Shown here: piece after piece, positions 1-64,000 of the stretch | Layout: each line of letters starts with the position of its first letter | Position numbering within the stretch: position 1 is the first letter of the stretch | Source: Blasia pusilla | Lineage: Eukaryota | Direction of reading: 5' to 3' | Assembly (NCBI GenBank): GCA_050084515.1 | Contig: CM114271.1 | Location: 40,424,001 to 40,488,000 of the forward strand | DNA length: 64,000 nt | Translations under genes and position numbers: made by a program | Notes under the pieces: model-generated | What the model was told of the DNA's origin: nothing | What the model saw: only the letters and a program-made list of their open reading frames with translations | Databases searched by the model: none

Positions 1-2194
1 GGATGTAAACTAAAACACCTGGCGTGTGTATGACCATACCCTCGAAAATAGTCACACTGATAATCTCTTGGTGCAAAGCACCATCTCCTCCTCCATCTTT
101 GAGGCACACGTCCATGACCCGGACCCGGTGCAATCGCGGCGATGATGGGCTCCACCACATGACCAACAAGTAATAGTAGGCGGTCTGCTTTGAGCCGCAT
201 ATGAAAGCGCAGGTCTTTGTGGCACGGCCTCTCGGTATCCTCCCCGAGCTCGTGGTGCCTGATCGACCTATCTCGAGTCACGTTCTTTGCCGCAGGTGGT
301 GCGAGACAATCGTGATTGCTCTCGCCAGAACCCATGGTGGCTACGCTCTCCTCCGCCATGTTGCGCTCAATGTTCTCGGCGGTCCTAAAAACATCTCTCA
401 ACGTAGGGCGGTGTTCATAAGCGGCACCCCCTCCCCACCCGTGTCCCGCGGGGTTCGGTCGGCATCGCATACCATGTTGGATAGCTTTGAGCCTCTGTCA
501 CCCCCGAGTGGCGTTGATCAACCGGGCGCAGCGAGTGTAAGCCTCACGCAAACTCTCACCCGGCGCCTCTGGAAGTCGTGGATGCTCCGCAACTTCTCCG
601 TCCGTACCCCCTGGTAGCTCGCCCTCAACTCGACAAAGAACTCAACCCACGAGGGGTTGAACCTAGGACGAACCGGCTAGAGCGGTGCAAGCTGCTCCCG
701 TCTGAGTGACCCTTCCTAAAGCGTCACTAGTGGAAGAGGCCGTAGCCTCTCGACTCCTCCTCCTCATCTAGAACGGCTCCGTCCATGACACATAATGTGG
801 GTCATAGTAGAGCCTCCACGCCTCGATCTCACATGCATATCTCTGAGAGAACTCATGGTAATCGTCCATGGGCGCCCCCTCTAAATCTTTGGAACATACC
901 GTTCCATCTTTGTAAACGGGTTAAACTCTCTAGAGTTCTGGCCCCCCATTGGGAGTCGCACCAACTCCTAAACTCTGCTATAAAATCGTGCAACTCAATC
1001 GTGCCCCTCGCACTGAAAACTACGCGGTCCTCTACCCCGTGCCGTCCATCTCAAATGCATGGCCCAACTGGTAGGACCACTCACAATGTGTGGCGATGTG
1101 CTCACAAACTCCTCTACACCCTCCCCTCGTCGACAATGACACGAGGAAGGAGGTCGAGGTGGTCCCTCACGTGGAGACCCTCGAAACCTCGCGCCACTCC
1201 GCGTAAAACCTCTAGAGCTACTCTCGGGTTCACCACCTCGCCTCTCAAAGTCCCGAGCAGACTCGTGATGACCCTCGTGCCCCTCTCACCCGATCACTCT
1301 GAACCTCGTGAGGAATCCCTCAATCACTCATCCCAAACATGCGGCACTCGATCTACACTCTCTCCCGAGGCGTGTAACGTCGCGGCAACACGCGCGGCGT
1401 GGTGCGGCAAATAGACCAGGCTATCATCTCATCGACAACCTACCCTCAACTCCGGACATCCCACACAGGTCTATGTCCCCTAAACCACATACATAAATGA
1501 TGCTCTCAGCATCCACACACCCAATATCCCCAAATAAATCCCACAATCCCTCACACGTGTAGGGTAAGGACCGAGAATGGGTAACTGAACACATGTCGAT
1601 GTCGCTCCTCAAAGAATCGCAAATCTCGACCCCAACTCGATCGTGGAGACAACTCCTCCAATCAGCAAGTCATACTCCTCCCGCATCGATCTTTGCTCAA
1701 AACTCCTCGATAGACACGATGCGGTCCCAATGCGGGCAGTGAACGGCGTTGGCGTTGCGGCGGCGCACGGGCGGCTCTGAACGGCACGGCCCTCGATGGT
1801 GGGATCGGCACTCGGCGGCATACCCTCCTCAATCAATAATAATCCCACACTCGCTCCACAATGACGGTGCGGCTCGCGTCGAGATGGTGCGGTGCGCTCA
1901 CGAGCGGCACGGCCCGGCAATCGGCGGCGTTGCAGGCCGCGCGGGCGTCCACGCACGATACTCGATCGTCGTCGGCGGCTACCAATCACAACATAGCGAG
2001 ATGAAATCAAAACTCAAACACCATAACCGGAGGTCATCTGCCTTCACTGGTTGATGAAGAAACTGCGATGACGGTGGCGGCCAAAACAAAGTACGTGGTG
2101 GCGACGCAAGTCAAAGAATCAACGAACGTCATGGAAGACCCTCCACTCCGTAATGGCGGCAATGGCACCCAAAGGGTGGACAATGGACGGTGGA

Positions 2195-2305
2195 CCCTTG
2201 ACAGTTGACGGTGACGGTTGACCGTCGACGTTGACCGTTGACCGTTGATTATGACGGTTGACCGTTGACGGTGACGGTTTACCGTCGACCGTTGACGGTG
2301 ACTAT
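2195..2305. repeat. Degenerate short tandem repeat (GTTGACC/GGTGAC) in the leader of element 0
   Basis: Directly visible repeated gttgacc/ggtgac units. Confidence 0.8.
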
Positions 2306-2894
2306 GATGGCGACGGCCGCCGCCGGTGTGGCGGCTGATTTAGGGTTTGCACGATTTAACCCTAAAAATCGCCTAGCAATGGCAGCTTTACAAGATTGCC
2401 AATAACTTTTTGCTCGGAACTCCAAATTGTGCAGTGTTTGTTGCACAGCGTGCACAGCTTCACGATCTATGCTACCATCAAAAAATATTTAGAATCGGAC
2501 ATTTCAGTAAAAACTGAAGGGGACTGTCGTAAAGCCCAATGTCTCTTTCTCCTACACAAAATTCGGCAACGCTCTCGCGCTGATTTCTCCCAATGAAAAT
2601 GTAACATCTGTAAAAATACATATCAGCAAGCTACATGGTGCTCCCGAGAGCACCAGCATGGGGCAACCCGCCCCCATACTCAATCCCTATCAGAAATTGG
2701 GCAACGCTTCCGCGCGCCACTCTTCCACACGAAAAATCGGCAAATGCAAAGAGTAATGAAAGCAGCCCTTGCTCCGGTGAGCACTCCCATGAGCCGCTGA
2801 ACGGGGAACACGGTCCCCAACCTGCAAAAACATCGAGTGACCAGCGAGCCCCTCCATGAAGCTCTCTCACTCTCTCATTCTCTCATTCTCTCTT

Positions 2895-3369
2895 TGTAAA
2901 GTAAGATCTAATCTCTCATTCTCCACCATCTCACACCATAGCTCTCAAAGGTGTGCACTCTCTCTCATGTCAAACCAAACCCACTCTCCTAATGAGAGGC
3001 TTGGGTTACACTCACAAGGCAAGGTTAGCTCCGCCGCCTCATGCCAAGAGGTTCAACAAAAAGAGAATGAGCTCTCAAGCTCTCTCTCCTTGAGGTATAC
3101 CCCTCTCCTCTCCCAAGCTCTCTCCATGGGAACCTATTCTTCCAAGTCACCTCCTTGGCTCTTGACCTGATGTAGGAGGTCAAAGGCCACTTACCAAAAA
3201 TAGTAAGTCGATCATATACTCAAAATGGTACTTACCTAAAATAGTAAGTTCCTCAATATGGCTCCAAATGAGCCGAAACGAAGGTCATCCTCGACCTACT
3301 GGGCGTGTCCTCCACTACTCATGAAGGCGCTCTATTAGATCCCACCGATCTATCCTAAAAGACGTGACA
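2895..3369 (-). repeat. 5' LTR ('A' segment) of element 0
   Basis: Sense strand starts TGTCAC and ends TTTACA, like the A segments of elements 1 and 2. Adjacent sequence 2882-2894 is complementary (12/13) to LTR-internal 3059-3071, which lies about 25 nt from a TATA-like site at ~3095. Confidence 0.65.
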
Positions 3370-3430
3370 CTTTCTCTCTCTCTTCAGAACAGCATGGAAG
3401 AAGCCATGAAAATGTCTGACCTCTCTCTTC

Positions 3431-4018
3431 AGCACTCACACTATATGAGAGTGTCTCCCTCCTCTCATATGGTACCTTCTTCACTTGCTTCTCTCTCTAC
3501 ACCCATCCCAGTCTCGAGCACCGTCCAACTAGGGCGCGAGGTCTATGGTCGCAAGGCTACGACAGGCACTACTTAATGAGTACAGTCTCTCTCTCTCTCT
3601 TCAATCAAGGCTACCCATTCAGCAGCCTTGATTCATTGCCCAAAGCTCTTTGCCTTTGGTAAGTAATGTCTATTGGGGATCCCAATCAGGTAAAGTAAAT
3701 GGTGTGGTGAAGAGTTTCTTGATTGACACTTGAAAGCTCCACACAAACACGTTGTTTGGTTAGCACTCACACTATATGAGAGTGTCTCCCTCCTCTCATA
3801 TGGTACCTTTTTCACTTGCTCCTCTCTCTACACCCATCCCAATCTCAAGCACCGTCCAACCAAGGCGCGGGGTCTATGGTCGCAAGGCTACGACATGCAC
3901 TACTTAATGAGTACAGTCTCTCTCTTCAAGCACCGTCCAACCAGGGCACAAGGTCTATGGTCGCAAGGCTACAACAGGCACTATTTAATGAGTACAGTCT
4001 CGCTCTCTCTCTCTCTCT
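3431..4018 (+). mobile_element. Head-to-tail array of three 5'-truncated retroposon 3' ends with (CT)n tails
   Basis: Units ~3431-3600, ~3603-3925 and ~3928-4018 share the 3' sequence ...ggtcgcaaggctacgacaggcactacttaatgagtacagt(ct)n but differ in 5' extent. Confidence 0.7.
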
Positions 4019-5184
4019 TGTATCATTAAAAAATAGGGACACCGAAGAGTTTCCTATACCCTCTACTTATTTTAGAGGCAAATCCAAAGGAGTTCGAGAG
4101 AGGAAGTAAGTATTACCTCCTCAAATTATAGTATAGAGGAGCACAATTTTTTGAAGGAAAACTTCACTTCTTATAGACGGTCATTTTTTTCTTCTTTCCC
4201 CATATAGTAACCCACCATGTTTCGTTAATAGTATAGCTATGTGTGCACAACAAACATGTATATTGTGTAACTAGGTTTAAGTAGACAACAACTCCGTAGA
4301 GAATGCACTCAAAAAAATCGAAAGAAAAACAAAAAACAGGAAGCATTGAAGATCCAATATTGTCGAGCTATCTACAAAACCAAACAAAATGTCCAATTGC
4401 ACAAAGAAAGATGTGACAGGAGCAATAACACTTCGAACAACTTCCAAACGGTTGATGGGGTTTGGAGACAACCAAGAGTTCACCTATGTTCACTCTTCCA
4501 CTCATCTCTCTTTTGAAGAAAAACATCATTTCTTGGCACTCAACCCGACAACCATTGTCGTCGTGTTGTTTCCAGGAGTGGGGCAATTTCTTTACTGTTT
4601 CTTGTTAAACCAGCACTCTCACACAAGTTAGCTTCCAGGTTCTCTACACCAGAACTTGGAACCAAAAGCCGAGGATCAGCTCAATGGCACGGCATTGCAA
4701 TGAGTCTGAAATGAAAGCACATGTGCATACGTAACAGATCACTGGTAATGAAAGCATGGAGGCCAGAGCATATCTAAGACATCTACTTTCGCCCCTCTGC
4801 CCCGATTCAAGCTCTCATGCAATTTGTAGTTATGATGGCTGAAAGAAAAATGTGCTCCAGGGCGTAAAAGATACTTTGTCGCCTTTCCAACTCAAAGCTT
4901 TCAGGGACTACACCATCATCATGACCAGTAAGTAATTCGTACCTGAAGAATGAATGGGATTCAAAGCCCAAGCTACGGCATTGCACAACAATGATGCTGT
5001 CACCCACTCATTTGATGACCTTGTCACAGTTTGCGCTCTGCCAAATGAACCCAGTGATAATCTAATCAATGATTTCTATTGATGAGTCCCAAGACTACAG
5101 GGGAAGTCATGGGCAAGAACGGTACCCACATATGTGTGGCAGTCTCCCAAACAGGTGACAATGACAGTACTGTGACTTTGATCA

Positions 5185-8100
5185 TTAATAATAAGTGGAT
5201 ACTTCATGGATATACTGTAGCTGGGCCAGTACTTTCGCAGCTCTTTTTTTCTCGCTGTGACGACCATAAGTTGCCAAATCTACAAGAGGAATTCTCGACC
5301 TATTCCCGTATATCTCTTTCATCCCTTTAGCCACAAATATTCTTTCTAAGAAAATTACTGCCTTTTCTTTCAATTCAGGGGTACCTACTGTAAGTATGTC
5401 TAATATGGGACTAATTGCATCAGAACTGTGTAATAACTGTGCTCCAGCCTGCAGAAACTCATCCTCATTGACTAGAGTCTCGAGAGCTTCTACCGCAGCT
5501 ACGGCTGCTGCTCCTCGATCTTCATTGAGCAGGGCGACCAAGCCAGCAACAGCATCAGCCTCTACTATACAGAAAGTCGTCTTTACATCACACCTACCAC
5601 AATGCACTTTGCACTTTGGTAACCGACTCTGGCCATAGCACCACCATCATGTAATAGCTTGTACACTTAAAGATGGAGTGCTCAAAGAAAAGCTTTTGAG
5701 GGCTGTCGCCGCTCTTGCTTTTCGCTTGATTGTTCCAGAATATAACAATCTAACAAGAAGAGCATGAGCATCCAGATTGGCCAGGGACTGCTGCATCTTT
5801 ACATTGGATGGTTCTGTGAATTGGACCAATGCACCAACAGCAACTTCATTCACCTTTCCACTGCTTACTGTTGATGTCTGCAAGTTGACAAGAGCTGGTA
5901 TCGCTTGTGCTTCCTTCAGGGCTACAGTGATAGCTGGATTATGCGGTGACAGGGACCCCAATATTCCAGCTGCTGCCACCTGCACATCCTCTTGCGTGCT
6001 ACTATTGAGAATGTGCAAAAGAATATGGAATTTTTGTTGGTTCTGCATGTGCTGTGCAATCTCCTCTGAACCACTATCTCCTGAAAGATGGTGGAGTATT
6101 TGAATGACAGAATCTAAGTAGTTCACGGTCCGATCCCTCAACAAGAGGCAATAGCAATGTTATTCCTTGCAAGCTCCTCATTTTTCCTCTGATTTGTTTT
6201 GCCTCAGGGTCGCGAACTAAACCCAACAATACATGCAAAAGATGTCTTGAATGATAAGATGGCTTGCATAATTCTCCTGAACAGCAAGAAGATTTTCTAC
6301 AGTCTGTCCTTCGTCTAGAGGAACACCATCACCATCTACGAAGAATGTCATCCCGTCATTTGCAGCTACGTGGTCTAAGATGGCAGCTGCACTCTCCGTC
6401 AAACTGGCAGGATACTGTCCTGAGAACAAATGGCGTAAAACAACGGGAATTCCTCCTGCCTGAGCTACGTGACTCTTGATCAGTCGGTTCGAACACAGGT
6501 TTTGCAGAGCGCTCAGTGCTGTAGACTTTATTTCAATTTTGTCCGAATCCATCATCCTGACTAGAGGGACTATAGCTCCGAGATTTGCCAATGTTTCCTC
6601 GCTTTCATGTGTTAGCTTCATAGTGGCAAGTGCTTTGACCATAGCCAACTTCGACGATTCATCATTACCTGAAAAAAATTCGATGCCCAAGTACGTCAAA
6701 CTACAAGAATGTCCATTGAGAGCTTCTAGAAAAGTTTATGTGCGGCTCAATCAACCAAAGACATACCATCACAACCTCATGGTTCGATCTTGAAGCGTCT
6801 AGTACATGAGCATCACAAAACTTTCGTTCTTCAAGTGTCGTTACCATTAAGTCCCAGCTACCTTACAGAGAAAGGCTGGTCCTGTCAGATCCTTGCATAT
6901 GCAATAAGAGGAAGAGGATGCAGTTACGAATGGGGAAAACCTAAACCCACCTTCGCAAAGACAGGCAATAAGTGGTGTTAACCAATTGGCTGCGGCCATC
7001 TGTACGACATTATCATTCTCGCTCGAGAGCTTGTGCAGAGTCAATTTTGCAAGCTGTGAAGCCCCAGCATCCTTGCCCTTGAGTAAAGTTACGAGTAAGA
7101 ATATTGCAGTACGTTCTCGCCCAATTCTACCGCTCATGGCGGCATTTCCCTCCAGTAACTCCGACAATAATGCGGCAGCTGAACTGGCTACGCTAGTTTC
7201 TCGCCCCAGGCAACGAACAATTTGGTCGAGTCCACCAGCGTCTGCTACTCTTTCCTGAGAATCAAAGCGGAAAATCAGATTTCTGGACTGATAGACAAAA
7301 CGAAAATTACACCCCTAACCATTCATACTAACCAGTGCAGACAGCCACGGAGTCTTCAGCTCATCCAACGATCGGTGCAGCTAAGGTCACTGGTTGTGAA
7401 GCCAACCGATCAAGCTAGAATATATGCAGGATTGTGTATCCATACTTTGTTTGCCGTGTTGTTTTCCACAAGAGCGTGCAAGGCGGACAAGCCTGCTCGC
7501 TTCACATCTCGGCTTGAAGACTTGAGAGCATTGACCACATCGACCACGAGGCCCTCCTCTGCGATCCAATCCTTGTTGGATTTGCTCTTCCGACATAGAT
7601 CGGATAGAGATTCAAGGGCAGCTTTGATCTTACTTTCATCTCGAGACTGAAGCATCGCCTTCGATTTCTGTATACCTATGCAATAGTTTCGTTCCTGCCA
7701 TTCCTCAATTGACTGCCTGACGGGGATGTTTGACCTGAGAGTCCTATCCTGAAGCTCCTGGTGAGTGATAGGGTCAGTGGTGTTCCCGTTGGCGAACCAC
7801 TCGGTGATGGCAGAACGTTCGAAGCAGGACCCTGTCACAAGACTCACAGGATCAACCATCACATCCTGCTTCAGAGGACATATGAACGACTTCAGCGGAG
7901 GAATCAGCTCGGTAGAGTTCATGGCGTTTAGCATGCTGTCCCCTCGGCTAATAAAGGTACCATTTGAGAATCGTGGAAGAAAGGCAGAGTCTCCGCGAGA
8001 TAGGAGCGTAATGACCTGCTCCATGAATGATTCTTCCTCGCGCTCTTTCCTCAGTGCAGCTTCCTCCTTTTCTTTTTTGAAGCTTGCCAGCTCTCTGCTA

Positions 8101-8678
8101 ATTTCCGACGCATTCACTGGAATGCCCATGACTCTGGCAATCTCTAGTAGAAGGTCATTTGCAAAACCTTGATCGATCCTGTGTTCCCGTAGACCTTGCT
8201 CTAGCTTATTAATCACGACCAGCTTCGATTCTGATGCATGGAACTCGGCATTGATCATCTGATCTTTCAACCTGCTGACGCTAATGCTAATATCCACTGC
8301 TACTTCGGCGCTTGCGAGAGCCAAAAGTTGGAGTGACTTCCCCACATTACGTGTGATGCTTTGCGCTTCTCTAACAATGGAACGACAATTTACAAGTAAG
8401 TACATTTTTGGCTTGTTGGTGCAGTTGTCAATCAAAGCCCGGGCTTTCTTCAGATCCTCTTGAAGAGACTCTAGCGCCACTCTAACCGCTGGAGATTCCT
8501 TCAATTCGCGCTGCCTCAGGTCTACAAGCAACGGTCGTATGTCTTGTAGGAAGGTCGACAGCGTCCGGAAACTCTCCTTCTCTATCAGAACATCCTGAGC
8601 GGCGAGAGCTGTCTCCAGCACTTCAGTAGTCAACAAGGCTATTACAGTACCAATTGGGATCAGTTCGACGATAGTCAT
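5185..8678 (-). pseudogene. Plant U-box/armadillo-repeat E3 ubiquitin ligase, PUB43/44 (SAUL1)-like; 3 coding exons (8678-7446, 7254-6951, 6668-5185); frame disrupted
   Basis: U-box (PPLKSFICPLKQDVMVDPVSLVTGSCFERSAITEWF...DPITHQEL...LRSNIPVRQSIEEW), ARM repeats, C-terminal CxVHxGxC...TFC motif and end AAKVLAQL..IHEVSTYY. GT-AG introns 7445-7255 and 6950-6669. Compensating frameshifts near 6247 and 6118, and an in-frame TGA at 5647-5649. Confidence 0.88.
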
Positions 8679-9682
8679 CTTGACTCCACCTGCACAAAGT
8701 GCAAGGAACGATATTCCGAACAATCACCAACGCCTCGCGGCATATAGTCACAGAGCTGAGGTGACACAATCTGGATAACAGTGCGACCTTGCGACTCCCT
8801 TACATCTTCGGCGGCTGAGGGATCGAAGCAGTCTCGACTCCAAACTCAGCCCCACCCTGGGAATTTGCAAGTTGCCATCATCCGATTATAGAAAGAAATT
8901 GGTCACAAGCGTCTCAATCCGTTCCCTCCGCCTCCAAGTGTGGAACTAAGTACGAAGGGCTCACGGGGGAAAATACAATTAAACGTCTCCTAGCGGGATG
9001 GAAGAGACTTCGATCCACGGATCATCCGAAAATTTCTTCTCCAGTCTCTGGACTCGGTGGCACATGCATCCAAGCGAGCGGACGGAAGTTGTCCGCTAAG
9101 ACCACTACAATCGGACCGACACATTTGAAAGCCAACACCCTCCGCTCCGACTGCCCCATAACAACCAGAACTCGAAGATACGCCAGATCGCCCTCTCCTG
9201 CTCCCCGCGGCCTGTCGGTCTGCCAGTGAGCGCCATGGAGACTCTTCCAATCCGCCTGTCTCTCATCGGCATTCATGCCAGTCCGTCCGCCATGCCCCTT
9301 CCTCCTTCCTTCCTTCCTCGCTGTCATGCCATCGCCTTCTCGTTCCTGCCTCTCGCGCCTGCCTTTCTCTCTCTCTCACCTCCGTCTGCCCCTCGCTGCA
9401 TGAGGATGCGCTGCTGGTGTCAATTTGACCCGCGTGCGTCCGCAGGCGATGGTCCTGCCCGTCAATGACCCTACCCTACACTACGCTTGAGCTAAGGTTG
9501 GCATGCGCTAACATACGGGCACACTGCACACGGATACGCCAAGTGATCGACCAAACAACATTGTGAGTTGACGATCTGTGATCTCCACGTACGTGTGCGA
9601 TCAACTTTTGCAGTTCTCACGAGAGGACTAGTTAATTCTTTTTGCCCACATGTGAACGGCCTCTCTGCGGAGTTGGGCCACA

Positions 9683-10720
9683 GTGGCACCCCTCCTTTGC
9701 TCCCGCTTTTTGGTTAGAGATAGACCCCTCCTTCTACACTACGTCTCCCAGGTCGAGGATGGCTCTTTCCCATTTCAGTCTTCACTCACAGCTTGTAGAG
9801 ATTCCTTTCGAGTTGAGGCCAGAGCCGTTCTCCCCACTTTCTCCTCCTTAGTTACCTCCGGTCAGTCTGGGCTCCAATCTTCCTTGATGGAAGCCCACTT
9901 TGAGGCAGTTTTTAGAGGCACTATGTCTGACGGGAATATCCCCATGGAGGTTAGGGCCCGTATTCGCTCTTGCTCCGGAAAGGGGGCAGGCTCATGGGTA
10001 GTGGCGCGCCCCCTTCTCCAAGCTTTCCGTATCGCACCACTTACCTATACCACAGCGATGCGGTTCCGCTTGGGCCTCCCCCAACCATCGGTGGTTGGTT
10101 CGACACACTGCGAGTGTCGCCGGAGCCTGGATCCACTTGGTGTGCATTTGGCACGCTGTCGATTGGGGTGAGAGGATAGCCACTCACGATGCAAAGGCGG
10201 GATATCATGTTCATTATTGCTCGGGAGAGTGGCTTCCATGTGCAGAGAGAGAGGCACTACTCCATGCGGGATTCCCTCATTCGTGCCGATCTCTACATGA
10301 CACGTGAGGTTGAGGTGGTTGTGGCGGACGTGGTAGTCACAGATCCTACGCGGGAGGCAGTTGCGAGCCCAAGTGGTGGCCCAAGGGCGAATGCTACAAG
10401 GAGCGGCGGCGGCGGCGGCGGCGGCGAAGAAGACACATATCTCTGATCGACTACACAAGGGACACATCTTCATCCCCTCGGCCATAGAGATGTATGGGGC
10501 TATGGGGGAGAGGTTCGACTTCGTTTCTTACGGACTGCGCCCATCATCTCCACTCGAGAAATGGGTTGTCTTAACTCTGCGATTCAGACAGGCGGCGGGT
10601 CTCCATAGCGTTGCAGCGTGCCCAGGCTAATGGGATTTTGCGGCGGGCTCAGCCGTGGGAGACGCCGGCGCTAGAGGCCCACTTAGTAGTAGTCATAGTT
10701 CTCTTGTTGTTGCTGATATT
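9683..10720 (+). mobile_element. 3' remnant of a non-LTR retrotransposon with restriction-like endonuclease (CRE/R2-group type)
   Basis: AGSW..ARP...RFRLG, CCHC knuckle CECRRSLDPLGVHLARC, then THDA, RADL...VVADVVV (PD..D-like) and FIPSAIEMYGAMG, spread across frameshifted ORFs. Confidence 0.75.
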
Positions 10721-11759
10721 GTCTCTGCTGTTGGTGAGTTTCGTGTCGTTAGGGGGGGAATGCCCCTTCTTCCTTTTCTGGTCCTGTTGTGGCCTTCAGG
10801 TTTTGACTCTTTGAGTCCCCTCTTTTGTACTTCCGATGGGTTTTCCATCACTCGTTTCTATCAAAGTGCATCTTTGTTGACCAGATCTCTACGGAGTGGG
10901 AAATCTGCGAAGCTGTGGCGTTCGTCTTTCTGGGAGGAACTCGGGAAACGCAATCCCCGGCGGAAAGCTTCGACGATCGACTCCATCGCAGAAAGAAACA
11001 AAGAAACAAAGAAGAAACGGTGGCGCGAGTCTCCTCTCGAAACTTCGAAAGCGCTACCGTCGCTACCTCACCTCACATCACATCACATCACTGCAGTTTC
11101 CCAAGTGCGCTTTCCCGACGAGATAGAGAATCTTCCGGATGCGACCTCCGACTGTGCGGGTTTCCAGATCCCCCCTCACCGGTTTCGAAATCGGCGCTGG
11201 AAAACTGTACAGCAGATCCGGGGTTACGAGTATTGCTAGCCGGTTAAATTTGAGAATTCCCGATTGATTAAAAAGCCTACGAAAACCGGCTGGTATTCGA
11301 GCAGGTACTTTGTATTTCGTATCTCAAAACCGGGTTAAAATCCGGAATTACCGTTTCCGATTGGACATTCCCGGCGATGGACCGCGTCCCGCGAAAAAAC
11401 TTCCCGAACCCTGCTGTACAGAGGATATTAAGAAACAGTAATGTCTCCGCTTGTGGTGACCTGTTAACTCTACGGAGTAACCCCGACTTGTCATATGTTG
11501 GATAATAATTATTACTGATGGAATTCTAGCACCAAAGACCGGACCAGCACCTCCATAAAGCTCCCAGTCATTCATTACTTTCCACGGAGAAGCTTCCCCT
11601 GTTTCAGAGGAAGCATCGCAGTACACTTGCAGTATAATGAATGCGCTCTTGTCCTAAAATGCCACGACCGGGGAGTTATTCCCCGGTAACCGGCACTTTC
11701 CCGGTCGCATCAACGTAAAAACTCTCCAAGTTTTTCTAATCCCATCATTGGGGGTATTG

Positions 11760-12177
11760 GGCCACTCTCTGCCGGAGTTGGGAGGCCCCCGGAAGTCGTG
11801 GCAACGGCCAACGCCCGTTTGTAAGGACGTCCGAAAAATAAATTTATCCTCTTTCGGATCATATTAATTTTTAAATTATTATTTATAAAAAATTTATTAT
11901 TATTATTCAATAAAGTCCATTCGTGTGGACTATACGGAAATTTCTTCCATCCCCGTCGGGAAATGAATGGCCCTAACACGGCCATTCATTTCCTCCAACG
12001 GGGACGGAAGAAATTCCCGTACGAGGGGATTTTATTGAAAAATAATTATTTATTTTTATAAACAAGAATTTAAAAATTGGTATCTTCGTAAAGAGGAAAA
12101 AAAAGAATTGAAAGGGAGCCGTGTGGGCATTCGCCGTTGCCACGCCTCCCCGGGGCCCACTGCGGGAGTGAGTGGCC
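11760..12177. repeat. Long imperfect inverted repeat (~200-bp arms, 7-bp spacer 11973-11979)
   Basis: Core ...ggaaatgaatggcc-ctaacac-ggccattcatttcc.... Arm homology continues outward through the AT-rich blocks and gtggcaacgg/ccgttgccac to ggccactc/gagtggcc. Confidence 0.85.
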
Positions 12178-13528
12178 GTATTTGATACAAAATAGAAAGA
12201 GACATATGATCTCGGTCTGTTTTCGGCCAACGCCCGAGAGACGGGACAGTGAGGTTTCGACCGGCCAGGTCGACAGGTAACGCGATTCTCCCCACGGAGT
12301 CCTAGTCCACTTTTCAAATTTCAAGCGTGTGCGAAATTGCGAACTTGCGAAGAGTGGATATGCACGGAGTGGCTTGTCGAACAATCGAGCGGAGCAGTCG
12401 AAGCGCAGGGTGATGAACGCGGTTCGCACCGTGAGCTCCACGCCATCGCCAGAGTTACCAGGTTTCTCGGAACCCGCATCCGGCGAGGGCCAGCATTGTC
12501 TTCGATCATGCCGAGCGAATTATCGGAGTGTGCTCTACTTTTCTTGACTCATGCTGTCGGAGCGCGGAGGGCGGGGCCATTTTACCACGCTACAGGGAAT
12601 GCTACCGGTCTTCATCTACGAATCGCACATGATTTTCTACAGTATTTCTATGAGCATTCAGAGACGGGACGGAATCTCTCCAGTCTCCACCTTGAGATTC
12701 CCTCGTTCGAATCCGTCCGGTAGTGGCAGCCTGGCAGCGCTCTGTGCGCGCGTCGAACGAATGAAGCACAGCAGGACTTTCGTCGCTCTCTGTCTGCAGG
12801 AGGGAGGGAGTGCTCGTTTGTCAAAAGTGGTGGCGTAATATAGTTGTGGTATCTGCTTCACGGAATTCTGGCGTCAAGACAAGAAAGGGAGGCGGACGAT
12901 GCTACGTCCCAAAGCGCGAACATTCGAGGAGCGGGCAAGGAACGAGCGATCGATGCGGAGGAATCCTCATAGCCAAATAGGAATTTCAGGCGAATCACGA
13001 GTTCGGTAGCAGACGACGTCCAATTCTCCTCTTTCTTTACATGTGATTCAACAGACGGAGAACTTTTGCGGACATAACAGCTCGTTTCTTCTGATTTCGC
13101 CTACATCGCTCCCGCACGCACATAAACTCAAGCGCCGGTGACGATCCCCGATCACACGATGTGCTAGGTCAATCGACCATAGACATCCCTGCCCGACTCG
13201 CCGTGCTCGGTAGGTGAGCGTGGGGCAATTCTTTGTTGATACCAGAGAAACTCTGCCCGAGAGGGAGCCGCCTGAGGTGGAAAAGCCCGCCCTTGTCGGC
13301 CTATTTTTCCTCCACCAGCACGGGGAGAGATTCTGGGTTTATCGCCCGGCCGGGGAAGGAAGGAAGGAGGTGAGGACCCATTTCCGACCGGTAGACCGCC
13401 GACGCTCCGAGATATTTCCCGAGCAAAATAGCGTGTCAAACGGGAAAACGACGGCCGGTTGGTGTGGACCGTAAGAAGTTGAAATCTCTCACTGCCCTCG
13501 TCCATCCATTTGCACATATGTAGTGTTA

Positions 13529-13683
13529 TCTATCTATATTATTATTCATAACATCTCCGTGTTTATATGTGATAATCAGGCGGCATGAAAATGTTTCCCT
13601 TTTTACGGGTAACAAGAAAAAAAAATTTGTGTGTAACATGATTAGTCTCTTCATTCTTGTGCACGGCACGGGCTGCACACTAG
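13529..13683 (+). mobile_element. Non-autonomous mini-Helitron
   Basis: A|TC start, subterminal hairpin gtgc-acg-gcac, CTAG|T end. Confidence 0.55.
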
Positions 13684-14265
13684 TATACTATTATAGAAGA
13701 GGGCCCTTCATTTTTTTCAAATACTCCTCCAGCTGACTCATGGAAGTTTTGGCCCACGTTTTTTAGCAGGATACTCCCACACAAATCTAGCGCCTATTTA
13801 TCCTCGGGTTACGTGAGAGTCGAGCTAAGCAAGAACGGACACTTAGGCAAAAATGAACTCATACGCCAGATTCGAACTCATGATCTCTCGTTTCATACAA
13901 GGGTAGTTGCCCATTCTACTACATCCTCCAACACATTTAAATGGAGAATGTAACAGCTTTATTGTCATTGCATAGGGGGATTTGGGAGAGACATCGGAGT
14001 TAACTAACTCAACCTCGCGTTAGAAAACCTGAGGATGAATAGGCGTAAGGCACGCATAGAGCCCGGTATCCGAGTTGAACATGTTTAAATTTCCCTTACC
14101 CTCGCATAAATATTACTATCAATATGGACGCGAGGATTTTTTGAAACCCTACTATTGATGTACAAAGCCTCCAAGATTATCACGTTTTGAGATTTCAAAC
14201 TCACAACTCTTATCGTATTGATAGTCACGATCTTGGATTCATGAGCCATCGATGTGGACGTCAAG

Positions 14266-15100
14266 TGTCACAACCCTCATAACCAAACAAGCGTCAAGCA
14301 GAACATCAAAACTCTAGTGGGTTCACGTTAGGATGGTTGCTCATTGGAGAGATCTCTTGAAGGAGACACAAGATATGAGACGTGAGCAAGGTTGAGCGTT
14401 TCATACATTTATGGTTGCGACTAAGGAAACTTAAACCAAGCGTGAACCGAGACTTGAGAGGAGGCGAGTCTAGTTGAGAACCGATTTGGAACAAGACTAG
14501 CATTTGGGATTTTGACTGTATTTTGGACCATAAATCTTAGATCCAAGATGCGTTTGGGACAAGTAATGTCGTGGGCCAACTCTCCTTGAACGTCAATCTC
14601 TAATGTTGCAGAAGCGTACGTTCAGTAGGACACGCTCTCATAGCCGATCTACATGCCAATGCACTCACGTTAGTCTAGCTTTGGGTCAAGCAGCTTTCCA
14701 ACTCACCGAGTCCTCAACTCGGAATCTCATCAAGCTCAACCTTTCTTACTTCCTAGGTTCCCAACATGGAAAGTCTTTCAAAACTTGGAACAGACTTCCT
14801 GGTTAGTCTAGGAACCTAAAACGGCACTTGCGCGCCTAGCGGTTCCAACTGTTCAACAGACCTCGTGCAAGTTCCTAACCGGGACCCAAGTAATTGAATC
14901 GCGGGTTGGAATCCAAGAGGGATCCCTGAGAATCACCTCAATAGGCTTGGTTCAGGTTTTCAAGCCCAACTCCCAAACTCCCGATCTGTTCCATGCCCTT
15001 GAGCCGCCCCACGGCGTCCAAAGTGGGGTTCGAGTCCCAAGCACCCTTGGAGACCTTCTTACTAGTACTTCTAGGGTTCTCCAATAACCCCTCCCCTTTA
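14266..15100 (-). repeat. Probable 3' LTR (14266-15086) and PPT of an unrelated degenerate LTR element; non-coding internal remnant continues to ~16690
   Basis: Minus strand reads purine tract AAAGGGGAGGGG, then TATTGG (decayed TGTTGG) ... TGTGACA. No partner LTR in the window. Confidence 0.4.
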
Positions 15101-16694
15101 GAAAAGGATGGTCGGGCCCTTCATTGTGGCCCTCAACCTGACTCTACTTACAGTCGTTTTTGGATCGTTTCTCAGCCGCTACTCATGCGTTTGTAGAAAT
15201 CTTTAGTGTGTCTGAACCAGCTTTCCATAAGCTTAATTTCCAACGCATCCTTACTTTTTCCAAACGCAAATGGCGCTAAAAGTTATGGCCATAAATATAG
15301 TCGGAATCTCTCAAACGCTAGTGGCGTCTCAAATCCGGATTCCTTCCTTTGGTGACCCACTTCCTAGACTTGACTCCTGCCAAGTCTTGATCTGCATTTG
15401 GTCCAGGTTTCTCAGTCGCGACCACAACATATGAAACGCAAAGCCTCGTTTGCGTCTCGTCTCTTGTCTCTTCTCCGAGACCACTCCAACGCGCAAACCA
15501 TCCTAGCGTGAGCCCGCTAGTGTTCTGATGTTCTGCTTTGGCGCTCATTTGGTCATGAAGGTCGCGACAAGTAAGGTCGCATTGGAAATCTTATGCAAAG
15601 CCTGTTCCAACTCACTAAAGATCTTAGAAAACGCACAAGCAAAAGTAAAGAAACTACCCACAAACGATTGCTTGGGGAGTTGGGTTGAGGGCCAAAAGAA
15701 AACGCCCAAGAGTCTTTTCCCAAAGATTAGGGGGAGGGTGGAAAACCTCATAAGTGCGAGGGTCTCCAAGGGTGATTGGAACCCAAATCCTCACTTTGAG
15801 GCAAGTGTCATTAGGCGAACCAAGGGCACAGAATGGATCGAGAGGTTGGCGTTGGGATATGAAACCTGAGCCAAGCTAGTCCCATAGAGCGGATTTTGGA
15901 GGTCACTCTTGGATTCCAACCCGCGACTTATTTAAGCGGATCTTGGTTAGGGGCTCATCACTCATGCGAGGTCCATTGGAGATTTGGGACTGCCATGCAT
16001 GTGAACTTTGTTTTAGGTGTTTGGACTATCCAAAAAGTCTATCCCAAGTCTCAGAAGACTTGCCTCTGTTGGGAAGTGAGGAACTATGAAGGTTGATCTT
16101 GATGAATGGCCCGAGGCAAGGACTCGAGGAGTTGGAAGGCTGATTAATCCATAATAGACTAACGTGATTGTGTTTGGATGTGCTAGATTCTCAACATCCA
16201 CTTCTCTCAGTACCATTAGTCCGATCATGCTTATATGAGGAGAAGCATAGATTGATGGTTCCAATTTAGACATCGCAAGAGTCATAGTAATATGACGTAG
16301 TTGGTTTATGGAGTAGTGTTACTATGATTATCTAACCCTATATTGCATGAGGGTGTGGGGCACCCTTATGCATTGCGAGGGATCGGTGGTGTAGCTCCTA
16401 GTATGCCGAGACGATACGAGATGCAAATGACCCCGGAAAAAAATTCTATGAATAGAAATGAAAAAGCGCGATGGCATAAAGAGCGCAAATTCATGACCTG
16501 ATGAAATGGTCACCCATTTCTAAAGACAAATGTATCTGATTGAGCAGATGTAAGAAACAAGAGTTGGAAGATACCCCTCCTTGGGGAAGGAGGTTAAGCC
16601 CACTTGACCATGCACGATTCGGTCATGCTGGAAGTTATTTTCTTCATTCTTAGGGAGAGCCACACATAGAGAAGGGGTATTTTCCAAGGCCATT

Positions 16695-16831
16695 TGTCGT
16701 GCGCATACATATCGCTACACAACATACATCGCTGGTCACATCTACACCACACAACACCGATCTTCCCCACACACGGGTCGATCCACACATGTATAAAAAA
16801 TCAACTCATACATATACATGGAGATCACACA
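16695..16831 (-). repeat. B2 terminal repeat (137 bp, TG...CA)
   Basis: Nearly identical to 17317-17453. Confidence 0.92.
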
Positions 16832-16832
16832 A

Positions 16833-17314
16833 CAAAAAATAAAGAGTATTAAAAACGGCACACCCGGCGTAAAACTCCACTCCTCAATCTACATCGGCAT
16901 ATCGAGCCTCATCCACCTTGTGCTATCAAGGAATCCGGACGCTAGCACCCTAGTCTTAGCTCACACACATACAAGGGAGGTGCTCCAACGGCCCAACATG
17001 AGAAAGATAGCTTAGGAAAGCCATCTTCCTCTCTTATATAGGGTTGGGAAGAGCCAAAAGGCTCTTTCCCTAAAAATAGCCCTCCCCTTGGTAACCTACA
17101 CGCACAGGTTACCAGGGGCGGGTGACCTGGTCAACAAGTCATCCGGATGTAAAAGAGCTCAACATGAAAGCTGTCAGAAACGATGTTCCTGACACAATGG
17201 ACCTATCCTCAACCTCATCCGACACCGTGGGAAAAAGTTACACTCAAGATAGTCCGCTAGCTCCTACGCCCTATCCACGATAGATCTCGGCCTATCGGCT
17301 ACTTAGATGTGATA
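16833..17314 (-). repeat. A2 repeat (3' LTR-like segment, ~480 bp, TATA at 17034-17040)
   Basis: 16834-17038 matches 25858-26061, and 17252-17314 matches 36807-36870. Confidence 0.9.
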
Positions 17315-17316
17315 AT

Positions 17317-17464
17317 TGTCGTGCGCATACATATCGCTACCCAACATACATCGCTGGTCACATCTACACCACACAACACCGATCTTCCCCACACACGGGT
17401 CAATCCACACATGTACAAAAAATCAACTCATACATATACATGGAGATCACACAATCACCCCCCT
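17317..17464 (-). repeat. PPT (17455-17464, AGGGGGGTGA) followed by B1 repeat (17317-17453)
   Basis: A purine tract immediately precedes TGTGTGATC. The same arrangement occurs at 36873-37002 and, decayed, at ~46221-46337. Confidence 0.85.
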
Positions 17465-17531
17465 AGCTGGCAGTTGGATCCCCCCAACTCCAGATAGAAA
17501 ATATCACATCTCTCTAACATGACCTACTACC

Positions 17532-20500
17532 CTATACACATCTCGGACACATCCATCGTCCCGTGGGAACCACATCAAGAGGGGGGGTCAGACATGACAT
17601 ATGCCACCCTCGAGAACAACCATCACATACCAACATGGTGGCTGCATCCCTCGCAGATCCGCACAACATACACCTCAAGCATGCAGGTACCACCGCCAAG
17701 CTCGGATCCATTGTCCCATCTACGTTCGGAAGATGACATGGTGCACAATTGCGCATATGATCCTTCCAAACCATACCATCCCATCCCTCCAACATGAGGA
17801 CTCCGGTCGATAATACCTCGCACACACGTAGGATCGTGCGCCCTACAGTGACATCTAGCGTCGTGGGTGCCGCCTGCTGTAAATACACGTAATCTCCAGG
17901 ATGAAACCTCCTAATCCCTGGACGATAACCTCCTCCATGAATGGTCGCGTACCTCAATGTATCTCTATGCTGGGCAATAGCTAAGTTCTCAAAGGCCATA
18001 GGCATAACTCTACGAAAAACTTCTGCCCTCTGAGAACATGCTTGTACCCACACATCTGGATCATCAAGATCTAACACCTCCGCCATGACACGTCGAATCG
18101 CTGCAGGTAAATCTGGCTCTCTCCCAAAGAGCAAAAAGTATGGTGAAAATAACGCCAATCATGCCTGCCGACTAAAGCGATAACCCATAGCCAACCATGG
18201 CAACTGTAGGTCCCACTCCCTCAACTGTCCCCGCTGCAAGCCATCCTTGCGCAATCCTCTCTTCACCATCTGTACCACTCTCTCCGCCAACCCATCCGCC
18301 TCACGAAGATCTCTGGACGTGGTGCGGTGATCTATCGGCACCTGATCAAACAAGGCCTGAAACTCTCCCCTGAACTCGGTACCCTGGTCGGTCAACACCT
18401 CCGCCGGTGCACCAAAGTGACTAAGCACACGATCTAGAAACGCATAAGCTGTTCCCTCGCTTGCCTTGTCTGGTAGTGCCACCAACTCTATCCACTTGAA
18501 GAAATGCTCCACCATGACCAACACGTACCTATGATGACGCACTGTCAATGGCAAAGGTCCCGCAAAGTCTAAACTCCACCGATAACCTAAACCCATAATC
18601 GGCAAAGGATGTAACTGCGGATTGGGAGCATTGAAGGGTGCTTGCACTCTGTCACATACCATACATCTGGCCAAAAACTTCCGTACCCCAGTATGCATGC
18701 CGCGCCACCAATACTGAACCTGGAGTAAGCTGTAAGTACGCTTTACTCCGAAATGTCCCAACTCCTCATGGGCATGTCGCACTACACGTGCTCGCTGGGA
18801 AGGATGAGGTACCACTCGTATCCTACCATCTCCCCATACCCACAAAATGTGAGTCCCCTCCCACTTGAACCTCTTGGCTCTCTGTAGGATCCGATCTCGC
18901 TCCCTAGCACTCACTGTACTCGCAATGACGCCAGTGGGCAAGAACTCCACAACCTCCACGTCGTCATGGATATCACGACTACCTGTCGCCTCCTCACTAA
19001 CCTCCGGATCCAAAGACTCATCATCCAACCCCACCACTGGAGTCATCACTTGTGGCTGACCTGCCATAGTCAACCAACAAAGATAGGCAAATGCATGCCA
19101 ACTGGGCACCATCTCCTCATCACTCTCTCCGTGCCATCGAGCTCCTGTGTCGTCTCTCTGACTCGGACATGGGTTACGACTCAACCCATCCGCATCCTGG
19201 TTCAGCCGACGTGGCCTATGAACCACCTCAAACTCATACTCCTTAAGTAATAGAGCCCACTTGGCAAGCTTTCCCGTAAGCTTGTCGGACTCCATCAACC
19301 ACCTCAACGGTTGATGATCAGTGATAAGTGTGAAAGGGTTGCTGAATAAATAGCACCTAAAATGTGCCACGGCCCACACTGCAACCAAGCACTCTCCCTC
19401 GTAGGAGTTGTACTTCGCCTCTGCAATGTTGTTTGATCGGCTCGCGTAAGCCACAACGAACTCCCTCTCCTCGTCATCCCTTTGAGTAAGCACTGCCCCT
19501 AGACCCAACATGCTCCAATCCATATGTAACTGGAATGGGCGACCCCTAACCGGTCTCTGTAAAATGGGTGAGGACGTCAACCTGTCCTTGAGCTCCTGAA
19601 ATGCTCGCTCCTGATCATCTCCCCACAACCAAACCTGATCAAGTCTCGTCAACAAGGTCAAAGACTTTGCGATCGCACTAAAACCCTTGACATACCGTCG
19701 ATAGAAGTTTGCCAGTTCGAGAAATGCTCGGACTCGACTCACATCTGTAGGGCGTGGAATCTGCGTAATAGCCTCTACCTTTGTCTGTTGAACGCCTAAC
19801 CCACTCGGGTATATGGTGTGTCCCAAGTACTCAATCTGCTCCTGAAAGAATCTGCACTTGTTTGGATGTAACTTCAGGCCATGTAACTGCAATCGCCGAA
19901 ACACCTCCTCCAAGTGTCGCTCATGCTCCTCAACCATGGAAGTGAAGATAAGAATATCATCTATGTCACATCGTACAAAATCCAAGCAAGCTAGAATCCT
20001 ATCCATCACTCTCTGAAACTGTGCAGGAGCGTTCTTCAACCCAAATGGTAATAACCGCCACTGATACAAGAAATCTCTCCCAAACCGATCTATCCCCCAA
20101 AATGTTGTCTTCTCCCTGTCCTCCAACCTGATAGGAAGCTGATGATAGCCAGCACCGAGATCTAAAGTACTGAAGATCTTTGCATGCCCTACCGCATCAA
20201 AGATCTCCTCAGGAGTAGGCATGGCCACCGTCGACCTCGTCATTTCGGTTGATAGGACGGTAATCTCCACACATCCGCCTGTCCGTCCAATTGCCATACA
20301 TATCCTTCTTCGCCGACATGACTGTGACAGATGCATACTCCCCATGTGATAACTCCATAAGTCTTGCCTCCAACAAGTCCTGACTCCTGCTCTGAATCAA
20401 GGCTCGCTCCATATCAGAATACCTGTAGGGTCGACGAAAGATTGGCGTATCACTAGCCAACTCAATCCGTATCCTGGGACCCTCAAGCGTACCCAAGTCT

Positions 20501-20607
20501 CTCATACTGAAAGCAAAACAACTGACATGCCCTCTCAGAAACCTATGAACTCGCCGTCGCTCTCCTCCTATCAACTCGAGACCTATCACATGCTCCCAAG
20601 TCTCCAT
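17532..20607 (-). pseudogene. pol: pol: reverse transcriptase, RNase H, DDE integrase, C-terminal PHD finger
   Basis: RT: STLDLGAGYHQ, LPFGLKNAPAQFQ, (Y>D)IDD. RH: DWSMLGLGAVL, ECLVAVWA, TDHQPL, DADGLSR. IN: H..H/C..C, SLDFAGP, TDQGTEF, DGLAER. PHD: C4HC3 CMLC..LVCDGCSRGWHMSCL..WMCPRC. One frameshift (~20250) and a stop at 18159. Confidence 0.95.
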
Positions 20608-20924
20608 CGTGACCTCACTCGGAGAGGACGCAACCTCCGGCTTTGGTTGCTATGTAGCAACCCTAGCCACCTCCGCAACAGCCACTCCACTCTGACCTCC
20701 TACACCATGCTCCACATCCAAAAACTGAACATGTGCTACTCTAGCCGCCTTCGCACTCTCTGCTCGAACGACGCCCCAGGAAGTCCATGGATGCCTGTCT
20801 CTCCTCGTCTCGCTTTGACCAATGCCTGTCTGATGACCACGTGAGGCAATGGTCCAACTCGTGGACGTGACGGCATGGATGACACTCGCATCCGTCTCTG
20901 CTCAGCCATACCTAGGCTGACTAT

Positions 20925-21865
20925 CCATGTGAGACAATTGAGGTCCATCGCTGCCCCAACACCTGTCTCCGGAATGCCTCAGTCATCCCTCGCACCGCTG
21001 TAGTTCTGGTAGTGAACCCCATGGCGCGCTCGCGCTCATCTGCTGTAGGCTCCTCCAATGCTCCGGTCACCTCATCCCAAATCATGCCTGGCCCTCCCTC
21101 ACGAAAGGCATGGGATACTCGGAAGCTCACCAACGTAGGTAAGGCTGCCCTCAACTCCCCCACTCTATTGGCCATGGCCAACGGTGGTCTATCATCCCGT
21201 GTCACCACCTGAGATCGACGCCCTGAGCCCAAAATAGCATCTACTGTGAGATGTGGTGCTCTCTGGACTCCACCGTATGCTCAACTCAATACCTCTGATG
21301 GTATCAGGTTCGTCCACCACAATCGTGGACGATGGGCACATGACCCAACTCTTGCTGCATCTAACAACACAGCAGGTCCCAACCAAGACCTCACCTAATG
21401 TACACTCGTCATCACACGTGCATGAGTGCCTCCCAACAACGGCACGTTCTCCAAAATATACGTTGGAGAACATATCTGACTCTCTTGCAAGTGTCGTACT
21501 ACTCGCAGCATCTCCTAAAACATCCATGACCTCGGATCCTGCAATCCAAATCCTCGGCCAGCTGATGAATGACCCTGACATGGCCATCCAGCAATCACCA
21601 AATGAATGGTGCCAACTCTATCCAGATCCTGCGCCCCCACCAAAGAGATGTCGGCGGGTAGCGTATGCTGATATCCCCGTACTGCAGATACCGGCAACAA
21701 CTCAGGAAACCTCTGGACCAATCTCGCCACGTGACGTAATGATACTCACCGCGCGGTCTCATCTCTCTCCACAAAAAAGTACTGATGCACCCGTATGCCT
21801 GCCTGCAATAGTGCAGCCAATCCGGTGCTAATCCCTCCGAAGAGATCTAACACCCTAACACCCTC
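20925..21865 (-). pseudogene. C5 cytosine DNA methyltransferase domain (DNMT3-like) embedded between protease and RT
   Basis: In one frame with several nonsense codons: motif I VLDLFGG (21833-21853), II FVE, IV AGWPCQG (~21572-21592), VI YILENV (~21443-21460), VIII AHRPRLWWTN (~21308-21338), IX ERERAMGF (21014-21037), X RRQVLGQ(A)MD (~20945-20970, across a 1-bp frameshift). Confidence 0.93.
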
Positions 21866-22242
21866 CTCTGGGCATTGCCACACAATAGGTGTGGTATCTA
21901 GTGGGGTCATCGTCTCCACTCCAAGAGCCCGATCGCCACATGACTCTCGCTGCTCTGGGATAAAAACATGACTCCATGCCTGCCTCACGCGGTCGTCGGC
22001 ACTCCTCTATAGCTCTCAAGTTGTACCCCACAATGGTGAAGAGGCCTCGCCAACATGGGAAGAGACATCCGCCATGGCCTGTCTCTCCGTGGGACTATCC
22101 GCTACTGGGACATCCTCCGCATGTGCGTTCCCCTCCAACAACTCTCCTGGCCAGCTAACACTACCTGTGAAAGCTGCCAACGTGGTCACAGACTCGCCTC
22201 GTGATCGACCACCTCGTCCCGCAAACTGCACGGGTAACTGAC

Positions 22243-24732
22243 TCATCCTGGCGGATAAGAAACGGTCTCCTCCCAGAAGTCAAGGATGAATCCTAGGGGA
22301 TATAACACTGTACTCCCCACCAACACATCGTACGACTCATCTGGTGTTGTAATCGCACGTGTGCGCACCATAACACTATCCGTCGCATGCTCTGGCTGGA
22401 CTCTGACAACAATCTCCTGTCGAGTCATATATTGAGTGGGTGATACGCCCCCAATCGAGGTCTGTATGTGGAAGGGACAAGGCTCAATGTCGGCCTTCCA
22501 TAACCCCAACGCTAAACACGCCGCCTTCCCTAACATCAAGGGTTGCGCTCCCGAATCAAGTAGGACGCGCTGCGGGTGGTATATTGTCCCCGTCGGACTA
22601 ACCAAGCGAAATACTCCAGCTCGGTTATCGAGTAACACTACTCCATGAGTCATTGTTGCTCGCTCTATGGCCGGTCGAGCTGGCATATCTACCAACTTCG
22701 CCGCCGCCGCATGCCATGACTCTGTGGGGAACGTCCCAAGCACCGGCTCTGAAGGCAAGTCCACCACCTCCTCAACTACCTCTGAACAAGAAGCAGTCAT
22801 CTCTCCACGCTCACACAATATGGCGGCCAACCGGAACACCTCAGCTGGTCCAACTCCCAACGTCGCCAACTCTATGGCGGAAAATAGTGGAGTCTGACTC
22901 ACTCTGGTGGCCACCTCCAACACTATGGTCAACACTGACTCCACTCAAGCCGGCATAGGAGTTGTCACTCCAACTCCTTGTGACGTCGACGTAGGTGCCT
23001 AAACTGTAGGCACCGGTGGTAGTCGAGGCACCATCGATGGTGTGTGTAGTGCCTCCGACAATGTGAACGACTGTGGAACCCAAGCCTGCCGCCCATCGGT
23101 CCCCTCTGGTGGGTCAATCTCAACTCCACCTCTCGATGGCTCGGTGCCTCTCGTAGCACCCCGAGTCACCACTGCAGCTGCCTCAACCTGGGCTGCACTA
23201 CACCTAAATCCCATACTGGCGAGATCCTCACCCGGATCAAGGTAAGAGGTAGAAGTTGGAGTCACACTAGCTACTCGCAGCTCTGTGCCTTCCCTAAACT
23301 GCATCATCGTCATGACAGCAATCCTCTGCTCCAACTGATCGATGCGTGAGAGAAGTGCCAGCTGTGGTGCTCCTGCTCCATCTCCTCTGGCTGGTGGTGG
23401 TCCTCTACCACCACGTCCAAGAAGAACTCCCCGACCTCCTCCAGGACGACCGCCCCCACGCCCTCGGCCTACCTCTGGACGTGCCCCTCGGCGAAGGTCA
23501 AAACATCTATCCCTAGTGTGACCATATTTGTGGCAATGGTCATAGTGGTACTGTGGTGGGGCCATCCTCTGTGGCTCCTGAGCAATCGGAGGCGCTAGTG
23601 GTCCTCTCCCATGTTGTGGGCAGTCTCTCTGCCTATGGGCCCCTCCACACGTCCAACAAGACCACATCGGTCCCTGCTGGGCAACATATGTAGGTGCGGG
23701 TCGTTGCCTCATAGGCTCACAGTACCCGCCCTGCTCTCTAGGCACACTGGCCCGCTCCTCTGGTACTGGTGCTCGCTGTGGCACCTGTGGGGTCACCGTC
23801 GCTCGTGGACCCGTCGACTCTCGAGAAAATCCAGCGGTCACTACCTGCTCCTCACTCATGTTGAGCTCAATACGCTCAGACAACTCAAAGACCACCTTCA
23901 ATGTGGGCTTTGCTGTGTGAATCAGCACCGCATCTCGGACTCTCCTCCGTAGTTCTCGGTCCAGAACCCCGTACCAATACCGGACTAACTGCGCCTCAGT
24001 CACTCCAAACGTAGCAATGATCAGCCTCCTCATGCGTGTGAATGCCTCTCTCAGACTCTCACACGATCGTCGCTGAAAATCTTGTAGACTCTTCAGCTTG
24101 TCAGTGCGTACGCCCTGGTAGCTCTTCCCCAACTTTCGGAAGAACTCCATTGTGGGGCTGAAGCTGGGTGGCCCTCTACCACCAGAGGTCTTTGCCACAT
24201 CGCCTGTCTCACTGCCCTCCTCTCCATCTAGTCTCTCTCCTCTCACAATCCCATCATATGCCTTGCGACCACTAGTGGACACATACCCTGGAGCCCAATA
24301 CATCCTCCAAGCATCAATCTCTACTGAATATAGTGATCGAAACTCCATGTAGTCATCCATCGGAGGACCCTCCAAGTGCTGGAATAACCCCTTCCATGCC
24401 ATGAAAGGGTTGAACCGTGTCGGGGTCCGTATCTCCTGGAAGTCGCACCATGTGTCAAACTTCTGGATAAAATCATCTAAGTCGATGGTGCCCACTGCAC
24501 CCGAGAAATGACGCATGCCCCGCTGGCCCATGTTGTCCATCTCCTGCCAAGTTCTATTGTCTCTGTCTGTGATCTCTACACCAGACCCAGTGTCCAGTGA
24601 TGACGATCCAGCCACGGATGGATGTCGAGGTAGCTCCTCACTGGTAACCCCTCGGTATCTCACTCCACTCCGTGTCACACCACTACTACTGCTCGCACTA
24701 CCCCGTTCTTCCAAACCTTGGAAGAACGCCAT
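22243..24732 (-). pseudogene. gag: gag (two zinc-knuckle-like motifs) and aspartic protease of element 1
   Basis: 577-aa ORF with CWTCGGAHRQRDC and a second degenerate knuckle, plus an RGG-rich region. It continues in the same frame past a stop at ~23000 into VLLDSGAQP...DVLVG protease. Confidence 0.9.
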
Positions 24733-25843
24733 GATGACAAACCCTATCTCACCCGCTCAAGCACTCAGACTCACCAAGAGTCTCCCACACGCCTCACTAG
24801 CTCACCTATGCTAACATCAATCCCATGATGACATACCCGGCCTCACGCACGCTCAACACTCGGGCTCACCATGAGCCTCCCAACTGACTCACCTAACCTA
24901 GCGACACTCTCTTGGGTCATACACGCGACCCCTACTTGGAAACCGCCCTATATCCAACAACATGCTACACATGAAAAGAATCTACAATCGTCACCATCAC
25001 TGCACCCACCTAGCACCAGCTACTACCCAATACCTAGCACTCTCAATCACACACGACAAGTGCGGGAAAAGGGACTCGAATGGGTAACCTGATCACGCCC
25101 TCCAACCTGCTACACCGTCAACATGCACTCCTCCACATGATATGACAATCTCCGCAACACAACACTCTCCTCGACCAACACGTCAATCCTCCCGTCAACA
25201 GATGCGGACAACCCGTCAGCATCATGCACACTGCCCCTCCATCGTCAACTCTCACAACGCCTTGTCGTGCCCAAAAACATCATGTCGCGCAAACCTCTCT
25301 ATCTATCCCCACGCGCGGCATGTAACGTGACTCACCCTGGTCAACTCCCAATCATGTCCGGCAAATCTCAACTCACGTTCGCCGGATTGACCTCGTCCGT
25401 CCTATCAACCACGGCCGCTCCAATCCTACCACGTTGGGGGGGCGGGGGGGGGGAGCCATCCGGCCCGTGGCCTCCCTGCGTGCCTACGGAAGGAGAGAGG
25501 AGAGAGGGGGGCGCGCGCTCCCATGCACGCCTCCCACCTCAAGGGGAGAGGGGGGCGCGCAATCGCCCCCCATCGCCAGTCCGCCGTCGCCCGTCAGCTC
25601 TCTTTTCTTCTCTCTCTCGACACCCTCACTCGTGTACACCCGACGCTCCACCACAACTACACTCGACTGCTGTTACGCGTCAATCCGTACTAGCAAAATC
25701 TGAGAAAAATGGCCAACGCTTCCGCCCACGGCCTTCCGAACAGAAAAATGAAAAACACCCACAACACACGCGTCTCCTGGGGCTCCCGACCAAGGCAACT
25801 CACTTGCCTACCCGCAAACAACGAATTCCCACCAACCCTCTGA

Positions 25844-25854
25844 CATCTTTCTCA
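25844..25854 (-). promoter_or_regulatory. Self-priming primer-binding site of element 1
   Basis: Sense TGAGAAAGATG directly after the LTR's CA is the exact complement of LTR positions 26022-26032, 25 nt downstream of the TATA (26057-26061). Confidence 0.85.
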
Positions 25855-26745
25855 TGTAAAAATAAAAAGTAGTAAAAACGGCACACCCGGCCTAAAACTC
25901 CACTCCTCAATCTACATCGGCATATCAAGCCTCATCCACCTTGTGCTATCAAGGAATCCGGACGCTAGCACCCTAGTCCTGGCTCACACACATACAAGGG
26001 AGGTGCTCCAACGGCCCAACATGAGAAAGATGGCTTAGGAAAACCATCTTCCTCTCTTATACTCGCGGGTCTCACTTCCACACAAATGCCCCATCACGTG
26101 CGAAAAAGTTAGGGGTTTTTTAATTGCGTCCCTCGGAAGACTTATTAAGTTTTGTGGAAGAACAATAGGGCATAATTTATTCCATCAAACTCTTATAAGA
26201 ACAATAGGGTATTTTTTATTAGTCTTCCTTCCATGGAAAATGTTAAGATAAGATAGGGTTTATACATGTCACATCTACATATATTAAATAATTTTTTTAC
26301 AAAAATTAGCTTCCCTAGCTAAAAAATCAAATTTATGGAAAAGCTTTAGAGGGAAGAAGGGAGTGCTTACTTTCAAGTTTCCCTCTCAATTTTAGTTGGG
26401 TTTGTTGGGTCTAGGGTTTTAGCCTTCGGAGACAAGCTTTGAGCGGCAAATTGAGCCGCAACTTGAAGCCCCTTCCGAGCAGAGTGCACAACTTTCTCAG
26501 GGAGTGGTGGTGCAGCGTGACTTGAGTGGCGCAGCAGGAGATCGTGGCGTAGCGTGACTCGAGTGGTGCAGCAGGAGAGCGAAAGTGATCGGGAGTGGCC
26601 CGGCAGTTGGTATGCTACTTTTTTTCTTGCTTTCTTCTATCATGCCTCTATTCTTTTGAGTGCTTTCCTTTCCTTCGTATCTGATTACACAGCGTAGTTG
26701 AGGGCGGAGGATGGTAAGCTTTATGGCTCTAGATCAGAGATGCAT

Positions 26746-27100
26746 GATTTTGTAAGGAGAGAAGGGAAGAAGGGGAGCCTGATTTCGTAAGGCTGTTCGT
26801 AAGGCGAGAGGGCGTCAATTGGAAGGTGAGTGGTTTTTTTTTTGTCAGCCGAGGGTGGTGAATCCCAAAAACTTCAGGACTTTTTCCTCCTTCTTCTCTT
26901 CCATTTTGTTGCGTCGGAATATGAATGCGTCCAGCTTCTTCACTGGATAGACAATCTTTCGAGCTTCTCAGTCGCATATGCCTGATTTCCTAAGAAGAGG
27001 AGCCTGATTTTGTAAGGAGAGGAGCCTGATTTCGTAAGAAGGGGGCCTGATTTTGTAAGGTTGTTTGTAAGGCAAGAGGGCGTTGATTGGAAGGTGAGCG
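26746..27100. repeat. Local duplication plus ~22-bp tandem units (gagcctgatttYgtaagRRgRg)
   Basis: About four units at 26981-27060. The block 26777-26833 is repeated at ~27045-27102. Confidence 0.75.
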
Positions 27101-28911
27101 GATTTTGTTTTGGTTGTCGGCCGGGGGGTGGTGTGTAGAACGGGAGGAGCAGGACAGCAAGTAGGAGTGATCGGAGCGGAGGAGGCGGGGTGGTGGTGCA
27201 GGGATTTTGTGAGATCATTTATTATAAGAGGGGGCAGGATAGGTGTTGGGCACTTCACCTACACAACCAGGAAGTTTGTAAAATCAGAGGGGCCAATTCT
27301 CTCATCGACGGCATGAAGGAGCTTGGGGAAGCATGAATTTTGCCTTGGAAGGCCTCGGTCTCTGTTATTTGAGCGTTATTTGAACCCTAAAATTTTTGCA
27401 GACTCTTAAATTTGGCCTTAATCCTGAATTGAGTGATCGATCAAGATAGAGTCCCGTGTTGGTACTGACGATCGGTCTGCGGCACCTGTGTGTCGTTCCT
27501 GATCTTTGCGGACGTTTTTCAATTATGTCTAGTGTTTTTCCTCTCGTCTGCAAATAGGTCCCTTACGACCAACGATGTTCTGTTCAGAGCCGGTCACCAG
27601 AGCGGACTTTAGTTTGTTGGTATGGCCATTTAACTCTCTGTTGTTCAGTTTTTAACAACTTTTTCTGCACTAGTAACGGCGAGGGTTCTTGCCAAAATTT
27701 CTAAGATTGGTCGAGCTCCTGCAATGCGCCTTCATGAACTTGGTTTATCCTCGGATGCCTGATTTGATGTCTTCAAGGTTGAAGAGGTCCGATAGGTCCT
27801 GTCCCCATATGGCTAGGGGTTGGTGGGGAAAGCCGAATTACAATGGTATAACTAGCAACCATATGTTGTCCACACCTGAAGATCTTGGAGAGGGATGTTA
27901 CCTTTCCTGTTCTTGAATGTTCTCCAGAAGCGGGCTAAATCAATGTCCCTGCAAACTCTAGGATCTTATCGGTAATGCTCTTGAGCTTCTTCCTCCACAA
28001 AAAGTAGTTGTATGTGCTCCGCATCTAGGGAGTGAGTAGATTTTGGTTCTGTTCTCATGGACTGGTTGAGTGTCCTACACGTCCACTTGCTCTCCTTCTT
28101 GAACCAAGGCTTTAAGAAGAATGTGCAGGTTGGAGCAGTTTTCTTGTCTCCACGTATCTGGAAAGGGAAGACTTTTTTGCAACAGTTATTTTTAACATCA
28201 ATCATCTGTGTAGTGGTCATCGTTGATGGTCAGTCCTTGAGTGCGTCAGTAATCAATACGTTGAGCTCCTCTGTTTTCCGTCGAGAACGTGTGGGGGCAT
28301 TTCGTTCTTCTCCTTCTTTCCCACTCAGGCGGGGAGTGATGTTGGTAAGGGTTATGTAAAAGTAGATTGGTTCATGATCTGATTCAAGGACTGGTGTCAT
28401 TGTAACCGTGGACACCAGGGTTGTGAGTCGTGGTGCTTCACCAATCTAGTTATCTCTGTTGGCTTCTAAATGTACACTAGATGTTCTTCCACCTGAGCCT
28501 AATCGAGAGAGTCTCCATTGCTGATAGCCAAAGAATGAGTTGAGCCTAATTCCAGCTATTTTTCTCCATATCCAACTTTCTGTGTCTTCCAATGTGCATT
28601 GGAGTTGCAGGTGAAGTTCCTTCAGAGACGAATTTTAGGGATGATGTTGTTTAGCATGTGCCTCCATATTCCTGGTTGGCATATAGATTGGAGCTTGGTT
28701 GCTGCCCGTTCTTCTCTTGACATCACCTATAATGAGGATGTCCCCGTTGTTGGTGGTTCTGTCAATAGAACCCGAGTGAGCCTCATAGGGGAAGTTCCCT
28801 AGGAGTGCATTGGGCCTCAACTATCAAACTGCTGTGCAAATATTGTTCAGAATTCCCACCTGCTTAGCTATCTTGATCCAGAAGAAGTGGTTTTCTTCAT
28901 CAATCTACCCC

Positions 28912-28962
28912 ATAGAGACTGTACTCATTAAGTAGTGCTTGTCGTAGCCTTGCGACCATAGC
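28912..28962 (-). mobile_element. Short 3' end of the same (CT)n-tailed retroposon as 3431-4018
   Basis: Reverse complement of ctatggtcgcaaggctacgacaagcactacttaatgagtacagtctct. Confidence 0.75.
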
Positions 28963-29758
28963 CTTGGTTGAATGTCTCTACTTTCAGCTTTGAGGCAAGC
29001 GTTAGGACCTGTCGGAGATCCTCTCGTGTAGTTTCCGCTTATTCCTGAGCGTTAAGAAGCTCTTCCGTTTTGCTGAGAGACTCCGATGCCTCTCCATCTC
29101 AAGCCGAGGATGATAGTTCTCGTGAGAAGCACAAAAGCTTTGTGTCCAATTCTAATTTCAAAATGGACAAGATCCCCTCCTACTGTCAAAGGAACCCGTC
29201 TCTGGCTGAGCAGGTGAGGTTGTTGAATATAGAGATCTCCAAGGATAAATCCACTGAGGATCATACTATGGGCTCAGTGCGAGAAGACTCTGAGGTATGT
29301 TGTGGACAGATGGGTAGCCCCTAGGTCCAAGTTGAACCCGTCTTGGGAAGTCTTGCGGAAGCAAAAGAATGCGGATCAAACTGAGGAAGCTGCGAGGGAG
29401 GCACTGGAAGGATACGGAGAATCTCTAAGCCGCAAGGATATATGTGTCGTCATTACTTCTCTCAAGTGGAGAAAGGCCTTGAATGCTGTGAGCGGAAGCG
29501 AAAATCTGAATCCAAAAAGCTGTGAGAGGAAGCAAAAATCTAACTCCAGAAAGTTGAGAGGGGAAGCAAAATGTAACTCTAAATGATGTAAGAGGAAGCA
29601 AGAATCTCACCACGAACACTATGTAGCAGTTTTGGTTCTTTCGTGGAGCTCCTGTGCGAGCAAGAAACGGAGCTAGACGATCTTCTAGAGGTGGAAGAAT
29701 TTAGATCCGCGCTAGCAACAACCCATACACATTGTGTTGGTGGCGTGTAGCGATGGAT

Positions 29759-29761
<3 letters not shown>

Positions 29762-29848
<87 letters not shown>

Positions 29849-29878
29849 ACTCATTGAATAGTGCCTGTCGTAGCCTTG
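29762..29878 (-). repeat. (AG)n microsatellite (~40 units), the expanded tail of another copy of the retroposon end
   Basis: Perfect GA run adjoining the reverse complement of caaggctacgacaggcactattcaatgagttaagt. Confidence 0.85.
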
Positions 29879-30862
29879 AGAGAGAGGCTCCACGATGCAT
29901 TTAACGGGCCCGTCGAGCGAATTATCGGCCCCCACACGGTATCCGCATTCAAGGAAAAAGGAGTTCTTATACTTGATGAATTTGTATACAAAATGCCCAA
30001 CTTGGTCATGGTGAACTTTCTTCTCTCGTGCCCATATGTTCATGTCCGTGTCCATGCCGTGGGTGGCCGTTGAACTATTTGTATCCACATTTTCATTTCA
30101 CTTTACGATTGAAGGAAGCCAATCCGTCACGGACTAGGAGTTTCCCTTTCTTTGTCCGGCCCATGGCTGTACGCATTGAATTTTCTGGTTCTTTTGTGCA
30201 CTCAGCTGTGGGGGGATGAGGATTGTGTTGTTAGTCCCATCTCATATAAAGTCATTGGAGCTATAGGGGTTCCGCAACCTTTCACTTCAGGCTATCAGCA
30301 TCATGTCCCTTTTGTGAAGTAAGGGAAGACTTCTCGTCCACGTTGTACATCTAGAAATCCATGCCGCTTCTTGCAATTCTCTACTTTTCAGGTGGGATGA
30401 GAGTAGTACCCAATTGTTTCTTAGTGTGTACCTGCTCGCCAAAGTTGGTACCGTCCACTTGGAATCAATTTGTGTACCCGTTTCAGATACACTTTTCCAC
30501 GCCGGTCACAAGGGCACAGATTGATAATGTGGTCTTATGTAACTATCCAACCTGTCTTTGAGGTGTGTTCAACATGTGGGGATGTTGAGTTTATGTCTGT
30601 AGCCTATTTCTTCTCTCGAGCTAGCAGAAACAGTTATTCTATGGTTATTCTACATTGTGTGTTATCAGACCCTCATTTCAAAGCATTTGCAAAGTGAGCA
30701 TTGAACTACCCTAGGAAGGATTCTACTTCCTTTTCAGGCATAGTTTATTTTTTTGAGAGTTGGTATTTAGTTGAGTTCTAAGCAATTGACTTTTAAGTCT
30801 TTTAGTTTGTCTACAATTATGCATGCCTATATCTTCTATTTGGTTAAGTTATAACTTATTCC

Positions 30863-31552
30863 ATGTTTAAATGTCCAGTAGCCATAACGGCAAGGTACAA
30901 GGGGCAAGCCAAGAATAATCCACACTCTAGGAAGAAGATGAGCATGAGGTTGCCACAAATTCCCCTATTCTCAGATATTGAGTTGCGACAATGCAGTCCT
31001 CATTTGTGTGCTATTTGCGATTTGCATGGAGATCTAGTGATTTGTGATGGGCTTTGCCATCGACAATTTCACCATGTTCATAGAGTTGGCCAGACGGTGT
31101 CTCATTGCCCCGCTGTGGTCATTCCAAAGGACAAGGTGAACGACCCTTGGTATTGTCTAGAGTGTACCTCCGGGACATACAAATGTTTCAAGTGTGGTAG
31201 AATGGCTTCCATTCAAACTAATATGAGACAGTGCCCCCAACCTTTCTGTGTTTGTTTCTTCTGCCATGGATGCTTGCCACTTGATGTGCAATGTTGCCTT
31301 CTCCATACATGTGTGGCATGCAACATGCTGCATCGCAGTGAGCATCTAGCAAACGTCGTACAATGTTTGAGATGTCCGAAGACATGGCATTTGGTTTGCT
31401 TGGCAGCGAGCAAGGAGGAAGGTTTTGCACCTGGCATAGAATCTTGGCGTCATGTTGCACATAATGAGATCAGATGGATGATCTATTGCCCTGATCATCC
31501 AATTGTCCCCACACTAGGCACTGCAGATTATCAACATATCTCTTGGTTTTAA
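30863..31552 (+). CDS. EDM2/NSD-type tandem PHD-finger protein (229-aa open frame; true start uncertain)
   Basis: CAICDLHGDLVICDGLCHRQFH...WYCLEC...CFKC...C...LHTCVAC...CLRCPKTWHLVCL...W...IYCPDHPI..TLGT...H. The spacing resembles the plant EDM2 PHD region as I recall it. Confidence 0.75.
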   Translation: MFKCPVAITARYKGQAKNNPHSRKKMSMRLPQIPLFSDIELRQCSPHLCAICDLHGDLVICDGLCHRQFHHVHRVGQTVSHCPAVVIPKDKVNDPWYCLECTSGTYKCFKCGRMASIQTNMRQCPQPFCVCFFCHGCLPLDVQCCLLHTCVACNMLHRSEHLANVVQCLRCPKTWHLVCLAASKEEGFAPGIESWRHVAHNEIRWMIYCPDHPIVPTLGTADYQHISWF

Positions 31553-31904
31553 TTATTGAATACGATAGAGAAATTTTGTAGGTAAGCACAATGGGTCTAT
31601 AGTTTCATTACATATTTCAGGTGTAAGATTTTGCACAAATTACTTTGATGTTTTCAGGAGTTTTGTATCTTCAGACTCAAAACTATAACTCATGTTGAAT
31701 GGACATTTTGGTTAGGTTGTAATGAATTAAATGGATTAAGTCTTGAAGTTGGAATGAGGATAGTTATTTGATGTTATGTATGGCTATCAATTGTTGTAGA
31801 AGCATAACAAACTTTGATTTGTGACCTCTTTTGTTTGTTGTTGTGGTACATGACAGGTTGAACTACATATATGACAGTTTGAATGCCTTTGACACCTTGT
31901 ACAA

Positions 31905-34900
31905 ATGGCAAACCCTAGTTCCAACTCAATGAGACTAGTAGAAAAGACCGCGGAAGGGAAGGATGATGTACCAATTTGTGTGTTGTCCTTCAAAGAAGGA
32001 CAAACACTGGCTGACTTCCGCACTCGATGTGCTAGGGCAGTTGACTTTGAATTTGATTTTTGGGATGATAGGCTACCAGGTAGAGTTAGACATCCTATTG
32101 AGAACCTCATTGAGATTAGTGAACTTGAAGGGAGTGTTTTTGTGATTGCACAACAAGCCTCTGGATGTATTGGGGGGGTTGCAATTGTGTCCTCGCATTC
32201 ATCTGCTGCTACTGTGTCTATCATAGAGGACACAAATGTTGGGTCTCAATCACATACAGAAGCCACAACCCAAGAGCAAGTAGTCAATACATTGCCTGTC
32301 ACAGATTCATTTGAGTCAGTGCTTATGTCTGAGGTTGCAGCAAAGAGTTGGAATGAAGTGTGGGGCAAGCTTAAAGATTGGGTAAAGCGACAAGGATATG
32401 ATGAGCATAAGTGGAGAGTGCGAACGTGGGATGAGGGGAAAGATGTCCGAGGGCACCTAGAGTGCTTAGAGTGTCGGGAGACTTATGGGAATGCAGCTAA
32501 TTCCCAAGTTTTGAAATCAATTGCAAATTGCTTCAGCAATTTCAAGACTAAACATCTCAACAACCCTAAGCACAAGGACAATTTTTGTAAGAGACGGGAT
32601 CTGCCTAGTACATTGATTTCTCCTAGTGACATTATACAACAACTTCAATGGGATCATGAACATCAGATCACCGTAGGTTTAGGAATAGTTGAGAAAATGA
32701 ATGTAGAGGTTGGGGGTGAGACACTAGTGTTCTCTATGACGCCATCTGTTGCTGATACGCAGTTTGCACACAATTCATACCTGTTCAAGGTACGATGTAT
32801 AATCTGTGGCAAGTTGCACACAGACATGTGTCCAAGAAAGGCCAATTTGGAGCATAATCTACGACAAAACTTGGTTATTCGTGATCACTTGGATGCTCTT
32901 GATACTAGAGAGGTCACTGCCCAACTTGTCTTGAGGTCTGGGAAGAAGGGAAGACCAAAGAAGTCGGATCCTAGGGACTTATTTCCGTCTCAAAATTCCA
33001 TTACCAAATTCTTTAACCCTGATGCCTTCAAGGAAGGAAGCAGTTCAGGAAAAGGTGGGTTTGCTTCCTCCATTGATTTTGGACTAAGTTTGCTTTGTTG
33101 GGGCTTCTGGGAGTCAAACGTCCAATGGAGTGGAGAGTTGATGGATGTGAAGGCCATACTAGATGATCAGACAAGAGGAACTATTTAGGATTGTGAGCTT
33201 ACCACTTCAGCGCAAGTGTTCAACCAAAGTCGTAGGTCAATTGTATGTATACAAGGTTGTTTTAGGCACAAGCTTTGCTCTAGATTGTCAAGTAATGAGG
33301 GAGGGTTTGAGAACCTCACTTGTAGTCATTGTGACTCCATTAAGCGGGAGGATGATTTTCGTGGTCGGGTGCACAGGGAAGCGGAAGCTTTAGTGCATAG
33401 AGGAGGCATGACAACTCAAAGAGGGGTGGCCATGAAGTATTTGACCAAGACAGAGTTGAGGGAGCATGTGGGAAAATTGAACACTCAATTTAGGAGACAA
33501 CGTTGGATTTTGGCACAACAATCACAAAGAATTTGTGCCTTGAGTATTAGGCGAAAGAAGCTAGAAGACTTGTTAAGAGTAGCTTCAAATAGGAAAGATT
33601 TGAGACTATTTCTTAGGAACGTAGTAAATGGACATAGGGATGCGGCATTTGGTGGTAAGGAGGGGTTGTGGGATTTCCTGAAAGATGTGGCTAAGAATTT
33701 GCAGAGAGTGGCCAATGGTTATCGTTATAGTAAGAGAACCAAAGCTTTTTCCCAAGCCATGTTCCAATTTGGTGGCCGACAAGTTGCCCACTGCTTTCAA
33801 GAAAACTTGGGAGGGCCAGGTCTGAAGACCTTGAAACGTGACAGAGCAAAACTACCACCCTTTAGAGCTAGGCTACGAAAAGAGATATTTCAAGAGGTCT
33901 CCCGAGTACTATTTGCATAAAAAAAAACTACTTGGAATCGAGGGAGATGTGCCTGTAATGTTCGCTGAGGATGAAACAAGGATAAAAGAAAGGCCAAGGT
34001 GTGTTTGAATCTTTGGAGAAAGTTGGCCTTGATATATGTATGGGTATGCTCTAACATAATGATTATATTAATTTGCACATTTATATGTCATGTTTATTGT
34101 TTTCTATTAGGCTTATGTTCTAACTTGATATTTTTGTTGTGATAGATGGGAGGCTAAATATGACACGCTTATTGGTTTTTGTGGTCCCTCGGAAGAACAT
34201 ACATGCTCTTTTGGCTTGGAAGTACTTTTTGGGGAAGGTAATGAAAAGTATGATAAAATTGTGAGTACTTTTGAGAAATATGCGAAAGGTATGTATGCTA
34301 GAGTAGTAATTGTGAATCCTTTGCATGAGAAAATGCCAAAATTGGCGCTCTGTGCCACCGCAACTTGTAATCGATTCAAAGCAGATTGGGTGAGGGAACA
34401 TTGGGTGCAGCTGAAATCCATGTCGGATGAATATTGCAGAGCCAGTGTTGGTCCTTTATTGGGGCATGCAAGTGATGGTGATGCTCGTCGTAGGAAATTA
34501 ATGATGGAAGATTATACTGGTATGAATGGTTCTTTTCCAAGGTATCAAGTAGGGTGGGAAGGGTGGCAGTATTCTGTGTCCATTCTTCCAAATGGAGACT
34601 TGTATGGCTTTGGAGACCAAGATCCACCCCACAATGGGAAAAAGGCTATTAACCCATTGGACCGATGTGCTGCCATGCTAGTGCTTGGTAACCAACATGC
34701 ATCGTTGTCCTATGTGACGTCAATTTATAACCATTATAAAATTGAGGAGCATCGCTTGAACTGGGATGATGTGAATAGGACCCACAGACAGAACTGGGCT
34801 TGCCCACAACGGATAGCATCTAGGAGAGTCCAAGCCTGCCTACACCACATGTTTGAGCGGCAAGATGTTCGACATGATAGAAGTTTTGGGACAAAGTTGT

Positions 34901-36487
34901 ACCTTGAGATTTGTGCAGATTACATCGACATTTTCTTCTCTATGAAGCATGACTTGAGAACTCGTATAGTATTGGCATCTAAGGTATCTTGGTTTCTTCG
35001 TTTGTGGAGGCTATGGTTGAGGTACGGTGACCATTCTGTGACAGGGAATACATGATGTGTCACAGAAAAAAATATGATCTCTATTCAAGCTTTCTATGAT
35101 ATCAACATGTCTTGCCATTTCATTGTACTCTTAGTTTGTGTATTTCGAGACAAGTTTCCATATCTTCAAGTTCCATTTCACTTGCTAGGATCTGATTGTT
35201 GTGAGATTTTTTTCAGCAAGGTAGGTGGCATGAGTGGTCATGAAAGAAACTATGACTTTGGATCTCTACTAGATAGTACAGTAGGAGTGAATCGACTGGC
35301 TGGCCTAGAGTATGGACCAGAAGGATTAAAGATACGTTGTTCACATCATAAGCAAGATCATATTTGGGCAAAATGCATCCTCTTGGTGAAGGAGATCGGG
35401 TTCGAATCTATTTGATTATTCATTGGTTGGGACTAATGAGTTGGTTGTTGATGCTCTTAAAGAAGGGTTGGATGCAACAAAAGAGCTTTTGAGGTTGTTG
35501 AACATGTCTCCAAGGAGTTCCTTGCCAATTGCAAAGAGAAGGTGGTGGATGCATCCATGGGATGTGGAGGCCGAGACATGGCCTCATTCAGCTTCAATAA
35601 GGGAAGTAGTGTCATGTGATGATGTTGAAGAACATGAAGATAACCGATCCACAATAGTGTCTCCAATATATGAGCAACCAACTGGGGAGTCTTTAGAGTT
35701 TGAGGACCCTGAGGAAGATTTGAACCATATTGATTCTTGGGTTGTAGAAGAAAGTTGTGATATCAATGTACCTTTCATAATAGATAACGAAGAGATAGAT
35801 ATTGACATTGATCCGAAATCCATTGAAATGGAAGTATTAGGACATGAAGTAAGACATATATTTGCATTTGTTCAAGCAGAACTGACTAATGTGGCAATTC
35901 CCCATGCAATAGTGCCTACTGTAACTTATGAGGGCAAGATTATCTATAAATCCACCCTTGTAAGTCAATTGTCTTGCAATCCTTTCATGTCAAAGGATAG
36001 ACTAACTCGAATAGCCCAAAAGACTTATTACACTACTGGTAAGGGAAAGGAACGTGATCCTAATTGCCCAACTTGTTTGGTTGATGTTGGTAGTGATATT
36101 GCAGTTTTGTTTGAATCTACAGCAAATGTTGGCCCTTCCACAAGATCAACAAAGTCAAAGAAAAGGAAGGGAAATGAGACACAACTTGCAGTGGAGGCAG
36201 GAGTTGCAAAAAAAGAGTATTGGTTGGGGCGTATTGTGTTTATGATTCAAAAGAATGGTTCACATTGGTTAAGACGTCGTACGGCCTTGGACTTGTTAAA
36301 CACGCCTGTACCTCCTTCTGGACAAAAGGGAAGCATTTGTCGTATTATGTGTAATTGGTGCAAGTCTTTCGGCCATGGTAACACCAAAACCTTGTTCAGT
36401 TATGATGCAATAGATGTGCAATGGATTGATATTGAAATGGTGATCTCTAAATGTGAATTTGACAATGAAATCAGGGGTACAAGATAG
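31905..36487 (+). pseudogene. Large P-element-superfamily-like DDE transposase, one intron (33999-34145), several stops and frameshifts
   Basis: Coiled-coil, then YSKRTKAF..A....G..........LGGPGLKTL. First D in MFAEDET (~33958-33978), second D in HASDGD, DPPH..K (DxxH), and E in LGSDCCEIFFS. The spliced junction reads RIKERPR/WEAKYDTLIGFCG. Confidence 0.75.
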
Positions 36488-36806
36488 AATATACATACTT
36501 GATTCAGTTGACTTACATGCTTTGACTACATATATTCAGAGTGTGAGTTGATCTTGGTGAGTTTTTTTTATGTTTGACGTATGTTAAATTAAATATTTTT
36601 ATGGAGTGTGCTTAGAATGTACTTGACACTCTTGAATTGTGAGTAGGATAATGGGAGGGAGTAGGCTAGGGGGATGACAGATTGGCTGATTGAGCCTCTT
36701 GCTCAATTAGGGGTTCAATTCCCCTCTGTCATAGTGTAAGGATAATATGTTGGATGTTAACTTAATTTGGTGCTTTTCTTTTCTTTCAAGGTCTTATTTA
36801 TTTCTC

Positions 36807-39603
36807 GTCCGCTGGCTCTCTATGTCGTCGTCACGATAGATCTCTACCTATCGGCTACTTAGATGTGACAGCTGTCGTACACATACACATCGCTAGTCAC
36901 ATCCACACCACACAACATCAATCTTCCCCACACACGGGTAGATCCACACATGTACGTAAATCACTCATAAATATACATAGAGATCACACAATCGCCCCCT
37001 TAACTTGCAGTTGGATCCCCTCAACTCCAGATCGCATATATCATATCTCTCTAACATGATCTACTATGCTATATACATCTCGAACATATCCATCGTCTTG
37101 TGGGAACTACATCAAGAAGGGGGGGGTCAGACATGACATATGCCACCCTTGAGAACAACCATCACATACCAATATGGTGGCTGCATCCCTCGCAGATCCA
37201 CAAAACATACACCTCAAGCATGCAGGTACTATTTCCAAGCTTGGATCCATTGTCCCATCCACGTTCGGAGGATGACATGGCGCACAATTACGCACATAAT
37301 CCTTCCAAACCATACCATCTCGTCCCTCCGATATGAGGACTCCAGTCGGTAACACCTCGCGCACACGTAGAATCGTGTGCCTTGCAGTGACACCTAGCGT
37401 CGTGGATGCCACCTGCTATAAATACACGTAATCTCTAGGATGAAACCTCCTAATCCCTGGACAATAACCTCCTCCACGAATGGTCGGGTACCTCAATGTA
37501 TCCCTATGTTGAGCAATAGCTAAGTTCTCAAAGGCCATAGGCATAACTCTATGAAAAATCTCCGCCCTCTGAGAACATGCTTGTACCCACATATATGGAT
37601 CATCAAGATCTAACACCTCTGCCCTGTCATGTCAAATAGCTGTAGGTAAATCTGGCTCTCTCCCAAAGGGCAAAAAGTATGATGAAAATGATGCCAAGGA
37701 TTCTTGCCGACTGAAGCGATAATCCATAGCCAACCATGGCAAATATAGGTCCCACTCCCTCAATTGTCCCCGTTGTAAGCCATACTTGCGCAATCCTCTC
37801 TTCACCGTTTATACTACTCTCTCTGCCAACCTATCCGCCTCAGGATGATCTCTGGACGTGGTGCGGTAATCTATGAGCGTCTGATCACACAAGGCCTGAA
37901 ACTCTCCCTTGAACTTGGTACCCTGGTTAGTCAACACCTCCGTCAGTACACCAAAGTGACTAAGCACACAATTTAGAAACGCATACGCTATTCCCTTGCT
38001 CACCTTGTCCACCAACTCTATCCACTTCGAGAAATATTCCACCATGACCAACACGTATCTGTAATGACGCCTTGTCAATGGCAAAGTTCCCGCGAAGTCT
38101 AAACTCCACCGATAACCTAAGCCCATAATCGGCAAAGGATGTAATTGCGGAGTGGGAGCATTGAAGGATGCTCGTACTTGATCACATACCATCCATCTGG
38201 CCGCAAACTGCTGTACTCGGGTATGCATGCCGCGCCACCAATATTGAACCTAGAGTAAGTTGTAAGTATGCTTTATTCCAAAATGCCCCAAATCCTCACG
38301 GGTATGTTGCACTACACGTGCTCGCTGGGAAGGATGAGGTACCACATGTATCCTACCATCTTCCCATACCCGCAAAATGTAAGTCCCCTCCCACCTAAAC
38401 CTCATGGCTCTCTGTAGGATCCGATCCCGCTCCCTAACACTCATTGTGCTCGCTATGACGGGAGTACGCAAGAACTCCACAACCTCCATCTTGTCATGGA
38501 TATCACAACCACTTGTCGCCTCCTCACTGACCTTCGGATCCAAGGACTCATCATCCGACCCAACCACTGGAGTTACCACCTGTGATTGACCTGCCGTAGT
38601 CAACCAACAAAGATAGGCATATGCATGCCAACTAGGCACCATCTCCTCATCACTCTCTCCGTGCCATCGAGCTCATGTGTCGTCTCTCTGACTCGAACAT
38701 GGGTTACAACTCAACCCATCTGCATCCTGGTTCAGCCAACCTAGCCTATGAACCACCTCGAACTCATACTCTTGTAATAATAGAGCCCACCTGGAAACCT
38801 TTCCCGTAAGCTTGTCGGACTCCATAAACCATCTCAATGGCTGATGATCACTGATAAGTGTGAAAGGGTTGCCGAATAGATAACACTTGAAGTGTGTCAT
38901 GGCCCACACTACAGCTAAGCACTCTCCCTCATAGGAGCTGTACTTTGCCTCTACAATGTTGTTCGATCGGCTCGCATAAGCCACAACGAGCTCCCTCTCC
39001 TCATCATCCCTCTAAGTAAGCACTACTCCTAAACCCAACATGCTCCAATCCGTATGTAGTTGGAATGGGAGACCCCTAATCGGTCTGTGTAAAATGGTTG
39101 AGGAGATCAACATGTCCTTGAGCTCTTCAAATGCTTGCTCTTCATCATCTCCCCACACAATACTGATCAAGACTCGTCAGCAAGGTCAAAGACTTCACGA
39201 TCGCACTAAAACCCTTGATATACCGTCGATAGAAGTTCGCCAGTCCCAAAAATGCTCGGACTCGACTCACATCTGTAGGGCGTAGAATCTGCGTCATAGA
39301 CTCTACCTTCGTTTGTTAAATACCTAACCCACTCGGATATATGGTGTGTCTCAAGTACTCAATGTGCTCTTGAAAGAATTTGCACTTGTCTAGATGTAAC
39401 TTATTCCATGTAACTGCAATCTCTCGAACACGTCCTCCAGGTGTCGCTCATGCTCCTTAACCATAGAACTGAAGATAAAAATATCATCTATGTAATACTG
39501 TACAAAATCCAAGCTTGCCAGAATCCTATCCATCACTCTCTGAAACTCCGCAGGGGCGTTCTTCAACCCAAACGGTAAGAACTGCCATTGATACAGAAAA
39601 TCT
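36807..39603 (-). mobile_element. 3' half of a second copy of the element-1 family ('element 1b'): RT(part)-RH-IN-PHD-PPT-B-start of A
   Basis: Colinear, high similarity to 17252-20075. B at 36873-36990, junction GACAGCTGTC at 36867-36876. Interrupted in RT by a Copia LTR at 39604. Confidence 0.93.
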
Positions 39604-42332
39604 TATTGAAGATTGAATTATAGTCAAGTTCATGAAACATCTGAACTGCTATATTTGGTACTCATATGAAGTAGGGAAGCTTAATCTTGGTTAGTTACTT
39701 AAGCCCGATTATCTTGACTAGGTTTGGTTAATCACAGTTAGTCTAACTCGAGACTATGGTTAAGGTTAGGGTTAGGGTTGCTTGTACATACCCTATACAA
39801 TTGAGAAGGGGACGAGCCTCCACTCATTATCTCACTCAAATTTTGTTCTCCATGGTGGTGTATGAGTGTGAGGGCCGTTTCCCACCAATTATGCTTCTTT
39901 AGCAGTTTTCCACATGGTATCAGAGCGATAGGAAAACATCATTTGAAATTCTTGGTGTTTAAGGAGAGAAGAGAGGCTCGAGAAGGCACAATTTCAGTTT
40001 GGAAAATCATGTTTTTGTGAGTGAAATCATTTGTCATGGAGTATTCCTCATCAGCAATCGTAGGCGAGAAACTAGATAAGCAAAATTACAATGTCTGGAA
40101 GTTTTGCATGAAACAATTTTTCATGGGTCAAGAACTATGGGAGCTTGTCACAAATGATGAGGCCAAGCCAGAAGGTCACTCAACAGACTTGAATGTTCGC
40201 GCCTGGAACAAACGCGCAAGGCAAGTAATCTACTACATTTCAATAACGATCAGTTTACCAATGATAGGTCACATTCAAGATGTTGGTACTCCGAAGGAGA
40301 CCTCGGATGCAATAAAAAAGTTATTCCAAACATCTACAAAGGCCAGAAAGTTTCAATTGAAACAATAATTGAACGAATTGAAGAAAGGATCGCAGAGCAT
40401 CAATGATTATATTTTGAGTATCAAATATATTGTTGATAAGTTGAATAGTATTGGAGTAACAATAGAAGATGATGATGTGATTTTGTTCATCAAAGCCTTC
40501 CAAGGGATTAAAAGTCCTTTGAGACCTCTATCTCTGTGAGAGAGAAGTATCCAAAATTTCAAGAGTTAGTCCCACGTATTGTTAATCAGTGAAGAGATCC
40601 GCCTAGTGAGCAACGGTAGCTCGTCTAGTCTACAAGAGAGTGCGCTATTTGCATGTTATGGATCAAATAGAGGTAGGGATCATGGAAAAAGCTTATGTGG
40701 TCGTGATGGATATGAAGCATATGGAGGAAGAGGCACTCAATATGACGTTACGCAATGAACTACAAACCAGTATCACAATCACAAGGTGGTGATGGTGGAA
40801 ACCGTTGGGGTCGAGGTCAACAGTAGAGGGTCCCTGGATCTTGCAATTATTGTGGGATAAAGGGTCACTATGCAAAGTTTTGCTTCAAGAAGAAAGCAGA
40901 TATGAGAACAAAAGCCTTACAACAACAAAACTATGTGGAGCAATAACACTAAGGGCAATACCAAGAACAACAAAATTCACAAACGGAGCATCTCTTGATC
41001 ATGACTCATCGTATGGGAGCAATGGTCAAGAAAGACTCGACAAAAAATTGGTATATTGACTCTGGTGCATCAAATCACATGACCTCACAAGCTAAATGGT
41101 TCAGTAGTTTGGAGCCGATGAAAGATCCTACAATTGTGCTCATAGGAGATGACACTCAACTTCATATCACGCATTCCGGTAAAGTTCCAATAGCATCAAA
41201 TGATCTTTGTGCTCTTGGAAATATTCTCTATGTTCCTACAATTGCAAGAAATTTGATTTATGTAGGACAGATAGTAGAACAAGGTTATCAAGTGAAGTTT
41301 AACACACATGGTTGTTTCATTGAAACAATGGATTACCACACTACGATAGCCAAAGGAACTAGATCTGGCATAAAGTTCAAATTATATGTTCTTATGCCAA
41401 AGATTCAAACAACAATGTATAGTCAAACCGACCAATAAGTCACAGATCTAAGTATGTGGCATAAGAGAATTGGACATATAAATTTTCAAAGATTACAGAG
41501 TCTTTCATCATCTAATATAGTAATAGTACTTCCTAAATTAGCGAGTCCTGCTACGTTAGAGGTATGTCTTGCTTGCCAATTTGGAAAACAAGCTAGATTT
41601 TTTTTTCCAAAGCAAGATAGAAGAGCATCCAAGATATTGGAGTTGATCCACAATGATGTATGGATAACATCACAACATAGCCTTAGAGGTTGCCAGTACT
41701 TTGTTTCATTTATTGATGATTGCTCTAGGTATATATGGGTATACTTTTTGAAAGCCAAGTCATAAGTATTCTCAGTGTTCCAAACATTCAGAGTTCTAGT
41801 AGAGAAGCATATTGGAGATCACATTCTAAAGTTGGGTTATGATGCAAGAGGAGAGTATCTTTCAACCGAGTTTGATGACTATTTACGTTAGAATGGCATC
41901 CAACTTCAAGTGACTTGCCGTTATATTCCACAAAAAAAATGGAGTGGTTAATAGGAAGAATCGACATGTTGCTAAAGCGACACGAGCTATGCTGAATGAG
42001 AAGAACATGCCTAAGGTATATTGGATAGAGGCCGTAGCATGTGTAGTCTCCTTAATCAACCAAACTCCAACAACAAGAGTTCATGATAAGACTCCATTCG
42101 AAGTCTTCACATGAAGTAAACTGATTTTTCCTTCTTGAAAGTATTTGGTTGTATTTTTTATGCTCATGTTCATTCTGAAAGACGTCAAAAATTAGACCCC
42201 AAATCTGAAAGATGTATATTCATTGGCTACGTTGATGGAACTAAGAGGTATAAGTGCTACATTCCATCCTCTACGAAGCTTATTATTAGTCGCGATGTTG
42301 TCTTTGATGAGCTAAAGTCAAAGCAACTATAG
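39604..42332 (+). mobile_element. Ty1/Copia 5' half: LTR (39604-39914), tRNA-iMet PBS (39915-39926), gag, protease, integrase; degenerate
   Basis: ...TTCCACA|TGGTATCAGAGC; KLDKQNYNVWKF; WYIDSGASNHMT; WHKRIGH; C..CQFGKQ; FIDDCSRY.WVYFLK; KLDPKSERCIFIGY; SRDVVFDE. Confidence 0.93.
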
Positions 42333-42527
42333 ATTGCTTCTTTGAAGCCCAACTTATAACTGCGCTTCCCAAAGTAAATGAATAAGCAGATGTGGAATGT
42401 CGATCAGACACGCTGTCGTGTTGAGAGCCTTTCTTTGAGTAAGGGCGGACCTTCTAGCTTCAGCAAATGTGGTTGATGCAAGTAGAATTTTATAAGAATT
42501 TCTCTTGTTTTTAGTATAGAATTATCA

Positions 42528-43647
42528 TGTAAACCCTCCATTCTCTCACGACAAGAATCACGAAAGATAGATCACTTCTTCATAACATGGAATCCCAAAT
42601 TTCCTCACTATAAAGTACCTATAAACTACTTTACGTTTGTACACAAGGAAAATAGCACAACTAGTGTTAAATCATATTCGAGCAGGCCTATTGATGTCCA
42701 TGGATAATTATATAGGGATATACAAAGTGCAATCCCATGTCCTTCCGTACGTGACTATAGGAGTTGGAGATTGCATGACTTGGTTCATGAACGCGTCCCC
42801 AAAGTGGCAAACTAGATAGCGAGTGAACGAGTGCCTATCTACAAAGAGAATCTTCACGTGATACGGGTTAAAGAAAGGAAAATCCGGCATAACACGTGCT
42901 CCACCTCTATCCATACTTGACAAACATCCTCTACTCTCTTCTAGGATGAGATTTGGCGGAGTTGCTCTCCCAAGAGGGGTAACCCACTCTCATTGAGAAA
43001 ATAACAAGCGAAACCATCCTCTATTTCTGGTATAACTAAACTCATCTGAGGTGACAAGTCTCTCATCTTCACACATACCACACTCTAGAAACCTCTCGAA
43101 GAATAGATCAAGGTCAAGTTACTCTCCCAAGATGGACAATCCACTCTCATTGGAAGAGCAAACAATCCCAAAGCCATACACTCAAGAATGACATGGGAGA
43201 CTCAAGATGTGAAGTAGAAGGTGATGAACTCTTGAAGGTCTCTCCTCTTTATATACTCACAAGGGATCCACAAGAGTATGAAATAGGGCTAATCTTATCT
43301 TATGCCACATGGCTTCCTGTCAAGGCTTAACCAAACACATTTTGACAAAAGTAGATTATCTCTTATCTCTTCCAAAATATCCTCTTTTACTCCCTTCATA
43401 TCTTCCAAATTACCCCACCAATCCTAGCCACCAACCAATACTACTTTTGCTTTTGTTTCATTAAAGCATTAACCCCACTACTTAACTTTTATAATCCCCT
43501 CTTTTATTTATTATATTTATCCTAAAGTTGGGCTCGCACAAATGAGTAACCCTAAAGAGGTTTAAACATGGGAATTTCATTTTCCTGGGATAATTTTCTT
43601 AATACTAATAAAACTCTCTCTAACACTTAATGATAGAGGAGTTTACA
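42528..43647. repeat. Probable solo LTR of another family
   Basis: TGTAAAC...GTTTACA termini, non-coding, internal TATA at ~43249. Flanks (tatca/tagcg) are not a clean TSD. Confidence 0.5.
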
Positions 43648-43662
43648 TAGCGGATGATTTTA

Positions 43663-45090
43663 CTATACGACAACGCTTCTTGCCCAATCAACATCTGTGA
43701 ATCCCTGTAATTGAAAACTCATAGAAGGTTCAAATTGAAGCCCGAATTGAACAGAGAATTTCACATACTGCATAATCCTCCTCACAACATCAAGGTGAGG
43801 TTTCTGAGGTGCTTGCATAAATTGGCTCACTAGGCCAACAACATAGCTCAAATCTGGCATGGTTATAGTTAGATAAATCAAACTTCCAACCATGCGTACC
43901 TACATATTAGAATCTCCTAGAAAATCTCCTTCTTCCACTCTTAGCTTCACACTCTGGTCCAATGATGTAGAGATTGGCTTACAAGCCGTCATACCATATT
44001 TTGAAAGCATATGAAGAGCATATTATCGTTGTAGTAACCACATGCTCTCTCCAACATTGATAAATTAAACACCAAGGAAGTACTCGAGTTCTCCCAAGTC
44101 TTTCATATCAAATTCTGCTTGTAACTTCAGCTTGACTTGTTGTACCATTTCTTCATTTTTCATAGTAATCAAGAGATCGTCAACATACAACACAATGATA
44201 ATCGTATGAACTTTTGCTCTCAAGACATATAACGAGGAGTCAGAATCATATACCCTAAAACCCAAATCTTGTAGGATATATGTAATCTTGCCATACCAAG
44301 CTCTTGGAGCTTGTTTGAGCCAGTATAGAGCTTTCTTCATCTTGCATACGCGAAATGAAAACTTTGGATTCTGGTATCTAGGTGATGGAGTCATAAATAC
44401 CTCCTCGTATAGATCTCCATTCAAGAAGGAATTTTTGATGTCTATGTGATGTAATCTCCACTTCTTACTTACTGCAACTGCAACCACTATTCTCGTAGTC
44501 ACCATCTTTGCAACAAGGCTAAATTTTTCCTCATAATCGATGCCATATTGTTGTACATAGCCCTTAGCCACCAATCTCGCTTTGTATCTATTAATTGTAC
44601 CATCTTGATTGCGCTTGATTTTTGTAAATCTATTTGCAACGAGTAGCTTCCTTACCGGAAGGTATATCAAGCACCTCTTATGTCTCTTGATGTCTTAATG
44701 CAACAAGCTCTTCCTTTATAGCTTCAATCCATTCAACTTTACTTGCAGCTTCTTCAAAACAACTCGGCTCTTGTTCTTGAAGGGTAGTTATCATATATGC
44801 ATGATGTGGTGTAAAGAAACCTTCATTTATGAATCTATGAACAGGATGTGTAACTCTACTTGATCTACAAATTTATTGTTTAGAGGTAGATGCCTCTTAC
44901 ACCTGACGCGAGCTCTGACTAGTGTCAACAGACTGAATACATACTCTTCCCGTCCATGGACTCACAGATTTAATTGAAGAATCTAGGATCTCCCCTAATC
45001 CTACACTAGTACTTGGGGAATTTGAAGGCAATATTTGTTGGTTTACAATCATATTCTTCCCCTAAACAAATGAGTTTAGAGATGGAATAG
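43663..45090 (-). mobile_element. Ty1/Copia IN-RT linker and reverse transcriptase (RVT_2), inverted relative to 39604-42332
   Basis: RYKARLVAKGY.Q.YGIDY, FLNGDL.EEV.M, KALY.LKQAPRAW, LYVDDLLI, DLGEL.YFLG, VGSLIYLT. Confidence 0.92.
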
Positions 45091-45096
45091 GCTCAT

Positions 45097-46803
45097 ATGA
45101 TCTCCAAGTGGATTGAGTTGGTGGCATTACCTGACAAGGCAAGTGAGGGAACGACATATGCGTTTCTTGATAGAGTGCTTAGTCATTTTGGTGCACCAGC
45201 TGAAGCGTTGACCAACCAGGGTACAGAGTTTCAAGGTGAGTTTCAGGTCTTGTGTGACAAGGCATTGATTGATCATCGGACCACGTCTCAAGATCATCCA
45301 GAGGCGGATGGTTTGGCTGAGCATGTGATTCAGACGGTGAAGAGGGCATTGCGCAAGTACGGCCTACAAAAGGGGCATCTTGGAGATTGGGATATTTAGT
45401 TTCCATGGTTAGCCATGGGGTATAGGTTCAGTCGCCAAGCATCCTTGGCTTGCTTCTCACCTTATTTTCTGTTATGCGGACAAGATCCAAACTTGCCAGC
45501 AACAATTCGTCGGGAGTCTAGTGAGATGTTGAACCTTGATGACCCAAAGATGTGGATGAGAGTGTGTTCTCAGCGGGCAGAGCTCTTTCGGAGAGTTATG
45601 CCAATAGCCTTTGAGAACCTTGCCATTGCTCAACACAGGGATACGTTGCGGTATGCAACCATTTGGTGTGGAGGTTATCGACCATCGATTCGTAGGTTCC
45701 ATGTGGGGGACTATGTCTATTTGCAGCAGATTGCACCAACAACGTTGGATGTGACGGCATGCCGCACTATTTTACGAGTGCGCGAGGTGGTAGCTTTTGG
45801 AGTTCTCATGTTGGAGGGTCGTGATGGAGTTGTTTGGAAGGACCATGTGCATAATTGTGCGCCATATCATCTTCCAAATGTGGATGGTAATGTTGACCCA
45901 AGCTTAGCCATGATACGTGCATGTTGTGTGGGTCTGCTGGTAACGTAACCCGTAGGTTGGTGTGTGATCGGTGTTCTAGGGGTTGGCACATGATGTGTTT
46001 GACACCATGTATGGATGGTGTTCCTATTGGAAGGTGGGTTTGTCCTCGATGTACTTAGGAGAGGTAGATGACTTGATCTTTGCATGATATGGATTACATA
46101 TGGGCGACTAACAATGGGGCAACCTAGCACCCGGCCTTTTGATTCGTGCACCCAAGAAGGTGTATAGCATGTAGTAGATGTATAGGGCTACCTGGGAGTT
46201 AGAGGGACCTAACTGCCAGTTAGGATGGCGAGTTGTGGTACACTTGTGTTTGTGGATACTCTCGTTTATGTTATGTATGTATGTGAGTATGGTATGTCAG
46301 CGATGTATGTTGAATGACGATGTGGATTCGCACGACAGCTGTCATGACCATACGGATTATGTCGTAGAGTATAGTGTGCTAGTAGAGGCCATACCTTATG
46401 TAGGGCCGTAGTGTCTAGGTAGAGATGCGGTTTCATACATAGAGTTGGGGGTTACTCCGTTGAAGGTGACTTTTCCAGTAGGGCACGCTCTTAGGTTGGA
46501 GGATATAGTGTGGAGTGCACTCAAAGAACAATTAGTTCTTTGAGTTGAGCCTGTTGCGTTGGGAGTTAGCCTTGGTAGTGAGTAGAGCTCTTGGCTATGG
46601 TGGTTCCCAAAAGCTTCGACCTGGATTCTCCCATCGTGGAGTGGGTTTGGCTCGATTGTATGTTATTCTATACGTGTTTTATGACAGTAGGTCTTTCACG
46701 GATTTCAATTGTGGTACACTTGTGTTTGTGGATGCTCTTGTCTATGTTATGTATGTATGTGAGTATGGTATGTCAGCGATGTATGTTGTATGACGATGTG
46801 GAT
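45097..46803 (+). mobile_element. 3' part of a related Gypsy-like family ('element 2'): IN-PHD-B1(46234-46337)-A2(46340-46707)-B2(46710-46803, truncated)
   Basis: Integrase similar to element 1, with PHD remnant LVCDRCSRGWHMMCL..WVCPRC. B duplicated on both sides of A. Junction GACAGCTGTC at 46334-46343. Confidence 0.92.
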
Positions 46804-49800
46804 ACTCCCAACCGGGAGCTATCAGTCGCATGATCTGGTCTCAACTATACAGAAAACTTCTCCCGTGTCATGAATTGAGACCTATCATTGGCTCCTCCAA
46901 GTGATGTTTGAATATGGAATGGGCAAGGCTCAAGCTCTGACCTCCAAATACCCAAACCAATATATACCGCCTTTCCCAACATCAAAGGTTGGACACCACA
47001 GTCTAAGAAGACTCTATCTGGTCTATACACATGTCCTGTAGGACTCACCAATCGGAATATCCCACTCCGGTTGTCCAACATACATACACCAAGTGTAAGC
47101 CTCTCACGATCAATGGCTGGCCGGGCTGGTAATGCATCCATCTTCGCCGCTGTTGCCTGCCAAGTAGCACCGGTACTCTATGCTACACGTGACATAGAGG
47201 GTGGCTCCACCGCAACACTCTCATCCACCTCAGCACGTGTAACAGTAATACCCCCACGTTCACACAATGTGGGTACCAGCTGAAATAAAGGAGCTAAGTC
47301 AACTCCTAAAGCCATCAGTTCCATGGCCGAAAACAATGGGGATCCCAACACTAAAGTTGCCATCCACAATACTGCACTGGATGCTGCATCCGTATCTACT
47401 ACACGCAATGTAGATGCCTCAGTCCCCACTTTCGGAAGCAAGGACAATACGGCATTGGATGCTCCACATGTCCAACATGATTGTCCTTGCTGCAAGTGGG
47501 GACTGAGGCATCAAATGAAGGTAATGGTCTCTGCGCAAGTGTCCCTCTAGGACCTGACTGAGGTCGTGTGTACCCCCCACGACTCCCACTACTACTACCA
47601 CCATCACTACTAGGAGACTGTGAGATGGGCTGCTGAACACGAGAAGTAGTAGTTGTATCCCTGCTGAATGCGGATGTCACCTCTTTCTCCTTCACCATGT
47701 TAAGCTCAATCTTCTCAGATAGAGCAAACACATGGGTCAATGTGGGTGAATCATCACTCATAAGAGTAGCATCACGTATCCTGCGGCGCAACTCTCTGTC
47801 CAAGATCCCATACCAAAACTGGAGTGCCTGAGCCTTAGTCACACCCTGGGTAACTGAAATCAAGCGTCGCATACGAGTGTATGCCTCACGAAGACTCTCA
47901 CCAGTATTTCGCTCAAATTCCTGAAGACTCCTAAACTTCTCTGTCTTCACTCCATGATAGTTCTTCTTCAACCTCTTGAAGAACTCTACAACCGGGCTGA
48001 ACGATGGTGGGGCACTAGTACCTCCACTAGTACTCCCATGGGTACCTCCACTGGTACCCCCACTCTGGCTCGTACTCGTACCACTCAACGTTGGGCTGGT
48101 TGGCATAGTAGGAGCACTACTACCAATACCACCATGGGTGATAGACACATAGCCTGGAGACCAATATTGTCTCCATGCCTCAATCTCAGCAACATGGTCC
48201 TTCCTAAACTCATGGTAATCATCCATGGGTGGTCCCTCCAAGTGCTGAAATAACCCCTTCCAAGCCAAGAAGGATGTAAATAACGTGGCGTTCCGCAACA
48301 TCCGCATATCACACCACGTATCAAACTCCTGCATAAAGTCCTCCAACTCAATGGTGCCCACTGCATCCGAGTATCGTCGTGGGCCCTTCATGGCCCCATA
48401 TATCCCGTCCATGTCTCGAATCAATGGAGCTGCAACACTCGATAACAACGTAGAAGACTCGGTGTTTGGAACACCCTCGTCCTCCTCTTCATCAACCGTC
48501 AGAAGTGGAAAAGGTAGCCGATACCTCAATCCACTCCGTGTAAAACCACAACTGTCCGCACCACGGTCGCCAACCAAACCACCAGACAGCTCCGTGATGA
48601 CCAAGGCCGATGCCGCACCACCACCAAATTACCACCACTAAGTAACCAAGTGACGTCAATGTCGCTGTACTATTCTAGCTCTACTAGCTATGGGTATAGG
48701 CAACCTAACCTGTCATCACCACAAGAAGCCTCCCACGGTCTACTGGTCATCACTCCAGCCTCACTACCGGTAGCACACATGAGTAACACTACTCTGGAAA
48801 TGAGCGTCAACCCTAACAATGGGCGCGCAAGCAAGAAGCAACGATGGAGGGGATCCAAACACAGGAAGTCCAACGACAACCCTCCAATCGCAAATGGAAA
48901 TCAAGGTAACACAATCCACCAAAGTGGCGCCCCCTGAATCCACAGAACCCACCACACAATTCTAACGCAATAGCTACTCCGCCGTGGGTCGATGACGTGC
49001 TAGTCGGACTCGCAGCACCTAAAAATATCACCTGCATGGAGAGGCTACACCGTACTATGCGCTAGAGGTCCATCAACCAAAAAATTGAGATGCATAAAGC
49101 GCCTAACACATCTCCGAATAGCACCAAATGAGCTACACCAGTGTGTACACTGGCATAGTTAAGAACTCAGCAGTTAAGAGTCTTCCAAGCAGAATAGCCC
49201 AAAGATGGGTGACCAGTTATGCAACACTCAAATCTCAAATCCTGCAAAAATTGCCTCACGCCCAAGCTTGCTTGCTTGCTCCTTACTCCGCCTCTCACAC
49301 CCACTCATCCCGAGCTACCACGAGTTGCCTCGAAGCCTCGAAACGCCGAGAATTGCTCGAGACATGCCCCTATCGCCACGCTTCGCCATGCTTGGCTATG
49401 GAGAGAGGCCCAACCAGGGCGCCCCCAACGGGATAGGCATCTCCAACAACGAACGAGTCACCAACCAACCAGCCCCTCCGATCTGCTATCCACCATAGCT
49501 ATCTGACCTTGAGCTAGTCCGCAAAATTTTGATCAGCAATTACTCCACAAATCCTCAACCAAAATTGAATCTATTTCAACCAGAATTCAATTGACCACCA
49601 TAGCTATCTCTCCACAAAAAATCAGCTACAACCGATCTATGTACTCCGAGCTAAAAATCAGACAAACTTGTTGTCCATACACCTCAAGAATCGCAAATCC
49701 GACAGCGCTTCCGCCCAGATTCATGCACGCAGAAATCCGCAACGCTCCACACACTCAAGCGGATAGCTTCACATGAGATCACAATACAAGTAGCAATAGG

Positions 49801-50482
49801 AACCTCTCACCCGATCTGGATGAACTTCAACAAAGCTTGCGCACTCCAAGCTCTCAACATCAGAAAATCGTCGAACACGAACCAGAATCTTCAATCCTTG
49901 ATAACTTCCAACTCCCATGACGAAATCCGGCGATCTAAAGCGCGTTGGAATGCTCTCAGCAAGGCAATTCTTTCCCTACCAACCACGTACCAAATTCCCA
50001 ACTCCAACATAGGCCACAAGCCACGAACATCCACGGCTGAGTACACAATCAGCCCTAACCAGATCCTAGTGATCCATAATCGAAGCTACCATTGATCTAC
50101 TCTAGTTCTTTGAGTGAAATCCGTGAAAGACCTACTATCATAAAACATGTATAGAATCACATACAATCGAGCCAACCCCACTCCACGATGGGAAAATCCA
50201 CGTTAAAGCTTGCGGAAACCACCATAGCCAAGAGCTCTACTCACTACCAAGGCTAACTCCCAACGCAACAAGATCAACTCAAAGAACTAAGTGTTCTTTG
50301 AGTGCACTCCACACTATATCCTCCAACCTAAGAGCGGGCCCTACTGGAAAAGTCACCCTCAACGGAGTAATCCCCAACCCTATGTATGAAACGGCATCTC
50401 TACCTAGACACTACGGCCCTACATAAGGTATGGTCTCTACTAGCACAATATACTCTACGACATAATCCGTATGGTCATGACA
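46804..50482 (-). mobile_element. 5' part of element 2: A1 (50115-50482), self-priming PBS (50103-50114), leader, gag (48604-47399), protease fragment
   Basis: A1 is the reverse complement of 46340-46707 (TGTCAT...TTTCA). The gag shares TRSG.RYR, FDTWCD, WKGLFQHLEGPPMDDY and ESLREA with element 1. Protease remnant VFLDCGVQPLMLG. Confidence 0.92.
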
Positions 50483-51540
50483 TGGCTCTATACAAATAAC
50501 TAAAACATCCTAACATGCACTAGTTCTTAAAAAAGAGGGCCAACTTCTCCAAGGTTGCCACTTCTCATAAAGAGAAGAATGACCTCCGCTTGTATATTAC
50601 CTCCTAAGAGCAAATCATATATGATCTCTTAAAATAGGGAAGTACAAGATCCTCTAAGTCCTACCTCTCATCTACCATGAAAATCAGAGTAGGTAATTTG
50701 ATGGCACATTTTTATAACACCTCATAGCCTTAGATTTTAAAATGGAGCATCTCATAGGAATTGGAGAGACTTGTCACATGAGTTGGAGAGACACTTGAAG
50801 AAAAATATACGATGTTCGCTCAAATTCAAGGATTCTCAAGATGGAATGTACAATGCTTGGGACACGTGGATAGGCTCTACAACATGAGAGAAAACTAGAG
50901 ATGGAGCTAACATAGGGCAAAAATTAAATGAACCTCAAAAGTAGAAGTCATAAATAATTGATGCCCTGTAAGGGGTGGATCCCATGGGCACCTCAAATAG
51001 CAGTATCCTAGCGACCTTGGGAGTTGTGAGGAAACAAGTACTAGTGTGAAAATCAGTTCCATAACCCTTGGAAATCGATACTCCAATGCATTCCAAATTG
51101 GTGAGGGAACGGTGAGATGTGTCAAATAGAGGACCAACTAAAAAATCTCCATCCTCCCAATATATCTTACAATTAGTAAATCTTTATGCACAACAAGATA
51201 AAATAGTGAGATAATAACACAAAATAGCAACAAGCTAGCAGTTTTTTCCCTTAATTCATACTTGGTATTTTGAGAAGGAAAAAAGAAGGGAAGAGATTTC
51301 ATTAATTAAAATTAAATTATGATTTAATTAATGTGTTTTATTTTGGTGGGAGGAGTGGAGGGGAAGGACTCAAGGAGTAGGTGTTGATTATACTTTTACG
51401 GGGTGTAAATATTTATGGGAGTGAGATATTATTTATATTTAAATTTAAAAGTGTAATTATCTAGAAGGATGGAATATTCCATAAAATAGAAATTATTCTT
51501 CACTTTAAAAATAAAAAATGATAATTACAAAAATCATTTT

Positions 51541-52340
51541 CGTGCACAAGCACGTGCATGCTACCTAGTGAATTGAGAACCCACCTTGAAATAGAAACCA
51601 GCCAAACCTTATGTGAGCCCTAATCTTGTTTTATATGAATAAATAAGTATAAATATTATTGGAGAGTGCCCTTTCATTTTTGAAAAATTCTTTCTTCTTG
51701 ACATTTAGTACTTTCAACCAATGGGATCGCTTGCATTCTAAGTTAATAGGATCGTTCAAAATTAATTTAAAAGGACAGTTGAAAACTATGAGAGTTAATT
51801 ATAGGAGGTAATGCAAACCTGTGCATTGCCCGGGCATGTATGTATATATATATATATATATAGTGTGGATATTGTGTGTTATACACATAACCTTGTACGC
51901 ATGACCCTTATTTTCAAAGCTCAAGCTGTCGTACCAGTATACTAGTAAGGTGCCCGTACGATGCACAAGAAATAAAAAAAGTGTTTAGCCCATGGGAGGA
52001 AGGGATTAATAATGCTCCATACAAATTCAAACTTTTTTCTTGCTATTTGTACCGTGTGAAACATTTTCTTGTTGCCCACTTGCCACATGTAAAACATTCA
52101 GGTGTTTGCAAATAAAAAAGGTACTCTCCAAGATAATAATAATAATAAGAACTAGTATAATACCCATGTTATGCACGGGTGAAAATCCGTTTGTTAATTT
52201 GAACTCAACAGCTATGTTGTGTTATATTAATAAAACTTGTTACAAGTGTCTTCACAAGAACAACCCACAATATAAACGTGTTATCACCGAGGATAATGAT
52301 AATAATAATAATGTAGACGTTGCCCGTGCCATGCACGCCT
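51541..52340. mobile_element. Cluster of non-autonomous Helitron ends in AT-rich DNA
   Basis: Hairpin + CTAG|T at 51541-51568 (+), 51942-51968 (-) and 52152-52180 (-). Decayed hairpins at ~51818 and ~52323. 51655-51835 is homologous to 60397-60597. Confidence 0.65.
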
Positions 52341-53202
52341 AGCATAGTTTCCTCAATAGAATGGCTTATAAACAGGTGTCGATAATATCTTTTAAAATAT
52401 ATATTAAATTTTTTAAAAATTTTAATTTCAAAATTTAGGTGTAATTTCCAATCTTATAAATCTTAAATAGTAAGAAAATCACCTTTAGATAATATCCATC
52501 TCCCCTAAATAATTACATTCCTCCCTAAAAGTTCCAACAAAAATTATTCTTTCCTTTCCATTCTTCCTACCAAAATCACATTCACTAATTTTATTTAATT
52601 AAATGATTTTTCTTTTCAATTCAAATTTATTTTCCTTTCCCAAAATATCACATGTGAATTAATAAGATTAATTTAAAAATAATCAAATAATTAATTTAAA
52701 ATTTTAAATAGAATAATTATTTTCTAAAATTTTAGAAGAATAAGAAAATTCACTCTTTTAAGTTATTACAATACTCCATTCAAATTTAAATGATTTCCCA
52801 ATCCTCGAACTAATTTTAACCTTCCATAAAATTTGACCTCCCCTTTTTAAAATTTGTGTGAATTAAGACGCAAATTCTAAATTTTTTTAGTCCAAATTAT
52901 TATAAATTATTAATATTTATAATCCCCCATTATAATATTAAATAAATTATTTTTCTATTTTATTCAAATCCTTATATGATTTTTTCTACTTGCAATATTT
53001 CAATAATAAAATTGAAATAGGTTCATTACTTGAATTCGCCCCCCCCTACTCAATTCCCTTCTCCCCTCACGCGTCGTAAGGTCAAGACCTCAAAACGCGT
53101 CCTTTTAATATATAAATAAAAATTTGGATGTTTTCATGATAGAAAACCCATTAAAAAAACAAAACCACAACCTGGCTAGAAACAACTAAGCGGCCATGAA
53201 CC

Positions 53203-56200
53203 ATGAACGTGGTAGGTACCGGTGACGACTGGGTTCATGGTAGGGATGCAGGAGAAGCCTCGACGTGTGCACTCGCCGAAAGTTGGAGTGTGGGGCGTGG
53301 ACTCTGCGGATTTCGCCAGCACGGCAGCCATCCCACCGTACTTACGGGCCAGCGCCACTCGAGTGCTTACAGCTCTCGCAGGGACTTGGAGAAACTGCCA
53401 GACGAAGCGACCAGTTTGAATTGCGCGCATTTCGCCGTCGCAAGCTGGGGATCCGCTGCGTCTTTCCTCCGCTCGGGGCGAGCATCTGATGTGAAGACAA
53501 GGGAGGAGTTAGTCACAGGTAAGTCGGACTCGTGATCGAGTCTGGTTACGGAGACGCTCTTAAGAGTAACTGCGAAATCTCAGGACGCAGAGGGCCTGTG
53601 GAGGTTTTCACTCGAATTGCGCAGCAGGTGAATGTTCTCTAACCACAGAGTCGTGTTCCGCGTTAGGTCATGATGAGACGACGTCGTGTGAAGCTGCCAT
53701 GAGGCCATTCTCGAAGCTTATTTCCTTGTTTTTTCGGATGTTTAGAGTTTGACACCACGAGCTTCTCTGCGAGCGAGGAAATTGATGAATGCTGGACGGT
53801 TGGACGTCGTTGATCACGCTAAGGTCTGAATTATGAAAAGAGTGCCTAGATTCCCAATTCATGCCACCCGAAGAGGGCCGATTGTCTCGTCCCTTTAGAA
53901 TTGCCGCACAAGCAGGCATTATGGTACCTTCGATGAATTGCGGGTTTGTAGAGCTGGATTTTAGCCGCCGAGAAGTTTAGGAATCCTGATTCATGACGAC
54001 AGGAGAGAGCAGAATGACTTTCCAAATTTGAATTCCCTGTTGATCATGTCATGTACCTTCCATGAATTGTTGATTCTTGGAGCTCAATTTCAACTACAGA
54101 GACGTACCATTGTTGAGCAACTCATTAACGACATGTCATTCACACCACAAGATAAACGCCCAGCAGCTCTTTAACAACTCCTCATTCTTAGATGATGTCA
54201 TGTGCACCTGGCTAGGGAAACTTGGCAATGGCTCGTCGCAGAAACATATAAAAGCTACGAAGCCATAAACAGATGAGTTGTGTAACACCGTACTCGTTTG
54301 AATACAGCGATTTGAGTACCCTCAGAATCCTTCGGCGAGAATTTACGTGAGTGAGCGTGGAGGTGCATTGTATCTGGCATCCCTAGGTTTATGGATGTAC
54401 GCTCTGAACTTCAAAAAGGTGCTTTCCGGAAAATATGAGAAAATTGTGAGTAGTCACCGAAGGGAGAGGAAGTCCGGTTGAAGGTGGCTTGATTGAAAAT
54501 GGAGGGAATGGGAGTGGGGCTGCAGCTGTAGGTAGGGGGACGGTCTGGGTACCGTCTACCGGTCCTTCTATATCTCCTCCCTGGAAATATTACCCCGTAA
54601 TCTTTGAAGAAAATGGTGCCTCAGTTCCCCCTCGGGTTTTACCTCGAAGGGTAAACAATATTTTCTCTGCATCAGTGGATCCAGAAATGGTTTGCCCCTT
54701 AATCGGAAGGGCGAAGAAGTTGTAGATTGCATCTTGGAGGAAACGCGATCATGCCCTCGAATGTACGGTCCGGGGTTGTCCTCGAGGGTAGAAATACGCA
54801 ACAACGAGTCGGAACTTGCGAGCGAGACGATGCGAGAGCGTCGTTGCATCAAGTCGGCAAAGCAGAGTGGGAAACATTAAGGACTCTCGTGTAAGTGTTT
54901 CCTGGAAAAGCACCTGGCTGTCGTATTTCTTGAGAAAGGAGCCCAGTTGGAGTGCCCAGTTGAATGACTGCAGTTTTAATGGAACCCCTGCAGACAGGTT
55001 ACTCATGAGTTTGGGAGTCAGATATCAATTGAGGAGATATCATCTGTTCTTGGCGTCCTTCTGAGATCAGTGAAAGAGCCGGAATTTATGGCTCTCGATC
55101 GAAGTAAGAGCACGCCTGAAAGAATAGAAGCTAGACACGGAGAATTGAAGAGCAAAGCCGGGGAAGATGATACAGAATATCAGAGGTTGGTGTTCACAGC
55201 AATCGGGAATCTGTTTGCTCGAGCAGGGTCTTCTGTTCCAAAGGATATATGGATGGTGGTGGTCAAGGTGTGTTCTAATGGTCTTCTTTAGACCTGTATC
55301 TACCTGATAAGCCACCATTCTGTTGTCAAGTACAGGGCCCAATTGCCAGTCAATTTGTTGTCGGAAGCTTTAGCTTACACTTTCACAGAGTATGAGTGAA
55401 TTTCGTGATTCTGGACATTCTTCGATGGATTACAAACAGTATATCAACTTTGTAGTATAGGATTGTTAGGGATGTCGAGCAAAAAATTAGGGTTTGCAGA
55501 ATATCCACCACCTTGAAGATTTCGTTTTGCCCTGATACCTTACGTAATTGAAGAGCAGATGCTGAGGACAGTACTGGAATCAATTGTTTCAACAAAACTC
55601 ATAGAAGATGTTGCTGCATCCAGGTGATTTGACTAACAAAGTGACTGCATTCAATTGTGTGGTAAATATATCATGTTCTTTGAACGTGTGGGTTTAACAC
55701 TCTCTGCCTCAGGGCTTTGGATTTTGATTGGGTTGATTTTGAGGGGTCAGCTGAAATACTGCTTCCAACATGCAGATGCTATGCTGCTGTTCTCCGCTGT
55801 GCACATCTGGTACTGTCAGATAGTAAGGGTTCAATTGAGGAGCATGTAAGAGAAGACCAATGCCCTGTCTCTTCACCTCTAAGTGCTGTCTGGAGTAACT
55901 GCACGGTCAATTTTTCTGACTGTGATATTGCACAAATCTGCCCAGTTTAACAATCATATAGTTAGTCTTAACACCTTTGTCATGATGACTGGATTCCAGA
56001 TCCCTGGCCTCATAGGAGCTTTACGCATGTTCTTCATATATGGCTTGAGCAACTCTGGCACATGTTTTATATCCAGCAAGATCAATCAAGGGGCAGCAAG
56101 GAAACTTAATTCTTGGCAGGATGCATCTTCGAAGGCCCAGGAAAGAGGTGCATATAGGCCTCCACATTTGCGTGGGAAGTCTCAGGGCAACAACAGTACC

Positions 56201-59200
56201 AAAATTGGTAACACTGATGCCTTTGCAGGCGAATTTGAGGGTCATGGAGGATGGGGAGGAGCTTCGTCAGACTCAGAACAGAGTGACAATGATGGCCATC
56301 ATGAAGAGGGCGACCGTTTTAAAAGTTCAAAAGTTCGAACTAATGCCATTCTAAGTATTCAGGTGAACAATGGCGTTCAAATTTTGAAGTGCCACTGTCA
56401 AGCAGATAAAAGTGAAGTTTTTGCATAATGTTCATATAACCCAACAGGATCATGAAGCAAAGACTATGGATAGAGCATACCTGAGAAACCCAGAGAATTT
56501 CAGTGGAAGGAAAGTGAGAGCCAAGGCAGCGCGCAAATGGACCCAGTAACTGGGTGCAAGTAGAAAGAGTAGTTTGCTACTCATCATACTTTACCATATG
56601 CATGGAAGGCTTCATATTTCTGATCACTAAATTCTGAGATCCTCTGAATTTTCCCCATAACTTCCCAGCATATGTCAAAATTCTCTGTATTCTGATATCG
56701 TTGCTATGAGGGTCGTATTTTAACACCACAGATAAATGAGACTTCTAGATTTGAGTATCTGAAGAATGTTGTGCTGAAAGTAGGGACGTTGGTCAATACC
56801 GTCACATACATTGCAATAACCAGGGATCCTCCCTGATTTGGGAGTGTTAGTCTCTAGCTTCGCAAGATTGGAGAACTTCAAAGAATGATCATAGAATTCA
56901 ATTCAAGGGTTCTGACCCTACACGACCAGGCTTTCCCCGTGCATCCCGAGCAGTTCCCTGACCAGTTGTGAGTAAGGAGTTTTAATCTCGCTAATCTAGA
57001 AATTATTGAAAGCAAATCCAAGTCTGCTGGAGCCTCATCCCCCCAAAAGTTTCATGTTCCAGACCATGACTGTCTAATATCTTCCCAATTTCCTGATTAT
57101 AAGCTTCGGTGTGCTTGTTAGTTCATGCTTCCTTTACTTTCCACAATCCATGGAGGGGTTTACCCAATGGCAGAGAGCATGGTTCATAGATTTAGCAAGT
57201 ATCTTCTCATATGACAGAGATGAGTCCACTTCTATGTGCACCTTCTTGAGTTTAACGTGTAAACATCAAACTCCATTCATGAAGCATCAGGTGACTAGTA
57301 GCACTTATTTGGTTTGCATCCAATGTTGTTGGCAGGCACTTGCTAGAGCAGATCCAAAAGTTCTCCATGCTCATTGGGTAGTTCTTTTGCCAACACATGA
57401 CGTTCTGCAACCTCGGTAAGTTGTCAATATATGTTGCTTGAGAGTTCGTTCCCAAACTATCGTGCGGTGTTCATTTTTGTAGGTCTCAAGTGTTTTGTTG
57501 GCTTTTGTCTTTCTTTCAGTTCTCATTGTGTATTGGGGAAAATTTCAAGATGATATGAAATCTTGCAGGCCATTCCAAGCAACTCTGCTTACAGTGCTCC
57601 TCTTTGATCCACTCATGAAGGTGTGTCATTTGTGATGGACAGGCAACCTTACTGATGAGACATGATGTATTTGAATTCATGCTAGCCAGAAGATTACAAC
57701 AGCATAATCAAATGGTTAATTTCCAGAAGTTACTTGCGCCGTACACAGGTTCATGTTTGACATGCCTATTTTCTGGGGTAGAATAATTTATATGGTCTCT
57801 AATTCCAGCACTGTAGTCTGTCCTATTGATCATAATCTAAGAGGTGTGGTTCCACACACATCACCCTCAACTTCTGTGGACTTTATGCTGATACGATGAT
57901 GCAATTTTTCAGGCGCGGATGGCAGCTGCCTCGGCTTTGGCTGTGATGCTTGAGGGTCCAGCCCGTGCTTTTCTTCAAGTAGCTGAACACAAGGAGATTG
58001 CACGATCTAAGTCCTTTACAACACTATCCAGTTCCTTGGGCCAGCTGGTGATTCAACTGCACATAGGTGCTCGGATCCCTACCTTTGATTTTGTCATTGA
58101 CTTCTTGGTTTCTGTTTATGATTTATGGGGTGCTTATCCTAAGGTCTGGAGCTTTGGTTCTGGCAGGTCTTGTCCATGTGATATTGAATGAGACACACGG
58201 TGGCATAGTTGTTGCTGCGCTTAAAGCAATGTCCTTGTTGGTGGCAGCATCACCGTAAGTTTCTGTGGACTTTCTTCCAAACTATGAAAAGAGTGAGGTG
58301 CACCTGACTCTTTCCCCACTTTTTTTGCTTCTTCGGATCATCCTAGTGGCATAAGATCATACAATCACCCATCTCAATTTGCAACTGCAGGGTTATTAGG
58401 TTAACTTGTTGTGACTCAAGAATTTTCTATTTGATGCATTAACAGGTTTTCTCGTTTGCCTGCTGAGCTTTTGCCCTACGCTATATTCTCGGTTCACCGA
58501 AGGGCTCGTGAACTCCCATCAACTTCAACAGATCATGCCAATATGACGGTAAAATTTCCAAACTTACCTGTTTTGTAGCCCATGCCAGGATGTAGGGTTG
58601 GTTTGCACTTTATAGAACATCCAGACAAATGGTTACTAGGGTTATGGTGATGGTTTTCCTTCAATTCAGAACTTGGTTATTACTGCAACAACATATGGGG
58701 AGCACCTCTCACATATAGAAAGTTTTCAGGTGGTGAAACCAGAACGATTTTGTATGCTAATTATTGAATATGATACCTTTTAAGATCAGAAACCCTGACA
58801 TTTGTGGCTTTGCAGTGTGCCGCCATCAATTGTTTAGCTGCAGCTTTAGGCAGTACTCCACCTTCAGTGCAAGTTGCTGCCAGTCTTGTCATCCAAACTC
58901 CTTCAGGTATATGACTGTATATTGGATACGAAAATTGTGATTATTTTACAGGACAGTCACCAGTACTGCATGGCCAGTTTATCCTCTGCACAGAGTTTCA
59001 GGTGTCCTCGAAACGTAGTCAGTTGCTTTTGTTACTCTGGCACCTGGTTCCTGATTAACTGAGTGTCCACCTTGCAGTTTCTTCTACATGGGCACCTTCT
59101 GTAGATGGGCCTTCAAGCAGCCATCTACTGATTCCAGACCTCATAACATATACTCAGCTCTCAACCTCTCCATCTATCCGTGTGGAAGCTTTTCAGGCAA

Positions 59201-62200
59201 GTATTGGGCCTTTCCTTTTACTGGTCTTATGGGCATGAAGAGGCCTACAGCAGATGATTCCCAAGTATAGTATGTTGAAATTTGTTAATATCTAGTTTAG
59301 TCATGCTCTAAAAGTAGTTAGTCAGATACTAACTTAGTTGGATACTATTTTAGTTAGCTAGAGATAACTTAGTGTTCCTCTATCTTTTTAGGGTAACCTT
59401 GAATTAGGGCAATTCTCGAGTTAGGGTTAGCCACCATCTGTTATTTAGGGTATGGATCTGTTCAAGAAGATCTAAGGGCCAGAAGTGCTCACCCTGATGT
59501 ATATAATGTCTCTGTTTAGAGAGCAGAAGCCAATTCTACAGCATGCACAGTTTTGGTGAGGACTCCTGAGGCTCTTGGTCCTGCTGCAGAGTGATCAGAG
59601 AGTAGGAAGAGGAGATTGAGACTAATTGCTGTGCTTGCTAGAGCCTCACTGGAAGGCAGGTTGTTTTGTCTAGTATGCTGATGGAGATTGTTTGTGCTCA
59701 ATGGTGAGCCATGTCTGATCTCTGAGCTGGTGACATGTGAGGACCTGTAGTGTGAGTGCAAGGTGTGGCTGAGTAGAATCCTTCTTAGTATCTCTTAGAT
59801 AGTAAGAAGAGTCACATCATGGTAGGGCTCTGATTTGGCAATAGAGATAGGAACTGATTTGCTGATTGTGTACAAGCTGAAATCATGGATGGTCTAGCTG
59901 ATGCTAGCTCTGACTTTGTACAAGGAGATACTTCTGCTGGTCAATCATATTCTCATAGTATTAGAGTGCAAGTCCTCCGCAACCTGTGGTTAAGATGATC
60001 ATAATTGTATTCCTATTTTGGAAACCTTTTTTAGTTTGTGATTACCTGTTTGTCTTGGTTGCTTAAGGTCAAGCTTTGCAGACTGGAACCTGAAAGCTGG
60101 AAAAAAATCTGGCTCTTGCAGGCACTGAAAGCTGCTGTGCACAATTATCCTTCCATAGTGGCTAGTCATTGGGGGCCTATTTCACACTCAATACTGGCAG
60201 CAGTTGAGTATTTAAATGATCACAGTGGCCCAGGAGAGACCTCTGATTCATGTGCCAGTCCACAAATATGCAGGAAAGCTGTCCTACCATCAGCACATGG
60301 TCAAACTGCAAGGTTGGCCGACGATAAAGTGGTTCACAGTGCAATTAAGGTACACCATTGAATTTTCTTAACATGTGCATTGATCATTAGAAAGAACAAG
60401 TGTCAGCCCATGTGATGCACAGGTTTGAATTACCTCCCATAACCAACTCTCAAAATTCTCAAGTGCTATTTATCTTAAATCAATTTCGAGCGATCCTATT
60501 GGCTCAGAAGGCAAGGGATCCTATTGGCTGAAAGTGCCAAGTGTCAAGAGGAGAGGAGTTTGCAAAATGAAGGGGCACTCTCCGATAATAATAGAGATTG
60601 GTGTTTTCACAAATGTAATCAAAGTGACTATCATGCTCTACTATTGACACCAATTTTTAACTGCTATACCCTTTCTTTCTAATCACTAGACCTGCTATCA
60701 ATTGGACTAACTGATCCCATGTGTGGCAGCTTCTTGATGAGTTCCTTCGAGCTGCTTCTGGTTATAGTGGGACAGACGAGTCTCTTGATGATGGGCCTTT
60801 CCAGCCACCCTCACCACTTTTAGTGCCTAAACCAATGAGGCTGCATGTCACTCCTGGTTCTTCTGTCAATAAGCGTGGACTGGAGAGTTTTAAAACTGAA
60901 ATTGACAATGGATCTGGAGTCAGACTTTGGTTAGAGGCACTGAGCAAGCATTTGCCACTGACTCTTGTTCATTCGGCACCCATGGTCAGTCTAACTGTGT
61001 AGTGTTAGTGTCTTAAGTTTTTCATCCATAATGAAAGCTGTCTGAAAGATGAAGTTGGTTTGGTGCAATTTGCCTATCATCCAATTAAGAAAATATAAGT
61101 GCTCTAAATCTAATACTCTGGCTTGTTCACCAGGTGAGAGGAGCAGCATTAACATGTTTTGCAGGCTTGACGAATACAATATTCTGTTCTTTACCGCCAG
61201 ACAAGCAGGACCATGTTCTTTCTGCTGTGGTAAACAAATTTATGTTTTTTCTCGGAGCGGATAAGATCCTGTTAAGCAGCTTCTTTTAGCTGTATTTCTT
61301 GAATTCAATTGCTATTTTCTTCCATGATAGACCAATTCTAATACCTCACATAGTCACAGCTTGGTCACATACTTGTAGTCCACTAATCGTCGCACAGATT
61401 TCAGAGATTTTTGTTGGTGAGGGCTTTCTTAATGTGATGCAGATTTATGCAGCTTGGAAGGATGATACACCTGCTGTGCGCTCGGCTGCATGCCGAGCAG
61501 TTGGTGTGGTGGTGGGTTTCCCTCAAGTGGCTGGAAGGTAGCCATCTTTGTTCATCCCCTATCAGACCTTAAGGTTGCATGAATTTAATATGTTCCTTAC
61601 ACTATTCTAACATTGTTGGTGGAGGTGTAATCTCCCTGATTTGCTAAGAACTCAAACTGGCACTGTAGCTTGAAGAAGTTGGAGCTGGCAGTTGATGTGG
61701 TAGTGTCGTCTACAACTGACTCCTCTGTCTCGGTAATTATCACTTGACTTCGAAGAAAAGATTCAGGAGCAGAAGTTCATGGACTAGTTCTTTTCTCTGT
61801 ACTTAGGCCAATTAATTTTCGTATTTGGTTTCAGACCTGTCCGATAGAACTTATGGCACATACATTGGCAGGTGCGAATAACAGCTTCATGGGCCCTAGC
61901 AAATATATGTGATGCCCTTCGCAATATTGCAGAGACAAGAAACCTATCACAAAGTGGTAGGCTGCTATTCTATTAACTTGTCATTTCTGGCATCACAAGA
62001 TTGGGAAAGTAATCTGGAAAATAAGTCTCTAGGGAAATGTTGTGAACTGTTTTTTTCTTTGTGGATTGCTAATCCCTTGAAGAGAACTTAGTCTGACTGT
62101 TTTAAAAAAAAAATTATCACAGAAATCAACTCCAAAGGATTTTATCTGGCACCCCTGGCAGAGTGTGCTTTGAGGGCAGCAAAAGATTGTGACAAGGTGC

Positions 62201-63760
62201 TGGTTCTGTCTTTCTTATCAGATATTATGATTAGGATAATGCTTCCTTTGAGTCTAAATTATGGGTGTTGGAATGAAGCTGGACATGTAGGGCATGGCAA
62301 TGGTTCTCCTTGTCGATGAAGAAAAGTTCTTGATCATCACTGATGCTTAACTAAAAGGTGATGCTCAGTGATGATGCATCTCTGCTAGTTTTGTGTTTCT
62401 GGTCAATAAGGCTGCCAAATATCAATGACACTGCAGGTTCGTGCCAATGCTGTAAGGGCTCTTGGAAATCTTGCGAGATTCACAAACTTTAGTGGTCAAA
62501 CTGATCTCCAATCAAAGAGTTTTCCAACGGATGTCAGGCAACAGAACTACCAAATTGGATTAGCGGCTGACCCATCATATCAAGGAGCCCTTGAAGCACA
62601 TAGATGGCTGGATGTTATGGTGCAAACACTTGTGTCTTGTGTGACAACAGGAAATGTGAAGGTCTTGATTTCTCCCTTAGGCCCTCCCAGCATATTATGA
62701 AATGAATTCCAGATTTATAGCCATGACTTACCATGAGTCTTAGAGAACTCACTGGTTTTCTCTTATACTGCAGGTTCAGTGGAATGTCTGTCATGCCCTG
62801 GGGAATCTCTTTCTTAACAAAACAATAAGCCTTTCAAGAACAACATGGTAATTCCATAAATGTGTTACGTTTCTGGCTTGCCATTGAAGTAGTTGTGATT
62901 ACCAATTTTAAAGAGTCTCTTGTTACAGTTTTTATGTCATCTCATGGTGTCATACTTGATTTCGCGCAGTTTATCTACAACCTTTGTCCAGAGTAATAGT
63001 CTTTGGAGCTGTTTATGAGCTGGTAATACTAAGTTCATGTAGTGTTGGTGAGTACTGCATATTTCTAATTCTATCCAGGAACTTGGAAAGTAGCCTCATT
63101 TGATATCATCTACTTCTGTGCTGAGATTTGTTAGGTGAAGGGACACTTCTCTAACAGAGAGGAAGGGAACTCGATTCTAATTTACAATGTTATGCATGTA
63201 AAGGGTTCCATCAGTTTATAGTATACTGCTACTGCTTTTACGTGACTCGGGAAACTACAAGATTCGGATACATGCTGCATCTGCAATAGCTGTTCCTGCA
63301 GGTCGAGAAGGTAGCAACTGTCCTTGACCACTTGACAGCTGTTATGAAGTTGTGTGTTGCAATCACTTTCTGCCCTGGTCTGGATTTTCTTAATTATGAT
63401 TACTTTATCCTAACTTCATGCACTTGTAGTCTTTTATGCCATGTGATGAAAATTTGTGTGGTGATGGAAGATTACGGCGAGTCTTACACGGATGTGGTGA
63501 AAGCACTTGTTCATGCCCTTGAATGCATGGATCCAGAACACGAATCAGCACCAACAAGCTTCAAATATATCACAGCGTTGACAGAACAGGTATGATGCTT
63601 CTAACTTTCAACAGGATTGTCGTTCTTTTGTGGCGTAACACAAGTATACTGTACTGATTTATTCCTATTGGGCTATTCACAGCTGACTACTACCATTCTT
63701 CATGTGCTTGCCCTAAGCACGCCGGAGGACTTCTTGCACTTGAAGGATCTCCTCTTGAAG
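53203..63760 (+). CDS. HEATR6: HEAT repeat-containing protein 6-like, about 20 exons; 5' exons (53203-55070) uncertain; probably continues past window end
   Basis: GT-AG-bounded exons giving ALRMFFIYG, AYRPPHLR, SSDSEQSDNDG...SSKVRTNAILSIQ, ALARADPK..HAHW..LLP, FLQVAE...SFTTLSSSLG, VRITASWALANICDAL, KVRANAVRALGNL, GNVKVQWNVCHALGNLF, DSGNYKIRIHAASA. Approximate clear exons: 55070-55267, 55777-55845, 56000-56362, 57336-57415, 57569-57620, 57913-58065, 58167-58254, 58446-58548, 58816-58906, 60122-60349, 60730-60983, 61443-61538, 61670-61731, 61872-61955, 62123-62196, 62458-62661, 62774-62847, 63204-63310, ~63470-63589, 63683-63760. Confidence 0.88.
59273..59955. mobile_element. Intronic solo LTR with 5-bp TSD
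   Basis: TAGTA|TGTTG...TCTCA|TAGTA (TSD at 59268-59272 and 59956-59960). Confidence 0.65.
60397..60597 (-). mobile_element. Intronic mini-Helitron
   Basis: A|TC start, hairpin cctgtg..catggg, decayed CTTG|T end. Second copy at ~51655-51835. Confidence 0.6.
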
Positions 63761-64000
63761 GTTTGCCTTCGTTATCTGACTTCCAGTTGTAAATTAGTGG
63801 TGGTTATGAAATGAATTATCCACAAACTTGACTTGTATTTGGAAGGAAGGTGAAGGTTCTGTTATGTGCAGCAAAGTTCTGGAAGAAATTTAAGTCCATG
63901 TATAAGTTGGTACATAAGTAGTGGCTGAAAATATGGGATTTTTCCTCTCATCTAATTGCTGGTAGCATCCATTTTGAACGTGATAATTTTTTTACGAACT

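Follow-up and report, generated by a model that had tools for sequence, protein, structure and literature searches.

Textbook LTR retroelements integrate the ends that were made by reverse transcription, and forms in which these ends have become joined to each other (2-LTR forms) are regarded as dead ends. Several described systems come close to the elements analysed here. Retroviral integrases, namely those of PFV and HIV-1, are described as cleaving 2-LTR circles at their palindromic LTR-LTR junction (PMC1905944, PMC1180852). Split direct repeats are found in elements of the DIRS order, and TOC1 of Chlamydomonas has been called a non-autonomous DIRS element (PMC9940879). A combination of DIRS repeat structure and Gypsy domains is ascribed to KnitGypsy-Dnmt3 of Klebsormidium nitens in the legend of Fig. 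4c of de Mendoza et al. (2018; PMC5890265). The first-pass annotation of the DNA studied here knew of no such layout in Gypsy elements, which is not quite right in view of this legend. We show here that the integrated copies of a clade of Ty3/Gypsy elements have integration ends that differ from the ends of reverse transcription.

Terminus and body of element 1

The window, that is the whole stretch of 64,000 nucleotides that was analysed, carries at positions 16695-17464 the 3' end of element 1, a Ty3/Gypsy element of about 9.4 kb on the minus strand, in which a polypurine tract is followed by B, a 2-bp spacer, A and a further B. All coordinates of element 1 are given in minus-strand reading direction. 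The polypurine tract AGGGGGGTGA (17464-17455) lies directly upstream of the inner B (B1 of the split repeat; 17454-17317), which has ...GCACGACA at its end and makes up the first part of the U3 that reverse transcription defines. The spacer (17316-17315) is the NN of an internal CA-NN-TG junction that has decayed here to GACA-AT-TATC (17320-17311). It is followed by the 3' copy of A (17314-16835), which contains a TATA box (17040-17031) and a stretch complementary to the primer-binding site (17008-16996), the putative start of R. At the A|B joint (16834-16833) the end of U5 is set against the start of U3 with one or two extra nucleotides, and the outer B (16832-16695), again ending in ...GCACGACA, forms the right terminus of the integrated element. 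Inner and outer B are 97.8% identical over 139 nt, and only about 87-89% identity is reached between these copies and the B of a second copy of the same family (36832-39602). B copies within one element are hence more alike than B copies across different elements.

The gene order of element 1 is gag, protease, a remnant of a DNA methyltransferase (DNMT), reverse transcriptase (RT), RNase H, DDE integrase and PHD finger. The pol region (17535-20396, minus strand) is interrupted by one in-frame stop at 18158/18159 and encodes RVT_1, RT_RNaseH, Integrase_H2C2 and rve, which is the order of Ty3/Gypsy elements (Metaviridae), with the PHD finger at the C-terminus. The integrase residues D610, D670 and E705 are conserved in an alignment of 18 sequences. 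A domain search detected Phage_integrase (PF00589) in no open reading frame of element 1 or of its intact relative L023, in agreement with the first-pass annotation, which had seen the D,D,E residues and no tyrosine recombinase. Between protease and RT lies the degraded C5 DNA methyltransferase (21515-21745, minus strand), with a weak match to PF00145 of 19.8 bits against a Pfam cut-off of 22. The match is clear in L023 (37.8 bits), and Marchantia homologues of the window pol also bear PF00145. Further upstream on the minus strand, a gag-like ORF (22999-24756) is followed by a second ORF (22243-22944). Atlas look-alikes of these gag-region ORFs fall into zf-CCHC and Retrotrans_gag clusters, which we take as a lead only.

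At the 5' side only the last 204 nt of A are present (26061-25858, minus strand); this partial copy starts at the TATA box, is 96% identical to the 3' copy and is preceded by unrelated, AT-rich DNA. It is followed directly by a putative self-priming primer-binding site, CATGAGAAAGATG (25845-25857, minus strand), whose complement lies in A about 30 nt past the TATA box (0 of 1000 shuffles were as good).

Truncated copies lie nested in the window, and none of its elements is complete. The second copy of the element 1 family (36832-39602, minus strand) is truncated at its 5' side and comprises pol and PHD finger (39602-37116), B (36993-36873), a GC spacer and the initial 39 nt of A (36870-36832), at which point the copy breaks off. 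A second family is represented on the plus strand by the 3' part of element 2 (45106-46803), which consists of the integrase end and PHD finger (45106-46055), a polypurine tract, B (46234-46337), GC, A (46340-46707), AT and an outer B (46710-46803). Its B copies are 95.8% identical; ~10 nt are missing from the far end of the outer one, which runs directly into the interior of another copy. The split B-A-B layout that had been read at 16695-17464 and in element 2 is thus recovered in both. The B|A palindrome GACA-GC-TGTC also stands as first described, at 36876-36867 and at 46334-46343. Another second-family copy on the minus strand (46818-50482) contributes a 5' part with A (50482-50115), a primer-binding site (50114-50103), a gag-like ORF (48559-47651) and a second ORF (47372-46818). 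This A, a clean 5' end, begins with TGTCATG and has no B upstream, as the first-pass annotation had claimed for the 5' end in this family. Gag fragments of a further copy, 'element 0', lie at 1249-85, with the 3' end beyond the window; with no 3' copy to compare, neither an A nor a 5' end was delimited at 1200-2600. For one unexplained ORF (31893-33188) an atlas look-up gave no usable match.

RNA runs bearing the same species label gave 909 and 943 reads at a likeness of at least 90% to the region. The first mates lie mostly on the plus strand, which in most stranded libraries corresponds to minus-strand RNA, the sense strand of the element. The strongest loose read ends (16695 and 16731) stem from a related family, with which the end of B has 37 nt in common.

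Ends, junctions and joints in related elements

Our comparison set consists of 80 related metagenome loci on short-read contigs, with pol proteins of 40-69% amino-acid identity. An outer B, giving B-A-B, was found at 19 of 35 distinct 3' ends, and because of this recurrence the layout is not a matter of chance. At the 5' side, A stands alone in all 20 distinct ends and none has a B in front of it. Copies with ordinary BA...BA ends, which the first-pass annotation had named as its counter-evidence, were seen nowhere among the 80 loci. The same annotation had predicted which types of ends should occur. Here, A-internal-B-A-B proved to be the rule and A-internal-B does occur, but the third type, A-B-A-internal-B, is represented by none of the 20 distinct 5' ends. 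A single B followed directly by flanking DNA was found at 15 of 35 distinct 3' ends, and at least four such loci have exact target-site duplications. Such single-B copies may go back to primary A-internal-B insertions, to deletions between two B copies or to assembly collapse. One pair of loci, L047 with a single B and L071 with B-A-B, has flanks and duplication in common, which makes at least one of the single-B copies secondary.

Target-site duplications were scored in the relatives, the window being without a complete copy. An exact 4-bp duplication lies outside the TGTCA at the start of A and the CGACA at the end of the last B in 11 of 16 loci with both ends, corresponding to 10 of 15 distinct insertions, as compared to 3 of 240 mismatched control pairs. 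This is what had been expected of the sequences outside TGTC... and ...GACA. In two further loci, L020 (by eye) and L069, the duplication matches at three of four positions, and in the remaining three of the 16 (L032, L065 and L034) it is absent. TG...CA termini with a duplication of 4 bp are within the 4-6 bp that are a feature of Ty3/Gypsy elements, and the normal duplications show that insertion was the work of a DDE integrase.

Where the two integration ends meet internally, spacing is constant: the B|A junction has a spacer of 2 nt in 20 of 20 B-A-B loci, and TGTCA and CGACA abut as CA-NN-TG inside every B+A unit. A run of G directly precedes the inner B in all 20 B-A-B relatives, and the outer B starts at precisely the base that stands next to the polypurine tract in the inner B. 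Unlike the fixed B|A spacing, the A|B joint varies between loci. Both the invariant junction and the variable joint had been proposed in the first-pass annotation, and both hold in the relatives. In the group to which the window belongs the joint carries an additional A, an additional G, 3 nt or 21 nt, and the 21-nt insert (in L016) has the final 5 nt of the polypurine tract at its end. In the other group one nucleotide, two nucleotides or a larger stretch is deleted. Precise joints predominate in one group of relatives. The species of the window itself likewise has the joint in its reads and contigs. A deletion of 1 nt at 16834 makes up 28% (X1) and 55% (X2) of the summed contig word depth there, and contigs with 2, 8 or 19 other letters between the A end and the B start also occur.

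The signals for reverse transcription point to other ends. In seven of nine elements, the first 10-16 nt after the 5' A pair with A about 25-30 nt past the TATA box, and in these seven at most 9 of 1000 shuffles were as good; significant complementarity of this kind is absent in the other two (L037 and L071). Judged from sequence signals, the polypurine tract before the inner B and the putative Tf1-like self-priming site after the 5' A define the LTR as B+A. The integration ends, in contrast, sit 113-200 bp inside this LTR. Therefore, the integrated copy is a circular permutation of the canonical cDNA BA-internal-BA.

Proposed pathway and its alternatives

Element 1 is, in our reading, a Gypsy element of a streptophyte clade with split direct repeats A-internal-B-A-B, and we lean towards a pathway, reconstructed backwards from integrated copies, in which the cDNA ends are joined and an internal junction is then cut. 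After ordinary reverse transcription, the cDNA end in A would be linked to the one at the start of B, whether by closure into a 2-LTR circle or through some comparable end-to-end reaction. The DDE integrase would then nick the palindromic CA-NN-TG junction of the LTR that adjoins the primer-binding site, after CA and on both strands. This would release a linear A-internal-B-A-B in which the CA-3'OH ends are recessed and the 5' ends overhang by 2 nt, equivalent to the normal 3'-processed substrate, and this product would be inserted with a stagger of 4 bp. The outer B and the A|B joint would not be part of the RNA and would consequently be remade in each cycle. For an intermediate with joined ends, the A|B joint and its variation provide indirect evidence. 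The first-pass annotation had arrived at a closely similar scheme, integration of a 2-LTR circle at an internal palindromic site, and as a whole its interpretation is partly supported. Whether the scheme can be widened is evenly balanced in our judgement: a whole Ty3/Gypsy clade, from charophyte algae to bryophytes, may have shifted the ends that its integrase recognises to a CA-NN-TG palindrome that is templated and lies internally in U3, with cDNA end joining as an obligatory on-pathway step and a provirus that is circularly permuted cDNA.

A 2-LTR circle would hold two identical junctions, and cutting of the other one would lead to A-B-A-internal-B. We considered random cutting at either circle junction and rejected it on the count of 0 of 20 distinct 5' ends of this form. 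The same count means that a pathway through joined ends needs a directionality that is unexplained.

A pathway without any circle, which we consider unlikely yet worth serious attention, would supply a reason for this directionality. In canonical reverse transcription the left LTR is double-stranded well ahead of the right one. The integrase could thus cut the left-LTR junction on linear BA-internal-BA as soon as it is duplex, while holding both cut ends, so that a large fragment (A-internal-B-A) and a small fragment (B) would be inserted at the two sides of the target. The end of A would be sealed to the start of B by host end joining or by template switching of the RT, before or after insertion. 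The same product, a target-site duplication and a variable joint are predicted, and the absence of A-B-A from all 20 distinct 5' ends would have a kinetic cause, if the canonical timing applies to this element. The price is a chromosome break bridged by two free blunt ends, or else an unusual jump of the RT. The precise joints that predominate in one group speak neither for nor against this pathway.

It is rather improbable that the layout is maintained at the level of RNA in the manner of DIRS and PAT-like elements. Here, genomic RNA would run from A1 to B2, the internal B1-A2 junction would template the rebuilt ends, as proposed for split-direct-repeat elements, and the DDE integrase would insert the product. 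The layout is indeed that of PAT-like, Ngaro and DIRS-type elements, as far as these are drawn and described in the legends of Fig. 1e and Fig. 4c of PMC5890265. However, a polypurine tract exactly at the start of B and a self-priming site exactly at the end of A fit strong-stop transfers of the LTR type, the outer B begins at the very base that the polypurine tract defines, and a joint that differs between copies of one family fits remaking in each cycle.

Two further explanations appear hardly tenable. Integration of circular cDNA by a tyrosine recombinase, encoded by the element or acting in trans as in DIRS, PAT and Ngaro elements, has the repeat layout alone in its favour; Phage_integrase is matched by no ORF of element 1 or of intact L023, pol encodes H2C2 and rve with D,D,E, and the termini are TG...CA with 4-bp duplications. 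To our knowledge, tyrosine recombinase retroelements make no such duplications. An ordinary BA...BA Gypsy element, whose outer B had arisen by local duplication, was the beginning of an adjoining tandem or nested element or had been created by the assembly, might be suspected in a nest of truncated copies with none complete, but the layout is common to two families of the window and 19 distinct relatives, the outer B stops exactly at ...CGACA and is followed by the target-site duplication, B is found at none of 20 5' ends, and the A|B joint recurs in reads as well as contigs from the species of the window.

If the pathway through joined and internally cut cDNA is true, these elements would be a natural case in which end joining is required for retrotransposition. 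Their integrase would be able to use an internal palindromic junction and would provide a natural system that cuts directionally. The split-direct-repeat layout, hitherto tied to tyrosine recombinase elements, would have arisen independently with a DDE enzyme. For annotation, the layout matters in any case where two identical LTRs are expected, because LTR-finding software of this kind will mis-annotate the clade in bryophyte and charophyte genomes.

Comparison with known systems

KnitGypsy-Dnmt3, which has its C5 DNA methyltransferase in pol, shares with the window elements and their relatives the Gypsy domains and, by its legend, the A-coding-B-A-B layout. Among the homologues of the window pol are, at 39-44% identity, retrotransposon proteins of Klebsormidium that combine RT, RNase H, integrase and PHD finger. 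Unlike KnitGypsy-Dnmt3, the window element resides in a land plant (liverwort-type) and its methyltransferase is degraded. The text passages of PMC5890265 on KnitGypsy-Dnmt3 contain neither an analysis of target-site duplication, polypurine tract, primer-binding site or junction nor a mechanism. Our literature searches, which extended to papers but not their supplements, brought up no work in which the termini of Gypsy elements of this kind are analysed; the sole mention was the one-sentence legend in PMC5890265.

Canonical Ty3/Gypsy elements, especially those of the self-priming Tf1/sushi type, are similar in the order of RT, RNase H and DDE integrase, the TG...CA ends, the short duplication and the polypurine tract. 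The putative primer-binding site may likewise be of the Tf1/sushi kind, in that it can pair with what the position of the TATA box suggests to be the first nucleotides of the transcript. Canonical elements differ, however, in possessing an identical LTR pair, whereas here the 5' end is without B and an additional B sits at the 3' end. With the PAT-like, Ngaro and DIRS order the elements share the split direct repeats A1...B1-A2-B2 and an internal copy of the joined termini. In place of the tyrosine recombinase of the DIRS order there are a DDE integrase, TG...CA ends and 4-bp duplications, and if the reading for the whole clade is true, the clade would be the DDE-integrase counterpart of the DIRS/PAT strategy.

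The internal junction itself resembles the retroviral 2-LTR circle junction, as this is described for the viruses mentioned above: both are abutted ...CA-NN-TG... palindromes that a DDE enzyme may nick on both strands to recreate ends competent for integration. Circle junctions of the IS3/IS911 type are the same kind of abutted-end substrate. In retroviruses, as far as described, the junction arises by ligation and belongs to a side path. In the pathway proposed here, in contrast, the cut junction would be templated inside U3, the ligated A|B joint would stay uncut, and passage through joined ends would be obligatory.

Element 1 and its neighbourhood

Several copies of one kind of Ty3/Gypsy retrotransposon lie in the window. 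The stretch 16695-17464 is the 3' terminus of a minus-strand copy, element 1. Read in gene order, element 1 has a Gag-like ORF (24756-22999) and then another ORF (22944-22243); next come degraded sequence weakly matching a C5 DNA methyltransferase (DNMT; 21745-21515, 19.8 bits, under the Pfam cut-off), a pol ORF (20396-18159), which encodes reverse transcriptase, RNase H and the zinc finger and rve core of integrase, and a C-terminal PHD finger (18158-17535). The PHD stop is followed by the polypurine tract AGGGGGGTGA (17464-17455) and by the parts of a split direct repeat, A and B: an inner B (17454-17317), a 2-bp spacer, the 3' A (17314-16835), an A|B joint of two nucleotides and an outer B (16832-16695). 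The B-spacer-A-B terminus described in the first-pass annotation is correct when read on the minus strand, and the two B copies are 97.8% identical. The last 37 nt of B (16695-16731) are common to RNA reads of a related, more strongly expressed family that diverge on both sides; before 16695 these reads have ...GTGACA-AC, the inner junction of that other family.

All copies in the window, element 1 included, are incomplete, and hence the evidence on target-site duplications comes from loci of relatives. A second, 5'-truncated copy of the element 1 family (39602-36832, minus strand) has its polypurine tract, B and GACA-GC-TGTC and extends 39 nt into A. In a second family, whose pol is about 75% identical in nucleotides, the order on the plus strand is B-GC-A-AT-B (46234-46803), and another of its copies, on the minus strand, begins cleanly at 50482 with TGTCATG and no B ahead. 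At 46803-46818 the plus-strand outer B, minus its last ~10 nt, lies tail to tail with internal sequence of another member of its family on the minus strand, which fits an insertion of copy into copy followed by a deletion. A run of long plus-strand ORFs (30848-36487; 234, 431, 243, 308 and 365 aa) adjoins the truncated copy and may represent a further mobile element of unclassified type; a Pfam match, weak and PHD-like, was obtained for the first ORF alone, and an atlas look-up of the 431-aa ORF gave no usable match. A Copia-type reverse transcriptase fragment (44065-44694, minus strand; RVT_2, E 3.5e-55), just left of a truncated plus-strand Gypsy copy, is probably a nested insertion. The sole clearly non-transposon gene noticed (7410-8723, minus strand) is host-like, its ORF encoding U-box and MCAfunc domains. 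The region 3431-4012 contains 164-nt direct repeats (3431-3594 and 3762-3925, 95% identical), three copies of an 87-nt unit and CT-rich runs at its end.

Ends and target sites across the clade

The pol protein was aligned with 17 homologues, the named ones from liverworts, Klebsormidium and Closterium and many with a PHD domain, and the alignment was used to fetch related loci (L numbers) from metagenome contigs. Confirmation was obtained for 515 of 598 matching stretches, from which the best 80, at 40-69% amino-acid identity, were kept; their ends were classed by self-comparison and by comparison with seven complete elements. Twenty-four loci with a 5' end and flank represent 20 distinct insertions, and in none does B precede A or A-B-A occur. 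The 3' end and flank are present in 42 loci (35 distinct insertions): 19 have the outer B and thus end B-A-B, including one internally deleted copy and one with the outer B cut to its last 29 nt; 15 have a single B followed by flank (one truncated, one, L065, doubtful); and one (L062) has B-A followed by unrelated DNA. Groups at 50-53% identity (L049, L074) have the same B and junction. Both the A-internal-B-A-B layout and the B-less 5' ends had been predicted from the window, and no BA...BA element, the ordinary arrangement that would have spoken against the proposal, was seen among the best 80 relatives. The layout is a property of the whole clade and not an accident of the window locus.

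Both ends are present in 16 loci, or 15 distinct insertions. As anticipated in the first-pass annotation, duplications lie outside the TGTC... and ...GACA ends: an exact 4-bp duplication directly flanks TGTCA(T)G and ...C(G)ACA in 11 of the 16 loci and 10 of the 15 insertions (for example AAGG, TTTA, CCAA, GGTC, TGAC, ATGT, CCAC, ATTA, TCAT, TGTT). Three of four positions match in L020 (read by eye) and L069, and the flanks of L032, L065 and L034 have no matching duplication. When left and right flanks from different loci were paired, 3 of 240 pairs matched, two of them being one insertion sampled twice. Thus, the inserted unit is A-internal-B-A-B (or A-internal-B), and its TG...CA ends and 4-bp stagger are the signature of a DDE integrase. 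A tyrosine recombinase domain was found neither in element 1 nor in the intact relative L023, in agreement with the annotation.

Junctions, priming signals and the route of integration

In both window families, the first 12-14 nt following the 5' A are complementary to a site within A about 30 nt past the TATA box, a match equalled by at most 1 in 1000 shuffles of A. Elements of the Tf1 type prime themselves: the beginning of their RNA anneals to its own primer-binding site. The window elements may be arranged in this way, the stretch within A being the putative transcript start. A would therefore comprise some of U3 followed by R and U5, and its end is the expected U5 end. Since the inner B is directly preceded by the polypurine tract, ordinary reverse-transcription rules define the LTR as B+A and the expected cDNA as BA-internal-BA. 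Integrated copies are shown here to have the parts of the cDNA that the element's own priming signals predict, in circularly permuted order.

The two junctions behave as foreseen, B|A being fixed in its spacing and A|B variable. In all groups the inner junction reads ...CACGACA-NN-TGTCATG..., and in each of the three window copies and in 20 of 20 B-A-B loci the spacer is exactly 2 nt long, the letters varying by lineage (GC, GT, AC, AA, AT); this junction is the two integration ends abutted. The first base of the outer B is exactly the one that the inner B has just after the polypurine tract, and A stops where a primer-binding site would come next, so the A|B joint sets the U5 end against the U3 start. 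This joint differs between copies: in the window's group it has an extra A (three copies), an extra G (three copies), three letters (L008) or 21 nt, the final five of which are also the end of the polypurine tract (L016), and in the other group it is mostly precise, with deletions of 1 nt (L026), 2 nt (L037) or more (L043). In two DNA runs of the window's species, a 1-nt deletion at 16834 makes up 28% and 55% of summed contig word depth, and single contigs have 2, 8 or 19 other letters between A and B. As they lie beyond the R repeat of the 3' A, the joint and outer B are expected to be absent from the RNA and remade each cycle; the B copies within one element, which are more alike than those of different elements, fit this.

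It seems plausible that the cDNA ends are joined to each other and that integrase then nicks each strand of the internal palindrome behind its CA. This would recess the CA-3'OH ends and leave 2-nt 5' overhangs, as in the substrate that processing usually yields. Retroviral integrases reportedly cleave the palindromic 2-LTR-circle junction (PMC1180852, PMC1905944). The observation and structural predictions of the first-pass annotation hold; its 2-LTR circle is something we infer, and one asymmetry speaks against the simple form of this model. Such a circle has two identical junctions, and cutting at the polypurine-tract side should give A-B-A-internal-B, a form the annotation thought possible; its absence from all 20 distinct 5' ends indicates that junction choice is directional. 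Directionality could stem from timing, the LTR at the primer-binding site becoming double-stranded long before the other. The same timing leaves room for no circle at all: integrase could cut the left-LTR junction on linear cDNA, with the A end sealed to the B start separately.

The frequency of single-B 3' ends (15 of 35 distinct insertions) counts against a simple circle model. Four such copies have exact duplications (L002, L030, L047, L056), and single-B copies may be primary A-internal-B insertions, made either from a linear cDNA cut at both of its junctions or from a 1-LTR circle cut at its only one; alternatively, they may have arisen by B x B deletion or through collapse in assembly. 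L047, with a single B, and L071, with B-A-B, are one insertion in two metagenomes, with the same flanks and CCAA duplication. Hence at least the L047 single-B copy is secondary: either one host lineage underwent a B x B deletion or the assembly collapsed.

Comparison with known systems

Among described elements, KnitGypsy-Dnmt3 of Klebsormidium nitens comes closest, given in a figure legend as having the repeat structure of DIRS elements and Gypsy domains (PMC5890265, Fig. 4c); the text there on this element offers neither an analysis of its ends nor a mechanism. In the literature searched, the name KnitGypsy occurs only in that paper, and no treatment of such Gypsy termini was found beyond its legend. 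The DNMT domain of the clade sits between protease and reverse transcriptase (L023 8351-10894: PF00145, 37.8 bits), Marchantia homologues also have it in pol, and Klebsormidium proteins are among the homologues of the window pol. Judged by the DNMT of these relatives, the sub-threshold remnant in the window and the Klebsormidium homologues, the window elements are of the same kind as KnitGypsy-Dnmt3. The window element belongs to a kind already noticed in print once. Within the literature searched, no earlier account was found of what its kind's duplications, junctions and priming signals (polypurine tract and primer-binding site) show, nor of the question of mechanism that this raises. Canonical Gypsy elements are defined by a pair of identical LTRs, which the window elements lack, and the DIRS order by a tyrosine recombinase and the lack of target-site duplications, neither of which applies here. 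Thus, the element works fully like neither.

Follow-up and report, generated by a model that had tools for sequence, protein, structure and literature searches.

Retrotransposons that carry their own cytosine methyltransferase have been described in an alga and in dinoflagellates (de Mendoza et al. 2018, Nat Commun 9:1341, PMC5890265). KnitGypsy-Dnmt3 is a Gypsy-type element of the charophyte alga Klebsormidium nitens. SymbioDIRS-Dnmt3 and SymbioLINE-Dnmt belong to Symbiodinium dinoflagellates and are treated in that paper as an independent acquisition. Two SymbioDIRS domains produced de novo CG methylation in yeast, and a yeast assay of the Klebsormidium Gypsy DNMT3 domain, deemed inconclusive there, gave no methylation (PMC5890265). 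In the literature searched, an alga is the sole described source of DNMT-bearing Gypsy elements, and no land-plant report was found; supplements may list such elements. Cytosine methylation is the main weapon of plants against transposons, so a transposon with a de novo methyltransferase is a paradox.

The window analysed here is a 64,000 bp stretch of the Blasia pusilla genome (contig CM114271.1, positions 40,424,001 to 40,488,000). It holds a Ty3/gypsy-type element of 9.4 kb which belongs to the known Gypsy-DNMT3 kind (de Mendoza et al. 2018). The stretch 20925-21865 is read as the DNMT domain of a decayed Ty3/gypsy-type retrotransposon that encoded its own DNMT3-type methyltransferase, in a liverwort genome (probability roughly 0.8). 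The identity and anatomy of the methyltransferase-bearing element are very probable. Read along the minus strand, the element consists of repeat A1, ORF1 (Gag, protease, linker, DNMT and a short tail), an in-frame TAG followed by CAA CCA, ORF2 (RT, RNase H, integrase and PHD finger), polypurine tract, B1, A2 and B2. The features are as follows.

26061-16694, minus strand: whole element
25858-26061, minus strand: repeat A1, 5' end of the element, 96% identical to 16835-17038; no similarity beyond 26061
22246-24540, minus strand: first part of ORF1, open from the ATG at 24540, with Gag, whose CCHC knuckle is near 23658, and a region like an aspartic protease (LLDSGA, 22563-22546); matched in tblastn by residues 1-742 of Marchantia P0003
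20952-22249, minus strand: ORF1 linker and predicted DNMT3-type methyltransferase, one frame off gag-PR, with six stops; motifs, PF00145, PDB and tblastn
20925-21865, minus strand: catalytic domain of a C5-cytosine methyltransferase, with motifs I to X canonically ordered; PF00145 (36.4 bits), best PDB matches DNMT3A/B/C
20653-20951, minus strand: ORF1 tail after the DNMT, with the remainder of motif X (AMDLNCLTWI...) and a stretch of low conservation behind it; one or more further frameshifts near 20800-20850
20644-20652, minus strand: conserved in-frame stop that divides ORF1 from ORF2, together with the two codons 3' of it; reads TAG CAA CCA and fits UAG-CAR-YYA; junction comparison and PMC3542737
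18162-20649, minus strand: ORF2 with RT, RNase H, integrase zinc finger and integrase core, one frameshift near 20230-20273; Pfam matches and tblastn frames
18159-18161, minus strand: premature TGA between integrase core and post-integrase region; intact relatives are open here
17535-18158, minus strand: post-integrase region and C-terminal PHD finger (PF00628 PHD, E 1.6e-11)
17458-17468, minus strand: AGCTAGGGGGG, resembling a polypurine tract, immediately before B1; also conserved in locus L040
17316-17454, minus strand: repeat B1, 98% identical to 16694-16832
16835-17315, minus strand: repeat A2; 16835-17038 matches A1, 17039-17315 has no 5'-end partner
16694-16832, minus strand: repeat B2, 3' end of the element, matching B1
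36875-39603, minus strand: another copy of the element, truncated to the stretch from within RT to B1 and lacking the DNMT part; 88% identical to 17348-20076 (tblastn)

A Pfam search found RVT_1, RT_RNaseH, RT_RNaseH_2, Integrase_H2C2 and rve in one ORF in Ty3/gypsy order. The gag-PR ORFs of the window had no Pfam match of their own, and relatives carry PF13650, PF13975 and PF00098. With the LLDSGA of the protease-like region upstream and RT downstream, the DNMT domain lies between protease and RT, where the preliminary description had placed it. The same description had assigned the sequence to a land plant, and this agrees with the adjoining U-box gene, which is nearest to its orthologues in Marchantia (73% identical) and Riccia (69%), other plants reaching at most 59%.

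The domain was translated from the minus strand, read from 22006 in a single frame with stops as X. The following motifs were located in this reading.

21847-21833, minus strand: DLFGG
21589-21572, minus strand: GWPCQG
21451-21443, minus strand: ENV
21337-21314, minus strand: AHRPRLWW
21145-21131, minus strand: ALPTL
21037-21014, minus strand: ERERAMGF
20971-20951, minus strand: RRQVLGQ

GWPCQG, ENV and AHRPRLWW correspond to the catalytic motifs IV (P-C), VI (E-N-V) and VIII (R-x-R). The motifs run in canonical and not in permuted DRM order, as had been proposed from the letters of the sequence. The methyltransferase assignment, which until then rested on those motifs, was borne out by a significant PF00145 match (E 5.3e-9, 36.4 bits against a cut-off of 22), aligning profile positions 48-118 of 324 in this broken copy. 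The window domain matched 41 PDB sequences, the best 29 of which were all DNMT3A, 3B or 3C (E 4.7e-11 to 1.6e-5). HaeIII and HhaI (2e-3 to 7e-3) and DRM (8e-3) matched more weakly, and no DNMT1 or CMT sequence in the PDB matched at E<=0.01. The same ranking of enzyme types was obtained with the relative P0001. DNMT3 aligns colinearly (query 4-189 with chain 6-171 and query 278-311 with chain 235-268), whereas for the permuted DRM only the C-terminal half (chain 230-345) aligns, to the N-terminal half of the query (4-125). The nearest Atlas models to the P0001 domain were chordate DNMT3 clusters (TM 0.75-0.76 over 282-284 residues), which serve as a lead only. From the PDB and Atlas matches the enzyme is classed as a predicted DNMT3-type, non-permuted methyltransferase.

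Host DNMT3 enzymes of animals and non-seed plants (DNMT3A/3B structures; MpDNMT3b Mp5g09290, PpDNMT3) share the motif order of the window domain and gave the best sequence and model matches. Unlike these, the window domain is an intronless coding sequence embedded in a transposon ORF, with no adjoining PWWP or ADD domain. No Pfam match to either reader domain was found in the window ORFs or listed for relatives; the sole reader module is the PHD finger after the integrase. The window domain also has about 100 extra residues between motifs VIII and IX compared to DNMT3A (query 189-278, chain 171-235).

The preliminary description attributed the breaks in the domain to TGA and TAG codons and frameshifts, and these were found. 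Four in-frame stops lie inside the domain (TGA 21746-48, TAG 21515-17, TAG 21395-97 and TGA 21281-83) and two in the linker just upstream (TGA 22016-18 and TAG 22007-09). Frameshifts flank this frame near 22246-22250 and near 20951-20960, and there are at least four over the element. The window copy is a dead relic and its own protein cannot be made. The string first read as motif X, GQRWTSIV, is partly a product of frameshift. Relatives have LGQAMDLNCLTWI at this place, and the next reading frame of the window carries AMDLNCLTWIVSLGMAEQRR. Of the seven stops of this copy, six fall in the DNMT part, an odd clustering (P about 2e-4 to 5e-4, post hoc) that might reflect the spread of some lineages whose DNMT no longer worked. 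DNMT-specific decay as a habit of the family was rejected on 26 related loci that lacked such a bias. Their stop rate was about 1 per 100 aa in GAG, LINK, DNMT, RH, INT and PHD, 0.70 in PR and 0.48 in RT.

The window element and KnitGypsy-Dnmt3 were compared by the published description of the latter. Both are Gypsy-type elements with an intronless, non-permuted DNMT3-type enzyme inside. Both have two repeat sets in the DIRS-like arrangement A-coding-B-A-B, to judge from the legends of Figs 1 and 4 (PMC5890265). The host here differs in being a liverwort, a land plant, in which the family is highly repeated. SymbioDIRS shares the A-coding-B-A-B repeats and a DNMT3-type domain, but it uses a tyrosine recombinase (DIRS) and SymbioLINE an endonuclease (LINE) (PMC5890265); the window element has a DDE integrase. 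Chromoviruses are Ty3/gypsy elements with a C-terminal chromodomain on the integrase. The window element resembles them in carrying a histone-reader module at that position, with a PHD finger instead of the chromodomain. A literature search for PHD-bearing Gypsy elements in algae gave nothing relevant.

Two identical flanking long terminal repeats, by which Ty3/gypsy elements are recognised, were not found in the window element, the repeats being split as A-coding-B-A-B. A1 is probably truncated or interrupted in its 5' part, because only its last 204 nt match A2. Locus L040 has the complete A-coding-B-A-B layout, with B1 directly abutting A2 and AGCTAGGGGGG conserved ahead of B1. No terminal repeats were found in the intact loci L028, L031 and L046, the contigs of which probably end at the repeats. 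No primer-binding site was identified after A1 by eye. Joints between 16833/17453 and about 25850 were considered as evidence of circles and rejected, as they reproduced the ordinary B-A junction of other copies.

The DNMT closes ORF1 (Gag-PR-DNMT) in this architecture. A single TAG separates ORF1 from ORF2 in the same frame in the intact loci L028 and L031, and the gene models of 29 of 191 family proteins end after the DNMT. The wording "retrotransposon polyprotein" of the preliminary description was thus right in placing the DNMT within the coding region of the element and wrong in its unity, as two in-frame ORFs are split by a conserved stop directly after the DNMT. Junctions were compared in 33 metagenome loci and the window, three other loci being omitted as the ORF2 head was not reached. 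These 34 junctions are not independent because many loci are near-copies of one family. The stop was TAG in 26 and TAA in eight. CAA or CAG followed in 33 of the 34, the full CAR-YYA was present in eight, window included, and 23 read CAA CCC, short of the full YYA. The type I leaky-stop motif UAG-CAR-YYA is defined in PMC3542737. As in tobamoviruses with this stop and at the gag-pol readthrough of gammaretroviruses, an in-frame UAG, CAA/CAG and a pyrimidine-rich codon lie between an abundant upstream product and the replicase or RT part. The present case differs in being a putative leaky stop of a plant retrotransposon, placed after Gag-PR-DNMT and not after Gag, and in having CAA CCC and not the full consensus in most copies. 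Programmed readthrough of the ORF1/ORF2 stop is probable from this context. A literature search for readthrough in plant LTR elements gave nothing relevant.

A host DNMT3 fragment or pseudogene might have entered this one copy by nested insertion or transduction. Such an event would fit the presence of the DNMT part in one of the three element copies or fragments within the window; this count arises because the others are truncated. Against it, the gag-PR-DNMT-RT order recurs in 14 Marchantia models, Calypogeia, Sphagnum, Closterium and about 45 metagenome loci, and the DNMT domain of relatives has no introns and is in frame with linker and tail. In addition, many contigs from the organism of the window cover the DNMT part. 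Summed depths over the DNMT bins were 2,394-4,078 in run X5 and 6,599-23,646 in run X1, both DNA runs labelled as that organism, and single places of the DNMT part were covered by dozens of distinct contigs. The element family is highly repeated in the organism, and the domain is a trait of the family, as the preliminary description had implied. A one-off capture is refuted by the family-wide order together with these contigs, and its chance is negligible.

At E<=1e-3 the search matched 41 longer proteins, among them 14 from Marchantia and one each from Calypogeia, Sphagnum and Closterium. The DNMT matched 3191 cluster representatives at E<=1e-3, 781 at E<=1e-10 and at least 203 at E<=1e-30. 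Given hundreds of clusters and two domain orders, the green lineage holds far more such elements than the literature found would suggest. This methyltransferase-bearing Gypsy family includes public gene models of Marchantia that carry the label "hypothetical protein".

The order PR-DNMT-RT occurs in the window, Marchantia, Calypogeia, Sphagnum and Closterium, and RT-RH-DNMT-INT in Scenedesmus, Monoraphidium, Cymbomonas and many metagenome contigs. Two orders could reflect separate captures, or the liverwort or bryophyte elements could have taken up a DNMT3 apart from the Klebsormidium lineage. A branch of the DNMT tree (SH-aLRT 93, not starred) had the 46 sampled RT-RH-DNMT-INT rows all on the same side, and in a FastTree DNMT tree the PR-DNMT-RT rows were 41/41 on one side (96). 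This separation speaks for independent capture. So does the place of the algal DNMT, which the text of PMC5890265 puts "into the Pol polyprotein ORF", whereas the window's DNMT follows the protease at the end of the Gag-PR ORF, before the conserved leaky-stop context. No Klebsormidium-named protein was present among the 41 matched proteins, 22 cluster members or 112 proteins searched, which points the same way. The two architectures nevertheless share a backbone, as is shown by matches of the window's post-integrase region and PHD finger to both types. The DNMT domains of both orders are 37-46% identical to that of the window and have ALPTL...ERERAMGF in common, outside the canonical motifs. 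The A-coding-B-A-B layout published for the Klebsormidium element (legends in PMC5890265) also occurs here. Independent capture is unlikely, and it is simpler to suppose that the domain was captured once and then changed place once.

Bryophytes including Marchantia and zygnematophyte algae might carry a distinct, undescribed variant. Its DNMT3-type enzyme would have left Pol, where green algae have it (RT-RH-DNMT-INT), and come to close the Gag-protease ORF just before a tobamovirus-like leaky stop. It would be made in structural-protein amounts and packaged with Gag, methylating its own cDNA before integration. This full scheme is rather doubtful. If true, it would be a land-plant retrotransposon writing its own epigenetic mark, testable in a tractable plant.

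In the proposed mechanism ribosomes would mostly halt at the leaky UAG, giving mainly Gag-PR-DNMT and a minority of full fusion with RT-RH-INT-PHD. The methyltransferase would consequently be made in Gag-like amounts and enter the particle within the Gag precursor. The conserved context after the DNMT suggests this amount and destination. In the particle or in the nucleus it would methylate newly made element cDNA, and the integrase PHD finger may read histone tails and so influence the choice of insertion site. We know of no enzymatic activity for any Gypsy-borne DNMT3.

The preliminary description had raised purifying selection, and the data agree with it. The catalytic Cys was conserved in 229 of 230 domains, the E of ENV in all 230, its N in 220 and both R of motif VIII in 229. 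NG86 dN/dS on the DNMT was 0.12, 0.11, 0.09, 0.18 and 0.16 in five pairs of relatives and 0.94 in a sixth, which consisted of decayed sister copies; the six pairs were drawn from six sequences, and four of the five pairs with a low ratio had a nearly saturated dS (1.4-1.75). The published Ka/Ks for KnitGypsy-Dnmt3 is similarly below 0.2 (PMC5890265). Between L028 and L031 the ratio was 0.12 in PR, 0.12 in DNMT, 0.33-0.35 in the linkers and 0.02-0.04 in RT/RH/INT/PHD. The constraint on the DNMT equals that on the protease.

cDNA self-methylation as the selected function is put forward tentatively, at somewhat less than even odds. The enzyme could instead mark host chromatin or the new insertion (quick silencing, tolerable copy number), act on an RNA substrate or serve only as a nucleic-acid-binding module, roles which are listed in the discussion of PMC5890265. 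The negative yeast result for the algal Gypsy domain (PMC5890265) is in line with these. So is the residue before the catalytic Cys, which is E instead of P in 104 of the 230 family domains (10/41 in type I, 69/134 in type II). An E at this position is unusual for DNA C5-methyltransferases. The near-invariant catalytic Cys, ENV and RxR speak against a purely structural role, and the nearest matches among solved structures are de novo DNA methyltransferases. The data fit chromatin as well as cDNA as the substrate. Taken together, such alternative roles are fairly unlikely.

Elements of this kind are abundant in liverworts and are transcribed there. As they include Marchantia gene models, the purpose of a transposon-borne methyltransferase can be tested in a land plant that is transformable. 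With the first mate on +, two stranded RNA runs gave a depth of 1.7-14 over the DNMT bins and 15-47 over RT-INT; in the opposite orientation it was 0-5 in both runs. Most reads (1,954/2,125 and 1,814/2,042) were less than 95% alike to the window copy and therefore came mostly from other copies. Sense-strand RNA of related copies exists.

The translation of 22009-20640 (minus strand) in one frame is unbroken methyltransferase-like sequence apart from stop codons. With the stops read as X, it matched PF00145 (C-5 cytosine DNA methylase) with an E-value of 5.3e-9 and a score of 36.4 bits, which exceeds the curated cut-off of 22. All PDB chains were searched and 41 distinct sequences matched. The best 29 were DNMT3A, DNMT3B and DNMT3C only (E 4.7e-11 to 1.6e-5), followed by the bacterial M.HaeIII and M.HhaI and plant DRM (E 2e-3 to 8e-3). 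The window domain aligned colinearly with DNMT3A, and the C-terminal half of DRM paired with its N-terminal half. The motif order is therefore canonical. The preliminary description had claimed C5-MTase motifs in this non-DRM order and proposed the PF00145 search, and its observation on the domain is confirmed. Motif X, also claimed there, is present, partly out of frame: relatives have LGQAMDLNCLTWI and the window has AMDLNCLTWIVSLG in the next frame, beyond a frameshift near 20951-20960. The PDB ranking of P0001, an intact relative from Calypogeia, was identical to that of the window domain. The Atlas models nearest to the P0001 domain were chordate DNMT3 clusters (TM 0.75-0.76), a model-based likeness that serves as a lead only.

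The domain lies in a Ty3/gypsy-type element. The other features of this element and the related sequences in the window are as follows.

20396-18162, minus strand: 745-aa ORF with Pfam matches to RVT_1, two RNase H models, Integrase_H2C2 and rve
18158-17535, minus strand: PHD finger (Pfam)
36875-39603, minus strand: second truncated copy, 88% identical to 17348-20076, without the DNMT part
45100-46052 (plus strand) and 46782-48412 (minus strand): rearranged fragments of a related element, without the DNMT part
336-1050, minus strand: gag-like fragment, without the DNMT part

The Gag and protease-like region of the element had no match of its own in the Pfam search. It aligns to Marchantia ORF1 (Gag-PR-DNMT) proteins, has a CCHC knuckle and LLDSGA, and its relatives bear PF00098, PF13650 and PF13975. 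Two terminal repeats are each present twice. Repeat A at 25858-26061 (A1) corresponds to 16835-17038 (A2) with 96% identity, and repeat B at 17316-17454 (B1) to 16694-16832 (B2) with 98% identity. The layout on the coding strand is A1, coding region, B1, A2, B2, and two plain LTRs are absent. The same layout is complete in L040, a related locus on a metagenome contig, with an A of 342 nt, a B of 113 nt and B1 adjoining A2. A AGCTAGGGGGG tract upstream of B1 is common to both, and the B ends are also similar. By the standard of L040, A2 of the window would be 16835-17315 and A1 would lack its first ~277 nt. Repeats of the form A-coding region-B-A have been described by de Mendoza and colleagues (2018, PMC5890265). 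The Klebsormidium Gypsy-Dnmt3 element described there has DIRS-like repeats yet Gypsy domains, and its repeat arrangement exactly matches that of the window element.

The window copy is a relic. Its linker and DNMT frame (22249-20952, minus strand) is interrupted by three TGA and three TAG codons, six stops in all, and is bounded by frameshifts relative to gag-PR near 22246-22250 and to the tail near 20951-20960. Further frameshifts lie near 20800-20850 and in the RT near 20230-20273, and the post-integrase part is severed by a TGA at 18159-18161. Two of the six stop sites (21516 and 22018) were among the positions listed for contigs from the organism's other copies. Nearly all of the depth there had another letter, so these two stops are private to the window copy. 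The repeat pairs have diverged by 8/204 nt and 3/139 nt, so the insertion is old, though not ancient. Of the seven premature stops, six fall within the linker and DNMT, which make up 18% of codons (P about 2e-4 to 5e-4, post hoc), and the gag, protease and RT-RH-INT of this copy are open. No bias of stops toward the DNMT part was seen in 26 related loci. The clustering may mean that the window copy is a mosaic, or that it belongs to a sub-lineage whose DNMT was already dead as it spread.

A word-seeded search gave 41 longer relatives at E<=1e-3. Fourteen were from Marchantia polymorpha (e.g., Mp_4g09160 and Mp_8g17980), 24 from metagenome or run assemblies, and one each from Calypogeia fissa, Sphagnum fallax and Closterium. 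The best had 60-66% identity across 96-98% of the query. Exhaustive HMMER search (1.84 billion searched) matched 3191, 781 and 203 cluster representatives at E<=1e-3, 1e-10 and 1e-30, respectively. The ORF1 proteins of Sphagnum (P0038), Marchantia (P0003) and Calypogeia (P0001) have ~65-67% identity over aligned positions, the moss-liverwort distance being no greater than that between the two liverworts. Strong constraint could account for this closeness, as could transfer from one bryophyte to another.

Contigs from two DNA runs that bear the label of the window's organism were mapped onto the element at 85% likeness. All 30 bins were covered with summed depths in the thousands, and single places in the DNMT part were covered by tens of distinct contigs. 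The family is thus highly repeated in this organism, with other copies carrying the DNMT. A domain missing from other copies, considered beforehand as a sign of one-off capture, is not what was found, as many contigs and the named relatives have it. Two stranded RNA runs with the same species label placed 2,125 and 2,042 reads, almost all in one orientation (depth in bin 19116-19442: 46.6 compared to 0.45 on the opposite orientation). Assuming the usual library type, this is sense-strand RNA. Reads >=95% alike to the window copy numbered only 171 and 228, respectively, so transcripts come mainly from other copies.

Catalytic residues were counted in 230 near-full domains with 32-68% identity to that of the window. 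The catalytic Cys was retained in 229, as was each of the motif VIII arginines. In ENV, E was present in all 230 and N in 220. Among eight natural copies without interruptions, six pairs had usable dS, and the dN/dS of their DNMT domains was calculated by the Nei-Gojobori method. Values were 0.12 (dS 0.27) and 0.11, 0.09, 0.18, and 0.16 (dS 1.4-1.75, near saturation). The sixth, 0.94, came from a pair of sister copies in a decayed family and is expected after death. A lack of purifying selection, another outcome envisaged beforehand, is thus contradicted in five of six pairs (0.09-0.18). Between the intact metagenome loci L028 and L031 the DNMT and the protease both had 0.12, the flanking linkers 0.33-0.35, and the RT, RNase H, integrase and PHD 0.02-0.04, which is tighter than the DNMT. 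The family's DNMT ratios agree with the published Ka/Ks < 0.2 of the algal Gypsy-Dnmt3 element (PMC5890265). The analysis shows that, in a transcribed, high-copy Gypsy-type family, the Gag-protease ORF encodes at its C-terminal side a catalytically complete, selected DNMT3-type domain.

The window's domains were located in 191 and then in 285 family proteins. Type I order (PR-DNMT-RT) was found in 56 of the 285, including the window's named relatives, and type II order (RT-RH-DNMT-INT-PHD) in 140 with 29 more probable; 60 were too short to call. Type II proteins fall among P0162-P0406, and their named members are the chlorophytes Scenedesmus, Monoraphidium and Cymbomonas. Locus L046 (1115-7390) has the DNMT in this position, between RNase H and integrase, within a single open ORF of 2092 aa. 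The post-integrase region and PHD finger are common to both types. FastTree (231 near-full domains) placed the window in a starred set of 52 (support 96), in which it is joined by 41 type I and 10 uncalled proteins. An IQ-TREE quick search (103 rows) placed all 46 type II proteins in an unstarred set of 66 with 20 uncalled (SH-aLRT 93). The window grouped with Calypogeia, Marchantia, Sphagnum and two unnamed proteins (support 100), and the Closterium fragment fell in a neighbouring type I group. The trees, which are unrooted, without host DNMT3 and give no direction, show that domain order changed about once.

In L028 and L031, ORF1 and ORF2 (RT-RH-INT-PHD) are in the same frame with a single TAG between them. 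The ORFs of L028 are 1369 aa and 1047 aa. Because of this in-frame TAG, gene models end after the DNMT in 29 of 191 family proteins. The stop and its context are located as follows.

L028, 5083-5091: stop and context between ORF1 and ORF2
L031, 4661-4669: stop and context between ORF1 and ORF2

The first in-frame stop upstream of the ORF2 head was surveyed in 34 loci (33 and the window), excluding three whose match fell short of the ORF2 head. The stop was TAG in 26 and TAA in eight, many of the 34 being near-copies. The next codon was CAA or CAG in 33. CAA CCC followed in 23, and full CAR-YYA in eight, including the window (TAG CAA CCA, 20652-20644, minus strand). Although many are near-copies, the context is kept in lineages in which the flanking protein is only 40-55% identical. 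Tobamoviruses use UAG-CAR-YYA as their type I readthrough signal (Firth and Brierley 2012, PMC3542737), and a similar TAG or TAA, CAR and pyrimidine-rich codon is present in this plant retrotransposon. The sequence context suggests that readthrough is programmed. If so, translation would yield the DNMT at the full rate, together with Gag and protease, and RT-RH-INT at a fraction of that rate.

The DNMT might enter particles with Gag and methylate new cDNA, as hypothesized by de Mendoza et al. (PMC5890265). Two results count against cDNA methylation. E replaces the P before the catalytic Cys in 104 of 230 domains (10 of 41 type I and 69 of 134 type II), and the only published assay of a Gypsy-borne DNMT domain (PMC5890265) detected no methylation, an outcome regarded as inconclusive. 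The domain may instead mark chromatin at insertion sites, restrain the element's own copy number or act on RNA.

Retrotransposon-borne DNMTs are established (PMC5890265). Two later papers name 'streptophytes (Gypsy-DNMT3)' (bioRxiv 10.64898/2026.05.21.726589) and mention DNMT3s embedded in retrotransposons (PMC12344493), respectively. No land-plant report of such elements was found in full-text literature, as distinct from supplements, which may list them, and no mention of a land-plant case was found in the papers on Marchantia DNMT3 that were examined. The Marchantia family proteins are already public, labelled hypothetical. The window element was classed as a known kind of retrotransposon in a new host group, and the preliminary interpretation was largely right, for a kind of element already known. 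It may be a variant in two respects, the placement of its DNMT, which ends ORF1, and its leaky-stop context. The family is large, transcribed and under selection, and is a tractable system.

The host was described beforehand as a land plant, which is borne out by one gene.

5188-8723, minus strand: host gene for a U-box/MCAfunc/armadillo E3 ligase, PUB43/44-like

Its closest orthologues are from liverworts, Marchantia polymorpha (73% identity) and Riccia fluitans (69%), with gymnosperm, lycophyte and angiosperm orthologues at <=59%. The window thus derives from a liverwort that is neither of these two. Copia-like ORFs with gag-like and RT-like translations are present on both strands of 40021-44694. 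Long ORFs of 431, 243, 308, 119 and 365 aa follow one another at 31893-36484 (plus strand), and the three scanned had no Pfam match. Several sequencing runs labelled air metagenome contain part of the stretch, with shares of 0.14-0.29.
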